Assembly: GCA_020435415.1 (NCBI GenBank) | Contig: JAGQZQ010000004.1 | Location: forward strand, 6,234 to 70,233 | Direction of reading: 5' to 3' | Length of the DNA stretch: 64,000 nucleotides | DNA from: Flavobacteriales bacterium | GTDB lineage: Bacteria; Bacteroidota; Bacteroidia; JACJYZ01 | In this document: positions 1 to 64,000 of the stretch, in pieces | Layout: every line of letters begins with the position of its first letter | How positions within the stretch are numbered: the stretch's first letter is position 1 | Position numbers and translations under genes: made by a program | Notes under the pieces: model-generated | What the model was told of the DNA's origin: nothing | What the model saw: the letters and a program-made list of their open reading frames with translations, nothing else | Databases searched by the model: none

Positions 1-17
1 AAACCAACGGTCATTTA

Positions 18-1265
18 TTGATTGTGCATCAGATTGACAACATACGGCGAAAATTGACCAGGCCAGATTCTGTTGCAGGCCTGGATGTCAAGATTCTGGA
101 CGACGGAAAGATGCTGATAAGCGGGGTGGTGCTGTCGCGAAAGAAAGAATCCGTGACGCATGACAGGTCGTTCTCCGGCATTACATCCATCGAAGAACTC
201 AAACAACATGTATCACCCGGTTTGCCGGTGAGTATATGTCTTCATGGAAAGGGCATCATGCACAAGAAGGTTACGGCATTCGAGGGAGACTATGTTGATC
301 TGCTGCCCCAGATCTTACCCAACGCCAGACTAAAAGATCTGCTGGTGCAAATTCAACCCGGTGAAAGAACAGCACCATGTGTATCCGCCACACGGAAAGA
401 TCAGCTTGAAAAATGGCTGCACATATTTTCGGAGGCCGGATTGGATGTGGTGAATGTGACACTGGGGCCGTTGCTGATGGATCATGTACTTCCTTTGTTG
501 ACGGTGAAAGAGGAGGAGATGCACGTGGGTGATTTTCACTTATGGATCGGTAAGGAGGGATTGGAAAAGTTCAATGTCAATGGTACTTCTCCAACAGAGG
601 ATGTGGCTGTTGAGATTGATCAAAAGAGCTGGAAAGCGTCTGAGTTGATTGGGTTCTCCCAGGCTTTTGTCAGTCTGGCCGGTATTGATCCGGCACCGGC
701 ATCCGATGATGAGCTGATGAAGCGGGGGAAGGTGGAATATGAACAGAAGGTGCTGTTCAGGAAATCGGGATGGATGCTGTTAATTTTCTTCTTCACCATG
801 TTGCTCGCCAATTTTCTGATGTATGGTCATTATGAAAAAGAGAACCAGCGATTGGAGGAGGAAATATCCATCAACGGCAGAAAGGTAGATCAGGTCAATG
901 AAATGCAGGCCTTACTGGATGAGCAGGAACATTTCCTGTCAAACGCGGGATGGAATGCTTCCGCTCAGGCATCGTACTTTGTCAACCGGGTGGCATCTTC
1001 GGTTCCCGAGAAGGTTCAATTGACCATGTTGCATGTATATCCTCCCAGGAAAAGTGAGGTGGCTTCCGCTACCAAGGCGGATGTTCAGTTTGACGGACAA
1101 CACATGGTTATTTCAGGAGCAACCACGAACAGCCTTATTCTTAACGATTGGATCAAGGTTGTCAAATCCGTGGAGGGAATTACCGATGTGAAGATCACGG
1201 ATTACCATCAGAAGAGCAATGAAAGTATTGGTTACTTTGAACTGGAGGCAACGCTGGGCAAATGA
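18..1265 (+). CDS. GspL / PilM-PilN-fusion-like inner-membrane assembly protein. It is probably 5'-truncated by the window edge: the reading frame is open back to nt 3 and the TTG at 18 is only the first possible start.
   Basis: The N-terminal segment GLDVKILDDGKMLISGVVLSRKK resembles the actin-like fold of PilM/GspL cytoplasmic domains. A single central TM helix (GWMLLIFFFTMLLANFLMYG) is followed by a coiled-coil periplasmic region. It lies in an operon with pseudopilins and GspF. Confidence 0.45.
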   Translation: MIVHQIDNIRRKLTRPDSVAGLDVKILDDGKMLISGVVLSRKKESVTHDRSFSGITSIEELKQHVSPGLPVSICLHGKGIMHKKVTAFEGDYVDLLPQILPNARLKDLLVQIQPGERTAPCVSATRKDQLEKWLHIFSEAGLDVVNVTLGPLLMDHVLPLLTVKEEEMHVGDFHLWIGKEGLEKFNVNGTSPTEDVAVEIDQKSWKASELIGFSQAFVSLAGIDPAPASDDELMKRGKVEYEQKVLFRKSGWMLLIFFFTMLLANFLMYGHYEKENQRLEEEISINGRKVDQVNEMQALLDEQEHFLSNAGWNASAQASYFVNRVASSVPEKVQLTMLHVYPPRKSEVASATKADVQFDGQHMVISGATTNSLILNDWIKVVKSVEGITDVKITDYHQKSNESIGYFELEATLGK

Positions 1266-1792
1266 ACAGAAAAACCTCATATAAACGTAAGCTTCAACTT
1301 CTGTGGATAGGTGCTGCAGCATTTGCGGTTCTGGCATATTTCCTTGCCGTGCGCAATACCGTGAACCTGGCGTCTGAGGTAAGGGAAGCGGAACAAATGA
1401 TTGAGCAGGCAAGGAATGCACCCCGTAAACTGGAGGTGTTGGAAAGTCGCTTGTCCTGTTTGAATCAGCAGATGGGAAAATATGCTTCCGGTGTGAATCA
1501 GGATCAGATCCTGGCATCGGTGGCCACTTTTTGTGCAGACCATAACCTGATCCTGGCTTCATTCCCAGCGGGTACGGAAACAGTTCGTGGTGATCTGAAT
1601 ATGATCACTTATAAGGTGACTGTTCAGGGGAAGTTCAATGATTTAATGCAACTGGCTTATATGCTGGAAAAGGATGGCAGCAAAGGACATGTATCTTCTC
1701 TTCAGTTTCAGGTGGTGGAAGACGTGCGTTCCAAGAGAAGCTACCTGATGGCATCCATATATCTTCAAAATATTGTAAAACATGTATCGTAA
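1262..1792 (+). CDS. PilO/GspM-like bitopic membrane protein
   Basis: 176 aa. It has an N-terminal TM helix (LQLLWIGAAAFAVLAYFLAV) followed by a coiled coil. It overlaps the upstream gene by 4 nt, which suggests translational coupling. The call rests on position in the pilus/T2SS-like operon. Confidence 0.4.
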   Translation: MNRKTSYKRKLQLLWIGAAAFAVLAYFLAVRNTVNLASEVREAEQMIEQARNAPRKLEVLESRLSCLNQQMGKYASGVNQDQILASVATFCADHNLILASFPAGTETVRGDLNMITYKVTVQGKFNDLMQLAYMLEKDGSKGHVSSLQFQVVEDVRSKRSYLMASIYLQNIVKHVS

Positions 1793-2738
1793 CAAATTGC
1801 TTCTGCTTCTGATCCTGGTGCCGGGTATGTTCGTGATAAAAGCATGCAAGGATTTCTTTGAAGAGGACATCACCAATAAGCAGGTGAAGATCATTGCGCC
1901 TACCGATAAACTTAAATCCAAAAACCGGGAGAATCTCTTTTTATGGGAAGAGGTCAAAGGCGCACTGTCGTATCATTTGCAGGTTGTGCATCCCAGTTTT
2001 GACAGCATCGTTGAGTTTGCAGTGGATTCACTAATTCAGGCGGATCGAGTTACCCTTGTGCTGAACCAGGGACGGGAATATCAATGGAGACTGAGAGCAG
2101 AGAACGGTTCGTCATATACCCCCTATGTTTACAGAACGCTGACCATCGATTCTACGAACGATATAAGTACCCAAATTGTGAAGTTGCTTTCGCCTGATGA
2201 TAAGTATATTTCTGATACCACCACCCTGGAATTTTCCTGGCGTAGTATTGCTGGTGCCAATACATACACGATTGAGTTTGCAAAACCGGATTTCAGCAAA
2301 CCGCAGAATGTTCAGAACAGCTACAATACAACGGATACCACATTTGTATACACCTTCAAATCCGATGGCGCTCATTCATGGCGGGTTCTGGGAAGAAATG
2401 ATACTTATAACTCGGGCTATTCCGTGCGTACGTTAACGATTGATACTACGCCGCCGGTTGCTCCGACACTCACTTACCCGCCCAACAATGCGGTATTGGA
2501 TTCCTTTCCCGTTCAGTTGTCGTGGAGCCATGCGGCGGATGTGGCATTAGACTACCTCTCGGTTTACCACCCGGATGGCAATACATTGTTGCCCGGATAC
2601 CCCAAGGTATTGACACAGCCGAATTACGTTTTTAGTCATTCATCGGTTGATTCGGTTTATTACTGGCAGGTGCAGTCTGAAGATGCCTCAGGTCACCTGA
2701 GTAAAAGCAGCCTGAAAAGAATATTTACGGTCAAATGA
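1782..2738 (+). CDS. Lipoprotein built from three tandem beta-sandwich-like repeats of about 95 aa each
   Basis: It has a signal peptide plus a lipobox-like Cys (FVIKAC). Three internal repeats each end in RTLTID / RIFTVK and contain W..E / Y.W motifs that recall FN3 or Ig-like domains. Confidence 0.55.
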   Translation: MYRNKLLLLLILVPGMFVIKACKDFFEEDITNKQVKIIAPTDKLKSKNRENLFLWEEVKGALSYHLQVVHPSFDSIVEFAVDSLIQADRVTLVLNQGREYQWRLRAENGSSYTPYVYRTLTIDSTNDISTQIVKLLSPDDKYISDTTTLEFSWRSIAGANTYTIEFAKPDFSKPQNVQNSYNTTDTTFVYTFKSDGAHSWRVLGRNDTYNSGYSVRTLTIDTTPPVAPTLTYPPNNAVLDSFPVQLSWSHAADVALDYLSVYHPDGNTLLPGYPKVLTQPNYVFSHSSVDSVYYWQVQSEDASGHLSKSSLKRIFTVK

Positions 2739-3226
2739 AAAAGAAGACCAACGTCTATATACTTCTGGTAGCTGCCGCTGTGGTCTGGGGCCTGGTCATT
2801 TACCGCCTTGTCGACGGATGGGGTGGACAGGAAACATATGCCGTTGTTCCTGCTGTCATGAAGGAAGTGCCATGTGATCTCGAGAACAACAGTTTTGCAT
2901 TGCTGGAGTTACCATCGGATCCGTTTCTGGAACGTTCGGTCATCAGGAACAACGTGCGAACCTATCGGCCGGTCAGCAGCCAGTCTTCGGCTCCTGTCAA
3001 GCCCAAGGCAAAGCCTGAACCGAAACCGCCGTTGCGATGGCCTGATGTCAAGTTCAGTGGCGTTGTGAAAGGAGCAGGCAAGGAGGTAGCGATACTTTCG
3101 GTGGACAATAAGAATTTCCTTTTGGCGGAAGGTGAGGAAGCGGTTCAGGTGAAGGTGGTGAAGCTGTACTCCGATTCCGTGCAACTGAAATATGAAGGAG
3201 AAAAGAAGACCATTCTAAGAAAATAA
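2735..3226 (+). CDS. GspC/PilP-like protein (N-terminal TM anchor, C-terminal HR-like beta domain)
   Basis: It has an N-terminal TM helix and a Pro/Lys-rich linker. The C-terminus (FSGVVKGAGKEVAILSVDNKNFLLAEGEEAVQVKVVKLYSDSVQLKYEG) resembles the GspC HR / PilP domain. Confidence 0.4.
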   Translation: MKKKTNVYILLVAAAVVWGLVIYRLVDGWGGQETYAVVPAVMKEVPCDLENNSFALLELPSDPFLERSVIRNNVRTYRPVSSQSSAPVKPKAKPEPKPPLRWPDVKFSGVVKGAGKEVAILSVDNKNFLLAEGEEAVQVKVVKLYSDSVQLKYEGEKKTILRK

Positions 3227-3229
3227 TAT

Positions 3230-4093
3230 ATGATGATGAAATTTGTTTCGTCAGTTTCGTTTTGTAAGATCTCCCTGTTGAGCCTGGTTGTCACCAGTAT
3301 GGCATTGACAACCCGTGCACAATCGCCTAATTATACCAAGACAAACGGTGAGGTGGCGGTGATTGATAGCGGCTATCCAGCCAAAGCCAGCGTATATCTG
3401 TTGAAGAAGAAAAAGGTCAGGGCCAGGGAAAGCCGCACCTATGCATGGCACCGATCCTATGAGATTCATCGCACGGTTGGCGGTGTGGACGGACAGGTTC
3501 TCAATGGCTGGTATACACAATACCACAAAGATCATGACTTGAGGAAAAGAGGGAAGTACAGATTCGGTTTGAAGGTAGGGAAGTGGATGCAGTGGGATGA
3601 GAACGGACATGTTCGTCAGATTGTGAACTACCGGCAGGGAAAAGCCCATGGAGCCTTTCGTTATTACAATGAAAAAAATGAATTGCAGAAGAGCGGAAAA
3701 CATTGTGAAGGGAAGGTACATGGCCGGTTAAGAGAATATGATGGTGATTCGGCAAAGGTCTTCTATTACAAAAAAGGAAACCTCCGGGAATATCAGGCCC
3801 CGGGTGCAGTCAGGGTCTGGCGATCTTCCGGAGATGCGATCAAATCATGGACATCTCCAAAATCCGATAAAGAAAAAAGAACAAAAGTGGACAAGGAGAA
3901 AAGTCAGAAGAAAGATAGAGAGAAGGTGGATAAAGTGGATAGGGAGAATAAGAAGCGCAAAGAAGATGACGGGAAGAAAAAGAAATCGCCGCCTGAGAAT
4001 CTGAAGGATCAAAAGACGCAGGAGAAGGATAAGTCAACCGACAAGCAGAAGCCTAAGGAGAAAAAGACACCATCCGGGAAAAAGAAGGAGTGA
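3230..4093 (+). CDS. Secreted MORN-repeat (YwqK-like) protein with an extremely Lys/Glu-rich C-terminal tail
   Basis: It has a signal peptide. Repeated G.W..YH..G.L..KG.Y..G.K.G.W motifs point to MORN repeats. The C-terminal ~85 aa are almost entirely K/E/D/R and are encoded by a polypurine tract. Confidence 0.6.
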   Translation: MMMKFVSSVSFCKISLLSLVVTSMALTTRAQSPNYTKTNGEVAVIDSGYPAKASVYLLKKKKVRARESRTYAWHRSYEIHRTVGGVDGQVLNGWYTQYHKDHDLRKRGKYRFGLKVGKWMQWDENGHVRQIVNYRQGKAHGAFRYYNEKNELQKSGKHCEGKVHGRLREYDGDSAKVFYYKKGNLREYQAPGAVRVWRSSGDAIKSWTSPKSDKEKRTKVDKEKSQKKDREKVDKVDRENKKRKEDDGKKKKSPPENLKDQKTQEKDKSTDKQKPKEKKTPSGKKKE

Positions 4094-4103
4094 GGAGCGC
4101 CCT

Positions 4104-5348
4104 ATGCTAAAAGCGTCTTCCCTCATATATGCACTGGCTGTGGCACTTCTGATTGCAGCACTCTCATCATCCTTTATCCTTTTATCGTACCTGTTCAATG
4201 TGCAGACCCTCCGGATGGATGAACGTGCACGGGAATCCCGCAATACATTGTCGGGCCTTTACCTGATGTTGGGTGAGGATGCGCCCGGACAGCAGGCAAC
4301 AGAGGTGGATTTGTATGGTGATGGCAGCGACAACATTTCTGTCCGGCGTTATCCGTGGGGGGTGTTTGAGGTTGCAGTAGCGCAGACACTCACCAGGAAT
4401 GTTGCAGAACGTGCAGTCCTCATGGGAAGAAAGCCCGGACCGGATAGTGATTATGCGCTGTACCTGAGCGACCGGAACCGGGCCTTGTCGGTTTGCGGGA
4501 AAACGTTGGTCAGGGGGAAAGCATACCTTCCCGAGGCCATGGTGAAACGAGCCTATATTGAAGGAAAGAGCTTCGATGGTCAACGGTTGATTGATGGGGT
4601 AACTTCCAAAAGTGATAAGGCCGTTAAGCCACCGGATACAGATGCGCTAGGTGAACTGGACCGTCAGATGACCGAGCGATTTTCGACGGAAGATAGCCTT
4701 TACATTTTTGCTGATAATCAACCTATATTAAACATGCATCAGTCATTCACGGCACCTCCCCGTGTCATTACAGGAACAAGCATCGTGGTAGGTGATGTGG
4801 ATTTGCTGGGGCACATCGTCATACAGGCAGACCGTAAGATATCGGTGTTAAGATCCGCACATTTGAAGCAGGTGTTGTTGATTGCGCCCATCATTGAAAT
4901 AGAATCCGGATTCAACGGTAGCTTACAGGCATTGGCAACCGAAGATATCATTGTGGGCGAAGATTGTCAGCTGGCATACCCGAGCGCACTGGTGCTGAGG
5001 TCACAAAAAACCGGAAAAGAATCATCTGAAGTCCGTATGGAAAAAAATGCGTCCGTGGGCGGTGTGATTTTTGTTATGCCCCGGGAACGCAACAGCCGGA
5101 CGTTGGTTGTTTTGGGAGAGGAAACCACTTTGACGGGACAGGTTTATGTGCAGGGAAATGCACAGGTTCAGGGTACGATTCATGGAAATCTCACCGTGGA
5201 TGAACTTATCCTGAAAACCCCTTCCTCAGTTTATCAGAACCATTTGCTGGATGCGGTAATTGACCGGGAATCACTTTCGGATTTTTATGTTGGCGCCGCA
5301 CTGTGGCCGGATGCTGCAGAAAAAAAATGGGTGCAATGGCTGGAATAA
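4104..5348 (+). CDS. Hypothetical pilus/T2SS-associated protein with an N-terminal pilin-like hydrophobic helix (possibly a GspK-like minor pseudopilin)
   Basis: The N-terminus is SLIYALAVALLIAALSSSFILLSYLF and the rest of the 414 aa is predicted periplasmic. The call rests on its position directly upstream of the pseudopilin genes. Confidence 0.35.
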   Translation: MLKASSLIYALAVALLIAALSSSFILLSYLFNVQTLRMDERARESRNTLSGLYLMLGEDAPGQQATEVDLYGDGSDNISVRRYPWGVFEVAVAQTLTRNVAERAVLMGRKPGPDSDYALYLSDRNRALSVCGKTLVRGKAYLPEAMVKRAYIEGKSFDGQRLIDGVTSKSDKAVKPPDTDALGELDRQMTERFSTEDSLYIFADNQPILNMHQSFTAPPRVITGTSIVVGDVDLLGHIVIQADRKISVLRSAHLKQVLLIAPIIEIESGFNGSLQALATEDIIVGEDCQLAYPSALVLRSQKTGKESSEVRMEKNASVGGVIFVMPRERNSRTLVVLGEETTLTGQVYVQGNAQVQGTIHGNLTVDELILKTPSSVYQNHLLDAVIDRESLSDFYVGAALWPDAAEKKWVQWLE

Positions 5349-5689
5349 GAGTTCATAAATTGAGTGCATCCACATTGCTGGAGACATTGATTGCTATGGT
5401 GATCGTAATGGGAACGTTCGGAGTGGGTATGATGATTTATACAAACGTGGTGCAGCGGGGTCAGAATGCCTCTGTTGTAAAAGCCCATGTGATGGTCAAG
5501 GATGCTGCTGCGGATGCATTGATGCACAAACGTTTCCTGGATGAGTCATGGAATGCGGACGGCTTGATGATCCGGAAAACGATCCGGGAAAGTCGCTGGA
5601 CAGGTGTGAAAGTTCTCGAGGTGAGTGCACTGGATGAAAGCCAGAAATCATTGGCAACTTATAAGGTATTGATCCATGCGAACCGCTGA
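5336..5689 (+). CDS. Pseudopilin (prepilin-type N-terminal domain protein)
   Basis: The N-terminus is KLSA|STLLETLIAMVIVMG: a hydrophobic helix with Glu at +5, but Ala rather than Gly at -1. ATG candidates lie at 5327 and 5336. It overlaps the upstream gene. Confidence 0.55.
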   Translation: MAGIRVHKLSASTLLETLIAMVIVMGTFGVGMMIYTNVVQRGQNASVVKAHVMVKDAAADALMHKRFLDESWNADGLMIRKTIRESRWTGVKVLEVSALDESQKSLATYKVLIHANR

Positions 5690-6188
5690 CAGGCTGCAGT
5701 CCTTTACCCTGATCGAACTGGTGGTGGTGATGATCATCACCGGCATTGTGGTTGCCACGGCGGCTACGGCACTTCGCATTACAGGCGAACGATTAGCCCA
5801 TTTGAAAGACAGCCGGGAGAAATGGCTGGAGGTATACCGGCTTGAAGGTGCCGTGCAGGGAGATGCGGACCGGTCCCTGGAGGTGCTGAGCGAGGTGGAT
5901 GGAGTCAGGTTAAAGCGAATGGTTGGTCCTGATATCGTATATCATATTCTAGCCAACGGGGTGGTTCGTGAAACCGGTCAGGTTACGGATACCTTTTATG
6001 TTGATATTTCAGAAAGAGAATCATACTATAATGGCAACACCATAACAACGAATGTATCGCCTATTGATGAGTGGAAATGGGAAGCGCAAATCGGCGAGAC
6101 GCCGGTATCATTTCGTTTTTATAAGATATATGCGGCAGACGAGAAAATGCGGCACGAAGCGATTCTGAATCACACACCCGGCAGATAA
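5676..6188 (+). CDS. Type IV pilin / T2SS pseudopilin
   Basis: It has a classic prepilin N-terminal motif, RLQS|FTLIELVVVMIITGIV, with Phe at +1 and Glu at +5; Ser at -1 is atypical. Confidence 0.65.
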   Translation: MRTADRLQSFTLIELVVVMIITGIVVATAATALRITGERLAHLKDSREKWLEVYRLEGAVQGDADRSLEVLSEVDGVRLKRMVGPDIVYHILANGVVRETGQVTDTFYVDISERESYYNGNTITTNVSPIDEWKWEAQIGETPVSFRFYKIYAADEKMRHEAILNHTPGR

Positions 6189-6197
6189 GCATGATCC

Positions 6198-7355
6198 ATG
6201 GCCATTGACCTGAAACAATACAAGGCATCAACTGTTAAGTCTGATAAGCGCACAACCGGAACAGCCGGATCGAAAGGCTTTATGGATTTCCTTAATAGGG
6301 ACATACAGCTCTTTGGAAGCGCGTTACCGGATAAGGATAAGGAAGCGTTTTATCATGAACTCGAGATTCTGATGGGTGCGGGTGTGGACATCAAATCGTG
6401 TTTGGATCATATTGAAAAAGAACAGAAGAAGAAAAAGGATCAGGTGCTGTTTGCCGATATCCGTGGTCGTGTGTTGAACGGGGAGACCCTTTCCGAAGCG
6501 ATCCGGAAGACAGGGAAGTTTTCACCCTATGAATATTACAGCTTGCAAATCGGTGAGGAATCAGGGAAGTTGCTGGAAGTGTTCCGCGAACTGGCGGGAT
6601 ATTTCAATGCAAGGATTCGGCAACGCAGACAGGTGATCAACGCTTTGTCATATCCCGCCATTGTCATGACGGTCGCCTTCGGTGCCATCTATTTTATGAT
6701 GCAGTTTATGGTACCCATGTTTGCGGATGTCTTTAAACGGTTCGGCGGTGATCTTCCACCCATAACCAAAATGATCGTTGACCTTTCCGCTTTTGTCCGT
6801 GCGTGGGGTGGCTGGCTGATGGTCGGCCTCGTGGGTTTGCTTATTGCAGGTTATTCACAACGAAAGAAGGATGGTTTTCGGAAAGTGCTATCGATGGTGG
6901 TGCTGCGTTTTCCTGTGGCGGGTCTGTTGGTTAAGAAAATATATGCGGCCAGGTTTTGCAGATCCATGGCCTTGCTGATGAGTGCCAATGTTCCGATGCT
7001 TCAGGCATTGGAGTTGGTGCGCAACATGATCGGTTATTATCCTATGGAAAAGAGCCTGGATCAAATCGGGAAGGAAGTGATGGAGGGAGGAACATTGCAT
7101 GAAGGCCTGGGTGCACATGACATTTTCCCTTCCAGATTAACAGCACTTGTTAAAGTAGCCGAGGAAGTGAATCAACTGGATGTCATATTCGAACAACTCG
7201 CGAAACAGTATGGGGAAGAGGTGGAATACCAGACGGGACTGCTTGGTAGTTTTGTGGAACCGCTGATGATCATCTTCCTCGGCCTTGTTGTGGGTGTTAT
7301 TCTCATTGCCATGTACCTGCCATTGTTCCAGCTCAGCACCGGCGTGATGCAATAG
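6198..7355 (+). CDS. gspF: Type II secretion system / type IV pilus platform protein GspF/PilC family
   Basis: 385 aa. It shows two GspF-type repeats and three TM segments (LSYPAIVMTVAFGAIYFMMQFMVPMFADVF, and a C-terminal EPLMIIFLGLVVGVILIAMYLPLFQL). This is a typical T2SS_F architecture. Confidence 0.75.
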   Translation: MAIDLKQYKASTVKSDKRTTGTAGSKGFMDFLNRDIQLFGSALPDKDKEAFYHELEILMGAGVDIKSCLDHIEKEQKKKKDQVLFADIRGRVLNGETLSEAIRKTGKFSPYEYYSLQIGEESGKLLEVFRELAGYFNARIRQRRQVINALSYPAIVMTVAFGAIYFMMQFMVPMFADVFKRFGGDLPPITKMIVDLSAFVRAWGGWLMVGLVGLLIAGYSQRKKDGFRKVLSMVVLRFPVAGLLVKKIYAARFCRSMALLMSANVPMLQALELVRNMIGYYPMEKSLDQIGKEVMEGGTLHEGLGAHDIFPSRLTALVKVAEEVNQLDVIFEQLAKQYGEEVEYQTGLLGSFVEPLMIIFLGLVVGVILIAMYLPLFQLSTGVMQ

Positions 7356-7369
7356 CAAATATTTCTGAA

Positions 7370-7400
7370 GGCCGGAGGGTCCTCCTGCTTTTCTCTTTAT
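7370..7400 (+). terminator. Weak hairpin plus T-rich tract downstream of gspF
   Basis: ggaggGTCcctcc stem followed by tgcttttctcttt. Confidence 0.25.
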
Positions 7401-7824
7401 CCATGCTATGTTCGGAAGAGATTCTCTGCTGGATTACCATGTGACATGTCTTTTTGGGAAACGCATTCCATAAGCAGGAATAATTAAGTATTAATACGTA
7501 TTTATTTTTTATTTGAGTATTGGTGTTAAATGGTACATGATAAAATGTTAATATTTTAATACGGCTTATGATTATTATAAATAAACGATGTTTCAGGTGG
7601 TGACTTCAATAATTCAGATGGCGAATTGATACAAAAGTTGGTTAGAATAAATTGAAATCATATAATTGCACCCTGAGAATTTGGTGCGTCATTTTATTCG
7701 CGGAACTGACATTGATGGCAGTCAGTGTGTGGTCAGAAAATCCATCTTGCTCTACTTTAGATAATATTACAATGCCGCATGGTTATTTGGGCGGGCAGGA
7801 ATCTATCACAGTATTTATAAATTC

Positions 7825-9849
7825 ATGAAGATGATCCGTAAAAAACAAAGGCTGACCGTAGTTGCTGTATTTATTGCACTGGTTGGTTGGCAGATGGTAC
7901 ACGCCCAGGATACGGTGGGTGTTGTGATTAGTATAACCGATACAACCCCTGACCCGTCTGCAATTCTGGATGTGATGTCAACAACAAAAGGAATGCTTAT
8001 TCCTCGTATGACAACCACGGAACGCGGCGCAGTTTCATCTCCTGCTGATGGTTTGATGGTTTATGATACGGATGAAAGTGCGGTGTATTTTTATAACGGT
8101 ACAACAACTGAATGGGCAAAGGTAGCAGGTGAATTATGGGAGCAGAGTGGAGGTGATATTTACTATACGGGAGGTAATTTCGGTTTGGGTACGGAGACCC
8201 CTGCCTATCGTTTAAGTATTGCGGGCAATTCGTCAATTGCGGACCGCACGATTGCTGTTAATGATACACCAATGGTCTATCTGGCAGCTCAGGGCAGTTC
8301 TCAATTGATAGGTTCGATCGCGTTTGGAAACGGTTTGAGAAGTCTGACTTCCGGATCAGGTAAGTATAACACGAGCGTTGGTATAGGTGCATTGTTTTCT
8401 ACCACCAGCGGTACCCAGAATACAGCTCTGGGTGCAAACAGCCTCCGCTCCAATACGGGCGGAAGTCAGAATACCGGTATCGGATACCAGACGCTTTACA
8501 CAAACACGACAGGTACCAATAACACCGGAATCGGCTATAATGCATTACAATCAAATACTACCGGAAGTTACAATACCGCGGTAGGTATCACTTCGTTAAA
8601 CTCAAATACCACAGGTAACGGCAATACCAGTTTGGGTTCTTTTTCATTGCGGTACAATACCACCGGAACATCTAATACGGGAATCGGTTCCAGTGCATTG
8701 TATAATAATACTACCGGAATTAATAATACCGCTGTGGGCGAAGAGGCCCTGAAAGCCAATACCACCGGCGGACAAAATACAGCGATCGGTGTGGATGCAT
8801 TGATCAACAATACCACCGGTTCCTATAACGTAGCGATCGGATCCTTCACGCTTAATGGAAATACTACTGGTAGTTTGAATGTGGGTATCGGTCCGCAGGC
8901 ATTGTATACCAATAGCACAGGAGTATCTAACTTTGCTAACGGAACCCAGGCATTGTATAGTAACACCACCGGTAACTATAATACGGCGGAAGGTTCATAT
9001 GTGTTATACACCAATACCACCGGCAGCAACAACACCGGCAACGGTTATCAATCGCTCAAAAACAGTACCACCGCGGGAAGTAATACAGGCATCGGTTTTC
9101 AGGCCGGACACGATATCACCACCGGTTCATACAATACCATCCTGGGGAATTTCCCCAGCACCTCTTCCAGCATCACCACCGGCTCGAACAATATCCTGAT
9201 CGGGAATGATGTACGCAACGGCCTTTCGGTGACCAGTTCGAACCAGCTGAACATCGGCAATCTGATCTATGGTACTGGTCTGGGTTCGGCCGGCAGTGTG
9301 CATAACATTCCGAGGGTGGGTATCAATACAGCGACACCGGACACGACTTTTTCCGTGAATGGAAGAGCCTCCATGCAGGGAGGCGGATCCTGGCTCACCT
9401 TCTCAGACAGAAGAGTGAAAAAAGATACAGCCTCATTCACAGACGGCATTGAAACGATCCGCCAGGTGCATCCCATGAAATACAAATACCGGGGCATCTA
9501 TGCGGACACCACCACGGAGTTTGTAGGTGTGATTGCTCAGGATATGCAGTCTGTGGCACCATACACGGTCAAATCACACAAGATCGAAGTGCGTGGCCGG
9601 GATGCCAACATGTTCCAGGAAAAGACCTACATCCGTACGGACAACATATATGTTCGTACGGATACATTGGTGGGGCCCAATGATAGCATCATTTTGCAAC
9701 CGGTACACAGACAGGAGCAGGTATATGAGGTGGATGCATTAAGTTATGATCAGAGTGCATTATTCTATGTTATGATCAATGCACTGAAACAGTTGGATGC
9801 GGAGAATGCAGAGTTGAGAAGCAGGATAGAAGCATTGGAGAACGAATAA
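7825..9849 (+). CDS. Tail-fibre-like surface protein with 17-aa NTxxG repeats and a C-terminal peptidase S74 (endosialidase-chaperone) intramolecular chaperone domain
   Basis: It has a signal peptide and about 16 tandem copies of NTxxGxxALxxNTTGxx. The C-terminus (SDRRVKKD...VHPMKYKYRG...FVGVIAQDMQSVAPYTV... coiled coil ENAELRSRIEALENE) matches the S74 autoproteolytic chaperone domain. Confidence 0.7.
   Translation: MKMIRKKQRLTVVAVFIALVGWQMVHAQDTVGVVISITDTTPDPSAILDVMSTTKGMLIPRMTTTERGAVSSPADGLMVYDTDESAVYFYNGTTTEWAKVAGELWEQSGGDIYYTGGNFGLGTETPAYRLSIAGNSSIADRTIAVNDTPMVYLAAQGSSQLIGSIAFGNGLRSLTSGSGKYNTSVGIGALFSTTSGTQNTALGANSLRSNTGGSQNTGIGYQTLYTNTTGTNNTGIGYNALQSNTTGSYNTAVGITSLNSNTTGNGNTSLGSFSLRYNTTGTSNTGIGSSALYNNTTGINNTAVGEEALKANTTGGQNTAIGVDALINNTTGSYNVAIGSFTLNGNTTGSLNVGIGPQALYTNSTGVSNFANGTQALYSNTTGNYNTAEGSYVLYTNTTGSNNTGNGYQSLKNSTTAGSNTGIGFQAGHDITTGSYNTILGNFPSTSSSITTGSNNILIGNDVRNGLSVTSSNQLNIGNLIYGTGLGSAGSVHNIPRVGINTATPDTTFSVNGRASMQGGGSWLTFSDRRVKKDTASFTDGIETIRQVHPMKYKYRGIYADTTTEFVGVIAQDMQSVAPYTVKSHKIEVRGRDANMFQEKTYIRTDNIYVRTDTLVGPNDSIILQPVHRQEQVYEVDALSYDQSALFYVMINALKQLDAENAELRSRIEALENE
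8371..9190 (+). repeat. Intragenic tandem repeat with a 51-nt (17-codon) period, about 16 copies
   Basis: The repeat units NTGIGYQTLYTNTTGTN / NTGIGYNALQSNTTGSY etc. are seen directly in the translation of 7825..9849. Confidence 0.8.
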
Positions 9850-9882
9850 GATCGCAAAACTATCCATCGCCTATCGCCACAG

Positions 9883-12800
9883 ATGATGTTCCTTACCACC
9901 ATATACCAACGTTTCCTTATTTGTCTGGGATGTTTCTTCCTTCTGACAGGACCCGTGCAGGCACAGCTCAGTAATAATGGGGCGCGCATCAAATTGTATC
10001 ATGGCGTAAAGCTTCAGGTACATGGTGATGTTGTGAACAAGAAAAGCGGAGAGTTTGATCTCCGTGGTACACTTCGCCTGAAAGGAGATTGGACAAATAA
10101 TGCAGATAATCCTGGCTTTAGCGATCAAAGCGGAAATGGTGCCGTAGAATTTTTTGGTGGATACAAGCAGTATGTTACTGGAGTTACCCCGACGGAGTTT
10201 TATAAACTTCGTCTGGGAAAATCCGATAATGCCGTGGAAGCAGATACAACAATCACTATCATGGATAGTTTGTTGCTTTCCGGTGGTGTGCTGATCACTT
10301 CTGCTTCCAATTACCTGATCATGAATGATGACGCCGGTGCCACCGGAGGTAATGGCAGCAGTTTCGTGCAGGGGCCGATGAAAAAGATCGGCGACGAAGC
10401 ATTTACTTTTCCACTGGGAAGAAGAGATAGCTATCAACCGTTGGTCATCACCGCACCCGCTTCCGCCACCGATGCATACGTGGCAGAATATTTTGATTAT
10501 GAACAGGATCTCGGTTTTGAAAAGGATGATTCATTAAACTACCTAAGTACTTGTGAATTCTGGAATCTGAACCGGACATCCGGAAGTTCGGATGTGACCA
10601 TCACCCTCGGATGGAACACGAATAGTTGTGACATTTCCAAATCCTCTGATGTCAGAATCGCCTATTGGCAAGGAGATTCCATATGGGCCAACCTGGGCAT
10701 CGGATCAACTTCGGGAGATGCTGACAACGGTACGATCCAGTCACCCGCTGCAGTGACCGCGTTTGGCTCTTTCACTCTCGCCAGTGTGATCCCCACCACC
10801 AATCTGCAAAGTGCTTTTTGTGATATGGCGGGCCTCACACTCTCGGATACACTCCTTGCTGATACGGTCAGCGGTGTGACCAGTTATGAGTTCTACATTT
10901 TTGATAGCACAGGTTTTGCCAGGTATGTTGTTCGCGATGATGTGTCATTGCCGCTTTCACTGGTCAGCGGATTGAAGTACGGAAGTACATACCAGGTACA
11001 GGTCCGGGTTCTGGTAGGAGAAAAGCTGGGTGCATATGGTGATACCTGTGATATTATTTTTGATGAATTCGCTCCTACTTCATTAACGTCAACATGGTGT
11101 GATGTGGATGATGTCAGCATTGCCGATACCCTCCAGGCCCAGGTTGTGCCAGGCGCGAAAGGCTATGAGTTTCTTGTTGAAGATACAGCTACCGCAGCTA
11201 CTTACAGCAAAACCTATGTGCGTAACAGCAGGGATGGTAAGTTGCCCTTGATTGCTATGGACAGCCTGGAGTATGGTATCACCTATCGTGTGGCGGTTCG
11301 TTATTTTGTGGGTGAGGATACCATTACATGGGGAGATACCTGTCACATTGAACTCATTGATCATCCCCTCACCAAACTGCAAAGTGAATGGTGCCCCGCA
11401 AATGATCTGACACTGGCAGACACCGTGGAAGCAGAGATTGTGCCCGGTGCACTCCACTACCAGTTTTATTTTGAAGATACCGCCACCGGCGCCACATTTA
11501 CTGCCGAGTATACCAATGATACATACCGCCTCGCACTTGACGATGTGGATGGTCTGGAATATGGTGTCACATACCTGGTCACGGCAAAAAGTATTGTAGG
11601 GTTGGACACGTCCGCATACGGCGATACCTGCTACATCGGACTCGATATACATCCCATTACCAAACTTCAGGTGCAGTACTGTGACAGCTCCGGTATCAGT
11701 ATTGGTGATACGCTGCTGGCAGATATCGTAGCTGGCGCAGAGAAATACCAGTTCCATCTGTTCAAAGGTGGGGAGATCGATACCGTATACACCCGGGGCA
11801 ATACCGATGGAAAATTCCCGCTGTCCGATATTCATGCACTTTTATTCGATTCAACTTACAGCATTGCTGTCAGGACCATTGTCGGCACGGATACTTCTGC
11901 ATATGGAGATACATGTATGATAACCCTTCTTGATAGTGTGCCGGTAACAATACTTGACGAGAACGCATGCTATAATTACCAACTGGATTTTGACGATGAA
12001 GTTTATGCCGAACTGGTGCCTGGCGCCTCGGTTTATCAATTCAAAGTGGAGAATGCGGATTCAGCATATAGCGAGACCTATACAAGGGAAAATGCCGACG
12101 GTCTCCTCGACCTCAATGAACTGACGGATCTTGAATACAACGTGCTTTACGATGTCATTGTCCGGGCCGCCATCAATAACGATACCGCACAGTGGGGGGA
12201 TACCTGCCGGATCAAACTTCTGCCCAGGACCCAGCTCATCACGGATGACTGCGATAAGCTCATGAATCTCCAGGATAGCCTGGTGGCGGATACTGTTCCA
12301 CTTGGTACGGGGTATGAGTTTACTTTTATAGATGATACCACCAATTTCCGCTTGTCATATGTCATAGATGCAACACACGGGATTCTGGTGCTGGATAGTG
12401 TTGAAGGCCTCAGGTACAATAAGACCTACCAGGTGCTGGTGCGTACCATCGTGGAAAGTGACACAGCCAACTACGGTGACACCTGCTCCCTGATGCTGAT
12501 CGAGCAACCACTGACCAAATTGATCACGGAAGACTGCGATGTGACAGACTTTGTGATGAGCGATACCCTTGAGGCAGACCCCGTGGTCGGTGCCACTTCT
12601 TATGTATTCTTTTTTGAGGATACCAACTCGGTCGACACCACCGGCTATATCGGAAAAGTGGTGGTGGACAGCACGGATGCGGTGTTGCCCTTGCTGCAGG
12701 CCACGGGACTGGAATACGGTGCCACCTATTATGTGCGTGTCGCACCCATCGTAGGTAGTTATGAAGGCGAGTATGGCGATACCTGTCTGGTTACTTTTAT

Positions 12801-15800
12801 CGAACACCCGCTGACAAATATCAACGAGACATGGTGCGACGTGGAGGACATTACCCTGGCGGATACCCTGCAAGCCGAGGAAGTGGATGGTGCACATACC
12901 TATCAGTTCTTTGTCTGGGATACCGCTGCTGCAGGTACCTACACGGAAACTTTTTACCGGTACAGCTATGACGGACTTCTTCCTTTGCACGATCTCGACA
13001 GTGCCCGTTATGGAATAACCTATGGCGTGAAAGTGGCTACCGTGGTGGGAGCAGATACCTCCGCTTATGGCGATACCTGTTATTTCGGCCTGACCGATCT
13101 TCCCGTTACACAACTTACCGATTACTGGTGCGACTCCATCGGCGTATCCATGGCCGATACCCTGGAGGCGGAAGCCATCGGTGGCGCAAAGACTTACATT
13201 TTCTTCTTCGAGGATACGGTGACGGCCTCCGAATTTATGGTCTCCGATACCATTTTTGATGATACCCCCCGTATACCTTTGTTGGATGTACCCGGGCTGA
13301 AATATGCCACCACCTATGCCGTGAGCGTAAAGGCCGTGATCGGGGGAGATACAACCGCCTTCGGGGATACCTGTCTCGTAAGTATGTTCGATAGCATTCC
13401 GGTGACCAAGCTTCATGACAGTTTCTGTGATTCACTCAATATCTCGCGTGATGCCATCGTGTATTCGGATCTTGTTGTGGGTGCCGATCAATACCTGTTC
13501 ATGCTGGTGGATACCGCAGCGGATGATACGCTTTCTTATATAAGACCCTATGGAGATGGTAAACTGATCCTGGCCGATGTGGAAGGCCTTGCCAATCCTG
13601 TAACCTATGCTGTCAGGGTACGCGTGGTGATGGATGAAGATACGGCCCAGTTCGGTGGAACATGCTACCTTCGAACGGATACGGCCACGCAGTTGGCAGC
13701 ATTGTACTGCGATACCATGAATGCAGGTATTACAGATACCCTTTATGCAGACCTTCTTACCGGTGCCACTGCTTACGGATTTATCCTTGCGGATACCGCG
13801 TCCAGCTTCACCACCACCTGGTGGCGTGACGATACCGATGGCATGCTGCCGCTGGGTGAAGTGGATAGCCTTGAATACGGGACCGTGTACGAGGTTCGGG
13901 TGAGAGCCGTCCTGGGTGGTGATACCACATACTATGGCAGTACCTGTACAATATCTATCGAATCGCATCCCGTTACGAAATTATCAACCACATGGTGCGA
14001 TGCCACGGATGTCGAGATCGGAGATACGCTGCAGGTGGATACCATAGCAAAAGCAAGCGCCTACCTGTTTGCCATCGAGGATACGGTGACCGGGCAGGAG
14101 TTCAAAGCATTCCATATGCGTGATTCTTCCGATGGCAAGCTACCGCTTGTGGATGTGGAGGGATTGACTTACGGTCGTACCTACCTGGTCAGTGTGCAGT
14201 CGATTGTTGGTGAAGAAATCAGTGCCTGGGGCGACACCTGTGAGATAACGCTGATCGAACATCCCACAACCCAACTGAATATTTTTTGGTGCGATAGCAA
14301 TGATATTAGTCTGTCTGATACGTTGGCGGCTGATATTGTACCGGGCGCTTCGATCTATGAGTTCGTGATCGAGGATACGGTGACCGGTGCTACTTACACC
14401 CAAACGCATTTCCGCAACGATGCCGACGGATTGCTCATTCTGGCGGATGTGGATAGCATGACCTATGGCCATACGTACCGTGTGTTTATCCGGACATATG
14501 CCGGTGACGATACCTCCGCATACGGCGATACCTGCCATATCGGTATCATCGACCATCCGACAACACAATTGCAGGAGCAATGGTGCGATAGTTCAGGTGT
14601 TGCGCTGAATGATACGGTAACCGCTGATACGGTCGGAGCAGCCTGGCGCTATGAGTTCGCCATCATGGATTCCGCCACGGCCTTTGCCACCACCTATATG
14701 AATGATGACGGCAATCCATTGCTGTTCCTCGGAGAGGTGGACAGTCTCTTTTATAAAAAGACCTACCTCGTGGCGGTGCGCACTTATGTGGCCGGCGATA
14801 CTTCCGCCTGGGGTGATACATGTAAAATACGGACACCGGATGAGGTGCCGTCCACCACACTTACATCCACCGATTGCAGTAAACGCGACCTTTCACTGGA
14901 TAATGTGCTCTCGGTGGATGAGATCGCCGGGGCCACCCGCTACCTCTTCGAGCTCGAGGACTCGGCCACGGCGGAATTGTTCACTTACATCGACAGTGTC
15001 GGAGGCGGCCTCGTACTGGGTGACATCGAAGACCTCGGTTATGGCAACGCTTATGATGTGTATGTGAAGGTGGTCTCAGGTGCGGATACGTCCGATTGGG
15101 GTGCCGCATGCACCATCGCCATGCTGGCCGATATTCCGGTCACTTCGCTGGATGCAGAGGGTTGCTACGCCGTGAACCTGGATACCACCGATGCGGTCTA
15201 TGCCGAGCCGGTGACCGGTGCCACGGAATACGATTTTCATATTTACAATACAGACCTGGCCTTTGATGAACTGTATACGGATACCACGGGTGCAGGTATC
15301 CTGCCGCTGGATAGCGTTTCAGGCTGGTCTTACGGTTATTCTTACAATGTGGAAGTGCGTTCCCTTGTTGCCGGTGAGCTGTCTTCATACGGCGGAACAT
15401 GCCCCATTACGCTTCTGTCGGATACCACATGGCATTTGTTTACCTGGGCCTCTTCCGCCAACGTGAGTATTGTGGATGGTGACATTACAAAGTCGGGTAC
15501 GGATGGCGACTGGACGGATGCATACGCAATTTCTGAAGACTCCATCGACAGCGGTGGCGACGGCTATGCGGAATTCTCCATGACCACCGAAACGGATACA
15601 TATATTTTCGGTCTTTCACAATCCGGTGCACCTTACGATAGCCTGGATCATGCCATCCTGATCGACAGTGGTGAGGTGTTTGTGATGGAGGCCGGTATAA
15701 ACCTGGGCCTGATGGCCACAGCGGAAGCCGGCGATGTGCTGAGCATCGAACGCATAGGCAGTGAAGTGGTATACAGAAACAACGGAGAGGCATTTTACAA

Positions 15801-18800
15801 TTCTTATCCTAACACCGACCTGGTGCTTCACGTGCAAATTCATCTGTTCAATGATGGCGCTGAAGTGGGGGCGATCGGTGGGTATGAAACACCGGGTCCG
15901 GCATTCCCTCCATGCAACCTGGATATGAACTGGTCTTCTTCGCGGTTCTTCAACGGCTATGGAACCGGCCAGGGCAATGTGATCGCAGAATCGAAAAGTA
16001 TCAGCGATTATATGGGAAGACCCATTCAGGGGCTGGTTAAGAATATGACTGAGAATGTGGTACTGGCTGCCGAACCGATGTATGATGACCTGGGGCGTCG
16101 AGTGGGACAAACACTGCCGGCTCCGATCAACAGCAGCCATCTGTGCTACAAGCAAAAGTTCGTGGTAAACCCGGACGGAGGTAAGTACAATACGAATGAC
16201 TTCGACAATTCCGATGATCATATTGCCCAGGCGGGCACTTATGGTACGGTGAACAACCCGAGGGCCGTTCGGGGCAGTGCTTTTGATATTGGTACACTGG
16301 GGTGGTACTACAGCGATAACAACACCCTGGAGTCCCACGTGGATGTGAGCAGCTATCCGTATTCCCGGGTGGAATATGATGACAACAACCCGGGCCAGGT
16401 CAAACGGGTCTCGGCAGTAGGCGATGAGTTGCGAATGGGTAAGGGACGTGAAGGTGTGGCCTTCTCCATGCCCGCTTCCGGTGAATTGCACTATGTCTTC
16501 GGTTATGCCAACGGGTGGACCGTAGATTACTTCGATACCCACGGCACGCCGGTGGCCGGGAATTTCCAGGCAACCTACAAGGTGATGAAGCATATCTCCG
16601 TGGACCCGAACGGCATCGAAACGGTGAGCTTCACCGATTATGACGGCAAAATGGTGGCTGCCTGTCGCAGCGGCAGTGTGGATGGCGCCAACGTACGGAC
16701 ACAGAAAGTACAGGAGTCGTTCCAGAAAGGAAAGCGTTGCATCGACATTCACCTGCCGGAAGGTTGCGAGTCGTCGCTGGAGCTGACTTCCGGCCAGGAT
16801 CTTATCTACAACATCCTTGACCTGGAAACCGATGAGCTCGTGAAGGTCAACGGATCCGTGAACTTCAGCGGCGGAAAACCATACCTCGACCCCGGCTTCT
16901 ACCGCATCATTCATGTAACGGATTACAACGACTACAGCGGTGCGCTTCCGGTGACCTACAACCTGAACTACCACGACTTCACCGCTTACTATTATGACCG
17001 GGCCGGTCGTCTGTCCTCCATCATTCCGCCTATTGGCATCGATGATACTTATGACCCTAAATCCGTTGTGGTAAGCAAGCGGAAGAAAAGCGAAAGTTTT
17101 AATGCCGGCAGTGGTATGTGGGGAGTCAGCAACAAACAGGCTGCCGGTTTTACACTGGATCTTGCCACTGCCGTTGATCCGTCCGGAAGTTCGTTTGCCA
17201 ACCTGGTCGTGACCCTGTCCAAATCCAACGTGGTCATATCCGATCCGCAAAACCCCGGACTCACTTCCGGCAGGTTAGCCTTCGGCACGACCACGGTGAA
17301 TACAGTCCCTTCGGATGTGACCGGTTTCGGGGTTATAGATGAAGATGATCCGCTGGCCCAGGGACCTGATCCGGGATGTGATTGCGGTCCGGGTGCCTGG
17401 TGCTTCACCGGTAGTGAGGCGGCGGCCATCAGTGATGCGGAAAACAAATGTTCCCGCATGGGGGCATGGGGCAAAGAAGCCATTGCCATTGACCGTGGAA
17501 GTGGTGAGTGGTGCCTGGCCTGCGGTGCTGACAAACCCATACCGGAAGGGCCCAAGTATGAGATCGAGGTGGCGCTGTACTGCAATGATGCACAGGGTGC
17601 ACTTATCCGGGATGACCTCGTCTTTTACGCCTATCACCATGAAGGTAAAACACCCGAATGGACCTTCCGGAGTGATCCCAATAGCCTCGGTACCAACACC
17701 GCTGCCGTTGAATGGGCTGTCATCGATCAGGACCTGATGGAAACCACCACCCAGGTTTATGTAAAAGTGGTTTCTATGAAGGAGTTTGATTATACCATCG
17801 GTGGAAAACTTGAAACCTTCGACTACGATCTGCTGGACGGTATGAAACTGTCTCTGAATGCCTCGGTGCATAACATCCCCGGCCTGCCGCAACATGCCCA
17901 GGCCACGCATTTTGAGTACAATTCCCTGGGCCAGCAATTGTCTTCCGTGACACCCGATGAAGGGAAAACGGAATTCGTGTACCGGAGGGACGGACAGATC
18001 CGTTTCTCACAGGATGCCCGTCAGGCTTCTGAAGATAAGTTTACCTACTTCAGCTACGATCGTTTCGGCCGGTTGGTGGAGTCAGGTGAATATGAATCTC
18101 CTTCATCCGGTGCGGGTGTCTACTTCCAGAACCATCAGGGGGAACACAGTGCACCCGGAGGTTGCAGTCCGTGTACCGCCGCAACGGATGCCTCCGTGCT
18201 GGAAGTCCTTGACGGACTGAACGACAGCTACTGTTCCGAAGTGATCACCACAACTTTTGATGTGGCGGACGATGCCGGCATCGCATCTGTGAATACGGAA
18301 CTCGGAAGCACATACAGCCAACGCTACCTTCTGGGCAAGGTCTCCAAAACAGAAAAGGAAGGCCTGTCCACCACATGGTACAGCTATGATGAACAGGGCC
18401 GTGTGGAATGGACAGCCCAACAGGTGGAAGGCATGACAACTTCCGGTACCGGTCACAAATTGCTGACCACCAACTATACGTACAACCGCTCCGGAACGGT
18501 GAGCGAGGTGGAATACCAGCAGGAGAGCTCAGGTACGGACAACGAACGTTTCGTGCACCTCTATGAATACGATAAGGACAACCGCCTCAGCGAAGTGGCA
18601 TCCCGGCGCTATGACCAATATGGCGCCAGCCTGGGTGACCATGCGGAAGCGACCTATGCCTATTATGTGCACGGTCCGCTCAAACGCACCGAACTGGGCG
18701 GCGATGTCCAGGGCATCGACTATACCTACAACATCAACGGCTGGCTGAAAGCCATCAACCATCCTGATCTGGATGCCGGAAAAGACCCCGGGCGTGATGG

Positions 18801-21063
18801 CTACGGAGGTGAACACGCAGCTTTCGGAAAGGATGCTTTTGGTATGGCGCTGGATTATTACGACAACGACTACCAACGCAGCTACACCGATCTGGTCAGC
18901 GGCCTGAGCTCCGACGTCAGCTATTACAACGGCAACATCAAATCGCAACGCTGGCAGAATGCCTACGCCAGCGCTGCCCCGCCGACGGGTGAGCAGTGGA
19001 TGTACTCCTACAACTATGACCACCGCTACTGGATTACCGGCGCGGATTTCGGTACCTTTGATCAGGCGACCGAAATGAAAACAGGCACGGACAACTACAA
19101 GGTGTGGAACATCACCTACGACAAGAACGGCAACCTGCAAACCCTGAACCGCAACGGCTACGGAGGCACCCAAAGCATGGACGAGTTCACCTACCACTAC
19201 AATACCTTTGACCTGCATGGTCAGACCCGCACGGGCAACCGCTTGCAGAAGGTGGACGATCCGGTGACGGCAGGCAACTATTCCATGGACTATGATGACG
19301 AACATAGCGGTACAGACTATGTTTATAATGATATAGGCCAGCTGGCCGAAGACCTGGAAGAAGGACTTTACTATACCTACAACCTTGCCGGACAGGTGAC
19401 AGGTGTTTACAATGATGCCTCTCACACCTCCCCGAAGGTGACCTATGCATATGATGAAACGGGCTTCCGTATTCTGAAGACAGATCACAGCGGTCCGAAA
19501 TACACCTGGTATGCCCGTGATGCAAGCGGCAACACCCTGGCCATTTATGAACGTGACGGAGGTGATCTGGAACAAACGGAGATCTCGCTCTATGGTTCTG
19601 GCCGGTTGGGTATTTATGATGTAGGGCTTGAGGTGTATGTGTATGAACTGACGGACCACCTGGGCAATGTGCGGGTGACGGTGAGCGGCGAGAAACAGGA
19701 AGACGAGGAATTCTATTTTGAAGATTTTGAAGGGATTGATGAAGAAGCAGGCATTTGTGTGGATGGAACCTGGGCATCAGGTTCCGGTGTGACGGCGGAT
19801 CTGGTGGATGGCCCGGATGGTAAGCGCATGGATCTGGTCATCACTCCTGTGTTTGAAGGTATTCATTTCTCGATATCAACGGAAGTGGGTGAGGAGTATA
19901 TCATCCGCCTGGATGCGGACATGGTTTCCGGTGTCATTGGCATAGAACCACGCAAATGCGGCGCCTCCACGGATATCTTAGGTTACCATGCGATCACGGA
20001 TGGCGTGAATGAGATGACGTTTACCGCTCTGACCACGACCACACGCATCAAGTTCGTGAACTCATCGGCCAATCCATCGGAGGTCTATCTTGACAACCTG
20101 CTTATCACCGGCCCCGGCCTGGGTACCCAGGGTTACACGGCGGAGATCTTAAGCATTGCGGACTACTATCCCTTTGGCATGGTGATGCCGGGTGCCGAAC
20201 ACAGCTATGATAACGGTTACCGCTACACCTACCAGGGCCAGGAAGGGGAAGCGGAAAGTGGGGTGGAGATGGGAGCCTTCCAATACCGCGGTTTTGATAG
20301 CCGGTTGGGAAGATGGATGAACCCGGATCAGGCAAAGCAGTTTCATAGCCCGTATGTGGGGATGGGGAATGTGCCGATTGCGGGAGTTGACGGGGATGGA
20401 AGATATATTCATATAATTGGTGGGAATGAAGAACTACTATTGAATGCAATAAATTTATATAGTCAACTCCCAGGAGCTAATATAGGCAAATTAAGGGAGT
20501 ATATGACGAGTCCTACAAAGCATATCTATATTAAATTTGGTGTAATAGGAACTGCTGGAAGTACACTAAATTTACCAGTTGGAACAGAGGAACACTTTCG
20601 TACTGTTGGTGGATTTAATACAGAGATACGCAGTGATCAAGAGTATCACCTTATCAGAGTTAGTAGTAATTTTTTGGAGGAGAAAGATGCAAAGTATCAA
20701 GCTCTCCTTGTAACTTTTGTTTTGGCACATGAACTAGATGCCCATGTCTTCTCCAATTTCTGGGAAGATAGAAACAGAACGGTGGCTGAGACAGAGACGC
20801 TTGGGCATAATGCATATGGTAATCATGGAATAGCAAGATCACCTGATGGATATTTGTTAAAGGAAACCCGTGATTTGGCTACACTAACTGATGCTGGCTC
20901 GAAGGCTTACAATCAGCTTACACAATTGTTAACCTGGAATGCATCACCTGAACCTATTAGTAAAGTGATCTCAAAGCAGGTCCATTATGTCTTGGGGAAA
21001 ACGATATTGTTAACCCAGCCGAGAAGAATTGTTAAAGTTCAGAATTTACCTAAATATAGATAA
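9883..21063 (+). CDS. Giant secreted RHS/YD-repeat polymorphic toxin (3726 aa). Architecture: signal peptide; N-terminal domain; 16 tandem Cys-bracketed ~95-aa domains; YD/RHS repeat shell; RHS core; variable low-GC C-terminal toxin domain.
   Basis: YD repeats are present (YDRAGRLSSI, YDRFGRLVESGEY, YSYDEQGRVEW, YEYDKDNRLSEV, YTYNINGWLKAINHPD). An RHS core-like end reads DYYPFGMVMPG ... YRGFDSRLGRWMNPDQAKQFHSPYVGMGNVPIAGVDGDGRY. The final ~215 aa are encoded by AT-rich DNA. Confidence 0.85.
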   Translation: MMFLTTIYQRFLICLGCFFLLTGPVQAQLSNNGARIKLYHGVKLQVHGDVVNKKSGEFDLRGTLRLKGDWTNNADNPGFSDQSGNGAVEFFGGYKQYVTGVTPTEFYKLRLGKSDNAVEADTTITIMDSLLLSGGVLITSASNYLIMNDDAGATGGNGSSFVQGPMKKIGDEAFTFPLGRRDSYQPLVITAPASATDAYVAEYFDYEQDLGFEKDDSLNYLSTCEFWNLNRTSGSSDVTITLGWNTNSCDISKSSDVRIAYWQGDSIWANLGIGSTSGDADNGTIQSPAAVTAFGSFTLASVIPTTNLQSAFCDMAGLTLSDTLLADTVSGVTSYEFYIFDSTGFARYVVRDDVSLPLSLVSGLKYGSTYQVQVRVLVGEKLGAYGDTCDIIFDEFAPTSLTSTWCDVDDVSIADTLQAQVVPGAKGYEFLVEDTATAATYSKTYVRNSRDGKLPLIAMDSLEYGITYRVAVRYFVGEDTITWGDTCHIELIDHPLTKLQSEWCPANDLTLADTVEAEIVPGALHYQFYFEDTATGATFTAEYTNDTYRLALDDVDGLEYGVTYLVTAKSIVGLDTSAYGDTCYIGLDIHPITKLQVQYCDSSGISIGDTLLADIVAGAEKYQFHLFKGGEIDTVYTRGNTDGKFPLSDIHALLFDSTYSIAVRTIVGTDTSAYGDTCMITLLDSVPVTILDENACYNYQLDFDDEVYAELVPGASVYQFKVENADSAYSETYTRENADGLLDLNELTDLEYNVLYDVIVRAAINNDTAQWGDTCRIKLLPRTQLITDDCDKLMNLQDSLVADTVPLGTGYEFTFIDDTTNFRLSYVIDATHGILVLDSVEGLRYNKTYQVLVRTIVESDTANYGDTCSLMLIEQPLTKLITEDCDVTDFVMSDTLEADPVVGATSYVFFFEDTNSVDTTGYIGKVVVDSTDAVLPLLQATGLEYGATYYVRVAPIVGSYEGEYGDTCLVTFIEHPLTNINETWCDVEDITLADTLQAEEVDGAHTYQFFVWDTAAAGTYTETFYRYSYDGLLPLHDLDSARYGITYGVKVATVVGADTSAYGDTCYFGLTDLPVTQLTDYWCDSIGVSMADTLEAEAIGGAKTYIFFFEDTVTASEFMVSDTIFDDTPRIPLLDVPGLKYATTYAVSVKAVIGGDTTAFGDTCLVSMFDSIPVTKLHDSFCDSLNISRDAIVYSDLVVGADQYLFMLVDTAADDTLSYIRPYGDGKLILADVEGLANPVTYAVRVRVVMDEDTAQFGGTCYLRTDTATQLAALYCDTMNAGITDTLYADLLTGATAYGFILADTASSFTTTWWRDDTDGMLPLGEVDSLEYGTVYEVRVRAVLGGDTTYYGSTCTISIESHPVTKLSTTWCDATDVEIGDTLQVDTIAKASAYLFAIEDTVTGQEFKAFHMRDSSDGKLPLVDVEGLTYGRTYLVSVQSIVGEEISAWGDTCEITLIEHPTTQLNIFWCDSNDISLSDTLAADIVPGASIYEFVIEDTVTGATYTQTHFRNDADGLLILADVDSMTYGHTYRVFIRTYAGDDTSAYGDTCHIGIIDHPTTQLQEQWCDSSGVALNDTVTADTVGAAWRYEFAIMDSATAFATTYMNDDGNPLLFLGEVDSLFYKKTYLVAVRTYVAGDTSAWGDTCKIRTPDEVPSTTLTSTDCSKRDLSLDNVLSVDEIAGATRYLFELEDSATAELFTYIDSVGGGLVLGDIEDLGYGNAYDVYVKVVSGADTSDWGAACTIAMLADIPVTSLDAEGCYAVNLDTTDAVYAEPVTGATEYDFHIYNTDLAFDELYTDTTGAGILPLDSVSGWSYGYSYNVEVRSLVAGELSSYGGTCPITLLSDTTWHLFTWASSANVSIVDGDITKSGTDGDWTDAYAISEDSIDSGGDGYAEFSMTTETDTYIFGLSQSGAPYDSLDHAILIDSGEVFVMEAGINLGLMATAEAGDVLSIERIGSEVVYRNNGEAFYNSYPNTDLVLHVQIHLFNDGAEVGAIGGYETPGPAFPPCNLDMNWSSSRFFNGYGTGQGNVIAESKSISDYMGRPIQGLVKNMTENVVLAAEPMYDDLGRRVGQTLPAPINSSHLCYKQKFVVNPDGGKYNTNDFDNSDDHIAQAGTYGTVNNPRAVRGSAFDIGTLGWYYSDNNTLESHVDVSSYPYSRVEYDDNNPGQVKRVSAVGDELRMGKGREGVAFSMPASGELHYVFGYANGWTVDYFDTHGTPVAGNFQATYKVMKHISVDPNGIETVSFTDYDGKMVAACRSGSVDGANVRTQKVQESFQKGKRCIDIHLPEGCESSLELTSGQDLIYNILDLETDELVKVNGSVNFSGGKPYLDPGFYRIIHVTDYNDYSGALPVTYNLNYHDFTAYYYDRAGRLSSIIPPIGIDDTYDPKSVVVSKRKKSESFNAGSGMWGVSNKQAAGFTLDLATAVDPSGSSFANLVVTLSKSNVVISDPQNPGLTSGRLAFGTTTVNTVPSDVTGFGVIDEDDPLAQGPDPGCDCGPGAWCFTGSEAAAISDAENKCSRMGAWGKEAIAIDRGSGEWCLACGADKPIPEGPKYEIEVALYCNDAQGALIRDDLVFYAYHHEGKTPEWTFRSDPNSLGTNTAAVEWAVIDQDLMETTTQVYVKVVSMKEFDYTIGGKLETFDYDLLDGMKLSLNASVHNIPGLPQHAQATHFEYNSLGQQLSSVTPDEGKTEFVYRRDGQIRFSQDARQASEDKFTYFSYDRFGRLVESGEYESPSSGAGVYFQNHQGEHSAPGGCSPCTAATDASVLEVLDGLNDSYCSEVITTTFDVADDAGIASVNTELGSTYSQRYLLGKVSKTEKEGLSTTWYSYDEQGRVEWTAQQVEGMTTSGTGHKLLTTNYTYNRSGTVSEVEYQQESSGTDNERFVHLYEYDKDNRLSEVASRRYDQYGASLGDHAEATYAYYVHGPLKRTELGGDVQGIDYTYNINGWLKAINHPDLDAGKDPGRDGYGGEHAAFGKDAFGMALDYYDNDYQRSYTDLVSGLSSDVSYYNGNIKSQRWQNAYASAAPPTGEQWMYSYNYDHRYWITGADFGTFDQATEMKTGTDNYKVWNITYDKNGNLQTLNRNGYGGTQSMDEFTYHYNTFDLHGQTRTGNRLQKVDDPVTAGNYSMDYDDEHSGTDYVYNDIGQLAEDLEEGLYYTYNLAGQVTGVYNDASHTSPKVTYAYDETGFRILKTDHSGPKYTWYARDASGNTLAIYERDGGDLEQTEISLYGSGRLGIYDVGLEVYVYELTDHLGNVRVTVSGEKQEDEEFYFEDFEGIDEEAGICVDGTWASGSGVTADLVDGPDGKRMDLVITPVFEGIHFSISTEVGEEYIIRLDADMVSGVIGIEPRKCGASTDILGYHAITDGVNEMTFTALTTTTRIKFVNSSANPSEVYLDNLLITGPGLGTQGYTAEILSIADYYPFGMVMPGAEHSYDNGYRYTYQGQEGEAESGVEMGAFQYRGFDSRLGRWMNPDQAKQFHSPYVGMGNVPIAGVDGDGRYIHIIGGNEELLLNAINLYSQLPGANIGKLREYMTSPTKHIYIKFGVIGTAGSTLNLPVGTEEHFRTVGGFNTEIRSDQEYHLIRVSSNFLEEKDAKYQALLVTFVLAHELDAHVFSNFWEDRNRTVAETETLGHNAYGNHGIARSPDGYLLKETRDLATLTDAGSKAYNQLTQLLTWNASPEPISKVISKQVHYVLGKTILLTQPRRIVKVQNLPKYR
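10798..15420 (+). repeat. 16 diverged tandem coding repeats of about 285 nt, one domain each, with the pattern WCD...ADTL.A..V.GA..Y.F...DT......Y.....DG.LPL..VD.LEYG.TY.V.VR...G.DTSAYGDTC.I
   Basis: Read directly from the translation of 9883..21063. Every unit begins with a Cys (WCD / YCD / FCD) and ends with GDTC. Confidence 0.8.
20407..21063 (+). other. Variable C-terminal toxin (CT) module of the RHS protein, unassigned family
   Basis: It begins immediately after the RHS-core motif VDGDGRY. GC content drops abruptly at about 20400 and stays low through the next gene. It contains LAHELDAHVF, which is HExxxH and not the canonical HExxH. Confidence 0.6.
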
Positions 21064-21113
21064 ATAAAGATTTATTAATAATTGCTGTTAATGCAACCAT
21101 TTAATCGATAAGT

Positions 21114-21833
21114 ATGATGCGATATCTTTTGCTTTACATTATAATGCTCGGGGTACCATCGGTAAATTCAAATAATATTCAAAGACCATTTCCGCAGATG
21201 CCGGAACAGCAAACTTGTCTTTGTTATGTTTTTGTTCCACGAGCTGGTAGTGAGGATTTACTGAAAATAACAGAAATGCCCCTGTATTTGTCTAAAGAAC
21301 CTATGTTGTTGGGAGGGGATGTTTGGTATCCATTCCGTTTTGGAAATACTATAGAATTTAGATATGCACTAGATACTTCAGCTGTTTTGAGTGACTACAT
21401 TGATAGCATAGGTACAACCTACTTTCTTCGTCTTAATAATAATGTCGTTGAGTTTAGAGATGCTATTGGTGTACCTCCTGGTTTTACTGTTAACAGCCCT
21501 TTGCGCTTATTTGATTTTAATAATCCTGAACAGAAAACCGAACTTTTAGCAGTACCCTATCTTCGATATCATTTGCTTGAAAAGAATAGCATTATTTATG
21601 ATTATGCTTTGAAGGATACTTTGCATTTATACGATCTTAAAGGGTTTGAACAAGTGTATAAAAATAAGACAAATCATAGTGATAGTTCGAGCAATCAATA
21701 TTTAATAGGTCAAACTGCTGCATCAGTGGCACCATTGTTCGAAAAATTAGTTGTGGGTGAGAGGTATGGGGTGTTATATTTTGAATACACTTTTGATGGG
21801 GCAGTATATAGGTGTCAAAGTGCGAATCGTTAA
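21114..21833 (+). CDS. Candidate cognate immunity protein for the RHS C-terminal toxin (hypothetical, has a signal peptide)
   Basis: 239 aa, beginning 50 nt downstream of the toxin gene on the same strand. It shares the same low GC as the CT module. The N-terminus MMRYLLLYIIMLGVPSVNS looks like a signal peptide. Confidence 0.5.
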   Translation: MMRYLLLYIIMLGVPSVNSNNIQRPFPQMPEQQTCLCYVFVPRAGSEDLLKITEMPLYLSKEPMLLGGDVWYPFRFGNTIEFRYALDTSAVLSDYIDSIGTTYFLRLNNNVVEFRDAIGVPPGFTVNSPLRLFDFNNPEQKTELLAVPYLRYHLLEKNSIIYDYALKDTLHLYDLKGFEQVYKNKTNHSDSSSNQYLIGQTAASVAPLFEKLVVGERYGVLYFEYTFDGAVYRCQSANR

Positions 21834-21851
21834 GACGAAAAACCCTACGCT

Positions 21852-21874
21852 GGCGCGGATTTGCAATCCGCGCC
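21852..21874 (+). terminator. Perfect 10-bp hairpin (ggcgcggatt-tgc-aatccgcgcc) downstream of the immunity gene, with no U-tract
   Basis: Seen in the sequence. The missing T-run makes intrinsic-terminator function uncertain. Confidence 0.3.
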
Positions 21875-21965
21875 AAACGCTAGTGATGAATGGACAAATT
21901 AAATAACAAAAAAAGAAGAGTATATACATAATTAACTATGCTGATGTTACCATTGAAACCTGAGA

Positions 21966-22421
21966 GTGCCCCGGTTTTTAACAATGAGCACTATTGAAGC
22001 AATGAATATAGGAAATAGCATACGTGTTTTTGTTCCGGTTTTTATGCTGACGGTATCCTTTGCATACGCCCAGAATGATACCCCGGCAACCATCCCTTCC
22101 ACGGTAGCAGATACCGCACAGGCGGCGCAGGACCTGCCTGTGCGTGATAAGAGCGGGATGAGTGCTGAGGACTACCGTATTAAAGCACAAAAACAAAGAA
22201 AGACCGCCAATACATGGCTGATCATGTCCAGCGCGTTGAGTGGGTCATATGCCGCTATTCCGGGGGATATGTCCATGCAGTCTGTTTCAGATGGACAGGA
22301 AACCGCAAGGGTATTGTTCGGCATCGCCGCTTTCGGTGTGGCCATGGCATCGCTCATTCATTTTATAAGCGCTTCAGACAATAACAAGAAAGCAGATAAA
22401 CGAACTCCTGAAAATCCCTGA
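21966..22421 (+). CDS. Small hypothetical secreted/membrane protein
   Basis: 151 aa. It has hydrophobic N-terminal (VFVPVFMLTVSFAYAQ) and C-terminal (VLFGIAAFGVAMASLIHFI) segments and normal GC. Confidence 0.4.
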   Translation: MPRFLTMSTIEAMNIGNSIRVFVPVFMLTVSFAYAQNDTPATIPSTVADTAQAAQDLPVRDKSGMSAEDYRIKAQKQRKTANTWLIMSSALSGSYAAIPGDMSMQSVSDGQETARVLFGIAAFGVAMASLIHFISASDNNKKADKRTPENP

Positions 22422-22427
22422 AGTAAT

Positions 22428-25400
22428 ATGATCATACCTCGTTTTATTCGCCGTATCCTGGCGGTTGCCTTTGCTCTGGTCATGACCGAAGCGGCCGTAG
22501 CCCCCACCGTCTCCCTGGCACTTACCAACAATATGCATCAACAGGAATACGCAAATTACGAGAGTAATAGCTCTTCGGATATGGTCAACCTGATAACCGG
22601 TAACTTCACATGGTCTATACCCACCGTATTTGTACCCGGACCTGAAGGAGGTTTCTCTATGCCCTTGTCATATCACGGAGGTATTCAGACAAACCAGGAA
22701 GCATCCTGGGTGGGCTTAGGCTGGAGCCTCAATCCCGGAGCTATTGTAAGAAATATTTCTCAGTATCCGGATGATGCAGTCACCGAACGGCAACTGGTTA
22801 CGGCATGGGATCCGGGTGCAAATGGCTCGGTTGTTTCGATGCCCCTCTTTACTTTCACTAACCATTCCGAAGAAGGAACAGGCGTTTCAATAGGCCTGGG
22901 AAGTTTGGTCAGGGTCGGATTCGGTAACGATGCCGGATTGACTTTGGTGGGTGTAACATTGAATGATGAAGGTGTAAAGGTGGATCCCGTGGGTATAGCA
23001 ATGGCAGCTATGACGGTATTATCTGCCGGAGCTTCTGCGGCAGCCACGGTAGCAGCTGGCGCAACAACCTCTGCAGCGATAACAAGTGAAGTTATGGGTT
23101 TGGCAGTAAGTGAGTTTACCGGGATGGGATTGAACTCTCTCATGTCAGGCCGAACATCCAATATAGCCAACATGAACGGATGGAAATTCGAATCGAGCAC
23201 GAGGAATCCGCCCTTCTTTTCTTTGAGTGACTGGAAGTACTATCTGAACCTGAAAGCGGATCATACCATGAAGGGTTCCATGTACCTCGGAACGCATATT
23301 GCAGCACCGAATGCGCAGACTCCCAGTACCTATATACACCGGGGCGAACGTTTTGACTCTGACTACGAACCTGCCAAGCCTTTTGGAAGTTTTGAAGCCA
23401 GCGATATGCATATGACCGTGGAGGATTCTTATCATAAGTCCTATACTCCAACGAGCATTGCGTATGATAATTATAATGTAATGGGTGGTGGAATCAGCGG
23501 CTCGATTACACCATACAGACTGGATATAGGAACCCTGGCATTCCCTAATCAGGCATTGGATATCAGCAGGTATCAGCCGGTGAAGTTTAAGGAGGAGAAT
23601 TTTTACGGTGGCTTGGAATTCTGGGAAAATCCTGTACAGTTCAAGTACGTCGGCGAGGTGGCTAATGCTTACAGATATCATGCGGGAAGTGCACATGAAG
23701 AAACGTATGATACACGCTTTGTGGAATCCGATGACGATTTTTCAGGTATTGCATATGCCATTAACGATCCTGCAGGTACTAGGCCCAACATAAGAAATTA
23801 TAAAATCAGAGATGAATACGTATACAATGGTTATCAGGCAGAACCAGATCGCGCTCCTGCCGAGGGGTTAAAAAACAGGCATTTGGCCGGCGCAAGGCAT
23901 ATAAGTTATTTTACCAATAAGGAAATAGCGTCCGAATATGCCGTACAATTGGTCGATCTCACGGGTTTTGTGGACTTCCTTCCCCCGGAGAACGATCAGC
24001 ATTATATGAGCGGACAACAGCAAACAAGAGAAGAGTTCAGACAGTCTCTTCCGGTCGCAGGTATCGGTGGCTTTTCGATAACCAGGGAAGATGGCATGGT
24101 GTTCCACTATTCACTGCCTGTATATAATGTAAAGCAACATTCGTTATCAAAAAAAGGCACAGGTGATGGTAGCTTCTCAACGGTTTCTATGGATGAACCT
24201 TATGCGGTGACGTGGTTACTCACGGCCATCACCGGACCCGATTTTGTTGATCGGGGAGGTGGGTTGCTTAAGAAGGATGCCAACCATTATATTGATGAAC
24301 ATGATTGGGGTTATTGGGTTAAACTGGACTATGGCAGGTTTGCTTCACAATACAAATGGAGGTTCCCTTATTGGGGTTTTACGAATACGTCGGATGGGGC
24401 TTCTTATACCACAGGATTAAAAGAAACCTACTACCTGAATACGATCTCAACCCGTAGTCATACCGCACTGTTTATTAAAGATTTAAGAAAAGATGGCAGA
24501 GGGAGTTATAATATATATCAGCCCGATATTAACCCGAATATTAACGCTGCGTCCAGTTCAAAATATGATTATCCTGAGATATTACTTCCTTCGTCAAGTC
24601 TTAAACTAAAAGAAGTTATTGTTCTTAGAAACGAGGACTACCACTTGCTGACACAAGTTGGTGATGGAGGAAAAGGATTACACTGGGCGGTGGGGGCCGA
24701 GAATAACAGCAAGATTGAAAATGGAGATACCTTCGATTATGTGTTGGATAGCGAAGATATTACTTCGGACATTAGAATCTTTCTCAGATACAACCAATTG
24801 AGCAGGATAGAGTTTGAAATGGACTATTCATTATGCAAAGAAACACTGAATTCATTTGACCTGAATACGGCAGATCGTTCATGGATGGACGGAACCTTAC
24901 CTACATATACAGGGAAAGATGGTAAACTTACTTTAAAAGAGGTGAAAGTTTATGGCAGAAAGGATGTCCGGGCCATGCCTGCTTATAAATTCTATTACAG
25001 TGGTGAAAATCCGAACTATCGACTGAACCACTATGATGCCTGGGGAATGTATAAGCCCTCCGGAGAGAACCACATGGAAGGAAGACATCCGGAAAATGCA
25101 GGAATAGCATGGTCACTGACAAAGATAGAAACTCCGCTGGGCTCAACTGTTGAAATCGACTATGAGCGCGACACCTACAGCCAGGTGAGTGGCTATCCGG
25201 TTAAGATCAAAGTTCCCCTGAATGCGAGTAACTATAATAATAAGACAAAGACCGTCTTTTATTCGGCATATGGAGACTTAAAAGACGGTTTGCTGGAGGC
25301 TGGAGATGAAATTGAAGTTCATGCATTCGCAACTTGTAACCATGGTTTGCCTCAATCATTTGTGGTTAATCAAACCGTAACCGAGGTTGGAAATGATTAC

Positions 25401-27494
25401 TTCAAGATAAGTGATGCTATTGATTGTTCGAATAAAACGGTGAACTTCCCGTATTCTTCCTATATTTTGATTACGCCTAAGAAAAAGTACGGCGGGGATT
25501 TAAGGGTCTCCAAAATTACAGCGAGTAATACCGAAGGACATGAGAGCCAGACACGGTATATATATACCCAGAATCATCGGTCGGATGGGGTGAGTTCTGG
25601 CGTATGTTCCATGGAATCAGAGCTTGACCGAGGAGAAGATCTTGAAATCTATGACCTTTATGATTGTCCTCAAACACCCGTATTGTATCAATATGTGGAC
25701 ATTCTTCAAGGACAGTTTGAAGGTGATGATGAGAATGATTATCTGACAAGAAGCGAATATACGTTTGCTGTACCGCATCATGAAATGCTCAAACTGTATA
25801 CCAAGACTTACGGTACTGAGTTAACCAATGGTAGTGTCACGGTTGCCAGTCATATAATAAAAAATTACACATCACGTATAGGTCAGCTGGAGGAGGTAAA
25901 GGAACTTGATAAACGGAGCAATACCTATAAAAGCGTAAAGTACAATTATTGGGATGGGAAGCAAAGTGATCTGGCAAAGTATGATTATATCGGGCAATTT
26001 ACTGAGAGCACGTTACTTTGCGACCGTGTACGTTATCAGTATACAGAGGATGGTGAAACGCACTGGTCAGCAGCTGATAAATTCTTACGCACAACCAAGG
26101 TTACGTATCCATCAATCCTTCAATCCGTTATCCTTACCGAAAAAGGTCAGTCCAAAACCATCACCAACACGGCCTATGATTTTCTGACGGGCAATGTATT
26201 GGAAACGGAGTACAGGAATTCCTTCGGGGATGAGTACAAGACCATGTCCGTGCCGGCATACAAAATATATGATGCAATGGGTTCCAAAGTGGATGACATC
26301 AACAACAAGAATATGCTCACCCAGGAAGGTGCCCAGTACCTCTACACCAAAGTGGATGGGGCGTGGAAGCCCATTGCCGCCTCCGTCCAGACCTGGAATG
26401 ATGAATGGAATTACCGGGAATACAATGCCAGCAAGAAAGCCTACGAGGACAAAGGAACTTCTGCATCCCAAACGCCCGTATGGCGCAAGTATAAAAGCTA
26501 TATATATAAATCATTGCTGGACGACGAACGCAAGGGCCTCCTCATGAATGCATCCAATACCGGGGTGGCGGATATCAACGGCTATACCGGCGCCGATGAC
26601 TTTGATTGGACGCCCGGAGAGGAAGTCGCCAACGAAGCCAAAGGCTGGCTCGTAGCCAGTGAGATCACCCGCTACAATCATTATTCGCATCCTCTGGAAG
26701 TGAAGGATATCAATGGCAATTACGCTTCCACCCGCCTGGATGCCACGGGAATTCATATGGTTGCTTCTGCCGCGGGCGCTGATTATAACAGTATGGCCTC
26801 CTCCGGTTTTGAGCAATCATACAGCCCCGCCACCGGCGTCACGCTCTTCGACAGCGAGATCACCAACGGCCAGATGCGCAATACACGCGAAGTACTGGCA
26901 CACACCGGTAGCTATGTTGCGAAGGTGTCCGCCGGACAATATGGCCCTGCATACATTGTCAAATATACCCCCGGTAATACGGATAATATTGAGCGGGGCC
27001 GCACTTACCGCGCCAGCGTTTGGGTGCATAAGAACAGCCCCGATGAGGCAACATTGGTCGTGCACGTCAGCGGTACAAATGCACCTAACGGGGAGACACC
27101 GTTCAGCATTTCCAAAAGCTCAACCAATGCCATCAAGGCCGGCGACTGGTACCTGCTGAACCTGGATGTGGCCATCCCTTCCAATTATGTATCCTCGGGA
27201 GGCAATGCCCATGACGATGTACGCGTCTATCTCTGGAATCCCGGAAGCAAGGCGGCCTACTTTGATGATTTCCGCTTCCGTCCCATTGATGCACCGATGA
27301 CGTCTACGGTTTACGATGAACTCACAGGCCAGGTTGTGGCTACCCTTGATAACGAGAACTTCGCCACCACATACCGCTATGATCCCGCCGGTCGCCTGGT
27401 GGAGGTGAAAAGGGAGTTTGCCGATAAGGCAGGTGAGACCGGGGGCTTTGTCAAGGTGAGTGATTATAAGTATAACTTTGGCCGGCAACCATAG
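22428..27494 (+). CDS. SpvB/TcB-like large secreted protein: N-terminal SpvB domain, C-terminal YD repeats, no RHS core or toxin tip
   Basis: It has a signal peptide. The segment LITGNFTWSIPTVFVPGPEGGFSMPLSYHGGIQTNQEASWVGLGWSLNPGAIVRN matches the SpvB / TcB N-terminal signature (S.P...P.G..G..P.LSY..G....G.GWSL....I.R). The C-terminus carries YD repeats (TVYDELTGQVV, YRYDPAGRLVEV). Confidence 0.6.
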   Translation: MIIPRFIRRILAVAFALVMTEAAVAPTVSLALTNNMHQQEYANYESNSSSDMVNLITGNFTWSIPTVFVPGPEGGFSMPLSYHGGIQTNQEASWVGLGWSLNPGAIVRNISQYPDDAVTERQLVTAWDPGANGSVVSMPLFTFTNHSEEGTGVSIGLGSLVRVGFGNDAGLTLVGVTLNDEGVKVDPVGIAMAAMTVLSAGASAAATVAAGATTSAAITSEVMGLAVSEFTGMGLNSLMSGRTSNIANMNGWKFESSTRNPPFFSLSDWKYYLNLKADHTMKGSMYLGTHIAAPNAQTPSTYIHRGERFDSDYEPAKPFGSFEASDMHMTVEDSYHKSYTPTSIAYDNYNVMGGGISGSITPYRLDIGTLAFPNQALDISRYQPVKFKEENFYGGLEFWENPVQFKYVGEVANAYRYHAGSAHEETYDTRFVESDDDFSGIAYAINDPAGTRPNIRNYKIRDEYVYNGYQAEPDRAPAEGLKNRHLAGARHISYFTNKEIASEYAVQLVDLTGFVDFLPPENDQHYMSGQQQTREEFRQSLPVAGIGGFSITREDGMVFHYSLPVYNVKQHSLSKKGTGDGSFSTVSMDEPYAVTWLLTAITGPDFVDRGGGLLKKDANHYIDEHDWGYWVKLDYGRFASQYKWRFPYWGFTNTSDGASYTTGLKETYYLNTISTRSHTALFIKDLRKDGRGSYNIYQPDINPNINAASSSKYDYPEILLPSSSLKLKEVIVLRNEDYHLLTQVGDGGKGLHWAVGAENNSKIENGDTFDYVLDSEDITSDIRIFLRYNQLSRIEFEMDYSLCKETLNSFDLNTADRSWMDGTLPTYTGKDGKLTLKEVKVYGRKDVRAMPAYKFYYSGENPNYRLNHYDAWGMYKPSGENHMEGRHPENAGIAWSLTKIETPLGSTVEIDYERDTYSQVSGYPVKIKVPLNASNYNNKTKTVFYSAYGDLKDGLLEAGDEIEVHAFATCNHGLPQSFVVNQTVTEVGNDYFKISDAIDCSNKTVNFPYSSYILITPKKKYGGDLRVSKITASNTEGHESQTRYIYTQNHRSDGVSSGVCSMESELDRGEDLEIYDLYDCPQTPVLYQYVDILQGQFEGDDENDYLTRSEYTFAVPHHEMLKLYTKTYGTELTNGSVTVASHIIKNYTSRIGQLEEVKELDKRSNTYKSVKYNYWDGKQSDLAKYDYIGQFTESTLLCDRVRYQYTEDGETHWSAADKFLRTTKVTYPSILQSVILTEKGQSKTITNTAYDFLTGNVLETEYRNSFGDEYKTMSVPAYKIYDAMGSKVDDINNKNMLTQEGAQYLYTKVDGAWKPIAASVQTWNDEWNYREYNASKKAYEDKGTSASQTPVWRKYKSYIYKSLLDDERKGLLMNASNTGVADINGYTGADDFDWTPGEEVANEAKGWLVASEITRYNHYSHPLEVKDINGNYASTRLDATGIHMVASAAGADYNSMASSGFEQSYSPATGVTLFDSEITNGQMRNTREVLAHTGSYVAKVSAGQYGPAYIVKYTPGNTDNIERGRTYRASVWVHKNSPDEATLVVHVSGTNAPNGETPFSISKSSTNAIKAGDWYLLNLDVAIPSNYVSSGGNAHDDVRVYLWNPGSKAAYFDDFRFRPIDAPMTSTVYDELTGQVVATLDNENFATTYRYDPAGRLVEVKREFADKAGETGGFVKVSDYKYNFGRQP

Positions 27495-27506
27495 AATAAC
27501 CATGCA

Positions 27507-28037
27507 ATGATGAACAAAGTAACCCTCACGTTAAGCGTCGCCGCACTTTTGCTGTCGACATCCTTATATTTCTTCGGATTTACTTCAGGTGATAAAATAG
27601 CATACGTGGAGAATACCCGCCTGGTCCTGGAATACAAGGCCATGAAAGAAGCCCGCGCCGCCTTTGAACAAAAGGCTAAATTATGGCAGGACAATGTCGA
27701 TACCCTGGGCGCTGAAATGCAGCGCAAACTTCAGGAGTATGAGAAGAAACGTGCCTCATTATCCGAAAGTGAGTTGAAACTGATGGAAGAATTGTTGAAT
27801 ACCAAAGATCAGCAATACCGCCAATACACCGAAGCCATGCAACAGAAATACCGTGAGGAAGAACAAAAATACCAGGGCGAGGTGATCCAGCAAATGAACA
27901 CCCTTATCAAGGACTGGGGCAAGGAACATCACTACCGCATCATCATGGGCGCCACAAATATGGGAAACGTGGTCTATGCGGATGAGGCCATCAATGTCAC
28001 CGATGAGGTGCTGAAAATGTTGAACGGGGAGGAATAG
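27507..28037 (+). CDS. skp: OmpH/Skp family periplasmic chaperone
   Basis: 176 aa. It has a signal peptide, a coiled-coil body rich in Q/E/K, and a C-terminus (GNVVYADEAINVTDEVLKMLNGEE) typical of Bacteroidetes OmpH. Confidence 0.7.
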   Translation: MMNKVTLTLSVAALLLSTSLYFFGFTSGDKIAYVENTRLVLEYKAMKEARAAFEQKAKLWQDNVDTLGAEMQRKLQEYEKKRASLSESELKLMEELLNTKDQQYRQYTEAMQQKYREEEQKYQGEVIQQMNTLIKDWGKEHHYRIIMGATNMGNVVYADEAINVTDEVLKMLNGEE

Positions 28038-28041
28038 GTAT

Positions 28042-28072
28042 GTTTAAGGTTCAAGGTCTAAGGTTTAAAGTT
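28042..28072. repeat. Copy of the intergenic TTTAAGGTTCAAGG motif element (gtttaaggttcaaggtctaaggtttaaagtt)
   Basis: It is about 90 % identical to the motif at 42361-42383, which has an inverted tandem copy at 42405-42437. Confidence 0.6.
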
Positions 28073-28742
28073 GCCTCGCGTGTGGGGTAGTCTTCCGGTC
28101 ATGTGGTTGCCAGGCCGGGTTTTTACAGCATACTTTTCGCTGATCGGTTTCCTGTTTGCAGGATGTGTATTGTTGGTTTCCTGTGGTTCCGGAGATACCG
28201 TGACGAAGCAGGAACTTCAGGAATATCTCCGGGATGCGGAACACGGTCTTACCAAACAACGTGAAGTGGGAAATGCAAGGATCAGTCTGACCTACCGCCC
28301 GGTGGACCTGTTGGTGGAACGGGACCTGAGGGACCGGGAGCGGATCACGCAGGAAGCCATCGATTCAGCGCGTGCACCTTATTCGGATTTCCATTACTTC
28401 ATCCTGAGTATGTCCGTCAACAACAAAGAAGTGGCTCATGCCAGTCTGTCCGACCGCACTGTATTTACACAAATGATTGAACGATTGTCTTTCGATATGG
28501 GGCGTTTCGTTTACATCATATCAGATCATAAGGATACTGTGCATCTGGCGGATTTTATCTATCCCCGCATGTATGGCATGACCGGCGGCACTGAAATGCT
28601 GCTGGCCTTCCCAAAGGCTTCACTGCAAAAGTCCCGAAGGTTTGAATTTGTATTGGAGGATATCGGGCTGCAGATCGGAACCACACGGTTTTCGTTTGAG
28701 ACGGATGATCTGGGTCGTGTGCCGGTATGGGATTGGTCCTGA
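28071..28742 (+). CDS. Hypothetical lipoprotein
   Basis: It has the lipobox-like CVLLVSCGSG. The true start is probably the Met at 28101. Confidence 0.5.
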   Translation: MPRVWGSLPVMWLPGRVFTAYFSLIGFLFAGCVLLVSCGSGDTVTKQELQEYLRDAEHGLTKQREVGNARISLTYRPVDLLVERDLRDRERITQEAIDSARAPYSDFHYFILSMSVNNKEVAHASLSDRTVFTQMIERLSFDMGRFVYIISDHKDTVHLADFIYPRMYGMTGGTEMLLAFPKASLQKSRRFEFVLEDIGLQIGTTRFSFETDDLGRVPVWDWS

Positions 28743-28810
28743 TGGTCGTGTGTTGTACATCGTACCCATTGAGTGAAGGGGTATGCCAGTGCCAAAGTTT
28801 TTTGAATCCG

Positions 28811-29737
28811 TTATTCAACACTAATAAATTCCTCGATAAGGTGTTTTTTGCTTGGATGAACAAAAAAACAATTCCTTACGCCGTCATCCTGTGTTCTCTT
28901 GATTGAGGTTACCTTTTTTAAGCCCGTTCCAATGTGATTATAAAACTCATATCCAAAACCAGTCATGATTTCTTCCAGCTGTTCTTCGATCACATTAAAT
29001 AAGGTCTCGCAAATAATTATGGGTTTCATCTGGGTTAATACCATTGTCGATTTGGATAGAATGAGATGTTCTGTTCCTTCAGTATCCATTTTAATAAGAT
29101 CTATTTCCCGTTCGTTGTTTGTTGCAACGTATTGATCCAGGGTAGTAGTCCTGACTTTCGAGATGTGAAAATTTCTGCCGGTCGTTATGCTTCCCGCGTT
29201 ACTTTCTCCAGCCAGACAGTGCTCCAGGAATTTGTATTTTTTATTGCGAATCTCATAAAAATCGATGGTGCCTTCAATGTTTGATAGGGCAATTGCTTCC
29301 ACTGTAATATTGGATATGCCATTAATGGTAATATTGCGGTTCAGGTAAAATGCCGGACCTGTAGCCGGCTCGAAACATACAATTCGGATACCACTGTTCT
29401 CGGATGCGGCAATTAATGTGTAATACCCGAGGTTAGCACCAATATCATAAAATGAGTGAACTTTCTTAATGAGCTTTATAAAGATGGCGGTATACTCAAA
29501 GGTTTGGTATCCATCCCAAAAAATAACCGATCCGAACCCTGAACTTTGATTTAAGCTGAATTTAATGCTATTTCCGTTGCTGTTCTTCGCTTTGATAATT
29601 CCGGATGGCGGTATCCGTATCGAATTGGGAAGAAAGGGACTCAGAAGTTTATTAATATTTCTTAAAACATAATTTATGTTCTCGGAATATATGATCCTGT
29701 AAATCAGTTGTAGCATCTTTGGGTAAGTATTTGTCAA
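28811..29737 (-). CDS. FkbM-family methyltransferase
   Basis: It has the SAM-binding motif YDIGANLGYYTLIAA and ...VCFEPATGPAFYLNRN, typical of the FkbM family. It sits in the polysaccharide gene cluster. Confidence 0.7.
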   Translation of the reverse strand: MTNTYPKMLQLIYRIIYSENINYVLRNINKLLSPFLPNSIRIPPSGIIKAKNSNGNSIKFSLNQSSGFGSVIFWDGYQTFEYTAIFIKLIKKVHSFYDIGANLGYYTLIAASENSGIRIVCFEPATGPAFYLNRNITINGISNITVEAIALSNIEGTIDFYEIRNKKYKFLEHCLAGESNAGSITTGRNFHISKVRTTTLDQYVATNNEREIDLIKMDTEGTEHLILSKSTMVLTQMKPIIICETLFNVIEEQLEEIMTGFGYEFYNHIGTGLKKVTSIKRTQDDGVRNCFFVHPSKKHLIEEFISVE

Positions 29738-29913
29738 TCCATAAGCACCTTCAAATCCCGATTAAAGATAACCATAGTAATTTATTTCGGAATGGTTTAA
29801 TACAAAGGCTGGGAGATTGTATGGATTCAGCGGGTAGACGCATGACTCATTCATCCAGCATCTATTGATGGTGCGACTTAGATCATCCTCGAGAATAGCG
29901 GGTGATATTGTAT

Positions 29914-30806
29914 TTATTGAGTGATCAATTCAATTCTGCCAATGGCTATCCCTTTGTTTGAGATTACTTTAACAAGGTAAAAACCAGGTTGCAGATTTGA
30001 CAGATCAATGGATACCCTATCACGACTTACCTGAATTGATTGAACACGCACTCCGGATATGGTGTACACTTCCAGAACGGTATTATTTTCGTTATGAAAG
30101 TTAGAAGGAATTTTTACAGAAATACCACCGGTAGACGGATTCGGGAATATACTCAGTTCTTCAACATCTTTTTCGTTTCCGAATATCCCACTTTCCGTTG
30201 CATAACAAACTTCCAGTGTGGGATGTTTTGTACTATCTGCGACATCTATGGAGCAGAACAATAGAGCATTGGACGGAGTTTCATCAACAAGCCTTAGCAG
30301 GAAACCAAAATTGTCGCCTGAGTACATATCCTGAACCAACGATCGCACATCTATGGCGGATAATCCTGCACCGAGCTGGTGGACACAGGCAGTGTTACTT
30401 CATTTTGACTGGTCGTGGTCGGTTGTGAATTCCATGAAACGGTATTGTCCTGCCAATTTTGTGTGACTCTTTGTAACAAGGCGCTGTTGTTCTGTCCTGT
30501 ATGACCGGGTAATGTACCAACAGGTCCTAAGGCATACAAATTCAGATTAGCACTGGTTATGGTTGCCCCATTTGGTATTCCTGAAAGATCAAAGTGGATC
30601 GATGCCCGGTTCTCGTTTAATCCTCCCGAGGCTCCGGGTATGATGTATGCAGGATTTTGAACAGCATCACCATAATTATTATTTGCGGTATTGTAATTGT
30701 CATGATATCCAATCGCAGCATCGTAATCTGCAATAATCGACACCGTTGTTTGTCCGTTTACTACCTGGACAAGCAAAAAAAGCATGCAGAGAACAATGTC
30801 TTTCAT
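29914..30806 (-). pseudogene. DNRLRE-domain protein with a T9SS C-terminal sorting domain, split by an apparent frameshift near 30348-30353
   Basis: The upstream part (30351..30806) has a signal peptide plus a DNRLRE-like motif (ANLNLYA...VTQNWQDNTVSWNSQP). The downstream part (29914..30348) is in a different frame and ends in a T9SS CTD (IFPNPSTGGISVKIP ... LQPGFYLVKVISNKGIAIGRIEL). Confidence 0.5.
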
Positions 30807-30948
30807 ATCATGTTTTTAGGATGACGACTAGATGATATCTGATATACAAGAATGACAGTCAAGTGATACCCATCATTCAAAGATATTTATTTATCTGCAT
30901 GTTTTTACTATGATTGCTATTTAAGGATTGGGACGCACGCATAACTAA

Positions 30949-32103
30949 CTACTTTATCCTTTCTAATACACTCGTATAAATGCTGCTAATTTGATGACCA
31001 ACAGAATTCTGACTGAATTTGTTAGCTACTGTACTTGCGATCATTGCCCTGTCGAAGGTTCTGGTCATTGCCTGAAGGATTGCGGATTCCCATGACGGGA
31101 CATCATTTTTTGTGAGTACACCATTTTCTTCGTTGATTAATTCAGGAATGGCAGCTACCTCAGATGCGATGACAGGAAGGCCACACATTAGTGACTCGGC
31201 AATGACCACACTGAATGTTTCATAAAGTGTAGGGTGCAGAAGAAAATCCGAAGATTGCATTTTCTGAGCAATATAGCTTTTGGGTTTTTGCCCTGAGAAT
31301 ATGGCTTTGATCCCAAGGTCGCTTGCCTGTTTTTTCATTGCATCGATCATATTTCCGGATCCGATGAACTCCAGTTCAATTTTATAACCGGGGTGGCTTT
31401 TGTGAATGTTACCTATAGCCTGGATAACCAGTTCCGGGAATTTGAACTGAACCTTTCCCCTGGTCCAATTTGCTACCGCAATAAAACGAATGGGTCTATC
31501 AGTGTCAGGTTTTTTAGCTTTGAAGTGGAATGTCTCCTGGGGCACGACATTGGGGACAATGGAAATTTTTGCCGGATCATTTACGAATGGTTTTATTGCT
31601 TCTCTCAGGAAATCAGAAACAGCTAAGATTGCAGCAGTTCGATTATACGCCTGACGCCCCCTATTCTTATCCAGATGGGTGGTAAAAAACTTGTTCAGGC
31701 CTGACCAGTGTTCACTAATAATGTGAGGGATCCCCATTTTTTTCGAAAGCCGATCGCCGAAGATTCCGGCAGGGAAGACAACGTTAGAATGGATCATATC
31801 AAATCTTCCTGCCTCCGCCAGTTTAAACACCCTTCGTTCAACAATTTTATAAAAGAAACGACTAAAGTAGTAGTAACCCTTCCACAGCATAGAGCTGATA
31901 ATTATTCTTGTTGTAGGCAGATCAGCTACTGTTTCACTTCGGTATTCAATAGAAAATAACCCGGAACCTTTTTGGATGCAAACGTGAACAACATGAATGT
32001 TTACACCCGTTTTTGCAATGGTGATAGCCTGTTCCTGAATAAAAATACCTTTACCGGGTAACTCTTGGGTTGGATACCAGAATGTGAGAAATAGAATATT
32101 CAT
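30949..32103 (-). CDS. Glycosyltransferase family 4 (GT-B, group 1)
   Basis: The C-terminal GT1 motif region reads FLLHPTLYETFSVVIAESLMCGLPVIASEVAAIPELI. Confidence 0.75.
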   Translation of the reverse strand: MNILFLTFWYPTQELPGKGIFIQEQAITIAKTGVNIHVVHVCIQKGSGLFSIEYRSETVADLPTTRIIISSMLWKGYYYFSRFFYKIVERRVFKLAEAGRFDMIHSNVVFPAGIFGDRLSKKMGIPHIISEHWSGLNKFFTTHLDKNRGRQAYNRTAAILAVSDFLREAIKPFVNDPAKISIVPNVVPQETFHFKAKKPDTDRPIRFIAVANWTRGKVQFKFPELVIQAIGNIHKSHPGYKIELEFIGSGNMIDAMKKQASDLGIKAIFSGQKPKSYIAQKMQSSDFLLHPTLYETFSVVIAESLMCGLPVIASEVAAIPELINEENGVLTKNDVPSWESAILQAMTRTFDRAMIASTVANKFSQNSVGHQISSIYTSVLERIK

Positions 32104-32246
32104 CTAACCTATATTTGTAAGGTAATCGCAAAATCACGATGTTGTTTCAATACTATTGAAACAACATGGTTCCCTGTGCCGATATTTATTCGTGCCGTAT
32201 TTTGAATTTGTAGATATTTGCTAATATATCAACAATCGACTTTCAA

Positions 32247-33260
32247 ATGACACCAGCTAAATGGATTGCACGCAATTTGGTGTTTCCTCTTGTCTATGAA
32301 ACAGGTATCCATAAGCTTTTATACAAGGATGGCAGAAGAGGTATGGTGCTGATGTATCATGGTGTTAATAATGACGGAGGGTTGCGTTATAACGGTAGAC
32401 ATATTTCAGAAACACGATTTGACCGGCACCTCGAATATTTAAAGAAAAATTTTAGAATTGTTTCCTTGGATACGATGTTCAAAGCATATCGCAGTGGTCA
32501 GCCGTTTTCTGGAGATACTATTGCTATAACCTTTGATGATGGTTTTGAGAATAACTTTACTCATGCTTTTCCTTTGATAAAGAAGCATCAGGTTCCGGTA
32601 ACATTCTTTGTGTCTTCTGTATGCCTGGAAGAGGAAAACGCCATATTGTGGCCGGACCTTTGTGATGTTCTCAGGGTTGAATCGGGAAGAACCATAAGCC
32701 ATGGGGGGTATCATTTTACCCCATATGGATATGATTGGAGAGATAATGAGAAACATCAATACCTCAGTGATTACATAAAGCATATGGGCTACGACAGTAG
32801 AACAAATTTTATCGACTTTGTGAGAGAGAAATTTAGTTTTGATGAGCTGCTGACAAGGGTTGATAAAACCCAATGGAAATTGCTAAACAGGGCCCAGATA
32901 AAGGAAATGGCAGATTGCGAATATGTAGAAATCGCGTCCCACGCACATCATCATTATAACCTTGCCATGATTCCACCGGAAGATGCATTTTCTGAAATAA
33001 CCAAATCTCGGGAGATCCTAGAAGAGGCTATAAATAAGAAAGTTGTCTCTATTGCTTTTCCCGATGGTAATTATGATGAGAGAATCAAGAAATATTGTCT
33101 GGATGCGGGATATGAAAATTTATGCGCCGTGAGATATTTATTGCCAGGCGATTCAGAAGATCAAAGTATCCTGCCCCGTCACGGCATCAGTTCTACAACA
33201 AACTATTATTCCAATATCATTCACTTGTACAAAAGTTTCAGCAAAGATGGTTTCTCTTGA
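32247..33260 (+). CDS. Polysaccharide deacetylase (NodB homology domain)
   Basis: TFDDGFENNFTHAFPLIKKHQVPVTFFV is the NodB motif 1/2 pattern. Confidence 0.75.
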   Translation: MTPAKWIARNLVFPLVYETGIHKLLYKDGRRGMVLMYHGVNNDGGLRYNGRHISETRFDRHLEYLKKNFRIVSLDTMFKAYRSGQPFSGDTIAITFDDGFENNFTHAFPLIKKHQVPVTFFVSSVCLEEENAILWPDLCDVLRVESGRTISHGGYHFTPYGYDWRDNEKHQYLSDYIKHMGYDSRTNFIDFVREKFSFDELLTRVDKTQWKLLNRAQIKEMADCEYVEIASHAHHHYNLAMIPPEDAFSEITKSREILEEAINKKVVSIAFPDGNYDERIKKYCLDAGYENLCAVRYLLPGDSEDQSILPRHGISSTTNYYSNIIHLYKSFSKDGFS

Positions 33261-34191
33261 AACAAAAGAAAGTACTTCATTGACCTTTAAAAGGATCGGA
33301 CCCGATCACTTTGAGGATTTTCAATGGTTATTTCAGGAGTGTTTTGGTGTCAGGATAGGCATAGACAAAATCAGGAATAAGTATGATACCGAAGAATTCG
33401 GAATGTCATATATCGGATATTTTGCGTTTGATGGAGATAAGCCGGCAGCACATTACGCTGTGTTACCAGTACCAATGACCATCAAAGGGAAGGATGTGAT
33501 CGCAGTACAATCAGCGGATACCATGACTCATTCTGACTACCGTGGCAGAGGATTATTCATTAAGCTGGCTAAAATGACCTATGAGCTTGCCGCGAAGGAA
33601 GGGGCTAAACTTGTCTTTGGGTGGCCGAATAAAAATTCATACCCCGGCTTCAAGAATAAGTTAAACTGGCTTGAACTAGGGTTGATGAAGAAATATATAT
33701 TTCCCGTGGCCACCCTGCCTTTATCTGAAGTGTTCTGGAAAGTGAAGCTGCTAAAGTCATTTTATTACCAATCGATCCTTGGTGCAGCAAAAAAACGACA
33801 GGGGACATTCCCATCCGATATTAAAGTTGACGTTAATGGTATTCCACGTAGCCAGTCATACCTTAAATATAAGGCGAATCTAGGTTCTGTTTGCCTGGAC
33901 ATCGGAAGGTACGGGAAAGCCTGGGTCGGATTTGACACCAGGATGAAGGTAGGTGATCTCTCTTGTGAAAAGAAAGACCTTCTTCAGACCATCAAGCACT
34001 TGAAACGTTTGGCAGGGCGGTGGGGATTCAGGCAGGTAGTGTTTATCGTTTCACCAGGCTCGGCATGGGATAAACAATTGTCTGAATACTTCAAAGCTGT
34101 GGATGATCTGCCATTGATGTATTATCCGTTCGATAAGGACTATGTTTTGGAATCATTGAATCTTACAGGTGGAGATTATGACACATTCTAG
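33247..34191 (+). CDS. GNAT-family N-acetyltransferase (FemAB/peptidoglycan-bridge-like fold)
   Basis: The acetyl-CoA-binding-like segment reads VIAVQSADTMTHSDYRGRGLFIKLAKMTYELAAKEGAKLVFGWPN. It overlaps the deacetylase by 14 nt. Confidence 0.55.
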   Translation: MVSLETKESTSLTFKRIGPDHFEDFQWLFQECFGVRIGIDKIRNKYDTEEFGMSYIGYFAFDGDKPAAHYAVLPVPMTIKGKDVIAVQSADTMTHSDYRGRGLFIKLAKMTYELAAKEGAKLVFGWPNKNSYPGFKNKLNWLELGLMKKYIFPVATLPLSEVFWKVKLLKSFYYQSILGAAKKRQGTFPSDIKVDVNGIPRSQSYLKYKANLGSVCLDIGRYGKAWVGFDTRMKVGDLSCEKKDLLQTIKHLKRLAGRWGFRQVVFIVSPGSAWDKQLSEYFKAVDDLPLMYYPFDKDYVLESLNLTGGDYDTF

Positions 34192-34224
34192 TCATCGGGC
34201 AACGGATTAGTGCACCAAGCCTGA

Positions 34225-35517
34225 TCATCCGGTAAATTCTTTTATAACTTGAGACAGTGTACGGGTTAGCTGTCTTCTCGAGAATAGATCAATGTTGATC
34301 TCAACAGCCGTGCTCCGACTTACATACAACCGCTGAATAAAGGTTTTGATATTGGCCTCATCCTGTAAACATGCCATCGCTTCGGCCCCCATATTCGCCA
34401 GTATTTTTCCTACATCCCCTTCCGGATCACCAATGCACAGAACCGGGCGCTTTGCACCCAGGTACTCGAAAAATTTTCCGGTAAGAATTCCCCTGGCATT
34501 CGGTGTATCGTTCAATACCAGCAACAGTAGGCGGGACCGGGTAAGTTCAATGATGGCTTCCTCATGTGGCAGGTAATCGATCTTTCGTAAGTAGGGGGTG
34601 AGACCATGTTCTTTGATCGAGGCCATCACGGATAGATCAACCTTACCAACCAACTTGATCTCCAGATCTGATGCAAAGGCCGGTTGCTCCGTGATCAACT
34701 GTTGCAAGGCTTTCCATAAAGCTACTGGGTTGCGGGTCTTGACCATTGTGCCCACATGGGCAATGCTGAACTTTGCGTCCGGTTGCGAAGGGCTGACGGG
34801 ATAATCATCTTCATCATATCCGTTGGTGATGACTTCGACACGCTTTGCACCCAATGCTTGTAGTTCCTTTCCCAAAGTAGGCCCGACGGATATGACACAA
34901 TCGGCCTCTGTAAGTACTGCCCGTTCCAGTTTGTGGTGGAGCCGGTCGGCATACCGGGTCAGCATCAGATCTTGATAAAAATCGATGTTGGTCCATGGAT
35001 CCCTGAAATCTGCGATCCAGGGCAGTCCCGTGTGTTTCTTCAGTGCTCTCCCGATCAGGTGCATACTGTGTGGAGGACCCGTGGTCACGATGGCATCCAC
35101 CGGGTTATCCCTGAGATATTGCCGGAGGAACCTGATGGAAGGTTTGATCCAGAAACGGCGTGCATCAGGAATGAACAGATTGCCCCTGACCCATATCGCG
35201 ATTTTATCCGCCAGTCCCGGTTTTTTGTTCTCGCTGAGAAAACCGGTATTCACTTTCTCTCCCTTTCGCCCACTCCATTTCTTATATAGTTCGTAGGGCT
35301 CCCAAATGGGTTGTCTTATTATCTCCGTGCCCGGTGGAATGTCTTTCTCCAGGGAATGATCTTCAACCGGCATCTCTCCGCCGTCAGGTGCATACACCAC
35401 GGGAGTCCAGCCACATGATGGTAAGTACTTGACGAACTTCAACCAGCGTTGCACACCTGACCCACCGGAAGGAGGCCAGTAATAGGTAATGACCAAGACC
35501 TTTTTTAGTGCCTGCAT
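34225..35517 (-). CDS. Glycosyltransferase (GT4-like, N-terminal glycosyltransferase_4-like domain)
   Basis: The N-terminus is KVLVITYYWPPSGGSGVQRWLKFVKYL. The C-terminal half has a GT-B fold. Confidence 0.6.
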   Translation of the reverse strand: MQALKKVLVITYYWPPSGGSGVQRWLKFVKYLPSCGWTPVVYAPDGGEMPVEDHSLEKDIPPGTEIIRQPIWEPYELYKKWSGRKGEKVNTGFLSENKKPGLADKIAIWVRGNLFIPDARRFWIKPSIRFLRQYLRDNPVDAIVTTGPPHSMHLIGRALKKHTGLPWIADFRDPWTNIDFYQDLMLTRYADRLHHKLERAVLTEADCVISVGPTLGKELQALGAKRVEVITNGYDEDDYPVSPSQPDAKFSIAHVGTMVKTRNPVALWKALQQLITEQPAFASDLEIKLVGKVDLSVMASIKEHGLTPYLRKIDYLPHEEAIIELTRSRLLLLVLNDTPNARGILTGKFFEYLGAKRPVLCIGDPEGDVGKILANMGAEAMACLQDEANIKTFIQRLYVSRSTAVEINIDLFSRRQLTRTLSQVIKEFTG

Positions 35518-35527
35518 ACCTGGGGTA

Positions 35528-37963
35528 TTAGGCCTCCGTCGCTGGTTCCTCTTTCCGGGAATGACCCAGTGTTTTCCAGCCGTAGCCGACGCAGAGGAGA
35601 AGTAAAAGACCGGAACAGGCCAGTGAAATACTTTCTCCTACCGGATAAACCCGTGGCTCGAAGCGGAAAGCAACCGTATGATCTCCTGCAGGAACCCTCA
35701 TGGAACGCAGGACATAATTAGCTCTGAAGTGAGGCGAAAGTTGACCATCCACATAGGCATTCCACCCTTCTGCATAGTATATCTCACTGAATACGGCCAG
35801 TTGTTCTTTGGTTGAATGGCTTGCGTAGATCAATTCGTTGGGCTTGTAACTGGTCAGGGAAATAGTGGCTCCCGGGTCTTTACCAGGTGCAAACCCTGAC
35901 AGTTGATCCTTGAACCGTTGGTCCACAATCGCCAGGGTGGAAGGGTCGAAATTGGAAAGCGCTGTCATTTCTGAATCCGCATTGGCCACCAGCCGGTAGT
36001 CATCCACGAACCATGCATTGCCTAATGCACTTGGATTGGATTCGGCCATCACTCCTTTTTTATCCGGGGTGGGAACAATGAAGTATTTTGTGTTCAACAT
36101 ATTGATCACATTCATATTCCCCTGGCTGATCTGAAAGTCGATCAACTCCTGATACCGTTTTAATTTTGCACCATGATATCCGCCGAGGGATTTGTGAAAA
36201 TAGGAGGTTTCACTGTCCTGGTCCAATCGCCGGGTTACATTGTAAACCCTGAAGTTCGGATCTTTGTCCTGCAGAATCTGAAGGTTGGCCTGGCTTGCCT
36301 GATAGGGTTGTTTCATTTCCTGTTTGGCCACAAAATCATCATTGTTGAGATACCTTCTGCCTACCGGCCAAAGATCAATAACGACCACAAGCGCAAGCAA
36401 GATGGCCGCGTTGCGATGCGTCAGCTTTGTCTTAATGAAGGTGTAGAATAGAATTCCGGCAGTTAGTAAAATAAAAAACAACGATCTCAGGGCATCCATC
36501 CGCATCATAGACTTTCTGTCTTTGATCAATGCATCCAACGGCCATCCCGATGCCTTCAGTTGATCATCACTCAGTCCGTGAAAATCAAAAAATGACGGAC
36601 CCATGGCAGCAACCACAAGGGTAACTCCGCCGGTGATGTACAGTGCACGCATTAATTTTTTTCTGAAAAGAACAGGGTCCGGTTGTTCTTTAAACAAGTG
36701 ATGAAGGGTAAGGAATGCCAGCAGCGGCAAGGTTAAGCTGGCAATGACCAAAGTCATGGACACCGCTCTGAATTTATTATAGCCGGGAAAGTAATCCAGA
36801 AAGAATTCGGAGAATCCGTAGAAGTTTTTTCCCCATGCAAGTAAGATGGATAGGATGGTTGCTGATAATAACCACCATCTTATCGGTCCTTTGAGGATAA
36901 GCAGTCCCAGTACGAAAAGGAAGATCACCATGGCACCTGCATAAACCGGTCCGCTTGTAAAGGATTGATCTCCCCAATACATCGGAAGACGTTTGATCAT
37001 TTCTTTGGCATTCGGAACATTGGCTTGTTGCAGAAATTTATACATCTCAGAAGAGGTGCCCAGTTCTCCTGATGACGATCCTCCCATGAAATTGGGGATG
37101 AGGAGGGTCATGGTTTCCGGTATTCCGTAACTCCAGGCCATGGCATAGTCCTTGTCCAGCCCGGATGTACGTTCATCGTGTTTTCCTATGGTCAGCTCCG
37201 AAGGTCCCCTGGTGGTATACTTACCGTATTCGAGGGTGGCCCACAAACTGGCGATGTTGGTACCCAATGCCAGTATGGCTGCGGCGACCAAAATGCCTGC
37301 TTGTTTGGCAAATGCAGGCAGGGTTTTCTGTCGTATCGCCTCAACCCCTTTGATGATCCCCAGAACAAGAAGGCAAAGCGCCAGGTAATAGGTTATCTGG
37401 GGGTGATTGGCCATGATCTGCAGGGAGAGAAAGGCAGTCGTTAAAATAAATCCTGAGAATAGTCTATTTCTGAAGATAAGCAGGACGCCACCTACCACAG
37501 GAGCCATGTAGGCAATGGCGTGGGCTTTGCTGTTATGGCCAGCCTCAATGATGATAAAGTTATAGGAGGATAACGCAAAGGCGAGGGCACCGGCTAAACT
37601 TAACCAGGGATTTACACGCAAACAGAGCAGAAGAATATAAAACCCGACGAAGTATAGGAATAAATACCGCATCGGACTAGGCAGTCCAAGGTATAAAACC
37701 TTATCTATCCAGCGCATCAGATTGCCTGTATAGATAACCGAGATCTGGTATGCAGGCATACCACCAAACATGTTGTTGGTCCATAATGGCTCTTCGCCTG
37801 TAGCTTCCCTGTAATCCGCAATCTCTTTGGACATTCCTTTGAAATGCGCAATGTCACCCTGATATAACGCTTTCCCCTTAAGCAGGGGTGCAAATTGTAT
37901 GATACTGATGAGCAGAAATACAATAACCGCAATAATGTGTGGGGCAAATTTCCTCATGTTCAT
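35528..37963 (-). CDS. YfhO-family polytopic membrane protein (putative glycan/lipid glycosyl-transfer membrane protein)
   Basis: 811 aa with many TM helices. The N-terminus (FAPLLKGKALYQGDIAHFKGM) is characteristic of YfhO. Confidence 0.65.
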   Translation of the reverse strand: MNMRKFAPHIIAVIVFLLISIIQFAPLLKGKALYQGDIAHFKGMSKEIADYREATGEEPLWTNNMFGGMPAYQISVIYTGNLMRWIDKVLYLGLPSPMRYLFLYFVGFYILLLCLRVNPWLSLAGALAFALSSYNFIIIEAGHNSKAHAIAYMAPVVGGVLLIFRNRLFSGFILTTAFLSLQIMANHPQITYYLALCLLVLGIIKGVEAIRQKTLPAFAKQAGILVAAAILALGTNIASLWATLEYGKYTTRGPSELTIGKHDERTSGLDKDYAMAWSYGIPETMTLLIPNFMGGSSSGELGTSSEMYKFLQQANVPNAKEMIKRLPMYWGDQSFTSGPVYAGAMVIFLFVLGLLILKGPIRWWLLSATILSILLAWGKNFYGFSEFFLDYFPGYNKFRAVSMTLVIASLTLPLLAFLTLHHLFKEQPDPVLFRKKLMRALYITGGVTLVVAAMGPSFFDFHGLSDDQLKASGWPLDALIKDRKSMMRMDALRSLFFILLTAGILFYTFIKTKLTHRNAAILLALVVVIDLWPVGRRYLNNDDFVAKQEMKQPYQASQANLQILQDKDPNFRVYNVTRRLDQDSETSYFHKSLGGYHGAKLKRYQELIDFQISQGNMNVINMLNTKYFIVPTPDKKGVMAESNPSALGNAWFVDDYRLVANADSEMTALSNFDPSTLAIVDQRFKDQLSGFAPGKDPGATISLTSYKPNELIYASHSTKEQLAVFSEIYYAEGWNAYVDGQLSPHFRANYVLRSMRVPAGDHTVAFRFEPRVYPVGESISLACSGLLLLLCVGYGWKTLGHSRKEEPATEA

Positions 37964-38299
37964 GGGGCCAAAAAGTTTGGGTGAAGATAAGAAACCCTTA
38001 CGAACGGGCAGCCAACGGTATTTCAGGAAAAAGTGTACGGGAGGTTAACACAATTACTCAACTTCCTCGTAATCCACATACTCTCCTTTGTTACTGTATT
38101 TTTCAGTCCGATTGGCTTGTCCGGGTGGTGGAGTGGAAATGGTATCGGCAGGATTTGTTTGTCTTCGCCGCAATGAATTTGCAATGATCCGGTAAACAAG
38201 GTAGATGGCTACCAGGATGAGAATATTTCGCATCGTGTAATACTTGGCTTTACTTATTGAAAGCGAAGGTACAAAGATTCTTCCCGGATATCCAGCTAC

Positions 38300-41134
38300 C
38301 TAGCGGCTGAGGTACATCGATTTTTCGTTGTAAAGATGCCGGAAGTAAGGATCTTTCAAGTCTTTGATGAACCGGATCGCTTCTCCGGTTGCCTTCATCT
38401 CGGGGCCGAGTTCTTTGTTTACATTCGGGAATTTATCGAATGAGAACACCGGTTCCTTAATCGCATAGCCCTCGAGTTTGGGCTGGATATCAAAATCCTT
38501 CAGCTTGTGTGTTCCCAGCATCACCTTGGTGGCCATGTTAACATAGGGTACGCCATAAGATTTGGCGATGAAAGGTACGGTACGGGACCCACGGGGATTG
38601 GCTTCAATAACGTATACGTTCTCATCTTTCACGGCAAACTGGATATTCAGCAGTCCGCGTATGTTCAATGCCAATGCCAGTTTACGCGCATGTTCCTCCA
38701 TCAGCGCCTTCGTTTTTTCGCTCAGACTGAAAGGGGGCAGGACGGCAAATGAATCCCCGGAGTGAATTCCTGCAGGTTCAATGTGTTCCATCATACCGAT
38801 GATGCAAATATCTTCACCGTCACAGATCAGGTCAACTTCCGCTTCTTCCGCCCTGTCCAGGAAATGGTCGATAAGAACCCGATTACCCGGAATGCTTTTG
38901 AGCAGACGGATCACCTTGTCTTCCAATTCATCATCATTGATCACGATGCTCATGCCTTGTCCGCCCAATACATAAGATGGGCGCACAAGTACGGGGTACT
39001 CTACTTCATTGGCCACCTGAATGGCTTCCTCGGCAGTAAGTGCCACACCATATTTCGGATAAGGGATGTCCAGCTCTTTCAGGAGATCTGAGAAGCGACC
39101 GCGGTCTTCCGCCAGATCCATGTCGTCAAATGAGGTGCCGATGATCTTGATGCCCTTTTCATGCAGGCGCTCTGCCAGCTTCAAAGCGGTTTGACCACCC
39201 AGCTGTACAATAACGCCTTCCGGTTTCTCATACTCTATGATCTCGTAAATGTGTTCCCAGAAAACCGGCTCGAAATAAAGCTTGTCCGCGATGTCGAAGT
39301 CGGTTGAGACCGTTTCGGGGTTACAGTTCACCATGATGGCCTCATATCCTGCCTCGCGTGCAGCAAGAATACCATGCACACAGCAATAGTCGAACTCAAT
39401 GCCTTGCCCGATCCGGTTAGGTCCGGAACCCAGCACGATCACTTTCTTCTTGTCGCTGACGATGGATTCGTTCTCTGCCTGATCATTCACATTGTTCTCA
39501 AATGTGGAATAATAATAAGGTGTTTGCGCTGCAAACTCAGCGGCACAGGTATCCACCATTTTGTAAACCCGGCGTACCCCGAGTTTCTTCCGGTGTTCAT
39601 AGACCTCATCTTCCGAAACATTACCCAACAGGTGGGCGATCTGTGCATCGGAGTAGCCCTTCTGCTTGATATCCATCATGAACTCACGCGGAATATTCTC
39701 AAGGGAATAACGGCGGATTTCTTGTTCGATCTTGACCAGCTGTTGTATCTGAAGCAGGAACCAGCGATCCATACGGGTGTGCTTCACCATCGTTTTGATC
39801 GGCAGGCCGAAACCAAAGGCATCCTTCAGGTGAAAGAGGCGATCCCAGGACGGACGCTCCAGACTTTCCACCACATCCTGTACTTTTACCCAGTCTTTTC
39901 CATCGGCACCCAATCCGAGCCTGCTCATCTCAAGGGATTGACAGGCCTTCTGAAGGGCTTCAATAAAACTGCGACCGATGGCCATGACCTCACCCACCGA
40001 TTTCATTTGCAGTCCCAGTTCCCTGTTGCTTCCCTGGAATTTATCAAAGTTCCAGCGCGGCACCTTTACGATTACATAGTCCAGGGTGGGCTCAAAGAAT
40101 GCAGATGTGTTTTTGGTGATCTGGTTTTGGAGTTCATCCAGGTTATAACCGATGGCCAGCTTGGCTGCAATCTTTGCAATCGGGTACCCGGTGGCTTTCG
40201 AGGCCAGGGCAGAAGAGCGGGATACCCGTGGATTGATCTCGATGGCAATGATATGATCATTCTCAGGATTCACTGCGAACTGTACATTGCAGCCGCCTGC
40301 AAAGTCACCGATGGCACGCATCATCTTGATGGCCATGTCCCGCATACGCTGGTATGTGCGGTCGGAAAGGGTCATTGCCGGGGCAACGGTGATGGAGTCT
40401 CCGGTGTGAATACCCATGGGGTCCATGTTCTCAATGGAACAGATGATCACCACATTGTCGTTGCTGTCGCGAAGCAGCTCCAGCTCATATTCTTTCCAGC
40501 CCAAAACCGCTCTTTCAATCAGGACTTCATGGATGGGGGAAGCATGCAGACCACGGTTCAGGAGTTTATCATAATCTTCCTTTTGATGTACGAACGCGCC
40601 GCCGGTACCACCAAGGGTATAGGAGGGACGTATCACCAGGGGGAATCCCAGTTTTTGTGCAATCTCTTTTCCTTCAAGGAAGGATGTTGCGATCTGTGAG
40701 GGAGCCACACCTACGCCGATCTCTACCATCAGTTTCCTGAAGGCCTCGCGGTTCTCGGTCGTTTCTATGGCATCGATATCAACACCGATGATCTTCACGT
40801 TGTATTTTTCCCAAAGACCGGTCTCGGCCGCTTCCTTGCAGAGATTCAATGCTGTTTGTCCACCCATCGTAGGCAATACCGCATCTATGTGACGTTCCTT
40901 CAGTATCTCTTCTATGGATGCCACTTCCAGTGGACGCAGGTAAATATGATCCGCCGTGACCGGATCGGTCATGATGGTGGCCGGGTTTGAATTGATAAGG
41001 GAGACCTCAATGCCCTCTTCTTTGAGTGACCTTGCGGCCTGAGATCCCGAATAGTCGAATTCGCAGGCCTGTCCGATGATGATGGGGCCGCTTCCTATGA
41101 TAAGTACCGATTTAATGGAAGTATCCTTGGGCAT
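38300..41134 (-). CDS. carB: Carbamoyl-phosphate synthase large subunit
   Basis: The N-terminus [25 protein letters not shown] and duplicated ATP-grasp halves are present. The 944-aa form is typical of Bacteroidetes. Confidence 0.9.
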
Positions 41135-41193
41135 AGTATGAGAGATTTCAGCGTATATTAGCTTCCCGAAAATCGGGGGCGAAAGTACATTTT

Positions 41194-42090
41194 TTGCCTG
41201 AAAAATGTGGTGTGCAACGCGATTCTTTTATGAACATTCCGAAATTTCCCGAAGCCATTGGTATGGAATCACCCGTATTTGAAAAGATTAAGATTGAATT
41301 GAAACATTCCCGGGTGCACGGACTTTCATTTGGAAAAGGCAGTCGGGTGTTTTTTGCATTTCCCGGTTATGGTCGCCCGGCTTCGGATTACGAATCACTT
41401 TGGAAAGGAATGGGGGAGGATCATCGGATCATCGCTTTTGAATTGCCATGTCAGGGGCCAACCGAGATTACCGAAGGTCATGATCTGATGCCGAAAGACA
41501 TTGCAGATTGGGTGCATGAGATTGCGGATCGCGAAAAGTTGAATTCCTTCGGGGTTATCGGGTATAGCATCGGAGGCCGGGTGGTGTTGTCCGCACTGCC
41601 CTACCTGGATGGGCGGTGCACCGAGTTGGTGTTGATCGCGCCGGATGGGCTCAGACCTGCCGTGTGGAATAAGTGGGCGACCAATACCACGGTGGGGCGT
41701 ATGTTGTTCAGGTTCACCATCCGGTATCCCGGCTGGTTGTTTGGCCTTTCATCGCTTCTGGGTAGCGTGGGTTTGTTGAAACGCCCTTTGCGTAAGTTCG
41801 TGAAACTGCATATGGATACACGGGAGCGCAGGCAATTCGTGTATGACGTGTGGTGGACACTACGCCAAATGCAACCGGATCGCAAACGGGCCATCAGGAA
41901 TATCATGGCGCGCTGCATTCCCTGCTGGTTTATATTCGGAAAACACGATCGCATTATTCCGGCCCATCTGGGTACGCCGTGGGCCAAAGAAATGGGTGCC
42001 TACGGCAGAACCCTGATTGTGAATGAAGGCCATGAATTACTTACAGAAGAAACAGGTAATGCGTGGAGAAGATTGGCCCGGATACGGTAG
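41194..42090 (+). CDS. Alpha/beta-fold hydrolase
   Basis: It has the nucleophile elbow GYSIGG. The start may be at 41230 or 41263. Confidence 0.6.
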
Positions 42091-42100
42091 TTCTAAAATG

Positions 42101-42128
42101 AAAAAGGCCACCAAATGGTAGCCTTTTC
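42101..42128. terminator. Bidirectional intrinsic terminator between the convergent hydrolase and rpmH genes
   Basis: The hairpin aaaaaggCCACCaaaTGGTAgcctttt is flanked by A-run and T-run tracts on both sides. Confidence 0.55.
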
Positions 42129-42147
42129 ATATATGTTAAGTCGTTGA

Positions 42148-42297
42148 TTAACGCTTTTCGTCGCTCACGGTTAATTTCTTGCGGCCCTTTGCACGGCGTG
42201 AAGCCAATACCTTTCTGCCGTTGGCAGTGGACATACGTTCGCGGAAACCATGCTTGTTCTTGCGTTTCCTGACTGAGGGTTGAAAGGTGCGTTTCAT
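42148..42297 (-). CDS. rpmH: 50S ribosomal protein L34
   Basis: [45 protein letters not shown] is near-universal L34 sequence. The long ORF back to 42351 is an artefactual upstream extension. Confidence 0.9.
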
Positions 42298-42360
42298 AAC
42301 CGTTATAACTTTTTCGGACTGCAAAAATACATCCTTTTTGGTTAAGTGCAAAAAAATTAA

Positions 42361-42437
42361 GTTTAAAGTTCAAGGTTTAAGGGTTAACATTGCAGGTTGT
42401 GTCGAACTTTGAACCTTAAATCTTGAACCTTAAACTT
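42361..42437. repeat. Imperfect ~77-nt palindrome built from TTTAAGGTTCAA / TTGAACCTTAAA units, in the rpmH / ABC-exporter divergent intergenic region
   Basis: The left arm is gtttaaagttcaaggtttaaggg. The right arm is ctttgaaccttaaatcttgaaccttaaactt. The same unit recurs at 28042-28072. Confidence 0.6.
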
Positions 42438-42457
42438 CCGTCATTACCTTTGCTGCC

Positions 42458-44221
42458 ATGAAAGAGCGAAAGACGAAGGCGCCAAGGGTGTCGTGGAAAG
42501 AAAGTTTATGGTTGTTCCGTTATGTAAGACCCTACCGCTGGCGTTTGGCCATCGGGTCGCTGTTTCTCGTTCTTACAAGTGCAACGGCGCTTATCTTTCC
42601 TAAATTAATGGGAGATCTTGTTGGTACTGCGGAGCAAAACCTGACGCAAAACATAGACAAGGCGGCCCTCGTTTTGATGATCCTGTTTGTAGCCCAGGCC
42701 TTTTTCTCCTTTATGCGGGTTTATTTGTTTGTGCAGGTTACCGAAAATATGCTGGCCGACCTCCGGCAGGACACCTACCGGAAACTGTTGGGCAAGCCCA
42801 TGTCCTTTTTCTCGCAAACCCGGGTTGGTGAACTGAACAGCCGGGTGGCAGCCGACATCACCCAATTACAGGGTACCTTTACCACGAATGTCGCTGAGTT
42901 TGTCCGTCAACTGATCATCATCGTCGGTGGCATCGGCTTGCTTGCTTTCACCTCCCTCAAACTAACCGGAATCATGGTCATGGTGATTCCACCCATGGCC
43001 ATACTGGCTGTATTCTTCGGAAGGTATATCCGGAAGATATCCAAAAGTGTACAGGAGGAGGTAGCTGTTTCCAATACCATATTGGATGAGACCCTTCAGG
43101 CCATCGCAAGCGTGAAAGCTTATACCAATGAAGTCTTTGAGTGGATACGCTTCAGTAACAGCACCCGAAGCATTGTGAAAAAGGCGATGAAAGGTGCGGT
43201 ATGGCGCGGTGCATTCTCGTCGTTCATCATCTTTTGTCTGTTCGGTTCCATTGTTGTCGTGATATGGTATGGCCTGAGAATGGTACAATCCGGGGAACTG
43301 AACCTGGGTCTGTTGATCCAGTTTATGTTGTATACGGTTTTTGTCGGCGCTTCCACCGGTGGCATTGCAGCGCAATATGCACAGATTCAACAGGCACTTG
43401 GTGCCACAGAAAGACTCAGGGAAATACAGCAGGGTGAACAGGAAGATGTGATGCAACCATCATCTGATGGGGAACGGTTAAAGGGAGATGTGGATTTTCA
43501 GGATGTGTCATTCGCATATCCCAGCAGGAAAGAGGTTACGGTTCTCAATAATGTCAGTTTGAATATCCGCGCAGGAGAAAGGGTGGCCTTCGTTGGACCC
43601 AGTGGTGCCGGGAAATCTACGTTAACGGCATTGTTGCTTCGTTTTTATGATGCAGATTCCGGTCAGATCCTGTTGGATGGAAAACCTATTGATAGCATGA
43701 CCTTACATAAGGTCAGGAGCAACATGGGAATTGTTCCCCAGGAGGTGCTCTTGTTCGGTGGGACCATTCGTGAAAATATCGCCTACGGGAAAAAAGATGC
43801 TTCGGAGGAAGAGGTTATCGCTGCGGCAGATAAGGCCAATGCCCTGGCGTTTATCAAAGAATTCCCCGATGGACTCGACACCGTTGTGGGAGAGCGTGGT
43901 ATCCAATTGTCAGGCGGTCAGCGTCAGCGGATTGCCATTGCCCGTGCCGTATTGAAGGACCCATCCATTCTTATTCTGGACGAAGCCACCAGTTCACTCG
44001 ACTCGGAATCGGAGAGATTGGTACAGGATGCGCTCGATAAGCTGATGAAGGGACGCACGTCCATTATCATTGCCCATAGGTTTTCCACGATCAGAAGCGC
44101 CGATAAGATTGTCGTGCTGGATCATGGAACAGTGGTGGAGACGGGTCGGCATGAGGAACTCATCAGAAATGATGAAGGTTTATATGCGCACCTCAGCAAG
44201 CTCCAGTTCGAGACGGCTTAA
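42458..44221 (+). CDS. ABC transporter permease/ATP-binding protein, MsbA-like exporter
   Basis: It has a 6-TM domain followed by an NBD with Walker A (GPSGAGKST), the signature LSGGQRQRIAIARA and Walker B (ILILDEAT). Confidence 0.85.
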   Translation: MKERKTKAPRVSWKESLWLFRYVRPYRWRLAIGSLFLVLTSATALIFPKLMGDLVGTAEQNLTQNIDKAALVLMILFVAQAFFSFMRVYLFVQVTENMLADLRQDTYRKLLGKPMSFFSQTRVGELNSRVAADITQLQGTFTTNVAEFVRQLIIIVGGIGLLAFTSLKLTGIMVMVIPPMAILAVFFGRYIRKISKSVQEEVAVSNTILDETLQAIASVKAYTNEVFEWIRFSNSTRSIVKKAMKGAVWRGAFSSFIIFCLFGSIVVVIWYGLRMVQSGELNLGLLIQFMLYTVFVGASTGGIAAQYAQIQQALGATERLREIQQGEQEDVMQPSSDGERLKGDVDFQDVSFAYPSRKEVTVLNNVSLNIRAGERVAFVGPSGAGKSTLTALLLRFYDADSGQILLDGKPIDSMTLHKVRSNMGIVPQEVLLFGGTIRENIAYGKKDASEEEVIAAADKANALAFIKEFPDGLDTVVGERGIQLSGGQRQRIAIARAVLKDPSILILDEATSSLDSESERLVQDALDKLMKGRTSIIIAHRFSTIRSADKIVVLDHGTVVETGRHEELIRNDEGLYAHLSKLQFETA

Positions 44222-44841
44222 ATGATGGGAATATGTATCAGTGCTTTTTCACTGAAAAAATCTTCCTGAAAATACTCCGTCAGTGATACCAGGGTGTAGG
44301 GGCGTTTGAGCAAGCGTGCTTCTTCTTCGTCAGACCGCCCCTTCAGACATATCAGCCCATTCTTTATGACATGCTTGTTTTCTTTTTGGAAAGAATTGCG
44401 TGTCCATTTGATCAGATCCTGAAACGGAGCTACGGCCCGTGAGGTAACGAAATCCGCTTTGATGTCGAGGTCTTCGAAACGTGATTGGACGGCCCGCACA
44501 TTGGATAATCCCAGTTCATCTATCATCGCCTGAACAGCTCTGATCTTTTTTCCGATACTATCCACGAGAACAAAATGGGTTTCCGGAAAAAGGATGGCCA
44601 GAGGAAGTCCTGGAAAGCCACCTCCCGTTCCCAGGTCTGCCACCGTGGCGCCGGGGTTGAATGTGATAAATCTGGCTATGGACAGGGAGTGCAGGATATG
44701 CCTGGTTTCAAGATGTTCCTCATCCTTTCGGGAGATCAGGTTGATGCGCTGGTTCCATGAAAGAAACAACGGAGCCAGGGCCTCGAGGTGCGTGATCTGT
44801 TCGGAAGTGAGGTGGGGAAAGTAGTGACGGACGAGGTTCAC
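44218..44841 (-). CDS. rsmG: 16S rRNA (guanine527-N7)-methyltransferase
   Basis: ADLGTGGGFPGLPLAIL is the SAM motif. The length and overall similarity fit GidB/RsmG. Confidence 0.8.
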   Translation of the reverse strand: MNLVRHYFPHLTSEQITHLEALAPLFLSWNQRINLISRKDEEHLETRHILHSLSIARFITFNPGATVADLGTGGGFPGLPLAILFPETHFVLVDSIGKKIRAVQAMIDELGLSNVRAVQSRFEDLDIKADFVTSRAVAPFQDLIKWTRNSFQKENKHVIKNGLICLKGRSDEEEARLLKRPYTLVSLTEYFQEDFFSEKALIHIPII

Positions 44842-44859
44842 CTTTGTGGACTGGAAGGA

Positions 44860-45471
44860 TCAGATACTGCCTTCGGTGTTTTTCATGATGTTATAAAGAA
44901 ATTCCCTGGCCCGGAACAACTGGGCTTTGACTGTTCCCAGCGGAATATCCAGCTGGTCGGCGATCTCTTCGTAGGAATACTCCTTGAAATAGCGCAGCTC
45001 AACAAGCGTGCGATACCGCGGCTTCAGCTTTTCCACCACTTCGCGCATCACCTTGATCTTTTGCTTTTTCATCAATTTCTCTTCCGGATCCAGAAATTCC
45101 GATTTGAGATCGATGCTCATTTCGCCGCCTTCATCATTTTCATAACGCCGGTCAATAGAAAGCAAATTCTTTTTCTTTTTCCGGATGAAATCGATGCAGT
45201 TGTTTGAAGCGATCTTGAAAAGCCAGGTACTGAAGGCGTAATTGGGTGTATACTGATGCAGGTTTTTAAAGGCTTTGCCGAATGCCTCAATGGTGAGATC
45301 ATCCGCATCATCCTTGTTATTCACCATTTTCAGCAGCATGAAATATATAGAATCCCTGTACCGATCCATGAGCTTGGCATAAGCCTGCTGGTTTTTATCA
45401 TGGATGGCTTGCTGGACCAGCTTGTAGTCAAGCATGGCTTTTTCTGACAGATGATCTAATTCGTCTTCCAT
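44860..45471 (-). CDS. Sigma-70 family RNA polymerase sigma factor
   Basis: Region 2 (YRDSIYFMLLKMVNNKDDADDLTIEAF) and region 4 (YSYEEIADQLDIPLGTVKAQLFRAREFL) are both present. Confidence 0.7.
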   Translation of the reverse strand: MEDELDHLSEKAMLDYKLVQQAIHDKNQQAYAKLMDRYRDSIYFMLLKMVNNKDDADDLTIEAFGKAFKNLHQYTPNYAFSTWLFKIASNNCIDFIRKKKKNLLSIDRRYENDEGGEMSIDLKSEFLDPEEKLMKKQKIKVMREVVEKLKPRYRTLVELRYFKEYSYEEIADQLDIPLGTVKAQLFRAREFLYNIMKNTEGSI

Positions 45472-46604
45472 GTACGGGTTTTGTAAACGAGTCCGATTGT
45501 AAAAATTACGGGGTAAAAGAATGCGAAGAACAGGTCAAGTACTGGCGAAAATAAAAATAAATCCCGTCCCCCCGATTTGTTAAGGCAGTAATTGTTTAAC
45601 ACTCCGATTGTTAATAATCTCATCAGAATCAGTGACCATTGGAATACATTTTGTGGTATAAGGCACATTCCGCCGATCATCATCACATAAAAAAAGGTCT
45701 GGCTAAAAAGGAAGAGGCCCAACACCATCTTGTGTTTGAGACGATATGAGGGTCCGGTGCTTACATGACGGCGTTTTTGATGGATCCATTCTGTAAATGT
45801 TTGCGGTGCCGCACTGATCGTCCACGAGTCCGGATGAAGGCGTATATCGGCGTCCGCATATTTGATTGCCCGGTTAACAAACAGGTCATCATCACCTGAG
45901 AGCAATTTTCCTCCGGATCCCAGTCCCCCGGATTTTTTGAAAACATCCTTGGTATAAGCCAGGTTGCGACCCACACCCATATAGGTCATCCCACTCAGAT
46001 GAAATGAAAAATACTGCAAGGCGGTTAAATAGGTGTCGAAGCGTACCAGACGATTCAACCATCCGGTTTTTCTCTCATAAGCACCAAAGCCAAGTACGAT
46101 CTGCTTGCCATTGTCGAATGGGGCGGTCATGCGTAATAGCCAGTCTGCATGCGTTGGCCGGCAATCTGCATCGGTGAGCACCATTCGGTCATACGAGGCC
46201 TTTGTTATTCCAAGGGTCAACGGAGCGCGTTTTCCTTTTCCGCCAGCTTCTGTTTTGTGTATTACCATAAGCCGTGGGTGATTGGCGGCCAGTTGATCCA
46301 GGAAACCGGTGGTGCCATCGTTGGAACAGTCATCAACCACGACCACTTCATAGTGCGGATGGGATTGTGACAGGATTACCGGGAGGTTTTTTTGAAGGGC
46401 GGTTATTTCATTATGGGCGCATATGATTACGGATACCGGTTGAGGAGAAGAAGCCGGCTGTTCATTGTTCTGGTCATAGCGTGCCAGTCGGGAAAAGAAG
46501 AGGAGGTAATACACAAGTTGCAACACAACCGCCACTGATGTGACAATGATCCAGGGATGTGGTTGCATGGATAACAGATCCTGCATGTTGCAAAAGTAAT
46601 GCAA
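45456..46604 (-). CDS. Family 2 glycosyltransferase with membrane-spanning segments
   Basis: VSVIICAHNE...VVVVDDCSNDGT...LTDADC are DxD-type GT-A motifs. There are TM helices at both ends. Confidence 0.7.
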   Translation of the reverse strand: MHYFCNMQDLLSMQPHPWIIVTSVAVVLQLVYYLLFFSRLARYDQNNEQPASSPQPVSVIICAHNEITALQKNLPVILSQSHPHYEVVVVDDCSNDGTTGFLDQLAANHPRLMVIHKTEAGGKGKRAPLTLGITKASYDRMVLTDADCRPTHADWLLRMTAPFDNGKQIVLGFGAYERKTGWLNRLVRFDTYLTALQYFSFHLSGMTYMGVGRNLAYTKDVFKKSGGLGSGGKLLSGDDDLFVNRAIKYADADIRLHPDSWTISAAPQTFTEWIHQKRRHVSTGPSYRLKHKMVLGLFLFSQTFFYVMMIGGMCLIPQNVFQWSLILMRLLTIGVLNNYCLNKSGGRDLFLFSPVLDLFFAFFYPVIFTIGLVYKTRTWKTN

Positions 46605-46654
46605 AGCGCATCAATTGACTATCTTTGGCCGCCTCAATGCCGTATTTCGGCCGT

Positions 46655-47788
46655 ATGATGAAGTTCAGACTGGACATAACGGATTCTAAAACCCGCGCAC
46701 GAGCCGGGATCCTGGAAACGGATCATGGATCCATCGCAACCCCGATATTTATGCCGGTTGGTACTGCGGGGACTGTCAAAGGGCTTTACCAGCAGCAGCT
46801 GAGCGCTGATGTTCAGGCGCAGATCATATTGGGAAATACATACCACCTCTATCTGAGACCGGGTATGGATGTGATTGCCGATGCAGGTGGTCTGCACCGG
46901 TTTATGGGATGGGAAGGCCCCATACTTACCGATAGCGGAGGATATCAGGTCTTTTCTTTGTCGGAGATCAGAAAGATAAAGGAAGAAGGAGCCACGTTTA
47001 CATCACATATAGACGGCTCCCGGCATTTCTTCAGTCCGGAACATGCCATTGACGTGCAGCGGACCATTGGTGCTGATATCATCATGGCGTTTGATGAGTG
47101 TACACCATATCCCTGCGAATATGATCAGGCAAAGAAGTCGATGGAACTTACGCATCGCTGGCTGGATCGTTCCTACAAACAATTCACAGAAACGGAACCG
47201 CGATATGGTTATGAGCAATCTCTTTTCCCTATCGTGCAAGGCAGTGTGTATCCTGATCTGAGGGAGAAGTCCGCAGCATATGTTGCCGGATTGGATTGCG
47301 CAGGTAATGCCATAGGCGGATTATCCGTTGGCGAACCCCATGAAGATATGTATGCCATGACGGACATGGTGTGCCGCATATTACCGGAGCACAAGCCCAG
47401 GTACCTCATGGGTGTGGGAACACCGGTGAATTTGCTGGAATGCATTTCATTGGGTATTGATATGTTTGACTGTGTGATGCCTACCCGTAATGCGCGGAAT
47501 GGTTTGATATATACGATGGACGGGATGATCAACATCCGCAATGAAAAATGGAAGAACGATCATACACCTCTGGATCCTGGTGGCGATGCTTTTGTTGACC
47601 GGCAATATACCCGGTCTTATGTACGCCATCTTCATATATCCGGAGAAATGCTGGGTGCCATGATCACCAGTTTGCATAACCTCCGTTTTTACCTTAGGCT
47701 GATGGAAGAAGCCCGCAGGCATATTCTGGCCGGTGATTTTGCCCTGTGGAAAGCGGATGCGATTCGTTCCATTTCAAAGAGATTGTAA
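46655..47788 (+). CDS. tgt: Queuine tRNA-ribosyltransferase (tRNA-guanine transglycosylase)
   Basis: MKFRLDITDSKTRARAGILETDHGSIATPIFMPVGTAGTVKG is a strong Tgt N-terminus. The start is at MMKFRL, not the upstream Met at 46625. Confidence 0.85.
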   Translation: MMKFRLDITDSKTRARAGILETDHGSIATPIFMPVGTAGTVKGLYQQQLSADVQAQIILGNTYHLYLRPGMDVIADAGGLHRFMGWEGPILTDSGGYQVFSLSEIRKIKEEGATFTSHIDGSRHFFSPEHAIDVQRTIGADIIMAFDECTPYPCEYDQAKKSMELTHRWLDRSYKQFTETEPRYGYEQSLFPIVQGSVYPDLREKSAAYVAGLDCAGNAIGGLSVGEPHEDMYAMTDMVCRILPEHKPRYLMGVGTPVNLLECISLGIDMFDCVMPTRNARNGLIYTMDGMINIRNEKWKNDHTPLDPGGDAFVDRQYTRSYVRHLHISGEMLGAMITSLHNLRFYLRLMEEARRHILAGDFALWKADAIRSISKRL

Positions 47789-47792
47789 TCTC

Positions 47793-48275
47793 ATGACAAC
47801 GATTTTTTTGTTGCTTGGCAGTAATCTGGGCGATCGTCACGCAAACCTGGCGTTGGGAAGGGCGCACGTTGAGGTAAACGTGGGACAGATCACTAAAACA
47901 TCAGCCATCTATGAATCTGAACCGTGGGGGTTGAAGGACCAGCCGGTGTTCCTGAACCAGGCGGTTGAATTGATAACAAGCCTTTCCCCTCAAGCCGTTT
48001 TAAAGGAATTGAAGGAGATGGAGCAGAAGGCCGGACGAAATGAGGATCATGTTCGATGGGGGCCGAGGGCTTTGGATGCAGACATACTCCTGTTTGGGCA
48101 GATGGTCATTTCCGAAACGGATCTTCAGGTACCCCACCCGCGTTTGCATGAACGGCGGTTCGCATTGATCCCTCTTGCCGAGATAGCGGCAGAACAGCGA
48201 CATCCCCTTATGAATAAGGCAATTGCGGATTTGTTAGCGGAATGCCGGGATGAAGGCGGCGTGAATAAGATTTGA
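47793..48275 (+). CDS. folK: 2-amino-4-hydroxy-6-hydroxymethyldihydropteridine diphosphokinase
   Basis: IFLLLGSNLGDR ... YESEPWG ... ALDADILLFG ... HPRLHERRFALIPLAEI matches HPPK. The start is probably at MTTIF (47793). Confidence 0.85.
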   Translation: MTTIFLLLGSNLGDRHANLALGRAHVEVNVGQITKTSAIYESEPWGLKDQPVFLNQAVELITSLSPQAVLKELKEMEQKAGRNEDHVRWGPRALDADILLFGQMVISETDLQVPHPRLHERRFALIPLAEIAAEQRHPLMNKAIADLLAECRDEGGVNKI

Positions 48276-48416
48276 TTTTCGGTTACCCGACCTGATCAAC
48301 CCAATTGGTACGGTGACCACCCTCTATATGACTGAAAATTAGTAGCTTTTCCCGGCAAAAAAGGTTTTATTTTTAAAAAACTATGCCTATACTTGCACCA
48401 AACAAAACCCTAATTC

Positions 48417-50153
48417 TTGTACTATAACTCAAGCACGATGAAAAAGCATTTGGTATACGCTTTGTCTTTCACCCTTGCCACTGTGATGGCAGGTTGTGGA
48501 GGTTTGGGCACGATGATCAAGAAGGCAGATTCAGTAACGATCAATGTTACTCCGAACCCTCTTGAGATGCACGGTGATACGGTGAAAGTGGCCATAAATG
48601 GTAAGATTCCTCCTAAATATTTTCAGAAAAAGGTGATCGTTAAGGCTACACCGGTCCTTAAATACAAAGACGGTGGTTCCAAAGAACTGAAGTCTGTTAC
48701 GCTCAAAGGTGAGAAGGCAGATGGCGATGGTCAGGTGATCAAGAAAGCGGAAGGCGGAAGTTTTTCATACAACGATCAGGTGAAGTATGAAGCCGGTATG
48801 AAGAATTGCGACCTGGTTCTGAAGATCGACGGTGCCATGGGCAGTAAAACCCAGTCTTTCCCTGAAAGAAAGATCGCTGAGGGTACAATCGTAACGCCAC
48901 TGCTGGTGAAGAGCGATGAAAAGCCAATGTTCGGTCAGCATAATTATGAGAACATGCCTCCGATTGTGCATTTGGCGAAGATTTACTATCAAAAGAACAG
49001 CTCTAATGTTCGTAGTTCAGAACTCAACGGTGATCAAATGGATGATTTCCGTGACTTTGTGGCCAAGTATGTAAAAGAAGAAGGTACCTTCCAGAGTGTT
49101 TCCACCGTTGGTTGGGCTTCTCCTGAGGGTAGCGCGGATTTGAATGAAAAGCTTTCCGAAAAAAGAGCCACAACTGCCACATCAAGCATTAAAGGACAAC
49201 TTGCCAAGAAAAAAGTAGCACCTACTGCAAAGGAAGATTTCTTCAAAGAATCCAACAAGGCTGGTGACTGGGACGGTTTCAAAAAACTGCTCGACAACTC
49301 CGATCTGGATGCCAAAGGTGAGGTGATGAATATCGTAAAGAACGATCCCAATCCGAATTCACGTGACAAGAAAATTCGTGAAGTGTCTTCCAACTATAAA
49401 ATGCTGGAGAAAGAGATTTTCCCTCAACTCAGAAGGTCAGAGGTTCGCGTTTCCGTGAAGAAGAAGGAATTTACTCAAGACCAACTGAAGGACTATGTGT
49501 TCTCTACAATGGACACGCTGAATGACACTGAAATTCTTTATGCTGCAACGTTGTTCGACGATAACGCTAAGAAACTGCAGATTTATCAGGCTTTCGCAAG
49601 TAAATATCCGGATGACTGGAGAGGACCTAACAACGTAGGCGCTATCCTGCTACTTGATGGTAAAGTGAGTGAAGCTGAAACTGAATTCAAGAAGGCAAAA
49701 GTATTGGCCGCGGAAGAGTCTGCCGTTGTAAATAACATGGGTATCATTGCCCGCAGAGGTGGTGACGTAGCCAAAGCCATGGAGCTTTACAAATCAGTAT
49801 CCAAGCCAGGTGCCGAAACCAGCTACAACCTGGGTATCTGCAGCATCATCATCGGTGACTATGCAGCAGCCAACAAATACCTTGGTGAAGCATGTGATTT
49901 CAACGCAGGACTTGCCAAGCTGCTGAGCGGAAACACAGCAGGCGCTGTAAAAGCGGTAGATTGCTCCGACGATGCCAAAACAGGATTGGGTTATTACCTG
50001 AAAGCCATTGCCGCTGCGCGTAACGGTAACAAAGATGAGACCCTTTCAAACCTGAAAAGTGCAATCCAGGCTGATGCCAAATTCAAAACCATGGCGAAGG
50101 AAGATCTGGAATTCCATAAGTTCTTCGAAGATGCCGGTTTCCAGGCGCTCTAA
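48417..50153 (+). CDS. Hypothetical lipoprotein with C-terminal TPR-like repeats
   Basis: It has a signal peptide plus lipobox (LATVMAGCGG). The C-terminal helical repeats (YNLGICSIIIGDYAAANKYLGEA...) look TPR-like. The start is probably at MKKHL (48438). Confidence 0.55.
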   Translation: MYYNSSTMKKHLVYALSFTLATVMAGCGGLGTMIKKADSVTINVTPNPLEMHGDTVKVAINGKIPPKYFQKKVIVKATPVLKYKDGGSKELKSVTLKGEKADGDGQVIKKAEGGSFSYNDQVKYEAGMKNCDLVLKIDGAMGSKTQSFPERKIAEGTIVTPLLVKSDEKPMFGQHNYENMPPIVHLAKIYYQKNSSNVRSSELNGDQMDDFRDFVAKYVKEEGTFQSVSTVGWASPEGSADLNEKLSEKRATTATSSIKGQLAKKKVAPTAKEDFFKESNKAGDWDGFKKLLDNSDLDAKGEVMNIVKNDPNPNSRDKKIREVSSNYKMLEKEIFPQLRRSEVRVSVKKKEFTQDQLKDYVFSTMDTLNDTEILYAATLFDDNAKKLQIYQAFASKYPDDWRGPNNVGAILLLDGKVSEAETEFKKAKVLAAEESAVVNNMGIIARRGGDVAKAMELYKSVSKPGAETSYNLGICSIIIGDYAAANKYLGEACDFNAGLAKLLSGNTAGAVKAVDCSDDAKTGLGYYLKAIAAARNGNKDETLSNLKSAIQADAKFKTMAKEDLEFHKFFEDAGFQAL

Positions 50154-50177
50154 GATGTTAGTTTTTCATTAGGCATA

Positions 50178-50210
50178 AAAGCCCGTCGCATTGCGGCGGG
50201 CTTTTTTATT
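50178..50210 (+). terminator. Rho-independent terminator for the lipoprotein gene
   Basis: aaaGCCCGTCGCattGCGGCGGGCttttttatt. Confidence 0.7.
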
Positions 50211-50422
50211 GGATGGATATGATAAAGCCCCTCTCATAATGAGAGGGGCCTGGTTCCTGAACAGACTGCAGAACTTGCCCGGTCAGGAGTACGTTTTATA
50301 ATGAACGATTACGTTAATGTTCATGTGCCGGAAGGTTTGCATGATCAAAGATCTGCTTTAGCCGTAGCCTGATAAAGCGACACAAAGAATCCGGCGGGAA
50401 TGAAAAAGTTTCCGGACACTTA

Positions 50423-50452
50423 AAAAAAACGGGACATGGTCATGTCCCGTTC
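50423..50452 (-). terminator. Rho-independent terminator on the minus strand, downstream of the TrmH-family gene
   Basis: On the minus strand it reads aacgggacatgaccatgtcccgtttttttt: a 10-bp perfect stem followed by T8. Confidence 0.65.
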
Positions 50453-50728
50453 TGCCCCGATCAAACCTAATCCCTTCGATCGGTGTGCTAACACCCCATG
50501 TCATTCCCGCACTTTTGAATGCACAGGGTGTTATTTCAGATTCTTTGACTACACGGATGCAAATTCCTTATGTAGCTGAAGCAAAGAACGGGTATAGTTC
50601 CATATGCATCCGGTGGAAATGAGAATTCGGTGGAATCTGTTTAAGATTCGGTCGCTAATAGACAATAATCTGTTTGATGAACCGACCGGATTTGGTTTCC
50701 ATCAATTATAGCGGAGGAGGATAACGTC

Positions 50729-51277
50729 TCAACGGGTCTGTTCGGATACGAGGGAATGTTGTCTGAAGAAGGCCCAGGAAACGATGCCTGCAGCAACGGC
50801 AATGTTCAGGGAATGCTTGGTGCCAGCCTGAGGAATGTCTACAACGGCATCACACAATGAAAGAATATCAGCGGATACGCCCTTAACTTCATGTCCCAGA
50901 ACGATCGCATAGGATGTCGTTGGATCTATGCGGAAGTCATTCAGCGATGTGCTGATGTCCGTTTGTTCAATTCCGATAATGCGGGTGCTGTATTGTTTCA
51001 ATTCGTGAATGGCTTCCCCGGTCGTGCCGAAATATTTCCATGTCACGGTGTCTGTCGCACCCAATGCGGTTTTTAGTAATTCTTTTTGCGGTGGCACCGC
51101 GGTGATACCGCAACAGTATATAGCAGCAACGCGAAAGGCATCCGCGCTTCTGAATACAGAGCCCACGTTATGAGCGCTACGGATATTGTCTAACACGATC
51201 GTCAAGGGAAGCTTGTCTGCTTTTCTGAATTGATCAGCATCCAGCCGGCCCAGTTCTTTGTTTTGAAGCTTTCGCAT
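50729..51277 (-). CDS. SpoU/TrmH-family RNA 2'-O-methyltransferase
   Basis: It has the SPOUT motifs LDNIRSAHNVGSVFRSADAF, IVLGHEVKGVS and HSLNIAVAAGI. Confidence 0.75.
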   Translation of the reverse strand: MRKLQNKELGRLDADQFRKADKLPLTIVLDNIRSAHNVGSVFRSADAFRVAAIYCCGITAVPPQKELLKTALGATDTVTWKYFGTTGEAIHELKQYSTRIIGIEQTDISTSLNDFRIDPTTSYAIVLGHEVKGVSADILSLCDAVVDIPQAGTKHSLNIAVAAGIVSWAFFRQHSLVSEQTR

Positions 51278-51401
51278 ATGGCGTAAAGGTAAGAACCTTC
51301 CGGTGTTGATGGAATGTTAATAAGAAATCATGGGTTGTCAGGTCGAAGCCCCTATATTTATAGGTTAATGTTGATTCGAAGTTTGTAAATCCGTTTGATG
51401 T

Positions 51402-54044
51402 ATGGCCGTAGCAGGAAAGCGAAAGACCAAATCAAAAACCAAGAGTACCGAAACCCCATTGATGCAGCAGTACAACGCCATCAAAGGGAAACACCCGGAT
51501 GCGTTATTGCTGTTCAGGGTGGGTGATTTTTACGAAACCTTCGGTGAAGATGCTGTAAAGGCCGCCGGGATCTTAGGCATTGTCCTCACCAAACGCGCCA
51601 ACGGGTCTGCTTCGGAGATCGCATTGGCGGGCTTTCCGCATCATTCACTTGACACCTATCTCCCGAAACTGGTACGCGCCGGATACCGTGTGGCCATTTG
51701 CGATCAGCTGGAAGATCCCAAGATGACCAAAACCATTGTGAAACGCGGTGTGACAGAACTTGTGACGCCGGGGGTGACCATGAATGATCAGGTGCTGGAT
51801 ACCCGCTCAAACAATCATCTGGCAGCAGTACATTTCGATAAAGATCAGGTAGGGGTGGCGTTTCTGGATATATCCACCGGCGAGTTTCTGGTAACTCAAG
51901 GTAACCATGATCATGCTGAAAAAATATTAACGGGTTTTTCACCAAGTGAGGTGATCTATCTTAAGCACGACAGGAAACAGTTCGTTCAGGTATTCGGAGA
52001 TCGCTATTTTACGTATGCGATGGAAGACTGGGTGTTTACACAGGACTTTGCCCAGGATATTCTGTTGAAACACTTTCAGACGAATTCGCTTAAGGGCTTT
52101 GGTGTGGAGCAACTGCATACCGGAATTGTAGCTGCCGGCGCCTGTCTTCATTATGTAGCCGAAACACAACACGATAAAGTTTCTCACATTACCGGGATTT
52201 CAAGAATAGAGGAGGACCGGTATGTGTGGCTGGACCGCTTCACGATACGGAATCTGGAGTTGTTTCATTCTGCCAATCCGGATGCCACCACATTTCGGGA
52301 AGTGATCGATGAGACCGTTTCCCCGATGGGTTCACGCATGCTGCGCAAGTGGATCGCCTTTCCACTGAAAGATGTCAACGCGATCCGGGCAAGACATGAT
52401 GTGGTAGAAGAGTTGCTTGAAAATGATGCCCTATTTGCGACATTGGAAAGGGAGATACAACAGATTGGTGACCTGGAAAGACTCATCTCCAAAGTGGCGG
52501 CGCAACGTATCAACCCGAGAGAGCTGGGGCAACTGTTGCGTTCCCTCCAATCCGTAGAACCTGTCCGCGAAGCCTGCACAGAATCGAAATGCAAGGCACT
52601 AAAAGAGCTGGCCGGACAAATGATCCTGTGCGATGAAGCCATTCAAAAGATCGCAGGTACCCTCGTTGATGAGCCACCGGCCTTGCTTAACAAGGGCAAG
52701 GTGATCGCAGAAGGAATTTCACCTGAACTGGATGAGCTGAGGAGTATCGCAGGATCGGGAAAGGAACACTTGCTTAAAATTCAGCAAAGGGAAACGGAGC
52801 GAACCGGCATTCCATCACTAAAGGTGGCATTTAATAATGTTTTCGGCTATTACCTGGAGGTTACCAATGCCCATAAAAATAAGGTGCCATCAGAGTGGAT
52901 CAGGAAACAAACCCTGGTGAATGCGGAGCGATACATCACCGAGGAACTGAAATCCTATGAAGAAAAAATACTGGGTGCGGAAGATAAAATGCTGGCGTTG
53001 GAAGCCCGTCTTTTTCAGGAACTCGTGTCAGCATTGGTTCCCTATGTGAAGCATGTGCAGGTGAATGCACAGATTATCGCCAGACTGGATTGTTTGTGTT
53101 CATTCGCAACCTGTGCAAGAAAGGGCAACTATGCGCGACCAGTTGTTGATGAAGGGGAGGTGCTTGATATCCGTGGCGGTCGTCATCCGGTAATCGAATC
53201 ACAGCTGCCTCCGGGGGAATCATACATAGCCAACGATGTTTTACTGGATCCGGAATCGCAGCAGATCATTATCGTGACCGGACCCAATATGGCGGGTAAA
53301 TCGGCACTCCTCCGGCAAACGGCATTGATTGTGCTCATGGCGCAGATGGGCAGTTTTGTGCCGGCTACTCAGGCAACGATCGGTTGGGTGGATAAAATAT
53401 TCACCCGCGTTGGTGCATCGGATAATATCTCCTCAGGGGAGTCAACATTCATGGTGGAGATGAATGAAACCTCCAGCATTCTGAATAACCTGTCTCCCCG
53501 AAGTCTGATTCTTCTTGATGAGATCGGCCGCGGTACGAGTACGTATGATGGTATTTCCATCGCATGGTCTATCACCGAGTATCTTCATGAAAACAAACAC
53601 GCCAGGGCAAAGACCATGTTTGCCACCCACTACCACGAGTTGAATGATATGGCGGGTCTGTTTCCGCGTATCAGGAACTACAATGTTTCTGTCAAAGAGG
53701 TAAACAATAAGATCCTTTTTCTGCGGAAGCTGGTTGCAGGTGGAAGTGCCCATAGTTTCGGAATTCACGTAGCACGGATGGCGGGTATGCCCAAACCCAT
53801 CTTGAACAAGGCGGAGGAAATGCTGAAACATCTGGAATCAACCCATGGGAACAAGGGAAGGGAAGAAGGGAATGGCGTTGCCAAACGTGGTGAAGATGTG
53901 CAACTGAGCTTTTTTCAATTGGACGATCCGGTATTGGAGCAGGTCAGGGATGAGATTCTGGAACTGGATATTAATACGCTCACGCCAGTGGAAGCTTTGA
54001 TGAAGCTGAACGAAATAAAAAAGCTGGTAGGAGGGAAGACCTAA
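51402..54044 (+). CDS. mutS: DNA mismatch repair protein MutS
   Basis: The N-terminus reads [30 protein letters not shown]. The Walker A is GPNMAGKS, and ...[12 protein letters not shown] is also present. Confidence 0.9.
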
Positions 54045-54088
54045 AATCTTTGGGATCAGATCTTCCCCCGAACCAGTCTCATGTGGTG

Positions 54089-54817
54089 TTATCTCAATCG
54101 GAAAAGTATCGGTAGCGAACATTGCATGCGTACCTTTTTACCGCCATGCTCAGCCGGAATCCATCGCGGTAATTTTTTCACAGCCCTGGCCGCTTCCATT
54201 TCCATATCTTTTGTGCGGACCTGAGGTGAGTCGACAATGGCAATGTTGGTGAGTTGCCCGTCAGGTTCAACCACAAAGGTCACGTAAACGGTGCCTTCCT
54301 GGTTTCTGTCCATATCTCTTGCCGGATAATGAAGTTCACTCTGAAGGAAGCGGTCCAGCGCTTTTTTTCCTCCCGGGAAGGAGGCTTGTTTCTCTACCTG
54401 CCAGCCGTGGTAAACGGTAACGTTGGGAATCTCTTCCGTTTTATCCACTTTGAAGGTCATGTCGGCCAAATCTAACGCCAGGGTATCTGGTGTTGTGAAG
54501 ATGGTCTTGGTCTCTTTATGTTCATTGTCGACCACCTTCAACTTATTGGGATCGGTTTTTTTCTTTACCTCGGTGATCTCAGGTTTTTTCTTGTCCTTAA
54601 TGATATCAACGACAAAGATGTCAGGTTCAAAGCTGCTTCCGACGGTTGGGTCCCCGAGGTCGATCAGTTTTCCAACAGGGGATTTCCATTCAAAGGCAAT
54701 CAATGATAAACTTAAGGATGTGATGAAGCCGATGGCAAGGAACGACTTTCTTTTTCTTTCCAACCCTTTCTGGCCGGAGCGAGCGTGTTGTCTGGTGGTC
54801 ATAATTTTACCCTCCAT
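54089..54817 (-). CDS. Energy transducer TonB family protein
   Basis: It has an N-terminal TM anchor and a Pro/Lys-rich linker. The C-terminal TonB domain reads EGTVYVTFVVEPDGQLTNIAIVDS...KLPRWIPAEHGGKKV. Confidence 0.7.
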   Translation of the reverse strand: MEGKIMTTRQHARSGQKGLERKRKSFLAIGFITSLSLSLIAFEWKSPVGKLIDLGDPTVGSSFEPDIFVVDIIKDKKKPEITEVKKKTDPNKLKVVDNEHKETKTIFTTPDTLALDLADMTFKVDKTEEIPNVTVYHGWQVEKQASFPGGKKALDRFLQSELHYPARDMDRNQEGTVYVTFVVEPDGQLTNIAIVDSPQVRTKDMEMEAARAVKKLPRWIPAEHGGKKVRMQCSLPILFRLR

Positions 54818-55052
54818 GATTTAGTGATACATACAGTGATGATGCGGCGGAAGGTAAAATTTCACATAGGCAAGTCCAGTATAGTTTTTTTATTGAACGC
54901 CACACATTAGATGAATATTTTATGGTACTGGTTGTCAAACTTTTTTCTAACATCAAATGATGTGGTTTTAGTAGTGTAATAAAAGGGTAGATATTATTGA
55001 TTTTGTGATAAAGTGGAGAGGAAGGCACGACTAAAATCAAAAGAAGTAAAAC

Positions 55053-55088
55053 CAAAATCACAATTAACCGTAGACGGATGTGATTTTG
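55053..55088. promoter_or_regulatory. 10-bp perfect inverted repeat (caaaatcaca-N16-tgtgattttg) in the AT-rich leader of the polysaccharide locus
   Basis: Seen in the sequence about 520 nt upstream of the sugar-transferase start. It is a candidate operator site or RNA hairpin. Confidence 0.3.
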
Positions 55089-55607
55089 CGCTTATAATAA
55101 TCAAAATAATTTAACGGACATGTGTCGCGTGAGTAAAAACAATAATTTATTAGTGTTAAATCTTACCCAAGCATGTTTTTGTTGAAAATACAAGATATAC
55201 GATATTTAATTGTTTGAAAAACAGTAAGATGAATGCCGTATTTTGCCCTACGGGAATATACTTAAGGTCAAATATTGAGTAAAATCACTTCGCTTAAACC
55301 GTGCTTCGCCTTGTACTTTAGGATAAGTCGTAGTACTTTTGCCAAGTGTTGACGCAGTTGAATCCGTTTTTTTATTGAAATATTTTCGTGGCGAAAGTCA
55401 CAATCTGAAGTAGAAGGATACCCAGGAACGTGAAGAAGTATCAAGGAATATTGAAGTTGGCAAGCAAGATAGAGTTAAATCAATTCTTGCAGGATTTATG
55501 TCAACCTTTGATTTTTTTGAAACCTGTAACGTTGGAGTTGAAAGAAATTAATTCTGCGTCCGTAGCAGATTGCAATAAATTGAAATACACCAGAAATACT
55601 TAAGCAC

Positions 55608-56807
55608 ATGAGAGTTAAAGAAGAGTTTGTAGAGGTGGTGCCGTCCGAACTGGATGTTGAAATCAAGAAAATTTTTGAGCCAAAGAAAGCGGAAAACTTT
55701 CTTAAGGCCTTTCCAAGACTGGCCCTTCGCAATCTGAAGGACCTGTCTATCTATGAGAAAGAACAGCGATTAAAAAGAACAATTCTCGAAGAAGGTGGGG
55801 AAACCATCTTAAATTTTATATCCGAACAAACTGCTCTTCAGGATTCAGGAACAATATTACTTACATCGTCCTGCAAAAATGCTTCACGCGTATTGGCTTC
55901 TGCACATCGCGACGTGAAGACTGTCATTGATCTGGGGGTTATCAACTACAAAAACGACCTCAACCAGTATTTTGAGCATGTGAACGCCGCCTTGCCGGAT
56001 GCCGGTATGTTTATCGGTTGCATTGAATCCATTAAGGAACGCTCAACCCGTATGAAGGGCAAATACAAGTTCATGTATCCCTTCTACCATTTATATGACT
56101 TTGTTGTTAACCGTGTTTTGGCAAGAGTATCATATACCAAGCCTCTGTATCAATTCCTTACAGGTGGCAAGTACTTTGTTATCTCAAAAGCTGAGGTTCT
56201 TGGCAGACTTAGCCATGCCGGTTTCGAGGTGATTGATCATAAAGAAGCCAATAATCTTTTCTACTTCTCTGTCATGAAGACCGGCTTACCCAGTGAGGAA
56301 AAGAACATTCCGACCGGTATGCTCATCAAGATGAAGAGAATTAGCAAGGACGGCAAGATCGTTGGTATCTACAAAGTGAGAACCATGCACCCATACTCTC
56401 AGTACATTCAGGATTATGTGGTGAAAATGAATGGTTATAACAAAGTGGGCAAACCCAACTCTGATTTCAGAATTACCAAATGGGGCAAAGTGCTGCGTAA
56501 GCTTCACGTAGATGAAATGCCTCAATTACTCAACCTTTTCAAAGGCGAACTCAATCTTGTTGGTGTGAGGCCTTTAACGCAATTCGGTTTTCAATCTCTC
56601 CCCGAGGATCTGCAGAAAGACCGGATTAAATTCAAACCTGGTTGCATACCCCCAAACGTCGCCCTGGGCCTTACTGGTTTTGATGGCGTAATCAAAGCGG
56701 AAAGAATTTATCTTAGAAGCCGGAATAAATATGGTATTTTTGTAAACTTCCAATATTTTTGGATGGCTGTTTACAATATGCTGCTTAAAAGAAAGTTAAG
56801 TGCCTGA
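55608..56807 (+). CDS. Bacterial sugar transferase (polyprenyl-phosphate glycosyl-1-phosphate transferase catalytic domain) with an atypical soluble N-terminal region
   Basis: The C-terminal motif KVRTMHP...KWGKVLRKLHVDEMPQLLNLFKGELNLVGVRPL corresponds to the PglC/WbaP-type catalytic core. Confidence 0.6.
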   Translation: MRVKEEFVEVVPSELDVEIKKIFEPKKAENFLKAFPRLALRNLKDLSIYEKEQRLKRTILEEGGETILNFISEQTALQDSGTILLTSSCKNASRVLASAHRDVKTVIDLGVINYKNDLNQYFEHVNAALPDAGMFIGCIESIKERSTRMKGKYKFMYPFYHLYDFVVNRVLARVSYTKPLYQFLTGGKYFVISKAEVLGRLSHAGFEVIDHKEANNLFYFSVMKTGLPSEEKNIPTGMLIKMKRISKDGKIVGIYKVRTMHPYSQYIQDYVVKMNGYNKVGKPNSDFRITKWGKVLRKLHVDEMPQLLNLFKGELNLVGVRPLTQFGFQSLPEDLQKDRIKFKPGCIPPNVALGLTGFDGVIKAERIYLRSRNKYGIFVNFQYFWMAVYNMLLKRKLSA

Positions 56808-56884
56808 ATAGGTACTGAACTATCCGGGATTCCCTGGTTTTTTAGGCAAAATGAGAGGTCCGGTTCGCCGGCTAAGATGAATTT

Positions 56885-57652
56885 ATGAAGAACGCTTGCC
56901 TGGTTATTTCCCTGCTTGTACTGATGGCATCCTGTGTGCCGCAGAAAAGGATGATCTACATCCAGCCCACCAAGAACACGACGTATAATTGGACGGGAAA
57001 CAAGCAACGGTTGAAGATTTCGACATTTGATATGCTATATATCAAGGTCACTACCACCGATAATCCTGAGTATAACTTCTTTAGTGAGGAGAACAAGCTT
57101 AGCGCCTCCATAACCGATGCAAGTCTCGCCGTTACTGCATACACCGTAGATGAATCGGGATTTGTAAAGCTACCAGTCATCGGAAAGGTTCAGGTTCTTG
57201 ATATGACCGTGGAGGAAGCGGCCGTAGCTATTCAGGAAGCCCTGAAGGTGGTGTTGACCACACCAATTGTGACGGTGCGTTATGTAAACAATAGCATCAC
57301 CATTCTTGGTGAGGTGAATCGGGCTGGCACCTACACTTACACCACAGAGAATATGAATATTTTCAAAGCTTTGGGCATGGCCGGAGATATTTCCGAGTAC
57401 GGTGATCGCAGACATGTCGTACTGGTGCGTGAGCAAGGCAAACAGATTATCAAACGCAGGATTGACCTGACCAAGGATGATCTGTTCAAATCAGAATATT
57501 ACTACCTCCGGCCAAATGATGTGATATACGTATCTCCTCTCAAGGTTCGTCGTTTTGGAATGACCGAGATACCCTATTCCCTGATCGTGTCAGTAGGAAA
57601 CTCGGTACTTGTAGCCATGGTATTTTATCTTCAATACGTGAAAGGACAGTGA
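56885..57652 (+). CDS. Polysaccharide export protein, Wza-like (Poly_export plus SLBB)
   Basis: It has the lipoprotein signal LVLMASC. YTVDESGFVKLPVIGKVQVLDMTVEEAAVAIQEAL is the Poly_export motif. Confidence 0.7.
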   Translation: MKNACLVISLLVLMASCVPQKRMIYIQPTKNTTYNWTGNKQRLKISTFDMLYIKVTTTDNPEYNFFSEENKLSASITDASLAVTAYTVDESGFVKLPVIGKVQVLDMTVEEAAVAIQEALKVVLTTPIVTVRYVNNSITILGEVNRAGTYTYTTENMNIFKALGMAGDISEYGDRRHVVLVREQGKQIIKRRIDLTKDDLFKSEYYYLRPNDVIYVSPLKVRRFGMTEIPYSLIVSVGNSVLVAMVFYLQYVKGQ

Positions 57653-57656
57653 CCAT

Positions 57657-60014
57657 ATGGAAGCCCGTCAGGATCATGAAACCTTTTATTATGTCAAGTT
57701 TGCCTTATCCAAGGTAAAGAAATACTGGTACTATTTTCTGATCTCATGTATGTCCTTTGTAGGGATGGCCTATTTTGTCAACTGGTATCTTCAGCCGGTT
57801 TATGAAGTGGGTAGCCTGATCCTTATCGAAGGTGGCAGGCAAAGTGATCCCTCCGAAAAATTCATGGAGTCCTTCTCGATCTTTACGCCATCAAGCGATA
57901 TCAGCAAGGAGATCAGAAAAATGAAATCTCTGGAGCTGATCCAGAAAGCACTGGAACGAACCCATGCCGAAGTGAGTTACCGGGCGATTTCAAATACCAT
58001 TAAGAAAAAGGTGATCTATGACGATTCACCTTTCAAGGTTGAGGTGCTTTACGACCATCCGCAACCTCTGGGCGTGAAGTTTGAAGTCAAGCCAAAATCA
58101 ACAGATCGCTTTACCCTCCTGGTGCCACCGTTTGATGAAGCAGTCACTTATTTCAATTACCAGGAAAACAAGGCTGTTAATTCAGGCACCTTCTCCGTAA
58201 ATAAGGAATTTTCCTATGGTGATACGATCCGGACAAAGGAGTACGCATTCGTAGTTACCCGTCCCCCCGATATATCTCATGATTTTCAACCGGAAACCCG
58301 GTACGTGTTTGAGTTTAATGACATCAACCGGCTCACTTACAGATACCAGAAAGACCTTAAAGTTGAACAGGTTGGGAAGGATATCCAAGCCGTAAGTATC
58401 AAGTTAAAGGTGAAGCGCCCACAACAAGGCATTGATTTTATCAATGAACTCACCAAGGCATATATGCAGCGAAATATGGAGAAGAAAGCTGCACTTGCGG
58501 AAAATTCATTGCGCTATATAGACAGGGAGATCGCAGCTATTGAGGGTACCCTTAACGAAAAGGAGTCAGATCTCCAGAAGTTTCGTTCGTCCCATCAGAT
58601 GATGGAGATGAAAACCGTGTCTGATCAGGCGTTTAAAACCATCACGGACCTGGAACTGGAGAAGGCGACCCTCGAGTCACAGGCCAAATATTATGACTAC
58701 ATCACACGATCGCTTCAGGATAACCAGAATGAAGCTAATCTCGCATTGCCATCTACCATGGGAGTGAATGATCAGGTGCTGACCGGTATTATTCAGGAAT
58801 ATCTGAAATTGAGTATCGAACGAAGCAATCTCGTGGAAAGTAACAAGACCCTGAACCCGTACTATAAGACCATCGAAAATAAGATCGGGGTGCAAAGAAA
58901 GGCTTTGCTGGATTATATATCCTACATGAAGCGGACCAATGATCTCTTGCTTAGTTCCGTGGATTCCCGTTTGAAACAGGGTAGTGCGAAGATCACCCAA
59001 TTACCTGGCACCGAAAGACAGTTGGTTAGCATTGAGCGCGAAAAAAGTCTGAATGATGAGGTATATAAATATATGCTTCGCAAGAAAGCAGATGCACAAA
59101 TTGCACGCGGATCGAATTTCCCTGATAACGACATTCTTGAGGATGCCAAGCTGACCCAGATGGATCCGGTTTCTCCCAATAAAGCACTGAACTACCTCCT
59201 TGCCTTGACCCTCGGTTTCGGATTTCCTTTTGCCATCTTCGGTATCAAAAGCTTTTTGAACAATACCGTTAATGATGAACAGATTCTTCGCTCCGTTACC
59301 CACCTGCCGGTGATCGGACGGGTGTATCATAAGACCGGACAAAAGGATCTGGGTATTCTGGATGACTCTCCCAAATCACCGGTGGCTGAGTCTATTCGCG
59401 GGATCAGAACGAACATCGAATATTTTCTTGAAGGAAAAGACAATCAGGTGGTGCTGTTCACGTCTTCCATGTCAGGTGAAGGTAAATCCTTTTGTACCCT
59501 GAACCTGGCCAATAGCATGGCGATGGTGAAACGAAAAACCGTATTGGTGGATTTCGACCTGAGGCGCCCCAACCAATACAGGCCATTTGCATCCGAAAAT
59601 AGCCCTGGCCTTTCAGGATACCTGAGTGGACAGGCTGAACTGGATGATGTTTTTGTGGAAACAGACATTCCATACCTGAGCTATATTCCTGCCGGGGAGG
59701 CGCCACCAAATCCTGCAGAACTTATCGACTCGGAAAGAACAGAATATCTCATGGAACAGTTAAAGCAGGATTATGATTATGTAATCATCGATACTGCTCC
59801 AGCCGGCCTGGTAAGTGAGAGTTTCCTGCTAATGAAACATTCAGACCTCAAAATCATTGTTACCAGAAGAAAGGTCACAAAGATCAGTGGCCTGGTTGAG
59901 CTGCTTAATGAATTAAAGGTGAAGGAAGTGGGAGATTTGTATTGTTTGTACAATGATGTGGAAGTATCCGGCACCGTTTATGGCACCACGAATAAATACT
60001 TTACAAAGAATTAA
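57657..60014 (+). CDS. Polysaccharide co-polymerase / tyrosine autokinase (Wzc-like BY-kinase)
   Basis: It has a Wzz-like periplasmic coiled coil between two TM helices. The C-terminal kinase domain has a Walker A (SSMSGEGKSFCTLNLA), VLVDFDLRRP and DYVIIDTAP. Confidence 0.75.
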   Translation: MEARQDHETFYYVKFALSKVKKYWYYFLISCMSFVGMAYFVNWYLQPVYEVGSLILIEGGRQSDPSEKFMESFSIFTPSSDISKEIRKMKSLELIQKALERTHAEVSYRAISNTIKKKVIYDDSPFKVEVLYDHPQPLGVKFEVKPKSTDRFTLLVPPFDEAVTYFNYQENKAVNSGTFSVNKEFSYGDTIRTKEYAFVVTRPPDISHDFQPETRYVFEFNDINRLTYRYQKDLKVEQVGKDIQAVSIKLKVKRPQQGIDFINELTKAYMQRNMEKKAALAENSLRYIDREIAAIEGTLNEKESDLQKFRSSHQMMEMKTVSDQAFKTITDLELEKATLESQAKYYDYITRSLQDNQNEANLALPSTMGVNDQVLTGIIQEYLKLSIERSNLVESNKTLNPYYKTIENKIGVQRKALLDYISYMKRTNDLLLSSVDSRLKQGSAKITQLPGTERQLVSIEREKSLNDEVYKYMLRKKADAQIARGSNFPDNDILEDAKLTQMDPVSPNKALNYLLALTLGFGFPFAIFGIKSFLNNTVNDEQILRSVTHLPVIGRVYHKTGQKDLGILDDSPKSPVAESIRGIRTNIEYFLEGKDNQVVLFTSSMSGEGKSFCTLNLANSMAMVKRKTVLVDFDLRRPNQYRPFASENSPGLSGYLSGQAELDDVFVETDIPYLSYIPAGEAPPNPAELIDSERTEYLMEQLKQDYDYVIIDTAPAGLVSESFLLMKHSDLKIIVTRRKVTKISGLVELLNELKVKEVGDLYCLYNDVEVSGTVYGTTNKYFTKN

Positions 60015-60095
60015 AAGGGCAAGACGTATCGTTTATCACAGAAAGACTCCCGGTAAAGACCAAACCCCGGACAACAAATGTTCGTATGAAGTCGA

Positions 60096-61595
60096 ATGAT
60101 GACCAACGAACCTAATATAAACGATCTACTATACGCCAGGCAATTTCTTATGTCACCCGACGGCTCCGATGAACTAAAAGCCTGGAAACACACAACCATA
60201 GGCGACTACACCGTACAAGCACACCCCCTTGCAACGCTTACTCATATCCGTTCGGAAGGATCGGATACCGAACTGACCATGGTGGGTTATATACTGGATC
60301 CACAGCGTCCCGAAGATTCCAATGAAGATATCCTGCATGCACTCGCAAAAGATGCCTCCCTGGAATCACTTTCAGAGCGACTATATCCGTACACCGGCAG
60401 GTTTGTGCTGATCGCCAGGGTGGAGCGCAGCTACTATTTGTTTCATGATGCGTGCGGACTACGTTCGGTTTTTTATACCTATAAAAACGATAAGCTTTTT
60501 GCGGCATCCCAACCATTGCTAATTGGTAAACAAGTCCCGCTGGAAAAGGGAAAACAATTCACGGATTACCAAAACTCATCTTATAAGAAACAAACCATCG
60601 AACATTGGATGCCTGCAGGGTGTTCTTTATATGAATCCGTAAAAAACCTGGTGCCCAATCACTATCTGGATGTTGCCAATCGTGTCCAGGTTCGCTTTTG
60701 GCCTGTAAAGCGAATAGGACAAGTATCCATGGAAGAAGGAGTGGAAAAGGCCTCCGAATTGCTGGCCAAGACCATGATCGCATACCGCACCCGTTTTAAA
60801 CTGGCGGTGACAACCACAGCAGGGAATGATTCCAGGGCCATCCTAAGTGCTTCGAAGGCTATAGCCGGTGATGTTTTCTTCTACACGCTTAAATACAGAA
60901 ACCTGAGCCCGGATTCAAATGAAATCAAATTACCGCGCAAACTGCTGGGTAATCTGGGATATCAACATCACGTGATTGATTGTAGTCAAAGCATTGCACC
61001 GGAATTCAAGACGATTTATGAGAAAAATACGGATATGCCGCATTGGAATGACTGGGGATTAATAGCTGGTGGGATGCGCAAGGATTATCCCGCTGATCAT
61101 GTATCCATCAAAGGGAATTGTGCCGAAGTGGGCCGATGCTTTTATTATAAACAAGGCCTTCATCCAACCGTACGATCGTATGAATATATTCTTGACCTGA
61201 TTCCCGGATGGGGTAAAATTCCTTTTGTAAAAGCCAGGGTAGCGGAGTGGTTTGAGGAAATGAAACCCATTTCAAAAAATTATGGCTACCAGGTGCTTGA
61301 TATGTTTTATTGGGAACACAGAATGGGTAGCTGGCAGGCGCAAAGTCAGCTCGAATCAGACCTGGTGTATGAATCCGGTACGCCTTTCAATAACCGGCAG
61401 TTGCTGGACGTAATTCTATCGGTTGACCCCGATGAACGATGTAAACCGGGATATCCGGTATTCAAGGAGATCATGAATCATTTGTGGCCCGAAACACTCA
61501 GTGTTCCAATCAACCCAAAATCACGTTTTCACTACCTGATAGTCATGCGGAATATTATTGCAGCCCGCCTGGGAATAGGCAACAGGTATAATTAA
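60096..61595 (+). CDS. Hypothetical protein in the polysaccharide locus, possibly an asparagine-synthetase-like or PP-loop amidotransferase-like enzyme
   Basis: 499 aa with no TM segments. VTTTAGNDSRAIL has a weak resemblance to the PP-loop motif SGGxDS. The annotation is tentative. Confidence 0.3.
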   Translation: MMTNEPNINDLLYARQFLMSPDGSDELKAWKHTTIGDYTVQAHPLATLTHIRSEGSDTELTMVGYILDPQRPEDSNEDILHALAKDASLESLSERLYPYTGRFVLIARVERSYYLFHDACGLRSVFYTYKNDKLFAASQPLLIGKQVPLEKGKQFTDYQNSSYKKQTIEHWMPAGCSLYESVKNLVPNHYLDVANRVQVRFWPVKRIGQVSMEEGVEKASELLAKTMIAYRTRFKLAVTTTAGNDSRAILSASKAIAGDVFFYTLKYRNLSPDSNEIKLPRKLLGNLGYQHHVIDCSQSIAPEFKTIYEKNTDMPHWNDWGLIAGGMRKDYPADHVSIKGNCAEVGRCFYYKQGLHPTVRSYEYILDLIPGWGKIPFVKARVAEWFEEMKPISKNYGYQVLDMFYWEHRMGSWQAQSQLESDLVYESGTPFNNRQLLDVILSVDPDERCKPGYPVFKEIMNHLWPETLSVPINPKSRFHYLIVMRNIIAARLGIGNRYN

Positions 61596-61601
61596 AGCCG
61601 C

Positions 61602-62963
61602 ATGAATGCTATATTGAATAAATACCTCTCGCGTACCAATGCGAGATCCGCCAAAGCGGTGAAAAATATCTTCAGTTCCTTCGCCATCAAAGGTGTAAGT
61701 ATTGGGGTGAACCTGGCACTGGTACCTCTTACCATCGATTATCTGGGTGAAACCAAATATGGTATATGGTTAACCATTGGCTCTATGCTCGGATGGATCA
61801 ACTTTTTTGATGTGGGCTTAGGACACGGTCTCAGAAATAAGCTGGCCGAATCGTTTGCCCATGGTAACATGGATAAGGCTCAGACATATGTGAGTACGGC
61901 GTATATCTCCATATCCGCATTAAGCCTGGCCGTCTTTGGGGTATTTGCTATCACAAATCAGTTCATTGACTGGAATGTTCTATTGAATATCCCTCCGGAC
62001 ATTACCATCGGCGAAGACCTGGGTACCATTACCCTGGCTGTATTCCTGATGTTCTCCGTTCAATTCGTACTTCAACTCATCAACAGCATTTTTCTGGGTA
62101 ATCAACAGCCGGCGAAGGTGTCGTTTAACGCCATGGTCGGAAATCTGTTCATCCTTGCCGGTGTGTTTGTGTTGATGAAATACTATGACGCTTCGCTGTT
62201 CTATATTGCATTGTTATCATCTGGTGTTCCCGTTTTGGTGCTGGCCGGAGTGAATATTTATAATTATACCCATGGCTTTAAAGCATTTTATCCGCGGTTC
62301 GGCTCGTTCGATTTCAGCTCCTTGAAAGATGTCCTGAACCTGGGGGTTAAATTCTTTCTGATCCAGATCAGTCTGCTTGTTTTCATCGGTACCACGCCAT
62401 TTCTCATATCCAATTTTCTGAGCCCCAAATTGGTGGTGCCTTTTAACATTGCGTTCAGGTATTTCGGTGTTCTTACGATGGTATTCAGCATTATCATGTC
62501 CCCGTTCTGGTCTGCATATACCGAGGCATATGCCAAGCGCGATATTGTGTGGATCCAACGCTCCATTAAAAGACTGGTCAGGCTCTGGTTGCTTTTCGTC
62601 GGTGCGGCTGTGCTGATGCTGGCTCTCTCAAATTGGGTGTATGCCCTATGGGTAAAGGATGTGGAGGTGGATTTCAGCATTTCCCTTTGTATGATGATTT
62701 ACGTGGTGCTCAATGCCTTTGGAAATATTTATATTATGTTTCTGAATGGGGTCGGGGCGGTGCGTATGCAGATGATTACCGGATTGGTGGGCATGGTGAT
62801 ATTCTTTCCACTGTCCTATTTGTTCTCCGTTGTGATGGATTTGGGTGTCGCAGGCATTGTCATTGCCACAACCATTTGCAGTTTGTATGGTCCGCTTATC
62901 GCACCCTTTCAGGTAAAGAAAATATTAAACAAAGCTGAGGAAACCCCGGCGGATAAAATATGA
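61602..62963 (+). CDS. Oligosaccharide flippase (Wzx-like, MOP superfamily polysaccharide biosynthesis protein)
   Basis: It has about 12 predicted TM helices. The N-terminus AKAVKNIFSSFAIKGVSIGVNLALVPLTIDYLGETKYGIWLTI is typical of Wzx. Confidence 0.7.
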   Translation: MNAILNKYLSRTNARSAKAVKNIFSSFAIKGVSIGVNLALVPLTIDYLGETKYGIWLTIGSMLGWINFFDVGLGHGLRNKLAESFAHGNMDKAQTYVSTAYISISALSLAVFGVFAITNQFIDWNVLLNIPPDITIGEDLGTITLAVFLMFSVQFVLQLINSIFLGNQQPAKVSFNAMVGNLFILAGVFVLMKYYDASLFYIALLSSGVPVLVLAGVNIYNYTHGFKAFYPRFGSFDFSSLKDVLNLGVKFFLIQISLLVFIGTTPFLISNFLSPKLVVPFNIAFRYFGVLTMVFSIIMSPFWSAYTEAYAKRDIVWIQRSIKRLVRLWLLFVGAAVLMLALSNWVYALWVKDVEVDFSISLCMMIYVVLNAFGNIYIMFLNGVGAVRMQMITGLVGMVIFFPLSYLFSVVMDLGVAGIVIATTICSLYGPLIAPFQVKKILNKAEETPADKI

Positions 62964-63892
62964 TGGAACAGAAGCAACCACCCTTATTGGCCATTGTCAT
63001 CCCCACCTTCAACAGGAAGAAGGAGCTTTCATTGTTGCTTTCCCAACTGAAGGATCAGGATGAAAGTGGGTGCTCATATGTGGCTGTAGTGGTTATAGAC
63101 GGCTCCACCGATGGCACCGTGGAGATGTTACAGCAGGATTTTCCGGATGTGAAAACGGTATTGGGTAGCGGCCAGTGGTGGTTTACCAAATCATTGAACG
63201 AGGGCTGTAAATACGCCATTGAAGAACTGGGCGCGGACCTGATCCTTACCATGAATGACGATGTGCAACTCCCGTCGCAGTATCTGAGCGAGCTGATGAA
63301 AGGATACCGCGAATCTGGGGGTGAAGCGATCATTGGTTCCGCATCCTATTCGGTCAGTACCCCGCGAATGATAACCTTCGGCGGATTCAAGGGAGAGAAT
63401 CGTATCCGGCTGAAATACTATAAATATGTTCCCTCTTTTACCTTCATGGAACCTGGTGAACTAAAAGGTTTGGTTACATCTGTGACTTTGCCAACCCGGG
63501 GTACGCTGGTTCCTTCCGGTGTTATGAAGAGATTAAATTATCTGGATGATAAGGTGTTCCCACAGTATAATTCAGACTATGATTTTGTTTTGCGTGCAGG
63601 GAGAGCCGGTGTTAAGGTATATTTGAGCTATGATGCCTACGTGTTTGAGAATATGCAGCTCACCAGCGGCGGAAATCCGCGCCTGGTCAAGAGCTTTGGC
63701 GCCTACCTTCGGAATATCTTCTTCAACAGGTATTCATCCAACTACTTTTTTAATCAGCTGCATATGTCATGGCGTTTTGGGTATAAAATCCTTTTTCCAT
63801 ACTATTTCCTGGTCGCTGTGGCGGTGATCCCTTACATTTATATGAAGTATAAATTCTCTTCCCTTAACAAAGCCGTGGAGGGTAAGAACTAA
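62960..63892 (+). CDS. Family 2 glycosyltransferase
   Basis: LLAIVIPTFNRKKEL...VVIDGSTDGT is the GT-A N-terminal motif. It overlaps the flippase by 4 nt. Confidence 0.7.
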   Translation: MMEQKQPPLLAIVIPTFNRKKELSLLLSQLKDQDESGCSYVAVVVIDGSTDGTVEMLQQDFPDVKTVLGSGQWWFTKSLNEGCKYAIEELGADLILTMNDDVQLPSQYLSELMKGYRESGGEAIIGSASYSVSTPRMITFGGFKGENRIRLKYYKYVPSFTFMEPGELKGLVTSVTLPTRGTLVPSGVMKRLNYLDDKVFPQYNSDYDFVLRAGRAGVKVYLSYDAYVFENMQLTSGGNPRLVKSFGAYLRNIFFNRYSSNYFFNQLHMSWRFGYKILFPYYFLVAVAVIPYIYMKYKFSSLNKAVEGKN

Positions 63893-63896
63893 GCGC

Positions 63897-64000
63897 AATG
63901 CTAAGGAAACTGAAAGCACTGTCCCTCCAAGAGAGAAGCAACTATGGCATGGTCCTGGGCCTTGTCGCGGTTAGCGGTTTTCCATTCTTTTTTGGGTCCG
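63897..64000 (+). CDS. 5' part of the next gene (hypothetical), truncated by the window end
   Basis: An ORF beginning MLRKLKALSLQERSNYGMVLGLVAVSGF runs off the window. Confidence 0.3.

Follow-up and report, generated by a model that had tools for sequence, protein, structure and literature searches.

The distal part of a Flavobacteriales operon for a probable Cytophaga-type T2SS, with a predicted beta-solenoid capping pilin

Results

A window of 64,000 nucleotides from a Flavobacteriales MAG was analyzed. It opens with what is probably (about 60%) the distal part of an operon for a type IV filament machine specific to Bacteroidota, the "Cytophaga-type T2SS", acting as a T2SS-like secretion device. 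The operon encodes a full inner-membrane platform (p1, p2, p4, and p9, with tentative assignments for p2 and p4), a set of three minor pilins (p6, p7, and p8), and two conserved lineage-specific exported proteins (p3 and p5). Protein secretion, rather than the building of fibres, is the activity that we infer for this machine.

Bacteroidota are mostly discussed with regard to the T9SS. The machine described here is a second, secretin-based one that is widespread (the p1 family alone numbers some 2000 representatives at 50% identity, with 1985 relatives retrieved by an exhaustive search), and it has been addressed by only one genetic study so far. The consistent parts list comprises a GspL-type fusion protein, candidate M-type and C-type partners, a priming complex of three pilins with a ComZ/PilX-like solenoid cap, a putative Ala-specific short peptidase, and two conserved accessory proteins, and it leads to testable hypotheses on how the machine is built and on what it exports or binds.

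Organization of the operon

Positions 18 to 7355 of the window are filled by nine tightly packed genes (Table 1). The locus tags in the source MAG are KDD36_01475 to KDD36_01500. The ORF coordinates were checked, and the gene junctions were found to be overlaps of 4-14 nt or gaps of 3-10 nt, which confirmed the nine closely spaced ORFs on one strand of the original prediction. An AT-rich gap of 469 nt lies downstream of gspF.

Table 1. Genes at the left end of the window and their proposed products
Feature	Positions	Strand	Description
secretin gene (3' end)	1..21	+	GspD/PilQ-like; KPTVIY and TGA in frame 1
p1	18..1265	+	PilM-PilN fusion with GspL-like architecture
p2	1262..1792	+	candidate bitopic PilO/GspM-like partner of p1
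p3	1782..2738	+	family-specific accessory lipoprotein, three Fn3 domains in tandem
p4	2735..3226	+	N-terminally anchored, candidate GspC/PilP-like protein with HR-type C-terminal domain
p5	3230..4093	+	exported MORN_2-repeat protein, Lys-rich low-complexity tail
p6	4104..5348	+	predicted large capping minor pilin
p7	5303..5689 (likelier start ATG 5336)	+	minor pilin of about 117 aa, KLSA/STLLE
p8	5676..6188	+	minor pilin of 170 aa, RLQS/FTLIE
p9	6198..7355	+	GspF/PilC inner-membrane platform protein, final operon gene

The six codons before the first stop codon of the window are identical to the end of the conserved C-terminus FIKPTVIY of the secretins of related loci (n=15), each of which is encoded directly 5' of a p1 homologue. 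This identity indicates that the operon continues past the left edge, so that the window contains the downstream two-thirds of an operon that is cut by the window edge. Judged from these last six codons and from the syntenic secretins, an outer-membrane secretin belongs to the operon.

Conservation in related loci

Each of the nine proteins has homologues that occupy the corresponding place in independent loci, and the full window-type order was found in 11 independent loci, including that of Sporocytophaga myxococcoides (Cytophagaceae), which is syntenic gene for gene. These results show that the arrangement is not due to chance, and that gspF is not an isolated gene. The last position of gspF had been predicted correctly, but it is not unusual, as had been assumed, because it is shared by the 11 loci. 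The identity of GspF across the compared loci is merely about 45-57%.

Neither an assembly ATPase nor an A24 peptidase is encoded inside the window. The first product of the operon in the syntenic loci is a short A24 prepilin peptidase, followed by GspE (T2SSE, 6.9e-125) and the secretin, which in one locus (L006) matched Pfam Secretin with 8e-37 and STN with 1e-12. A permuted order, p6-p7-p8-F-G-O-E-D-p1-p2-p3-p4, was present in the loci L013, L055, and L072, and in these a major pilin of 139 aa is encoded adjacent to the peptidase. The major pilin of related loci matched ComP_DUS (above threshold) and N_methyl, and not the GspG family of the T2SS. A PilT-like second ATPase was found neither in the window nor in the 10-kb flanks of the related loci, each of which has one match to the T2SSE family. 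As a side observation, giant proteins are repeatedly encoded after gspF; searches of Pfam and NCBIfam yielded nothing informative about them.

The inner-membrane platform

The description of p1 as a GspL/PilM-N-like protein was borne out by the predicted structure and by fold matches. The protein is composed of a cytoplasmic actin-like domain, a transmembrane/coiled-coil helix, and a periplasmic ferredoxin-like domain, and thus unites in one chain the domains that define GspL; in fold, its domains are nearest to PilM and PilN. A profile search of the PDB by sequence gave no match for p1. Translation starts at TTG 18 or GTG 24, and the NCBI annotation contains a form of 403 aa.

For the two partner proteins, the profile matches stayed below the cut-offs, and the earlier PilO/GspM-like and GspC/PilP-like calls were upheld at that level. 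The p2 family profile matched M. xanthus PilO in the PDB (3jc8_O, E 0.028, residues 38-160), p2 had sub-cut-off matches to Pfam PilO (0.035) and NCBIfam GspM (0.0038), and its gene invariably comes next after that of p1 in the related loci. The hhalign comparison of the profile with the single GspM sequence of E. coli was not significant. Together, these matches point tentatively to a PilO/GspM-like protein, which is a coherent assignment. The p4 protein has an N-terminal transmembrane segment and no lipobox. It matched Pfam T2SSC below the cut-off (0.0015, residues 83-160), 4 of 34 members of its family had a T2SSC match (best value 1.3e-4), and its gene adjoins that of p5 on the upstream side in 35 of 44 loci. 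The hhalign alignment with the single GspC sequence of E. coli, although not significant, fell on the region that we take to be the HR domain, and a PDB profile search gave no match. The protein may therefore be addressed as GspC/PilP-like, with the same caution.

In contrast to these weak matches, p9 contains two T2SSF domains (Pfam, 1.5e-47), as is typical of the platform proteins of type IV filament systems. It matched the GspF model TIGR02120 with 6.5e-78 and 262.7 bits, under the equivalog cut-off of 424 bits, and the PilC equivalog models were far under their cut-offs, too. At E<=1e-20, p9 has 2109 homologues, and among the best 120 of these all named ones are from Bacteroidota (Cytophagaceae, Sporocytophaga, Bacteroidia). 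A contig scan with GspF as the lone query retrieved only a Thermodesulfatator locus, which is unrelated. The profile matches to T2SSF and N_methyl, together with the synteny, uphold the prediction of a T2SS/T4P-like assembly cluster.

Minor pilins and prepilin processing

Both small pilin-like proteins of the original prediction proved to be minor pilins with Glu5, p8 with a match to Pfam N_methyl above the cut-off (2e-5) and p7 by its family profile, which aligns with the N-termini of mature pilins in the PDB. Their cleavage motifs read as had been described (KLSA/STLLE and RLQS/FTLIE). However, Ala or Ser in place of Gly at position -1 is not peculiar to this cluster. The N-terminus of the p7 family is K-A-S-T-L-x-E and that of the p8 family K-A-F-T-L-x-E, both with an invariant Glu5; the -1 residue was Ala in 52, Ser in 5, and Gly in 4 of 61 p7 family members, and Ala in 57, Gly in 6, and Ser in 3 of 66 p8 family members. 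The F of the p8 profile aligns with residue 1 of the mature PilE/PilA chains, and the alignment of the residue after Ala/Ser with residue 1 of mature PDB chains supports the cleavage register. As judged from the alignments, Ala is the -1 consensus of the family (about 85% of the pilins), with Ser and Gly as minor variants, and p7 and p8 have the hallmarks of type IV filament pilins, i.e. a putative class III signal peptide, a hydrophobic alpha1, and Glu5, with Ala/Ser replacing Gly. Pilin finders that demand Gly in this position will overlook the majority of Bacteroidota pilins.

The 414-aa protein p6, for which a pilin-like helix had been noted, indeed has a pilin N-terminus and a pilin fold. 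In the predicted structure (pLDDT 89), a class III-like N-terminus (K-A/S, without Glu5) is followed by the alpha1 helix, a 4-stranded sheet, a beta-solenoid, and a final strand, and homologues hold this gene position in 64 loci. Fold comparison revealed a resemblance of the solenoid to ice-binding, adhesin, and tapirin beta-helices. The earlier designation as a GspK-like candidate was right with respect to a large cap pilin without Glu5, but p6 has a beta-solenoid of the ComZ/PilX type where GspK has its own domain. The beta-solenoid pilins PilX and ComZ cap filaments (PMC6561018; preprint 10.64898/2026.02.12.705559). Like ComZ of Thermus thermophilus (PDB 6QVI, PMC6561018) and PilX, p6 combines alpha1 and a sheet with a bulky solenoid, similar to ice-binding proteins, that precedes the last strand, lacks Glu5, is encoded beside other minor pilins, and is a predicted filament cap. 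The model thus places p6 among the capping minor pilins, like Thermus ComZ and cyanobacterial PilX. In contrast, the sequence identity is only about 8-11%, p6 is shorter (414 versus 518-554 aa), and ComZ and PilX are parts of T4aP systems that retract and that function in DNA uptake or motility.

The peptidase of the related loci has about 170 aa with QD and GxGD motifs and without a methyltransferase or an N-terminal cytoplasmic domain, and its match to Pfam Peptidase_A24 was weak and below the cut-off (7.6e-4). Prepilin peptidases without a methyltransferase domain are found in archaea (FlaK/PibD) and in Tad systems (TadV/CpaA), and archaeal PibD-type enzymes accept Ala, Ser, or Gly at -1. 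The peptidase of the related loci resembles these short enzymes in its two Asp motifs, and it must accept the same three residues; the substrate motif K-A-[FS]-T-L-x-E is otherwise bacterial-looking.

The exported accessory proteins

The prediction of a tri-domain lipoprotein was verified for p3, which has three Fn3 domains (the family profile matched titin Fn3 arrays in the PDB in 5 stretches, E 1.5e-13) and a nearly invariant lipobox Cys, followed by a conserved C-x-[DE]-[IF]-[IF]-E. It was found in 40 related ORFs. MORN_2 was matched by 40 of 42 members of the p5 family (best value 5.7e-11), whereas p5 of the window by itself stayed sub-threshold (0.0095). The p5 family profile also matched the N-terminal approximately 75 residues of SET7/9 chains (1h3i, 1mt6, 1n6c; E 0.0016), which we take to be the MORN-repeat domain, and the family matches place p5 among the proteins with tandem MORN_2 repeats. 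Its signal peptide closes with a conserved A-Q. Export and the MORN assignment of the original prediction are therefore retained, but the tail is not almost pure K/E/D/R, because these residues account for 62% of the last 85; among homologues, the tail length varies from about 25 to 130 aa. The MORN gene is also not an oddity of this cluster but the family norm, and it immediately precedes p6 in 47 of the 53 loci.

Both p3 and p5, like p6, are real, conserved lineage-specific parts. Based on their conserved position, p3 and p5 most likely have structural roles in the machine, either spanning the envelope or in association with the secretin.

Comparison with known systems

The gene count, the gene order, and the host place the operon in the Bacteroidota "Cytophaga-type T2SS" (Wang 2017; Denise 2019), and the window thus contains a further member of a known, under-characterised system. 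A putative T2SS has been described for Cytophaga hutchinsonii (CHU_3191-3202), with the counterparts Fjoh_0611-0622 and Phep_1100-1112 (Wang et al. 2017, PMC5553014). The Pedobacter cluster has the order G-O-E-D, eight genes, F, and the window likewise has eight genes from the secretin end to gspF. According to the published gene orders, the CHU/Fjoh arrangement, when read on the opposite strand, is the permuted order of L013, L055, and L072. The C, L, and M labels of the platform genes in the C. hutchinsonii paper were derived from HHpred matches, without structures, and CHU_3194, labelled "C", corresponds by position to p1, which is PilM-PilN/GspL-type here. In that paper, the counterparts of p3, p5, and p6 are listed simply as hypothetical proteins or "minor pseudopilins" (PMC5553014).

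With the canonical T2SS, the system shares GspF, the fused GspL-type protein, a candidate small M-type partner, a candidate C-type protein anchored by a transmembrane segment, a large cap pilin without Glu5 and small minor pilins, a secretin, and a single ATPase, with no retraction ATPase in the cluster. It differs from the canonical T2SS in gene order (F is last, whereas the order in the E. coli K-12 locus L089 is C-D-E-F-G-H-I-J-K-L-M-O), in having only three minor pilins, in the short peptidase and Ala at -1, and in the added Fn3 lipoprotein and MORN components. In addition, none of three canonical features was observed: GspF is under the TIGR02120 equivalog cut-off, the cap has a beta-solenoid in place of the GspK domain, and the major pilin of related loci is outside the GspG family. 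The likeness to T4aP (PilMNOPQ, PilC, PilB/T) comprises the folds, p1 being nearest to PilM/PilN and p2, tentatively, to PilO, and the marker phylogeny (PMC6668835). In contrast to T4aP, PilM and PilN are fused, the protein at the PilP position is anchored by a transmembrane segment and not a lipoprotein, PilT is absent from the window and the locus flanks, and the PilC equivalogs are far below cut-off.

Possible function and alternatives

A secretion role is suggested by analogy with C. hutchinsonii, the species of the one genetic study, in which T2S-D/F/G mutants were impaired in cellulose use and kept their motility, a phenotype of the nutrient-use/secretion type (PMC5553014). The same machine might instead build a true extracellular type IV pilus with the p6 solenoid at its tip, as an adhesin for polysaccharides or surfaces or as a DNA-uptake receptor. 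We regard this as possible but the less probable reading. It is favored by the architecture that p6 shares with the DNA-binding tip pilin ComZ of Thermus, by the adhesin-like solenoid, by the ComP_DUS match of the major pilin of related loci, and by marker phylogenies, in which the system falls with T4aP (PMC6668835). Speculatively, DNA could also be bound by the Lys-rich tail of p5 in the periplasm. However, the lack of a PilT-like ATPase, the T2SS-like platform with its fused L-type and membrane-anchored, candidate C-type proteins, and the retained motility of the C. hutchinsonii mutants argue against a pilus. In addition, F. johnsoniae is reported to be not naturally competent (PMC7965970) and competent Riemerella to be without pilus genes (PMC8459023); a link to Riemerella competence was dropped on the latter ground (PMC8459023). 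The ComP_DUS/N_methyl match of the major pilin and the competence- or adhesion-like p6 are equally compatible with a true pilus and with a pseudopilus.

Two further readings are very improbable. The machine might consist of the recognisable Gsp/Pil genes only, with p3, p5, and p6 as unrelated passengers inserted in the operon; these three match no curated T2SS/T4P family, and p5 has a highly variable tail and is missing beside p6 in 6 of the 53 loci. This is countered by the exact positions that all three keep across loci with a GspF identity of only about 45-57% (see the counts for p5, p6, and the p4-p5 pair), by the overlap or abutment of the p3, p5, and p6 genes with their neighbours, and by the pilin features of p6. 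It is equally doubtful that the cluster has no current function in this organism and is decaying or silent, comparable to the cryptic gsp operon of E. coli K-12. A scan whose model does not cover Bacteroidota promoters detected no excess of sigma-70-type promoters over shuffled sequences and called no terminator after gspF, and the former result would fit a silent cluster. Against it, the nine ORFs are uninterrupted and tightly coupled and reach the full length of their homologues, and conserved motifs are retained (Glu5, the Cys of the lipobox, and the invariant residues of GspF).

For the favored Cytophaga-type secretion device, the following mechanism is proposed. The short peptidase would cleave prepilins after the -1 Ala (or Ser/Gly), and a p6-p7-p8 complex would prime assembly on the platform of GspF, p1, and p2, for which GspE, docked on the cytoplasmic p1 domain, would supply the power. 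The major pilin would then polymerise beneath p6-p7-p8 into a short pseudopilus, which p4 may couple to the secretin and which may push folded periplasmic proteins out or expose the p6 solenoid.

In published phylogenies, the "T2SS" of Bacteroidetes groups with T4aP, and this secretion system may have arisen independently (PMC6668835). Tentatively, the system might even be a separate class of type IV filaments, with an origin from T4aP that is independent of that of the proteobacterial T2SS, with p3, p5, and p6 as integral parts, and with a short peptidase that lacks the methyltransferase domain and is specific for Ala at -1. If so, the giant proteins encoded after gspF could be cargo of the machine, and p3 and/or p5 could explain the additional rings in the periplasm and the density outside the cell that were imaged for the secretin-like complex of F. 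johnsoniae (PMC8455137).

The nine-gene operon and its left boundary

The genes p1 to p9 of the T2SS/T4P-like system lie on the plus strand, and the original prediction of nine packed genes was borne out by the ORF listing: neighbouring genes overlap by 4-14 nt or are separated by gaps of 3-10 nt, and positions 18-7355 are nearly gapless. An AT-rich spacer of 469 nt follows 3' of p9, in which a pattern scan called no terminator. In frame 1, nucleotides 1-21 encode KPTVIY and a stop codon. Because FIKPTVIY-stop is the conserved C-terminal end of the secretins encoded directly 5' of p1 homologues in 15 related loci, a secretin gene ends at nucleotide 21, and the operon extends beyond the left edge of the window. 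Profiles of the major pilin, peptidase, ATPase and secretin found no matches in the rest of the 64-kb window.

Features of the window and of related loci (locus designations begin with L)
Feature	Positions	Strand	Remark
p1	18-1265	+	ORF listing; KDD36_01475
p2	1262-1792	+	ORF listing
p3	1782-2738	+	ORF listing
p3 lipobox-proximal motif	1845-1870	+	p3 residues 22-30; family alignment
p4	2735-3226	+	ORF listing
p5	3230-4093	+	ORF listing
p6	4104-5348	+	ORF listing; KDD36_01500
p7	5303-5689	+	ORF listing; homologues begin at the equivalent of ATG 5336
p8	5676-6188	+	ORF listing
p9	6198-7355	+	ORF listing
Fibre-like protein, 674 aa	7825-9849	+	Peptidase_S74 chaperone domain; downstream of gspF
Repeat/YD-like giant, 3726 aa	9883-21063	+	downstream of gspF
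Small ORF after the giant	21114-21833	+	candidate immunity protein
YD-repeat protein, 1688 aa	22428-27494	+	downstream of gspF
1688-aa homologue, L014	16661-		
1688-aa homologue, L019	11823-		
1688-aa homologue, L021	12870-		
1688-aa homologue, L022	16906-		
1688-aa homologue, L033	9177-		
1688-aa homologue, L081	6109-		
1688-aa homologue, L059	2021-1311	-	
Short peptidase, L006	7-492		also in other loci
Short peptidase, L013	11735-12253		
Short peptidase, L025	7-531		
Major pilin, L013	11277-11696		139-140 aa
Major pilin, L072	5349-5771		139-140 aa

Conservation of gene order

More than 2000 relatives of GspF (p9) were found at E<=1e-20, and those among the best 120 with a named source were all from Bacteroidota. 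A contig of Sporocytophaga myxococcoides (L006) is gene-for-gene syntenic with the operon; its products comprise, in order, 161, 478 (GspE), 641 (secretin), 409, 189, 297, 166, 270 (MORN_2), 422, 118, 154 and 380 (GspF) aa. A further 80 loci were obtained from a GspF-profile scan of metagenomes and searched with iterated HMMs for p1 to p9. Each of the nine proteins was found in the same relative position in related loci, and gspF is not an isolated gene. The full window-type order was present in 11 loci, and p8 adjoins gspF in essentially every locus covering that region.

The genes form two separable modules: (major pilin-peptidase-)gspE-gspD-p1-p2-p3-p4 (module A) and p5-p6-p7-p8-gspF (module B). 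In three loci (L013, L055 and L072), module B comes first and is followed by the genes for a 139-aa pilin, the peptidase, GspE and the secretin, and then by p1 and p2 (and p3 and p4). The published cluster of C. hutchinsonii, when read along the opposite strand, shows the same permutation, with CHU_3202, 3201, 3200, 3199 (F), 3198 (G), 3197 (O), 3196 (E), 3195 (D) and then 3194...3191 (PMC5553014). By position, the C. hutchinsonii counterparts of p3, p5 and p6 are CHU_3192, the neighbour of CHU_3202, and CHU_3202 itself; in F. johnsoniae they are Fjoh_0621 and the Fjoh_0610-0611 region. The Pedobacter cluster Phep_1100-1112, with G-O-E-D, eight genes and F, has the window-type order (PMC5553014). 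Since published and related-locus orders match, the last position of gspF is a family trait; the order had been described correctly, but it is not unusual.

Platform proteins

The AF2 model of p1 was confident (pLDDT 91.9); in it, residues 1-221 form an actin-like N-domain, which a TM/coiled-coil helix of 80 residues connects to a ferredoxin-like C-domain. Together with matches of Pfam PilN to 54 of the 71 family members, the modelled domains identify p1 as a PilM-PilN fusion, i.e. a GspL architecture. A PilO/GspM-like role is plausible for p2, as its family profile matches M. xanthus PilO (E 0.028) and the protein itself gave sub-threshold matches to both PilO and GspM. The p4 protein has an N-terminal TM segment, and its C-terminal 80 residues match T2SSC weakly (0.0015), as do 4 of the 34 family members; p4 is weakly indicated as a GspC/PilP-like candidate. 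The p9 protein is assigned to GspF/PilC by its T2SSF match (1.5e-47); its scores with the GspF and PilC equivalog models were under the respective cut-offs.

Pilins and prepilin peptidase

By sequence, p7 and p8 are classed as small minor pilins; Glu5 is invariant in both families, and p8 matches N_methyl above threshold. Glu5 sets the cleavage register, and profile alignments support it by matching the position that follows Ala to residue 1 of mature PilE/PilA chains. The motifs across related loci were K-A-S-T-L-x-E for p7, K-A-F-T-L-x-E for p8 and K-A-[FY]-T-L-T-E for the major pilin. At position -1, Ala, Ser and Gly were found in 52, 5 and 4 of 61 p7 sequences, in 57, 3 and 6 of 66 p8 sequences, and in 6, 1 and 0 of 7 major pilins, respectively. 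The counts and the register show that pilins of this family normally have Ala, and not Gly, at -1. Ala in p7 and Ser in p8 had thus been read correctly in the window, but both are ordinary among the relatives, contrary to the proposal that they are unusual. The major pilin matches Pfam ComP_DUS above the cut-off (3e-8), rather than the T2SS GspG family.

Related loci encode a short peptidase of about 160-177 aa with conserved QD and GxGD motifs, which lacks the N-terminal methyltransferase domain and matches Peptidase_A24 weakly (7.6e-4). This methyltransferase-less form goes together with Ala at -1 in all pilins. We infer that its specificity is relaxed or Ala-preferring, and that the pilins of the system may lack N-methylation.

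The predicted structure of p6 was also confident (pLDDT 89.2, pTM 0.87) and comprised a 50-residue alpha1 helix, a four-stranded sheet, a beta-solenoid (approximately residues 220-387) and a last strand. In the family, the N-terminus reads [KR]-A-[SGA] and continues into a hydrophobic stretch; Glu never occupies position +5. The same architecture is found in ComZ (PMC6561018) and in cyanobacterial PilX caps (preprint 10.64898/2026.02.12.705559), which identifies p6 as the predicted capping minor pilin. The proposed GspK-like character would hold for function, i.e. the GspK/PilX class, but the modelled structure is of the solenoid type.

Accessory proteins

The p3 protein is a predicted lipoprotein with three Fn3 domains (titin Fn3 match, 1.5e-13). 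The lipobox Cys is nearly invariant in its family and is followed by the acidic motif C-x-[DE]-[IF]-[IF]-E, with an acidic residue at +3 in 20/24 and Glu at +6 in 22/24 aligned sequences. The motif resembles the acidic signal by which lipoproteins of Bacteroidota are exported to the cell surface.

For p5, an exported MORN_2-repeat protein is predicted: MORN_2 was matched by 40 of 42 orthologues (best 5.7e-11), and the family profile matches SET7/9 chains within their N-terminal ~75 residues, which hold the MORN-repeat domain. The conserved core comprises a signal peptide, a beta-rich segment and MORN_2 repeats (Y-W-Y...GG-Y-S-G-K-L-L-x-G...G-L-K-x-G-x-W-K-x-W); the conserved Ala-Gln at the end of the signal peptide fits the "Q-rule" that applies to signal peptidase I substrates in Bacteroidetes. 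The Lys-rich, low-complexity tail is variable; it has only ~25 residues in 155-aa orthologues and often contains the motif F/W-x-K-L-x-x-F-K-K-K. A tail rich in K/E/D/R was confirmed for the window protein, but "almost pure" overstated a content of 62% in the last 85 residues. In 47 of 53 loci, p5 is the gene immediately 5' of p6. L039 and L052 instead carry the major pilin and peptidase genes between p4 and p6, at the usual site of the MORN gene, and no MORN gene was seen near that site. Therefore, p5 is a conserved but not universal part of module B; it is most likely a periplasmic structural component associated with the secretin or the envelope.

Relationship to known systems and proposed function

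Wang et al. (2017) were the first to describe the Bacteroidota system to which the cluster belongs, and Denise et al. (2019) regarded that system as a possibly independent, T4aP-derived secretion system (PMC6668835). The cluster differs from the canonical T2SS in GspF equivalog score, GspG type, GspK type and gene order, and from T4aP in the lack of separate PilM and PilN and of a lipoprotein PilP. This kind of system is thus already known, though under-characterised. New with respect to the available literature are the model-based identity of p1, the predicted cap pilin of ComZ/PilX type, the prevalence of Ala at -1 throughout the family together with a short peptidase, and the finding that both the Fn3 lipoprotein and the MORN protein are conserved parts of the system.

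In the proposed mechanism, the short A24 peptidase would cut prepilins after Ala/Ser, and a p6-p7-p8 complex would prime assembly on GspF. GspE would dock onto the cytoplasmic domain of p1, which would pair with p2, while p4 would join the platform to the secretin. The 139-aa major pilin would then polymerise beneath the cap.

The machine most likely serves T2SS-like export of proteins or their exposure on the surface, because C. hutchinsonii D/F/G mutants were defective in cellulose utilisation but kept their motility (PMC5553014), the platform is L/M/C-like, and no PilT was seen in related gene clusters. These same observations speak against a genuine pilus whose tip would be a solenoid adhesin or DNA receptor. 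Such a pilus is the main rival to export and, in our view, the less likely of the two; in its favour are the ComZ-like p6, the ComP_DUS-like major pilin and phylogenies that place the system close to T4aP (PMC6668835).

Genes downstream of the operon

The 674-aa protein appears phage tail-fibre-like: it carries a signal peptide and a long repeat region rich in Asn, Thr and Gly, and its Peptidase_S74 domain (6e-10) is an endosialidase intramolecular chaperone. L031 has a homologue with 49% identity 3' of gspF, and L014 has a fragment. The 3726-aa ORF contains about 20 tandem repeats of ~95 aa ("...GDTC..."), a YD/RHS-like region and a distinct C-terminal end; it had no Pfam match at 1e-3. With the small ORF that follows, which could encode an immunity protein, its layout looks like that of a polymorphic toxin.

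The 1688-aa exported protein has a signal-like N-terminus with an RR pair and a YD repeat at the C-terminus. Its conserved N-terminal domain of ~380 aa is found again no more than 10 kb from gspF in about 8-10 of 46 related loci, and L014 keeps the window order of fibre-like, giant and 1688-like genes. This recurrence could reflect lineage synteny or hint at a cargo of the machine.

Positions 27507-34191 contain an OmpH/Skp-like gene followed by genes for an FkbM methyltransferase, a GT4 glycosyltransferase, a polysaccharide deacetylase and a GNAT acetyltransferase; this is a cluster for surface polysaccharide, with no evident tie to the pilus operon. The GC skew was above zero in nearly every 2-kb bin and the cumulative skew climbed steadily over the 64 kb, which fits a single replichore with most genes in the same orientation.

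Follow-up and report, generated by a model that had tools for sequence, protein, structure and literature searches.

A tail-fibre-like protein encoded just upstream of a giant RHS toxin in a Flavobacteriales bacterium: possible association through an N-terminal domain of the toxin

Described relatives of the two proteins

Members of the peptidase S74 family trimerise and then cleave themselves at a serine residue. In the window analysed here (the whole stretch of 64 kb from a Flavobacteriales bacterium), a gene for a protein of this family, hereafter called the fibre, precedes a gene for a giant RHS protein. The fibre shares the Ser-x4-Lys dyad with S74 spikes and fibres of phages (the K1F/endoNF endosialidase, the L-shaped tail fibre of T5) and with the ICA domain of the eukaryotic MYRF, and as in the phage tail spikes, its S74 domain is located C-terminally of a repetitive stalk that matches tail-spike families. 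In contrast to the phage fibres, the protein is encoded on a chromosome, it has a Sec signal and a cellular N-terminal domain, and there are no virion genes nearby. Moreover, it differs from other members of the S74 family by an insertion of about 50 amino acids inside the domain, as seen in the alignment. Some homologues are named trimeric autotransporter adhesin (YadA family) at JGI, and repetitive head- or stalk-like motifs are common to both groups; one protein of the Y384 type discussed below matches YadA_head (E 3e-9). Unlike in the YadA-family adhesins, however, no C-terminal membrane anchor was detected in the fibre (Peptidase_S74 is the only Pfam match).

The giant protein has the YD shell of the Rhs/YD toxins (the Rhs proteins of type VI secretion systems, WapA, TcB-TcC and the teneurins) and a conserved segment that may correspond to their core end, and in a manner that resembles the polymorphic toxins among them, it ends in a non-conserved C-terminus of low GC content that is followed by small downstream genes. 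It differs from these by a Sec signal together with an N-terminal extension of 2,000 aa that contains a domain designated giantN and about 16 probably Ig-like repeats. The Sec signal also distinguishes it from the Rhs effectors of type VI secretion systems (T6SS), and a Pfam search of the larger ORFs of the window detected no phage, eCIS, T6SS, PAAR or VgrG genes. Another difference from the described polymorphic toxins is the linkage of this RHS family to g14, OmpH, g16 and secretion/pilus-like genes. The g14 protein is reminiscent of the TcB-TcC arrangement of Tc toxins: it is large, it has a weak SpvB/DUF6531 start and a YD end, and its gene is mostly located just upstream of the RHS gene. 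Unlike in the Tc systems, the downstream RHS protein is already a full-length shell, there is no TcA-like gene, and the RHS gene of the window precedes g14 instead of following it. Finally, the T2SSF and prepilin genes of the window, as well as the ATPase, secretin and peptidase genes of syntenic loci, resemble type II secretion/type IV pilus systems, whereas an RHS module embedded in or beside such a cluster is not a feature of the known systems. We found no paper in the searchable literature that describes an RHS toxin module in a secretion/pilus cluster, and searches for Rhs linked with type II secretion or OmpH, for S74 in Bacteroidetes, for DUF6443 and for PF26696 returned no relevant paper. 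To our knowledge, it has not been established how Sec-signal Rhs toxins of the Bacteroidota are exported and targeted.

The fibre gene and its junction with the giant gene

The features of the fibre gene and its surroundings are as follows:

7356-7824: AT-rich spacer 5' of the fibre gene, 469 nt, GC 0.35, candidate promoter region; no ORF of at least 80 aa
7825-9849, + strand: fibre gene, tail-fibre-like (ORF of 674 aa; Pfam Peptidase_S74 and PHROG matches)
7825-7908, + strand: predicted Sec signal peptide of the fibre, aa 1-28, MKMIRKKQRLTVVAVFIALVGWQMVHAQ (read from the sequence; also present in family members)
7909-8154, + strand: N-terminal domain of a cellular family, aa ~29-110, with the motif KGMLIPRMT (kept in family alignments)
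8365-9180, + strand: stalk, 16 x 17-aa repeats, aa 181-452 (self-identity at lag 17; PHROG)
9301-9579, + strand: neck motif (RVGINTATPDTTFSVNG) and Peptidase_S74 chaperone domain (Pfam, PDB 7dc3, conservation)
9850-9882: gap of 33 nt between the fibre and the giant gene, without a hairpin
9883-21063, + strand: giant RHS toxin, 3,726 aa, MCB0395300.1, with signal peptide (ORF, YD_repeat, homologues)

A 21-kb block of seven genes on the same strand (7825-28742) starts with the fibre gene. The NCBI record of the fibre (MCB0395299.1) starts at 7831, has 672 aa and bears the name 'tail fiber domain-containing protein', which is the name of the family at NCBI. A reading of the DNA from the sequence only, made before this analysis, had recognized in the 674-aa protein a stalk of 17-aa repeats and a C-terminal S74 domain, and both were borne out by the repeat count and by Pfam. 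The stalk unit, xNTxxGxxALxxNTTGx, is present in 16 consecutive copies; the self-identity is 0.46 at lag 17 as compared to about 0.1 at other lags, and the stalk matches tail-spike and virion-protein families of PHROG with E values from 4e-52 to 2e-41, besides tail-fibre families. Peptidase_S74 (PF13884) was detected at aa 527-582 (E 6e-10, 39.7 bits, Pfam cut-off 22), and the C-terminus of the protein is formed by this domain and a coiled coil. The catalytic dyad in SDRRVK is intact (Ser527 at 9403-9405, Lys532 at 9418-9420, codons checked): Ser527 is invariant and Lys532 at least 90% conserved in an alignment of 20 sequences, and both are invariant in an alignment of ten. In the alignment with the self-cleaving domain of MYRF (PDB 7dc3, E 3e-4), the two residues coincide with its catalytic site; the crystallised MYRF chain carries an Ala at the Ser position. 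From these sequence features, we infer that the fibre may trimerise and undergo S74 self-cleavage.

Relatives of the fibre are extremely numerous, with 7,919 proteins at E <= 0.001 among the 8,000 candidates that were scored. Relatives of the stalk and the S74 domain are also present in 80 of the 80 best viral contigs, but an HMM of the N-terminal domain matched only two of these 80 viral loci. PADLOC gave no match for the fibre. Judged by these comparisons, the fibre belongs to a very large family of phage-tail-fibre-like proteins of the Bacteroidota; it is chromosomally encoded and presumably exported by Sec.

The junction between the two genes is as it had been described: the last base of the fibre stop codon is 9849, and the ATG of the giant gene is at 9883 on the same strand. 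Likewise, the claim that there is no terminator in between holds, as a scan of the gap revealed no terminator-like site and the predicted RNA folding of 9820-9920 is not better than that of shuffled sequences (z = +0.40), even though this is a weak statement for a gap of only 33 nt. The 469-nt spacer contains palindromes at 7479-7513. Scans for sigma-70 promoters and terminators remained at background level, with a sigma-70 model that is not informative for this organism. With 32 occurrences as compared to 41 expected ones, the -7 motif of the Bacteroidetes, TAnnTTTG, shows no enrichment in the window, and on the + strand it is absent from both 7356-7824 and the 33-nt gap; thus, this motif is uninformative here. 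Rfam did not match the spacer or any other part of the window. Given the arrangement of the two genes, it is plausible that the fibre and the giant RHS gene are transcribed together.

The giant RHS protein and its conserved partners

The giant gene and the genes around it comprise the following features:

9964-10782, + strand: giantN domain, aa 28-300 of the giant (tblastn, iterated HMM, hhalign)
10783-15582, + strand: about 16 repeats of ~97 aa with the Cys motif [YWF]G[DGSA][TA]C (motif spacing 93-100 aa)
15973-20112, + strand: RHS/YD shell, aa 2031-3410, with a DUF6443-like start (profile and homologue matches)
20158-20403, + strand: end of the RHS core, ADYYPFG...RLGRWMNPD...VDGDGR, aa 3426-3507 (common to 67 of 86 related loci)
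20404-21060, + strand: variable C-terminal domain, aa 3508-3726, presumed toxin, GC about 0.40
21114-21833, + strand: g12, 239-aa protein with signal peptide, GC 0.36, candidate immunity protein by position
21984-22421, + strand: g13, small membrane-type protein, 145 aa (position)
22428-27494, + strand: g14, 1,688 aa, conserved RHS partner (37 of 38 long RHS loci)
27507-28037, + strand: OmpH/Skp-like periplasmic chaperone (Pfam OmpH, E 3.6e-25; 35 of 38 long RHS loci)
28071-28742, + strand: g16, predicted lipoprotein of ~200 aa with an LVSC lipobox (36 of 38 long RHS loci)
18-7355, + strand: nine type II secretion/type IV pilus-like genes (Pfam; synteny)
5676-6188, + strand: prepilin-type protein (Pfam N_methyl, E 2e-5)
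6198-7355, + strand: platform protein T2SSF (Pfam, E 1.5e-47)

That the giant protein is an RHS protein, as had been stated earlier, is confirmed both by the match to YD_repeat of NCBIfam (TIGR01643, 23.4 bits at a cut-off of 15.8) and by its homologues. With the C-terminal half of the giant as the query, 64 homologues were found (best E 6e-231), many of which bear the name 'RHS repeat-associated protein' and contain domains of the RHS_repeat, YD-shell or DUF6443 type; about 1,240 aa of the giant align with RHS repeat-associated proteins at 34-37% identity. In Pfam, the giant has only sub-threshold matches, and RHS_repeat itself is not matched; there is no match to the RHS-core model of NCBIfam, and the motif at the core end differs from the usual DPxGL. 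The ~97-aa repeats, for which Pfam reports a weak match to fn3, are probably an Ig/fn3-like spacer. A search for tandem repeats at the DNA level in 7800-16000 found none, thus indicating that the repeat arrays of both the fibre and the giant protein are old and diverged rather than artefacts of the assembly.

In related loci, there is no conservation beyond aa ~3511, i. e. in the C-terminal ~220 aa of the giant. This presumed toxin domain has no match in Pfam, in a PDB sequence search or in PADLOC. The sequence HELDAH at aa 3616 was considered as a zinc-protease motif and rejected: its spacing is HExxxH and not HExxH, and no family was matched. The g12 protein, a candidate for the immunity protein by virtue of its position, has no family match in Pfam, NCBIfam, PHROG or PADLOC, and PADLOC did not match g13 and g16 either.

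The RHS gene has conserved partners downstream. In 35 of the 38 long RHS loci (those of 15 kb or more), g14, OmpH and g16 occur together, and in ten of the 38 there are secretion or pilus genes within 10 kb as well. The g16 gene always follows OmpH in related loci. In 55 of 69 loci, g14 precedes the RHS gene, directly in 39 of them and via one or two small ORFs in the remaining 16, where these ORFs fill the place of g13 between g14 and the RHS gene. The N-terminus of g14 resembles the start of an RHS/TcB shell, with matches to DUF6531 in eight and to SpvB in five of ten orthologues, all below the cut-offs (E 3e-4 to 9e-3 and 0.0035-0.33, respectively); at the C-terminus, an RHS_repeat/YD match is present at aa 1633-1661. 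A PDB profile search with g14 did not retrieve TcB. These partner genes (22428-28742) had been missed in the sequence-only reading.

Upstream of the fibre gene, the window begins within a secretion/pilus-like cluster, and homologues of five of its nine genes flank RHS modules in other loci. One of these loci, L153, has a full secretion set including a T2SSE ATPase (1e-120), a secretin (8e-35) and a prepilin peptidase; in L153 and L172, the ATPase, secretin, prepilin peptidase and pilins are encoded in the same cluster. The start of the window corresponds to the gene that follows the secretin gene in L153, and we expect the ATPase and secretin genes to lie shortly before it. Elsewhere, the window contains housekeeping and polysaccharide genes.

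Possible relations between the fibre and the toxin

For the proposed unit of an S74 fibre and an RHS toxin, the lack of a conserved neighbourhood in related genomes had been named as a refutation, and by this measure the literal claim fails. We analysed 82 fibre-anchored loci, chosen via a motif in the N-terminal domain of the fibre and phylogenetically non-independent, and 86 loci anchored on the RHS shell. None of the 82 encodes an RHS/YD protein within 10 kb. None of the 86 is matched by HMMs for the N-terminal domain, the stalk or the S74 domain, and no S74 or PTL-type fibre is present in any of them; in the fibre loci, the same three HMMs detect the N-terminal domain in 82, the stalk in 82 and the S74 domain in 72 cases. 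Of the functional unit that had been proposed for the fibre and the RHS toxin, the RHS pairing thus finds no support, and what stands are two looser links, the occurrence of giantN after fibre genes and that of other tail-fibre-like genes in related RHS loci (see below). The iterated HMM identified giantN homologues in 13 of the 82 loci, in 12 of them directly after the last fibre gene and in one of them one gene further. All 13 matches are therefore at position +1 or +2, as compared to none among the other ~760 ORFs (Fisher p 7e-11). These loci come from Niastella, Flavisolibacter, Parafilimonas, Saprospiraceae and Lentimicrobiaceae, and in 11 of the 12 adjacent loci, the fibre gene and the giantN gene are separated by 2-110 nt, a spacing comparable to the 33 nt of the window; in L049, the gap measures 302 nt. 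The homology of giantN is supported by tblastn (L075, E 1e-6; L046, E 3e-6), by hhalign (probability 98.6%, E 8e-16) and by the match of the giantN of the window alone to the HMM of the other subgroup (E 3e-12). Moreover, giantN is the largest family among the 47 operon-like, same-strand downstream neighbours of fibre genes, which otherwise fall into many clusters.

The giantN domain is common, with 4,416 clusters among 1.84 billion representatives, and often located inside large proteins; thus, it is not necessarily specialised for docking. In the RHS proteins of L086 and L172, a giantN-like domain is internal (aa ~650-860) and no fibre gene adjoins. giantN itself has no match in Pfam or the PDB, and a PDB search with the giantN alignment matched only the C-terminal sorting domain of the partner proteins. 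Such a domain of the Por_Secre_tail/CHU_C type occurs in 10 of these 13 partner proteins as well as in some homologues of the fibre, and Pfam detected no type IX sorting domain of either kind in the fibre and the giant of the window. An AlphaFold prediction of giantN from its single sequence had a pLDDT of 30 and was of no use.

Since the recurring neighbour of fibre genes is giantN and the RHS gene has other conserved partners, the window looks like two joined modules. In the reading that we favour tentatively, with a probability a little short of even, a first module of one or more fibre genes followed by a gene for a surface protein with a giantN domain, which recurs in many Bacteroidota, would have been joined to a second one that consists of a Sec-signal RHS toxin, g14, the OmpH/Skp-like chaperone and g16 and often lies beside secretion/pilus-like genes. 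In this genome, giantN would have been fused to the front of the RHS part via the Ig-like repeats. The fibre would be exported by Sec, its S74 domain would help it to trimerise and would then cut itself off at Ser527, and the mature fibre would probably associate with giantN at the tip of the giant protein. The toxin filament would thereby gain a binding or anchoring fibre, while g14, OmpH, g16 and the secretion machinery would take care of the RHS part. That the fibre physically docks on giantN is what we infer from the sequence comparisons; the export route, the toxin function and the immunity function are putative. As giantN is the commonest downstream neighbour of fibres and other fibres occur in RHS loci, it is plausible that the fibre works with the giant protein, via giantN rather than via the RHS shell.

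It is possible, if on the unlikely side, that the two genes are incidental neighbours and that the fibre is a variable surface protein such as an adhesin, perhaps read through into the RHS gene, with no tie to the giant. The huge size of the family with its many different neighbours would fit, as would the lack of any fibre-RHS pair in both sets of loci and the unrelated gene contexts of the closest relatives of the C-terminal module of the fibre. Moreover, about 80% of the fibre loci have no giantN neighbour and most have no recurrent partner, and the fibre of the window shows no greater similarity to fibres that adjoin giantN than to the remaining ones (Mann-Whitney p 0.62). However, the confinement of giantN to the place just after fibre genes, an arrangement that the window repeats, and the gap of only 33 nt without a terminator argue against mere chance. 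The same is true for the closest full-length relative of the fibre (49% identity), which is encoded in L001 between T2SSF and OmpH-g16-g14, i. e. in the same type of locus. This slot holds two PTL-type fibres in L001, one of them with an S74 domain, and a single S74 fibre in the window, and it can be read in still another way, which we consider distinctly unlikely: the fibre may belong to the secretion/pilus-RHS system itself, as one of several interchangeable accessory subunits that are substrates or appendages of the machine. In line with such a slot, 14 of 33 well-covered RHS loci have tail-fibre-like genes of the Y384 type at the start of the block, a count given without a genome-wide background frequency. 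These genes are mostly located directly upstream of OmpH, often in two to four copies, and in L087 and L158 directly upstream of the RHS gene. The Y384 proteins carry a signal peptide, several copies of the neck motif GNVGIGT and a C-terminal domain that is conserved among them, and the neck motif is common to them and the fibre of the window. But homology of their C-terminal domain to S74, which we had considered, is not claimed (hhalign probability 11%, only the last helix is similar), the majority of the RHS loci lack any fibre-like gene, Y384-type genes also occur in nine of the 82 fibre-anchored loci, and L001 is the only one of these 82 loci that is of this type.

The resemblance of the stalk to tail-spike and virion proteins and the presence of stalk and S74 relatives in all of the best viral contigs might also suggest that the fibre is a leftover tail fibre of a prophage or of a contractile injection system, with no present role in the cell. 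This is very improbable, as the ORF is intact, the catalytic dyad is conserved, and the protein has a Sec signal peptide and an N-terminal domain that is rare among its viral relatives. Moreover, in addition to the lack of phage, eCIS and T6SS genes, the 64-kb window contains no integrase and, according to a scan, no tRNA.

If the reading as incidental neighbours were true, the adjacency of fibre and RHS genes would be ordinary. At its widest, the reading as joined modules leads to a so far undescribed toxin-delivery system of the Bacteroidota, in which a secretion/pilus machine, the Skp-like chaperone, the lipoprotein and a TcB-like g14 would arm the RHS protein, and exchangeable S74 or Y384 fibres would target or anchor it, with the fibre of the window docking on giantN; we regard this whole picture as unlikely. 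That the RHS family is so consistently linked with g14, OmpH, g16 and secretion/pilus-like genes hints at an export pathway of its own, for which the searchable literature yielded no paper. If the fibre does dock on giantN, it is tempting to speculate that the receptor-binding hardware of phages has been co-opted for aiming or anchoring a polymorphic toxin, and the gene pair of fibre and giantN, which is common in Chitinophagales and Saprospiraceae, would then be a testable adaptor system.

The fibre gene, the giant gene and their junction

The 72,035-bp contig of a Flavobacteriales MAG from which the window is taken carries a tail-fibre-like gene and a giant gene side by side. The features of this region are as follows.

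7825-9849, forward strand: fibre gene, 674 aa
9883-21063, forward strand: giant gene, 3,726 aa, with signal peptide
9964-10782: giantN, the N-terminal domain of the giant (aa 28-300, about 270 aa)
10783-15582: repeat array of the giant, about 16 protein repeats of about 97 aa, every one bearing a conserved Cys motif
aa 2031-3410 of the giant: RHS shell
20158-20403: RHS core end (giant aa 3426-3507), common to 67 of the 86 related RHS loci
21114-21833: g12, 239 aa, with signal peptide
22428-27494: g14, 1,688 aa
27507-28037: OmpH/Skp-like chaperone (Pfam E 3.6e-25)
28071-28742: g16, predicted lipoprotein of about 200 aa

The sequence-only reading had described the fibre as a repeat stalk followed by a C-terminal S74 domain, and both parts are present: residues 181-452 form 16 consecutive 17-aa units, with a lag-17 self-identity of 0.46 as compared to about 0.1 at other lags, and Pfam places Peptidase_S74 on residues 527-582 (E 6e-10, 39.7 bits, cut-off 22). 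Two family alignments show no or almost no variation at Ser527 and Lys532 of the motif SDRRVK, and both residues coincide with the cleavage site when the fibre is aligned with the self-processing domain of MYRF (7dc3, E 3e-4), the sole solved structure retrieved for the fibre by sequence. Among the PHROG families, those of tail spikes and virion proteins match the stalk (E 4e-52 to 2e-41), and the N-terminus bears a Sec signal peptide. The mechanical ORF call starts at 7825 (MKM...), whereas the product recorded at NCBI, MCB0395299.1 ("tail fiber domain-containing protein", 672 aa), corresponds to the start at 7831 (M3) only.

The fibre stop ends at 9849 and the giant starts at 9883, which confirms the gap of 33 nt between the two genes. 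The earlier statement that no terminator separates them also holds: a terminator scan of the gap found no terminator-like site, and the predicted folding of the junction RNA is no more stable than that of shuffled sequences (z +0.40). The spacer 5' of the fibre gene (7356-7824, 469 nt, GC 0.35) contains overlapping AT-rich palindromes at 7479-7513. A small LytTR-domain gene occupies the equivalent place in L001, the locus of the closest full-length fibre relative, and two LytTR genes lie upstream of a fibre-like gene in the RHS locus L087; the window spacer holds no LytTR-type ORF.

Domain libraries barely recognise the giant. Pfam gives only sub-threshold fn3 and DUF6443 matches, the NCBIfam YD repeat is above its cut-off, and the C-terminal 1,696 aa have 64 homologues (best E 6e-231), many of them named "RHS repeat-associated protein" and carrying RHS_repeat, YD-shell or DUF6443 domains. 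Judged by these matches, the giant is an RHS toxin, as had been proposed. The signal peptide is followed by giantN, the repeats of about 97 aa, the shell, the core end and a variable C-terminus. There is no nucleotide-level tandem repeat at 10783-15582, thus the repeat array is old and diverged. The only sequence matches of the core end in the PDB are the mosquito salivary gland surface proteins SGS1 and SGS4 (9on3, 8fjp). The last 220 or so residues are not conserved in relatives, are low in GC and have no family match in Pfam, PDB or PADLOC. Likewise, no family match was obtained for g12, which by its position may be the immunity protein. The GC content is 0.40 in the toxin domain and 0.36 in g12 (together 20404-21833) as compared to 0.54 in the RHS shell, and such a difference is typical of an exchanged toxin/immunity cassette.

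Neighbours of fibre genes and of RHS genes

The idea of an S74 fibre next to an RHS gene as a conserved pair was not borne out in either direction. On the fibre side, a one-genome-per-species scan, with the genomes selected via a motif in the N-terminal domain of the fibre, gave more than 593 relatives, of which 80 loci were kept and complemented by two from protein look-ups. On the RHS side, 80 loci came from a metagenome scan that used the shell start as anchor, and six were added by protein look-ups; many of the metagenome contigs are short. Genes were called by a simple longest-ORF rule, and the loci include duplicates or close relatives (L083/84, L087/88, L153/154, L096-98 and two Niastella loci). 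The RHS shell of the window had no match in the 82 fibre loci, and the neighbours of the fibre genes there never contained more than one YD-like motif. Conversely, tblastn with nine fibre queries found nothing in the 86 RHS loci, and HMMs of the N-terminal domain, the stalk and S74 matched none of their ORFs; in the positive control, the 82 fibre loci, they detected 82, 82 and 72, respectively. The nearest relatives of the C-terminal module of the fibre (39% and 35% identity) have unrelated genes as neighbours.

What is conserved beside the fibre is the N-terminus of the giant. A tblastn search with residues 1-300 matched the gene right after the fibre gene in two loci, L046 (E 3e-6) and L075 (E 1e-6), and with an iterated giantN HMM the number of such genes rose to 13 in the 82 fibre loci. 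In 12 loci the fibre genes, one to three in tandem, are directly followed by the giantN gene in the same orientation, and in the remaining one a single gene intervenes. All 13 hits are at position +1 or +2 after the fibre run, as compared to none among the other approximately 760 ORFs (p 7e-11). GiantN is the largest family among the 47 operon-like neighbours downstream of fibre genes, and it occurs in 13 of 82 fibre loci but only in one of 86 RHS loci (p 4e-4). By profile comparison, the homology of the giantN subgroup of the window with the rest is solid (hhalign 98.6%, E 8e-16, 259 columns); the giantN of the window alone matches the HMM of the other subgroup with E 3e-12. The partner proteins have 367-728 aa, and a type IX secretion sorting domain forms the C-terminus of 10 of the 13, indicating that they are surface proteins. 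GiantN has no relatives in Pfam or the PDB, and it occurs in 4,416 clusters of a library of 1.84 billion proteins. Often it lies within the protein and in several copies, and the proteins concerned have up to 5,484 aa.

The RHS gene, in turn, has conserved partners of its own, namely g14, the OmpH/Skp-like chaperone and g16. Among the 38 metagenome RHS loci of at least 15 kb, g14 is present in 37, OmpH in 35, g16 in 36 and all three in 35. The RHS gene is directly preceded by g14 in 39 loci, and in 16 one or two small ORFs lie between them, which makes 55 of the 69 loci with a visible upstream gene. Homologues of the upstream genes of the window (18-7355) lie within 10 kb in 10 of the 38 loci. 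L153 carries on one strand a T2SSE ATPase (1e-120), a secretin (8e-35), a prepilin peptidase, two prepilin-type proteins and T2SSF, followed by OmpH, g16, g14 and the RHS gene; L172 is similar. The window shares this gene set, but the order there is T2SSF, fibre, RHS, g12, g13, g14, OmpH, g16. This Bacteroidota set of a Sec-signal RHS toxin with g14, OmpH and g16 (window 18-7355 and 22428-28742; L083-L168, L172) is often located inside a cluster resembling type II secretion or type IV pilus genes (ATPase, secretin, prepilin peptidase, pilins). Among the literature searched we found no paper on a linkage of RHS, OmpH and secretion genes, which does not prove that none exists. The start of g14 (22428-22760, aa about 45-110) is weakly but consistently similar to RHS/TcB shell starts, with sub-threshold DUF6531 and SpvB matches in eight and five of ten orthologues, respectively, and YD repeats are found at its end. 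With an RHS gene usually just downstream, this arrangement is reminiscent of the tcB-tcC pair, and a TcB-like role of g14 may be taken as a lead.

Relation of the fibre to the toxin

We suggest that two modules were joined in the window, one made of the fibre and giantN and the other of the RHS gene, g14, OmpH, g16 and secretion genes, and that this would have occurred by fusion of giantN to the front of the toxin. On the reading that we favour, the fibre would associate with giantN and provide the giant with a means of binding or anchoring, a proposal that we hold tentatively, at slightly less than even confidence. It comes close to the functional unit of the sequence-only reading, an interpretation that the data support in part, but it is founded on other evidence, which carries less weight than conservation of a fibre-RHS pair would have. 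Three findings speak against it: giantN is absent from most fibre loci, the fibre of the window does not cluster with the giantN-adjacent fibres, and no fibre gene adjoins the two other RHS proteins in which a giantN-like domain is internal. That the fibre and the giant are incidental neighbours is the strongest alternative, which we consider less likely.

The fibre might also be an accessory of the secretion-RHS system, which seems distinctly less probable. Fibre-like genes recur in the T2SSF/OmpH/g14 type of RHS locus, and the S74 kind is found there only in the window and in L001, where P0018 (49% identity to the fibre) lies between T2SSF and OmpH-g16-g14 beside a second, S74-bearing fibre. 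Other such genes belong to Y384, a tail-fibre-like family named after L087:1768-2922, with 38 further ORFs in 22 loci (e.g. L102, L115, L124, L126, L134). Of the RHS loci, 33 extend at least 1.5 kb beyond the 5' side of OmpH, and 14 of these contain one to four Y384 genes, mostly next to OmpH on its upstream side and often as tandem copies; in L087 and L158 a Y384 gene is immediately 5' of the RHS gene. Y384 proteins carry a signal peptide, several copies of the GNVGIGT neck motif, a motif that the fibre also has, and a conserved C-terminal domain (WPDYVF..HLPEVPSA..LLKKIEELTLY) for which there is no Pfam model; a YadA_head and a T4 gp36 match were each obtained in only one of them. Kinship of this domain with S74 was considered and is not demonstrable (hhalign 11%).

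A prophage remnant is very improbable. Relatives of the stalk and S74 are present on all of the 80 best viral contigs (L175-L254), whereas the cellular N-terminal KGxLIPRM domain occurs on only two of them and giantN or RHS on none; neither phage nor injection-system nor T6SS genes are present in the 64-kb window. The fibre thus derives from phage hardware but is cellular and has an N-terminal domain of its own, and the sequence comparison suggests that this domain may adapt it to a cellular partner. No paper on this S74 fibre family in Bacteroidota was found among the literature searched, although this is no proof of absence. Further downstream, the housekeeping genes carB, tgt and mutS lie between two sets of polysaccharide biosynthesis and export genes at 28811-37963 and 55608-63892, which comprise glycosyltransferases, a deacetylase, an FkbM methyltransferase, Poly_export, a GNVR/AAA_31 chain-length regulator and a sugar transferase.

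Both proteins belong to kinds already known, the fibre to the S74 tail-fibre-like proteins and the giant to the Rhs polymorphic toxins. Their interest comes chiefly from the link between the fibre and giantN at the level of domains, and from the conserved module of RHS, g14, OmpH, g16 and secretion genes.

Follow-up and report, generated by a model that had tools for sequence, protein, structure and literature searches.

The analysed window, a 64,000-nucleotide stretch of a Flavobacteriales contig, carries a giant RHS-type gene read as one uninterrupted frame of 3,726 codons (approximately 11.2 kb). Its product, referred to below as the window protein, is identical to GenBank MCB0395300.1 from a Flavobacteriales metagenome-assembled genome (MAG), labelled 'hypothetical protein'. 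The features of the gene and the two ORFs that follow it are collected in Table 1. A pilus/T2SS-like cluster is present upstream of the RHS gene.

Table 1. Features of the RHS-type gene and its downstream neighbours (positions in the window)
Feature	Position (nt)	Strand	Remarks
Giant RHS-type polymorphic toxin gene	9883..21063	+	3,726 aa
Sec signal peptide, probable	9883..9966	+	aa 1-28 (MMFLTTIYQRFLICLGCFFLLTGPVQAQ); predicted by reading the sequence
N-terminal region	9967..10797	+	aa 29-305; no curated family
Pre-array module	10216..10791	+	aa 112-303; 39-41 % identity to a module in two other carriers
Array of 16 tandem Cys-pair FN3-like units	10798..15411	+	aa 306-1843
Unit 1	10798..11058	+	aa 306-392; short N-terminal linker
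Unit 2	11059..11352	+	aa 393-490
Unit 3	11353..11640	+	aa 491-586
Unit 4	11641..11925	+	aa 587-681
Unit 5	11926..12216	+	aa 682-778; C-Y variant; best match is unit 16
Unit 6	12217..12495	+	aa 779-871
Unit 7	12496..12795	+	aa 872-971
Unit 8	12796..13089	+	aa 972-1069
Unit 9	13090..13383	+	aa 1070-1167
Unit 10	13384..13674	+	aa 1168-1264
Unit 11	13675..13956	+	aa 1265-1358
Unit 12	13957..14250	+	aa 1359-1456
Unit 13	14251..14544	+	aa 1457-1554; modelled unit, pLDDT 91.6
Unit 14	14545..14832	+	aa 1555-1650
Unit 15	14833..15120	+	aa 1651-1746
Unit 16	15121..15411	+	aa 1747-1843; sole unit with its best match outside the window protein
Post-array module	15415..15882	+	aa ~1845-2000; conserved in RHS relatives
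RHS/YD-repeat shell with core	15892..20403	+	aa ~2004-3507
DUF6443, weak match	16006..16191	+	aa 2042-2103; 18.5 bits, cut-off 27.8
RHS-associated core	20155..20403	+	aa 3425-3507; YYPFG...YRYTYQGQ...LGRWMNPD...HSPYVGMGN...VDGDGR
Polymorphic C-terminal tip, presumed toxin	20404..21060	+	aa 3508-3726; no family match
Downstream ORF, 239 aa	21114..21833	+	candidate immunity gene, by position only
Downstream ORF, 151 aa	21966..22421	+	candidate immunity gene, by position only

The window protein was assigned by sequence comparison to the RHS/YD-repeat polymorphic toxins, the toxin role of the tip being presumed. The YD-repeat model TIGR01643 scored 23.4 bits (cut-off 15.8) and eleven YD-like motifs were found between aa 2067 and 3448; Pfam RHS_repeat and the NCBIfam RHS core models gave nothing at E ≤ 1 with the whole protein. 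At E ≤ 1e-10, 106 RHS relatives were retrieved (best 4e-255, identity 27-42 %), many of them named RHS repeat-associated protein and carrying PF05593, PF20041 or PF25023, and DUF6443 is precomputed for many of them. The mean column identity with six aligned relatives dropped from 0.68 in aa 3430-3507 to 0.32 in aa 3508-3600, and the core ends with VDGDGR in the window protein versus VDPDGG in these six. The tip and both downstream ORFs gave no significant family match. In the relatives the module that here follows the array often stands directly behind the signal peptide, e.g. from aa 29 in P0173 and from aa 28 in P0151. The YD model, the 106 relatives and the conserved core confirm the earlier placing of the array between the N-terminal region and a genuine RHS shell.

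The N-terminal 305 aa matched no curated family. TANFOR (TIGR02542) was considered for this region and rejected: NCBIfam gave no match to the whole protein at E ≤ 1 or to aa 1-305 at E ≤ 0.1, presuming that TIGR02542 is included in the release searched. No T9SS C-terminal sorting domain (CTD) was found in the window protein by Pfam or by the iterated family profile described below, and beyond the probable signal peptide the searches for a T9SS CTD, TANFOR and curated N-terminal families yielded no anchor or export signal.

The array consists of 16 units, each of 87-100 aa, joined head to tail. A G-x-[TA]-C motif recurs every 93-100 aa, 16 times in all, the region aa 290-1870 contains exactly 32 cysteines, i.e. 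two per unit, and a profile built from the units matched 16 stretches of the window protein with 1,678.8 bits. Both the number of tandem units and the two cysteines in each agree with the preliminary description of this DNA. Of the span given there, 10798-15420, the start was correct and the end was shifted, the array stopping three codons earlier, at 15411. The W/Y/F-C-D start and GDTC end ascribed to each unit apply to the majority and not to every one: Cys1 follows an aromatic residue in 11 of 16 units, and 'C-D' and 'GDTC' are each present in 12 of 16. The columns invariant across all units are T, C, Y, F, L, Y, G and C. The cysteines do not bracket the domain edges as had been proposed; Cys1 is located approximately 14 residues inside the structural unit, behind a conserved P-x-T-x-L stretch, and Cys2 approximately 3-4 residues short of its end.

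Pairwise amino acid identity between the 16 units was 25-54 % (mean 38 %), below the 40-60 % estimated at first, and the codon-aligned DNA identity was 37-59 %. With this mean identity and no DNA-level repeat detected by TRF, the array is old and diverged and not a recent duplication, as previously suggested. Neighbouring units are no closer to each other than distant ones (38.4 vs 38.1 %). That 15 of 16 units find their best match within the window protein indicates an intragenic origin; the array would have expanded mostly by duplication inside its lineage and then diverged for a long time, with selection preserving the fold.

The Cys pair is conserved far beyond this protein. Among 750 copies of the unit from other proteins, 739 have both cysteines, 8 have none and 3 have a single one (Fisher p = 7e-17), and in an alignment of 50 copies from the family no column other than these two was invariant. 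This both-or-neither conservation supports the prediction of one disulfide per unit, probably formed after Sec export into the periplasm.

The model of unit 13 is a seven-strand beta-sandwich superimposable on solved fibronectin type III (FN3) domains. The units are thus beta-sandwiches, as anticipated, judging from the predicted structure of one of them, and the fold they are predicted to adopt, FN3, was absent from the candidates considered earlier. The exclusion of PKD, Big, HYR, SprB and cadherin was correct: their Pfam models gave no match, the limit being E ≤ 1 for the whole protein and E ≤ 10 for the 16 units. The FN3 signal in the sequence itself is moderate. Pfam PF00041 (fn3) reached 19.6 bits with the window protein (E = 0.0011), below the gathering score of 25, with no individual stretch significant and a best E of 0.12 for single units; a highly significant Pfam match, regarded beforehand as evidence against novelty, was therefore not obtained for the window units. 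Two other family members, P0008 (42.8 bits) and P0019 (46.7 bits), exceed the Pfam fn3 whole-protein cut-off. In hhalign comparisons the FN3con consensus gave 62 % probability (E = 7.6e-5, 60 columns, correct strand register) and fibronectin FN10 gave 13 %. Profile matches in PDB were weak (best E = 0.004-0.7) and nearly all to FN3 or FN3-like cytokine-receptor domains.

A tandem model was obtained with AlphaFold (pLDDT 89.7, pTM 0.72, linker blocks at 90-95) from a shallow alignment derived from the window protein itself, and the inter-domain rigidity is predicted from the confidence of this model. No solved tandem matched the inter-domain geometry of this model (global TMq 0.23-0.37).

The Cys-pair FN3 unit is not rare. 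Counted in 50 %-identity clusters, the unit profile found at least 2,641 cluster representatives at E ≤ 1e-3, 1,500 at E ≤ 1e-10 and 397 at E ≤ 1e-30, with 3-28 copies apiece. Every retrieved organism name belonged to Bacteroidota (Flavobacterium, Crocinitomicaceae, Segetibacter and Bacteroidetes MAGs). No name for the unit was found in Pfam or NCBIfam, and it constitutes a large, currently unnamed, Bacteroidota-associated FN3 subfamily. The implied novelty of the domain is not upheld in view of the fold and of this family size. An iterated profile, prepared from the family's own CTDs, detected a T9SS CTD at the end of 135 of the best 150 carriers, the median gap between the last unit and the CTD being 30 aa. 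The heads preceding the arrays are diverse and include subtilase, PKD-like, FG-GAP, LDL-receptor YWTD and other domains. The location of the array between a variable head and the CTD in 135 of the best 150 carriers defines a generic spacer position, in which the array may serve as an extension piece keeping the head away from the cell-surface anchor. At present the carriers, among them T9SS cargo of Flavobacterium and its relatives, bear labels that refer only to the CTD or read 'hypothetical protein'. With a profile of its own for the family, large surface proteins of Bacteroidota would be better annotated and the border between spacer and functional head could be drawn. The invariant predicted disulfide in an FN3-type module would be a simple adaptation, open to testing, that lends mechanical or chemical stability outside the cell.

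Ligand binding is common among FN3 domains, and the array could instead be mainly an adhesin or target-recognition region that binds polysaccharide or protein on prey, competitor cells or substrate and in this way carries the RHS toxin to its target. A weak profile match to the surface glycan-binding protein BT_4661 points in this direction but is not significant (E = 0.06-0.2). Each unit has a variable middle loop, modelled with lower confidence, that could be a diversifying binding loop, and the SprB, PKD-like and LRR arrays of the RHS relatives are adhesin-type modules. However, family-wide conservation falls on the Cys pair, the tyrosines and alternating hydrophobics, with no surface patch, and one module is found behind very different heads, always beside the CTD, which argues for a generic, ligand-independent function. 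An adhesin role was accordingly judged unlikely, although some of the units might bind a target.

The 16 repeats are diverged FN3-fold domains of this large unnamed family, fused ahead of an RHS toxin. Since the window protein has no CTD and the unit is absent from all 106 RHS relatives, the fusion is so far a singleton; no orthologue retaining it was seen when searching outward from the array side or from the RHS side. A single protein from a MAG, lacking a second example from either side and with no gene for exactly this product in the contig index, might be an assembly chimera of a T9SS-cargo-type gene and an RHS gene, or a decaying gene. The frame is nevertheless open over 11.2 kb, and units with at most 59 % DNA identity and no TRF repeat are too diverged to give rise to repeat-driven misassembly. 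Furthermore, GC content shifts gradually, from 0.51 to 0.53, over the junction at about nt 15400, which falls exactly on a domain boundary and is followed by the module with which the RHS relatives start. The conservation of specific positions in 16 of 16 units argues against decay. A non-biological origin of the fusion is thus very improbable.

The best overall explanation, which we hold to be reasonably probable, is that an unnamed Cys-pair FN3 spacer subfamily was placed before a standard Bacteroidota RHS toxin. The inserted cassette would comprise the pre-array module (about 190 aa) and the array, and the toxin the usual parts: post-signal module, DUF6443-like plug, YD shell, core and polymorphic tip. 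The array would most likely act as a semi-rigid, oxidation-stabilised spacer separating the N-terminal region from the RHS cage. As an FN3 domain is approximately 3.5 nm long, the spacer could reach up to about 55 nm at full extension. Such a stalk role is plausible, and a spacer fits the usual place of the family beside the T9SS anchor and the confident linkers of the tandem model; the RHS cage might then stand tens of nanometres from the cell, as first proposed, although the window protein yielded neither a CTD nor another anchor.

The pre-array module and the array might alternatively form an export or handling device, linked to T9SS or another outer-membrane route, or a periplasmic scaffold on which a very large cargo folds. 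The near confinement of the family to T9SS cargo (the same 135 of the best 150 carriers) would suit this proposal, as would the need of the protein for an outer-membrane route when no classical signal was found, and so would the make-up of TANFOR toxins, in which a Sec signal, an N-terminal domain and Fn3 repeats accompany a C-terminal toxin and for which T9SS export in the absence of a CTD has been hypothesised (PMC7073777). However, no experiment is known to tie FN3 repeats to T9SS recognition, for which the known signal is the CTD (PMC7073777), and nothing links the upstream pilus/T2SS-like cluster to the protein. None of the 106 RHS relatives has the unit, their N-termini bearing different arrays or no array at all; RHS export in general therefore does not depend on it. 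We regard an export device as improbable. An equally doubtful extension of the spacer interpretation takes the unit for a dedicated stalk module of the Bacteroidota cell surface. Its presence, together with the pre-array module, at the N-terminus of an RHS toxin lacking a CTD would then point to a second, N-terminally directed route by which very large cargo is mounted on the cell exterior; the route might possibly be T9SS, by analogy with the hypothesis put forward for TANFOR toxins. If true, this would give a 'toxin on a pole' of about 50 nm for contact-dependent killing.

The units share with FN3 (PF00041) the tandem arrangement, the N- and C-termini on opposite poles and an E-F strand motif, G-L-x-x-x-T-x-Y-x-V-x-V-R-A, that aligns with FN3 consensus sequences. 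They differ in the Cys pair, which is absent from the two canonical FN3 sequences compared, in a non-aromatic position that hhalign sets opposite the FN3 B-strand Trp column, in linkers conserved with the P-x-T-x-L motif and in the Bacteroidota-only organism names.

T9SS cargo of the type 'head - Cys-pair FN3 array - CTD', e.g. WP_341695427.1 from Flavobacterium sp. DGU11 ('T9SS type A sorting domain-containing protein'), shares the tandem domain family and the Cys pair with the window protein. Two such carriers also have its pre-array module N-terminal of the array, at aa 914-1101 in P0106 (about 10 aa before the best-scoring unit) and at aa 595-746 in P0148. These carriers end with Por_Secre_tail adjoining the array, whereas in the window protein an RHS toxin of about 1,880 aa follows the array. 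The polarity is thereby reversed in relation to the family norm: the C-terminal end of the array faces the payload and not an anchor.

Bacteroidota RHS proteins are homologous to the window protein in the shell, core and pre-shell module, and the C-terminal tip is polymorphic in both. Many of them have N-terminal extensions of repeated beta-rich modules, with an estimated maximum of about 1,430 aa, but built of SprB, K319L-like PKD, Ig_7 or LRR repeats; the extension of the window protein, about 1,840 aa, exceeds all others seen. The interchangeable N-terminal extensions of these proteins thus gain a further module type; by itself the window protein opens no new question in toxin biology. A likeness may also exist to teneurins, eukaryotic proteins whose YD shell is held off the membrane by a long series of small disulfide-bonded extracellular modules ahead of it; those modules are EGF repeats, and the anchor is a transmembrane one.

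A comparable layout is described for the TANFOR toxins of Bacteroidetes (Jana, Salomon & Bosis 2020, PMC7073777). These large proteins have a Sec signal and a non-catalytic domain at the N-terminus, often contain Fn3 repeats and end in a polymorphic toxin, with immunity genes downstream; no CTD has been described for them, and T9SS export was hypothesised. Unlike in those toxins, the N-terminal region of the window protein has no TIGR02542 match, its toxin lies within an RHS/YD shell and its repeats belong to the Cys-pair subfamily.

The array in the giant RHS-type protein was found to comprise 16 tandem units, in agreement with the preliminary description. The toxin gene forms a single uninterrupted frame of 11.2 kb, and the G-x-[TA]-C motif occurs 16 times in its product at a spacing of 93-100 aa. 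The segment between aa 290 and 1870 contains 32 Cys in total, two in every unit with zero exceptions. When the unit borders were placed 3 residues past the second Cys, the limits of the array agreed within three codons with those first proposed. The MAFFT alignment of the 16 units comprised 101 columns, in which T, C, Y, F, L, Y, G and C were invariant, and the profile of the units recognized 16 stretches of the protein (1,678.8 bits).

Pairwise amino acid identity of the 16 units was 25-54 % with a mean of 38 %, a range somewhat lower than the 40-60 % estimated initially. The codon-aligned DNA of the units was 37-59 % identical, Tandem Repeats Finder detected no repeat in the array DNA, and neighbouring units were not more similar to each other than distant ones. 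These values mark the array as old and diverged, as originally suggested, and rule out that it arose by recent tandem duplication or through faulty assembly. Among 766 domain copies the nearest relative of 15 of the 16 units was another unit of the same protein, so the expansion took place mostly inside its own gene lineage. Unit 16 was the exception, the sole unit whose top overall match belongs to another protein. Within the protein, units 5 and 16, eleven positions apart, are reciprocal best matches; both start with C-Y instead of C-D and both have a D-x-V-Y-A-E segment, a sequence pattern which hints at a two-type origin of the array.

Features of the giant RHS gene and its surroundings
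Feature	Position (nt)	Strand	Residues	Remark
Upstream gene cluster	18..7355	+		
Pseudopilin-type N-terminal methylation motif	5676..6188	+		in upstream cluster
T2SSF/PilC platform protein	6198..7355	+		in upstream cluster
Preceding ORF	7825..9849	+	674 aa	Peptidase_S74 domain, aa 527-582
Giant RHS ORF	9883..21063	+	3,726 aa	
Pre-array module	10216..10791		aa 112-303	no curated family
Array, units 1-16	10798-15411		aa 306-1843	
Unit 5	11926..12216			
Units 12-14	13957..14832			model m10a44e38ceee
Unit 16	15121..15411			
Post-array segment			aa ~1845-2000	
Putative variable insertion	~19705..20082		aa ~3275-3400	
RHS core end	20386..20403		aa 3502-3507	
GC-poor stretch	20001..22000			
Polymorphic tip		+	219 aa after aa 3507	no family match, Pfam E <= 10
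Second large ORF	22428..27494	+	1,688 aa	hydrophobic N-terminus

The conservation of the Cys pair was analyzed in 750 full-length copies of the unit from 149 other representatives. Both Cys were present in 739 copies, neither in 8 and one only in 3 (Fisher's exact test, p = 7e-17), and in an alignment of 50 copies from many proteins the two Cys were the only invariant columns. This both-or-neither pattern is predicted for a structural disulfide, and the suggestion of one disulfide per unit, still an inference, is supported by it; the pattern also fits a Sec-exported protein folding in an oxidising compartment. The units were initially described as Cys-bracketed, which is approximately right: the second Cys does lie near the domain end, about 3-4 residues short of it, but the first one is placed about 14 residues inside the structural domain, behind a conserved P-x-T-x-L segment.

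Family searches by sequence gave no significant assignment of the unit. Pfam reported fn3 in the whole protein below threshold only (19.6 bits versus the cut-off of 25), none of the 16 units tested singly had a significant Pfam match (best fn3 E = 0.12), and NCBIfam recognized nothing in the protein but the YD repeat of the RHS part. The fold was clear all the same. Unit 13, modelled by AlphaFold2 with the 16 units as the alignment, was predicted as an all-beta domain (pLDDT 91.6, pTM 0.84), and the 50 PDB structures ranked highest by Foldseek were all fibronectin type III (FN3) domains or proteins containing them (probability 1.00, TMq 0.52-0.68). Weak matches from PDB profile searches were nearly all FN3 or FN3-like at the top and aligned on the E-F strand motif. 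Comparison of the 50-copy family alignment with an FN3 consensus by hhalign gave 62 % probability and E = 7.6e-5 with the correct strand register. By its predicted fold, with weaker sequence-level signals in the same direction, the unit is a diverged FN3-type domain. FN3 was absent from the list of families first considered for the unit.

The domain is widespread. The unit profile was run with HMMER exhaustively against 1.84 billion cluster representatives. It retrieved 2,641 proteins (E <= 1e-3), of which 1,500 reached E <= 1e-10 and 397 reached E <= 1e-30, and each contained between 3 and 28 matched stretches. Word-indexed homologue searches with the whole array and with the 50-copy family alignment gave zero matches, and in view of the thousands found exhaustively this reflects the index and not absence of homologues. 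The best match was the window protein itself (GenBank MCB0395300.1, 'MAG: hypothetical protein [Flavobacteriales bacterium]', a singleton cluster); a look-up of its exact product for the contig gave no entry. All named sources and genome loci belonged to Bacteroidota (Flavobacterium caeni, Flavobacterium sp. DGU11 and sp. PLA-1-15, Crocinitomicaceae, Segetibacter and Bacteroidetes MAGs). The carriers were labelled 'T9SS type A sorting domain-containing protein', 'C-terminal target protein' or 'hypothetical protein', and neither these labels nor Pfam or NCBIfam have a name of its own for the domain.

A profile for the C-terminal sorting domain (CTD) of the T9SS was seeded with Pfam Por_Secre_tail matches and iterated. 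With it, 135 of the 150 best carriers were found to end in a CTD, a median of 30 aa after the last unit. Many of the remaining 15 stop within about 45 aa of the last unit, as truncated sequences would. The heads N-terminal to the arrays varied (subtilase, PKD-like, FG-GAP propeller, LDL-receptor YWTD, MopE-like and others). Since the array of this family is always flanked by a variable head on one side and by the anchor signal on the other, and differs in copy number, it is best read as a generic spacer.

In the window protein, too, the array would be an extended, disulfide-stabilised FN3 spacer, here holding the RHS cage apart from the N-terminal region, and this is the explanation to which we incline. 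An FN3 domain is about 3.5 nm long, so the fully extended array would reach roughly 55 nm, a figure calculated and not measured. The predicted structure of units 12-14 (pLDDT 89.7, pTM 0.72), with linker blocks at 90-95 and soft places only in mid-unit loops, fits defined inter-domain joints, the alignment behind it being shallow. Its global arrangement matched no solved FN3 tandem (TMq 0.23-0.37). One of the tandem-FN3 matches of this model was to part of GhpA, the grappling-hook protein of Aureispira (9flu_A, E = 1.3e-8), which is likewise a very long fibre made of beta-sandwich domains; the unit profile did not match GhpA by sequence. The array might instead serve as an adhesin that binds the target, which we regard as unlikely, or as a device for export or handling, similar to what has been hypothesised for TANFOR-class toxins (PMC7073777), which appears less likely still. 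No anchor or outer-membrane export signal was recognized in the window protein: a CTD was found neither by Pfam nor by the iterated profile, which rejects a hidden one, and the N-terminal region had no match in Pfam (E <= 10, as for the post-array module) or NCBIfam.

The RHS identity of the about 1,880 aa C-terminal to the array is solid. There were 106 relatives at E <= 1e-10 (27-42 % identity), many named RHS repeat-associated protein, the NCBIfam YD-repeat model scored above its cut-off, and the core YYPFG...YRYxYQGQ...LGRW...HSPYxGMGN...VDGDGR is conserved through aa 3507, past which mean column identity with the relatives falls from 0.68 to 0.32. A phmmer search of this part against the PDB gave one match. 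At the core end VDGDGR replaces the VDPDGG of six aligned relatives (Pro to Gly and last Gly to Arg, both Asp retained). Several relatives lose alignment at aa ~3267-3282, and the alignments of P0153, P0161 and P0189 run on to about aa 3506-3508; the region between looks like a variable insertion close to the shell end.

None of the 106 RHS relatives has a Cys-pair unit, none of the 149 other top unit carriers has RHS homology, and no orthologue was detected when species genomes and metagenomes were scanned with the complete protein. The array-RHS fusion is thus a singleton. Two homologies suggest how it arose. The pre-array module of about 190 aa is 39-41 % identical to segments N-terminal of the arrays in two other carriers, P0106 and P0148; in P0106, which ends in a T9SS CTD, it stops about 10 aa ahead of the best-scoring unit. 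It may be a second unnamed domain travelling with the array. In several RHS relatives the counterpart of the post-array segment comes next after the signal peptide. In the simplest reading, a cassette of pre-array module and array would have been put ahead of a standard RHS chassis. The fusion could also be a chimera created in the MAG, but the frame is continuous, the GC profile smooth and the junction coincident with a domain boundary, which makes this very improbable. Other repeats (SprB, PKD-like, Ig_7, LRR) occur in the same modular habit among the RHS relatives.

Over the toxin tip and the pair of small ORFs after the toxin gene the GC content is 0.40, down from 0.53-0.54 at 14-20 kb, which is how a swapped-in toxin/immunity cassette would look. 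In NCBIfam one of these ORFs had no match and the other a biologically irrelevant one below threshold (14.6 bits versus the cut-off of 35). The second large ORF, beyond them, showed a weak CBM_4_9 match (21.9 bits), one YD repeat at the very C-terminus (TIGR01643, 20 bits) and no PDB sequence relative; without significant similarity to the giant RHS protein, it was rejected as a paralogue or second array carrier. The 674-aa ORF stops 34 nt ahead of the RHS start codon and may be co-transcribed with the toxin gene. Its Peptidase_S74 intramolecular chaperone domain (E = 6e-10) is a self-cleaving module of trimeric fibre and tail-spike proteins. The upstream cluster, in which at least five ORFs had no Pfam match, resembles a locus for a type IV pilus or a T2SS-like system, situated beside a giant secreted toxin.

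A named domain family could usefully be seeded with these units; the unique RHS architecture is of mild interest and would not surprise a specialist. The unit shares its fold and mode of working with FN3 domains, but misses the Pfam fn3 threshold in the window protein, whereas some other members of its family pass it. Relative to T9SS cargo the polarity of the array is opposite. TANFOR-class polymorphic toxins consist of a Sec signal, an N-terminal domain, Fn3 repeats and a C-terminal toxin (PMC7073777), an overall design which the window protein resembles. It is nevertheless not a TANFOR toxin: the domain that defines this class is absent (no TIGR02542 match in NCBIfam) and an RHS shell is present. 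The window protein belongs to the Bacteroidota RHS family, its N-terminal extension being unusual.

Follow-up and report, generated by a model that had tools for sequence, protein, structure and literature searches.

The locus lies in a window of 64 kb, by which we mean the whole stretch of DNA that was analysed, and comprises a very long rhs-type gene followed on the same strand by a small open reading frame. Exact look-up identifies the long gene as one annotated 'hypothetical protein' in a Flavobacteriales bacterium MAG. The features of the locus are as follows.

9883..21063, + strand: complete rhs-type gene, 3726 aa (ORF list, translation, exact look-up to GenBank MCB0395300.1)
9883..9963, + strand: putative Sec signal peptide of the RHS protein, MMFLTTIYQRFLICLGCFFLLTGPVQA followed by Q (read from the translation)
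10780..15417, + strand: 16 tandem repeats of ~97 aa, each closing with a G-D-T-C-like motif (motif positions)
15922..20400, + strand: divergent RHS/YD-repeat shell and C-terminal core (YD_repeat match, YD motifs, relatives, SGS4)
19678..20160, + strand: insertion of ~160 aa in the RHS core, lying between DHLGNVRV and DYYPFGM
20278..20400, + strand: RHS core end, FQYRGFDSRLGRWMNPDQAKQFHSPYVGMGNVPIAGVDGDG (motif, SGS4 alignment, relatives)
20400..22046, no strand assigned: low-GC block of 1.65 kb with tip, spacer, 239-aa ORF and downstream spacer (likelihood breakpoints, GC profile)
20401..21063, + strand: C-terminal tip of 220 aa, from RYIHIIGG to PKYR and the stop codon, presumed toxin domain (database searches)
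20722..20745, + strand: LAHELDAH, an HExxxH string that closes a hydrophobic, helix-like segment (aa 3614-3621)
21114..21833, + strand: 239-aa ORF, MCB0395301.1 ('hypothetical'), presumed cognate immunity protein (position, GC)
21114..21170, + strand: putative Sec (SPase I) signal peptide of the 239-aa ORF, MMRYLLLYIIMLGVPSVNS followed by NN (read from the translation)
21852..21874, + strand: G+C-rich hairpin GGCGCGGAT-TTGCA-ATCCGCGCC, 19 nt past the stop codon of the 239-aa ORF

An earlier, sequence-only reading had called both ORFs with these lengths and on this strand, and they stand as described. The peptide strings that it quoted, namely LAHELDAH, FQYRGFDSRLGRW (aa 3466-3478), DGDGRY (aa 3503-3508, nt 20389-20406) and GHNAYGNHG (aa 3641-3649), were all located in the RHS protein. 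The N-terminus of this protein is probably a Sec signal peptide, and its N-terminal part has no family match of any kind in NCBIfam and Pfam searches. The G-D-T-C-like motifs of the repeat region recur every 93-100 aa from aa 386 to 1837; Pfam matches there were limited to weak ones to fn3 and DUF7112, and we presume that the 16 repeats form an extended stalk. In the shell region, YD_repeat (TIGR01643) scores 23.4 bits, above its cut-off of 15.8; YD-like motifs number at least 10, and DUF6443 matches weakly. The RHS core model TIGR03696 and Pfam RHS_repeat both fall below threshold. Judged by its sequence, this is a very divergent RHS/YD protein. The DHLGNVRV and DYYPFGM motifs, separated by 19 aa in a Psychroflexus relative, are ~160 aa apart here; the insertion has no family match, and 19501-20160 has no Pfam match at E<=10.

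The core closes with ...PIAGVDGDG, and its end, FQYRGFDSRLGRWMNPDQAKQFHSPYVGMGNVPIAGVDGDG, is a variant form of PxxxxDPxGL, the motif that demarcates RHS cores and at which they cleave themselves (PMC8765631); here G replaces the canonical P (DGDG, not DPxG). The last 90 core residues align to SGS4 (9on3; E 7.8e-8), a mosquito salivary protein of RHS type that is the nearest solved relative of the core, and the alignment ends with DPDGEF opposite DGDGRY. When the corresponding core segment of relatives is built into a profile, that profile matches the TcdB2-TccC3, YenC2 and Rhs structures, and two aspartates aligned with those of other RHS cores are retained. The YD_repeat match and the SGS4 alignment thus bear out the earlier claim that the protein ends in an RHS core.

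The base composition changes abruptly where the core ends. By a two-segment likelihood scan (log-likelihood gain 41) the break falls, with 20395-20404 as alternatives, on base 20400, the final base of the ...PIAGVDGDG motif, in agreement with the drop within a few codons of the core motif that had been read by eye. GC is 0.535 before this base and 0.37 after it, and GC3 is 0.63 and 0.28, respectively; the 200-nt window 20200-20399 has a GC of 0.565, and the next one, 20400-20599, a GC of 0.33. By codon position, GC is 0.56/0.41/0.63 in the 1500 nt before the break, 0.47/0.37/0.28 in the tip and 0.47/0.34/0.27 in the 239-aa ORF, so the tip and the ORF, both rightly called AT-rich, share a common composition unlike that of the RHS body. 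The segment 20401-21833 has the lowest GC of any of its length in the window. The low-GC cassette had been drawn as ending at 21840; the block itself is real, but it extends through the downstream spacer to a second breakpoint at ~22046 (gain 28), where GC returns to normal. The whole block, 20400..22046, is of foreign composition.

The 239-aa ORF starts 50 nt past the stop codon of the tip, and its N-terminus is probably a Sec (SPase I) signal peptide; the lipobox cysteine is absent, and a low-confidence AF2 model places a helix at residues 3-12. The hairpin beyond it is unique within the window (-23.1 kcal/mol, z = -3.1) and is probably the operon terminator; it has no T-run and was missed by a T-run-dependent terminator scan. 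AlphaFold2 models of the tip and the ORF are too low in confidence to be of use (pLDDT 31 and 35, respectively). Neither protein could be placed in a family. For the tip there was no match in Pfam (E<=10), NCBIfam, PADLOC, PHROGs or the PDB, including no Pfam toxin family (Tox- or Ntox-) even at E<=10, and an exhaustive phmmer search of 1.84 billion (1.84e9) representative proteins returned only the tip itself and a spurious repeat protein. As the sequence-only reading had stated, the presumed toxin domain cannot be assigned to a family, and by these searches the tip is a database orphan, a family with a single member so far. The 239-aa ORF has no Pfam match at E<=10 and matches only itself in a search less sensitive than that for the tip; no housekeeping orthologues away from rhs loci were found.

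Distant RHS relatives were found in five Bacteroidota genomes, and those from Flavobacteriales and Cytophagales share the core end with the RHS protein. In Aquimarina, Aquaticitalea and Psychroflexus the core ends ...SPY.GMGNNP....D.[DN]G and is followed, again with a drop in GC, by tips of 216-226 aa that are mutually unrelated; ORFs of 163-253 aa start <=10 nt from the tip stop codon. In a Cytophagales MAG, a 150-aa ORF lies directly 3' of the gene, so that a small ORF follows the tip-bearing gene in 4/4 relatives examined. Unrelated tips and small ORFs behind a shared core end are direct evidence that the junction is a swap point, and they support the early description of the locus as the footprint of a swapped toxin-immunity module. 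Of the downstream ORFs, two start with a lipoprotein signal peptide and two lack a signal peptide, which suggests that exported immunity proteins exist in this clade and follow the tip rather than the carrier. One relative has an additional orphan module of core fragment plus tip with its own small ORF.

Taken together, these observations suggest that the locus is the variable end of an RHS polymorphic toxin-immunity cassette on an uncultured Flavobacteriales chromosome, a reading to which we assign a probability of roughly 0.7. This figure covers the toxin-immunity layout and not enzymatic activity, and we infer toxicity, immunity and cleavage alike from position. The layout resembles that of RHS/YD toxins with immunity genes, such as the T6SS toxins RhsA (Pseudomonas protegens), Tse5 and Tse15, Gram-positive WapA and the TcB-TcC cocoons: a YD-repeat shell, a conserved C-terminal core with a PxxxxD.xG-type end motif (PMC8765631), a hypervariable tip of ~220 aa and then a small gene, with a composition drop at the junction and other tips at the same junction in sister loci. 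Unlike those toxins, the RHS protein has a putative Sec-type N-terminal signal, 16 repeats of ~97 aa, a 160-aa core insertion and DGDG instead of DPxG, and is missed by TIGR03696. The locus also differs from T6SS Rhs and Tc toxins in its context: no PAAR, VgrG, TcA or TcB was found there, nor any T6SS part, and delivery machinery was not found.

In the mechanism that we propose, the low-GC block would have been gained as a toxin-plus-immunity unit by recombination at conserved core-coding sequence; the RHS shell would then enclose the tip, and the core aspartyl autoprotease would cut at about DGDG/RY. We regard this acquisition followed by enclosure and autocleavage as quite probable. Sec would export the RHS protein, to be displayed or released, and the tip would be delivered to neighbouring bacteria, a route that we propose because no T6SS or T9SS parts lie near the locus. 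The TANFOR-domain polymorphic toxins of Bacteroidetes are likewise large proteins that start with a signal peptide, end in polymorphic toxins and leave the cell by a route not yet settled (PMC7073777). Unlike them, the protein has an RHS-shell carrier; its N-terminus has no family match, in libraries that possibly lack a TANFOR model. The 239-aa protein would be exported to the producer's periplasm and bind the tip there, which would place the target of the tip in the cell envelope; we consider this slightly favoured.

The weakest step concerns activity. The tip could be a metal-dependent hydrolase of zincin-like layout, in which the LAHELDAH helix, where metal binding and catalysis may take place, would be an HExxH expanded by one residue and a downstream His or Glu in AETETLGHNAYGNHG a further ligand. 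We consider this unlikely, and a metal-dependent hydrolase whose site of action is the cell envelope is a low-confidence working guess. The nearest comparison is with RHS-borne Peptidase_M91 (NleD-like) tips in Psychroflexus tropicus, whose downstream ORF has a lipoprotein signal peptide, and on plasmid pPP9 of Persicobacter psychrovividus. These share the carrier type, the tip length (216-221 aa), an initial short hydrophobic strand ([YW]IHII or IYV) and a central LxHEL..H helix. The active-site helix is the sole stretch of the tip that aligns to them (tLaheL.ghlys versus VLAHELdAHVFS); it reads HELDAH where they have HELGH or HELAH, and their ENxxR...LPLRTHY block is absent. Relaxed-gap alignments gave z = 2.3-3.1 for 3/4 M91-like tips, against 1.5 and -0.65 for unrelated tips. 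Pfam M91 did not match the tip at E<=10, hhalign against M91 gave a probability of 0.3%, and a custom M91 HMM scored -0.4 bits, equalled or bettered by 311/2000 shuffles; support for a diverged NleD-like zincin with HExxxH is not significant. An expanded zinc motif can be catalytically competent in HExxxH zincins (dipeptidyl peptidase III/M49, TldD/M103 and some polyvalent-protein metallopeptidases), but no sequence relationship of the tip to these was detected, and they are mostly much larger and not RHS-borne toxins.

With every zincin and M91 relatedness test non-significant, we rate at a little under even odds that the cassette is a toxin-immunity pair whose tip is not a metallo-hydrolase, its HExxxH string being coincidental. 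Composition-matched shuffles of the tip contain a bare HExx(x)H in 4.4% of cases, and the tips of sister loci are of many unrelated kinds; a nuclease, lipase, glycosidase, ADP-ribosyltransferase, membrane-active protein or wholly new fold would fit. However, cysteines and a GxSxG motif are both absent from the tip, no long hydrophobic segment was seen on reading, the Pfam toxin families are silent, and the HE motif in its zincin-typical hydrophobic-helix context occurs in 0.1% of shuffles, for a pattern picked post hoc.

M91/NleD-type peptidases are known as anti-host effectors. That the only faint family likeness of the tip is to them, that the closest solved core relative is a mosquito salivary protein, and that the very large carrier has a repeat stalk, is probably exported by Sec and lies in no T6SS context would all suit a tip aimed at eukaryotes (grazers or hosts), like NleD-type effectors and the TcC tips of Tc toxins. 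The 239-aa ORF would then encode either a secreted accessory acquired together with the tip or some unrelated secreted product, rather than an immunity protein. We find this improbable: the tip and the ORF lie in a single block of foreign composition and have a probable terminator in common, the small ORFs of the 4/4 relatives include the signal-less and lipoprotein forms of known immunity genes, and the orphan module with its small ORF is typical of interbacterial systems. Least probable, by some way a poor fit, is a decaying or inactive relic in which homologues are absent through drift of an unselected tail; the locus is known from one lineage only (two further samples gave contigs with 99.9-100% identity), but frames of 220 and 239 codons at 36-37% GC would stay open by chance with probabilities of ~4e-8 and 1.5e-8, the tip continues the open frame of a 3506-aa carrier that is itself intact, and neither the signal-peptide-like start nor the terminator hairpin is disrupted.

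Read as a toxin-immunity cassette, a locus whose tip and 239-aa ORF resemble no other sequenced protein found would be an ordinary kind of bacterial weapon.

The tip of the RHS protein, that is, its C-terminal 220 aa (20401-21063, + strand), and the small ORF behind it stand apart in composition from the rest of the locus. The two genes concerned, both taken from the ORF list and identified by exact look-up, are:

9883-21063, + strand: RHS gene, a single ORF of 3726 aa, identical to MCB0395300.1, annotated 'hypothetical protein'
21114-21833, + strand: the 239-aa ORF, identical to MCB0395301.1, annotated 'hypothetical protein'

In 200-nt windows, GC falls from 0.565 at 20200-20399 to 0.33 at 20400-20599 and stays at 0.30-0.43 from the break until about 22000. 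A two-segment likelihood scan places the breakpoint at base 20400, with near-equal alternatives at 20395-20404 and a log-likelihood gain of 41. The final G codon in ...PIAGVDGDG ends at base 20400, so the break in GC matches the end of the RHS core within 1-2 codons. The sequence-only reading had put a GC drop at the RHS-core boundary near 20400, which the scan bears out; all of the peptide strings it quoted are present in the translations. It had also drawn a low-GC cassette at 20300-21840, and while the low-GC block is real, normal GC is regained at ~22046 in the likelihood scan rather than at 21840. GC3 drops from 0.63 over the 1500 nt preceding the break to 0.28 for the tip and 0.27 for the 239-aa ORF, so the tip and the ORF have a common composition unlike that of the remainder of the RHS gene. 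This cassette of tip, ORF and spacers is the lowest-GC segment of its size in the 64-kb window. Both the tip and the 239-aa ORF are real genes; at such low GC, frames that stay open for 220 and 239 codons would arise by chance with probabilities of ~4e-8 and ~1.5e-8, respectively. A hairpin rich in G+C (-23.1 kcal/mol, z = -3.1), with no second copy in the window, lies 19 nt past the stop codon of the 239-aa ORF and is probably the terminator of the unit. Around the cassette, no flanking direct or inverted repeats were found beyond chance-level 12-15-mers. Elsewhere in the window, the second-lowest GC stretch (54818-55607, GC 0.335) is a 790-nt gap that separates a TonB-like gene from a sugar-transferase gene and contains no ORF of 150 aa or more.

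Related loci show what becomes of this junction in other genomes. With the last 500 residues before the tip as query, a tblastn-confirmed scan that took a single genome for each species found relatives, themselves RHS proteins, in five Bacteroidota: a Cytophagales MAG, Aquimarina, Aquaticitalea, Psychroflexus and a Flavobacteriales MAG. At the three resolved junctions, those of Aquimarina, Aquaticitalea and Psychroflexus, the core closes with ...SPY.GMGNNP....D.[DN]G, and tips of 217, 226 and 216 aa, respectively, come next. The three tips are mutually unrelated and have no cross-similarity to the tip here; one belongs to Peptidase_M91 (the NleD-like zincin family, hereafter M91) and two have no family. 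In all three loci GC falls past the core, and a small ORF (163-253 aa) begins no more than 10 nt after each tip-bearing gene. The relative in the Cytophagales MAG likewise has a 150-aa ORF directly behind its gene. Unrelated tips, small ORFs and a GC drop at the same junction make up the pattern of polymorphic toxin-immunity systems. Taken with the composition block, the unrelated tips at the relatives' junction support the earlier proposal of a swapped toxin plus immunity module.

Two of these loci hold more than one tip. In Psychroflexus tropicus (locus 9424-10699), an orphan module lies ~1 kb downstream from the main rhs gene. It joins a core fragment (…GRWLTTDP…SPYWGMNNNP…) to another tip, behind which comes a lipoprotein-type small ORF; this is a classic displaced toxin-immunity cassette. 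In Aquaticitalea lipolytica (locus 480-9690), two tandem rhs genes carry different tips. Behind the first tip comes a 253-aa lipoprotein that resembles known immunity families in its repeated, MORN-like motifs of the 'YYxNGxLK' type. A six-frame search of our window found no orphan tips or further core fragments.

The protein that carries the tip is itself a very divergent RHS protein, as judged from its sequence. It reaches 23.4 bits on the YD-repeat model TIGR01643 (NCBIfam; cut-off 15.8) and has ten or more [YF]x[YF][DN]xx[GN] motifs at aa 2369-3188. In Pfam, RHS_repeat stays below threshold, as do the matches to fn3, DUF6443 and DUF7112. The RHS-core model TIGR03696 (NCBIfam) gives no match, probably because of an insertion of ~160 aa in the core (19678-20160, + strand) between DHLGNVRV and DYYPFGM, where the Psychroflexus relative has 19 aa. 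The insertion has no Pfam match. A similar-looking acidic segment ending in 'IDNI.L' occurs in the relatives elsewhere, further upstream in the shell. The final 90 core residues align to the solved RHS-type structure SGS4 (9on3; E 7.8e-8), with DPDGEF opposite DGDGRY, and a profile that includes the relatives' equivalent segment matches the structures of TcdB2-TccC3, YenC2 and T6SS Rhs proteins. The end of an RHS barrel is marked by a PxxxxDPxGL motif that is required for aspartyl autoproteolysis (PMC8765631). Here this demarcation motif reads PIAGVDGDGR, with P, D and G kept and P->G and L->R replaced; the relatives read DPNGG, DPDGR and DIDGG. Two aspartates, one in NPD (aa 3482) and one in VDGDG (aa 3503), line up with conserved ones in the relatives and in SGS4. 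The locus thus has in common with polymorphic RHS toxins a YD shell, a core-end motif and a hypervariable tip directly after the core. Toward the N-terminus there are 16 tandem repeats of ~97 aa (aa ~300-1845; 10780-15417, + strand), spaced at 93-100 aa and each ending in G-D-T-C. No Pfam family reaches threshold on them, and they resemble a long stalk made of Ig-like modules with conserved cysteines in each.

Among ~15 billion predicted proteins we found no relative of the tip, which precludes annotation by transfer. The sequence-only reading could not assign the toxin domain to a family, and the profile searches agree: neither it nor the 239-aa ORF matched anything in Pfam (E<=10), NCBIfam, PADLOC, PHROGs or PDB sequences. 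The ORF, proposed earlier as a candidate immunity gene, also had no profile match to described immunity families (Pfam Imm*, SUKH, MORN-type and others) and none to a housekeeping family. A word-indexed search of 5.8e9 clusters returned nothing for the tip and only the protein itself for the ORF. Exhaustive phmmer of the tip against 1.84e9 representatives returned the tip itself and a 243-aa repeat protein, probably translated satellite sequence. We rejected the latter as an artefact; its E-value of 2e-5 sums four copies of one weak 43-aa match, one in each copy of a 56-aa repeat, an instance of how repeat proteins inflate phmmer scores. The exhaustive search covered the tip only, and the orphan status of the 239-aa ORF is less secure than that of the tip. 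Scans of metagenome contigs, viral contigs and plasmids gave no homologue of either. Two ENA contigs that encode the 239-aa ORF come from the same strain (99.9-100% identity) and so add no allelic diversity. AlphaFold2 without an alignment gave unusable models (pLDDT 31 for the tip, 35 for the ORF).

Because the tip of the Psychroflexus relative is an M91 domain of similar layout, we considered whether the tip here is also NleD-like. The Psychroflexus tip reads ITLAHELGHLYS, and the M91 tip of a plasmid-borne RHS protein of Persicobacter starts with DWIHII and reads LGHELAH. The tip here starts with RYIHII and reads VLAHELDAHVFS, so that on these motifs its helix would be an M91-type helix with one extra residue, turning HExxH into HExxxH. 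BLASTP found nothing, hhalign gave a probability of 0.3%, and PF14891 had no match at E<=10. An HMM built from seven M91-like RHS tips scored the tip at -0.4 bits, a score equalled or exceeded by 311 of 2000 shuffles (p ~0.16), and aligned the LAHEL.H segment only. In Smith-Waterman alignments with gap costs relaxed, three of the four M91-like tips had z = 2.3-3.1 and the fourth 0.1, and unrelated tips had 1.5 and -0.65; we read these scores as only a hint. Unlike M91 toxins, the tip has HELDAH in place of HExxH and lacks the ENxxR...LPLRTHY block that is invariant in M91-like tips, save for a weak match at ...KQVHYV.... We therefore did not assign the tip to M91 or to the zincins, as none of BLASTP, hhalign, the HMM shuffles and Smith-Waterman was significant.

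The expanded motif has precedents among zincins: DPP III, TldD and some polyvalent-protein peptidases have HExxxH. Of the shuffles, 4.4% contain a bare HExx(x)H; with its hydrophobic context the figure is 0.1%, for a pattern picked post hoc. The low-confidence AlphaFold2 model (pLDDT 31) has a strand, helices and strands, then a long helix with HELDAH, an order that is zincin-compatible at most. On this motif, the likeliest single activity of the tip would be that of a zincin-like metal-dependent hydrolase, an assignment that we hold to be doubtful. Deaminases (HAE...PCxxC), LAS/M15 peptidases and GxSxG lipases were dropped by eye as their second motif is absent, as were aspzincins (GTxDxxYG), from which HNAYG here differs in spacing.

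The 239-aa ORF would fit the place of an RHS immunity gene by position, strand, composition and terminator, and the relatives have equivalent ORFs. Its N-terminus, MMRYLLLYIIMLGVPSVNS|NN, has a basic residue, an 11-residue hydrophobic core and small residues at -3/-1, with no lipobox cysteine; in our reading, this is a putative Sec-type signal peptide. If the ORF product is exported, the target of the tip would most simply lie in the envelope. Lipoprotein signal peptides are present in two of the four downstream ORFs of the relatives and no signal in the other two, which suggests that this clade has exported immunity proteins and that they change along with the tip. The N-terminus of the RHS protein also looks like a Sec signal peptide. 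Unlike T6SS-delivered Rhs effectors, the RHS protein has no PAAR or VgrG-binding module and no T6SS genes nearby; searches for T6SS, T9SS, PAAR, VgrG, Hcp, TssB/C and Tc components found none in it or in any window ORF of at least 150 aa.

Several neighbors of the rhs gene deserve mention in their own right. Directly upstream of the rhs locus lies a T2SS/type-IV-pilus-like cluster (18-7355), several ORFs of which have no family. Such systems are uncommon in Flavobacteriales. Its recognizable members, and the operon downstream of the cassette, are:

1262-1792: GspM-like protein, weak match
5676-6188: N-methyl pseudopilin
6198-7355: GspF/PilC platform protein, 263 bits
21966-28037, + strand: downstream operon of three proteins

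That the cluster takes part in export of the Sec-dependent RHS protein is speculation. Between the cluster and the rhs gene, 7825-9849 (+ strand) encodes a 674-aa protein that resembles phage tail-spike/tail-fibre proteins (PHROGs, E 4e-52) and ends in a Peptidase_S74 intramolecular-chaperone domain; there are no other phage-type family matches among the window ORFs. The first product of the downstream operon is 145-151 aa long and has a signal peptide and, at the C-terminus, a hydrophobic segment. The second, of 1688 aa, has CBM_4_9 and one YD repeat at its extreme C-terminus but lacks an RHS core or tip, and the third is an OmpH/Skp-like chaperone. Comparison of the 1688-aa protein with the RHS protein as a possible paralogue was negative.

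Composition, gene order and the relatives' junctions together support the view that the locus encodes an RHS polymorphic-toxin tip and a probable exported immunity gene, which would have been acquired as one foreign block at the core boundary. Tip and ORF are so far a singleton member of a well-known type of system. A fuller proposal, which we rate as improbable, is that the tip would be a new class of envelope-acting toxin, a small metallo-hydrolase with an expanded HExxxH and the ORF a periplasmic immunity protein of new fold, delivered by a Sec-exported, stalked RHS carrier without a T6SS or Tc translocator and possibly with T2SS/type-IV-pilus-like help. To specialists, orphan tips on polymorphic toxins come as no surprise, and the logic of the locus is textbook; the scale of the orphanhood is striking, yet the locus opens no long-standing question. 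Variable RHS tips have already yielded new enzymatic toxins, from which tools have been derived. Should the tip prove active, the pair would define a new toxin domain and a new immunity protein, on a carrier that exemplifies a Bacteroidota type of RHS protein with a Sec signal and a long stalk of repeats but without a T6SS.
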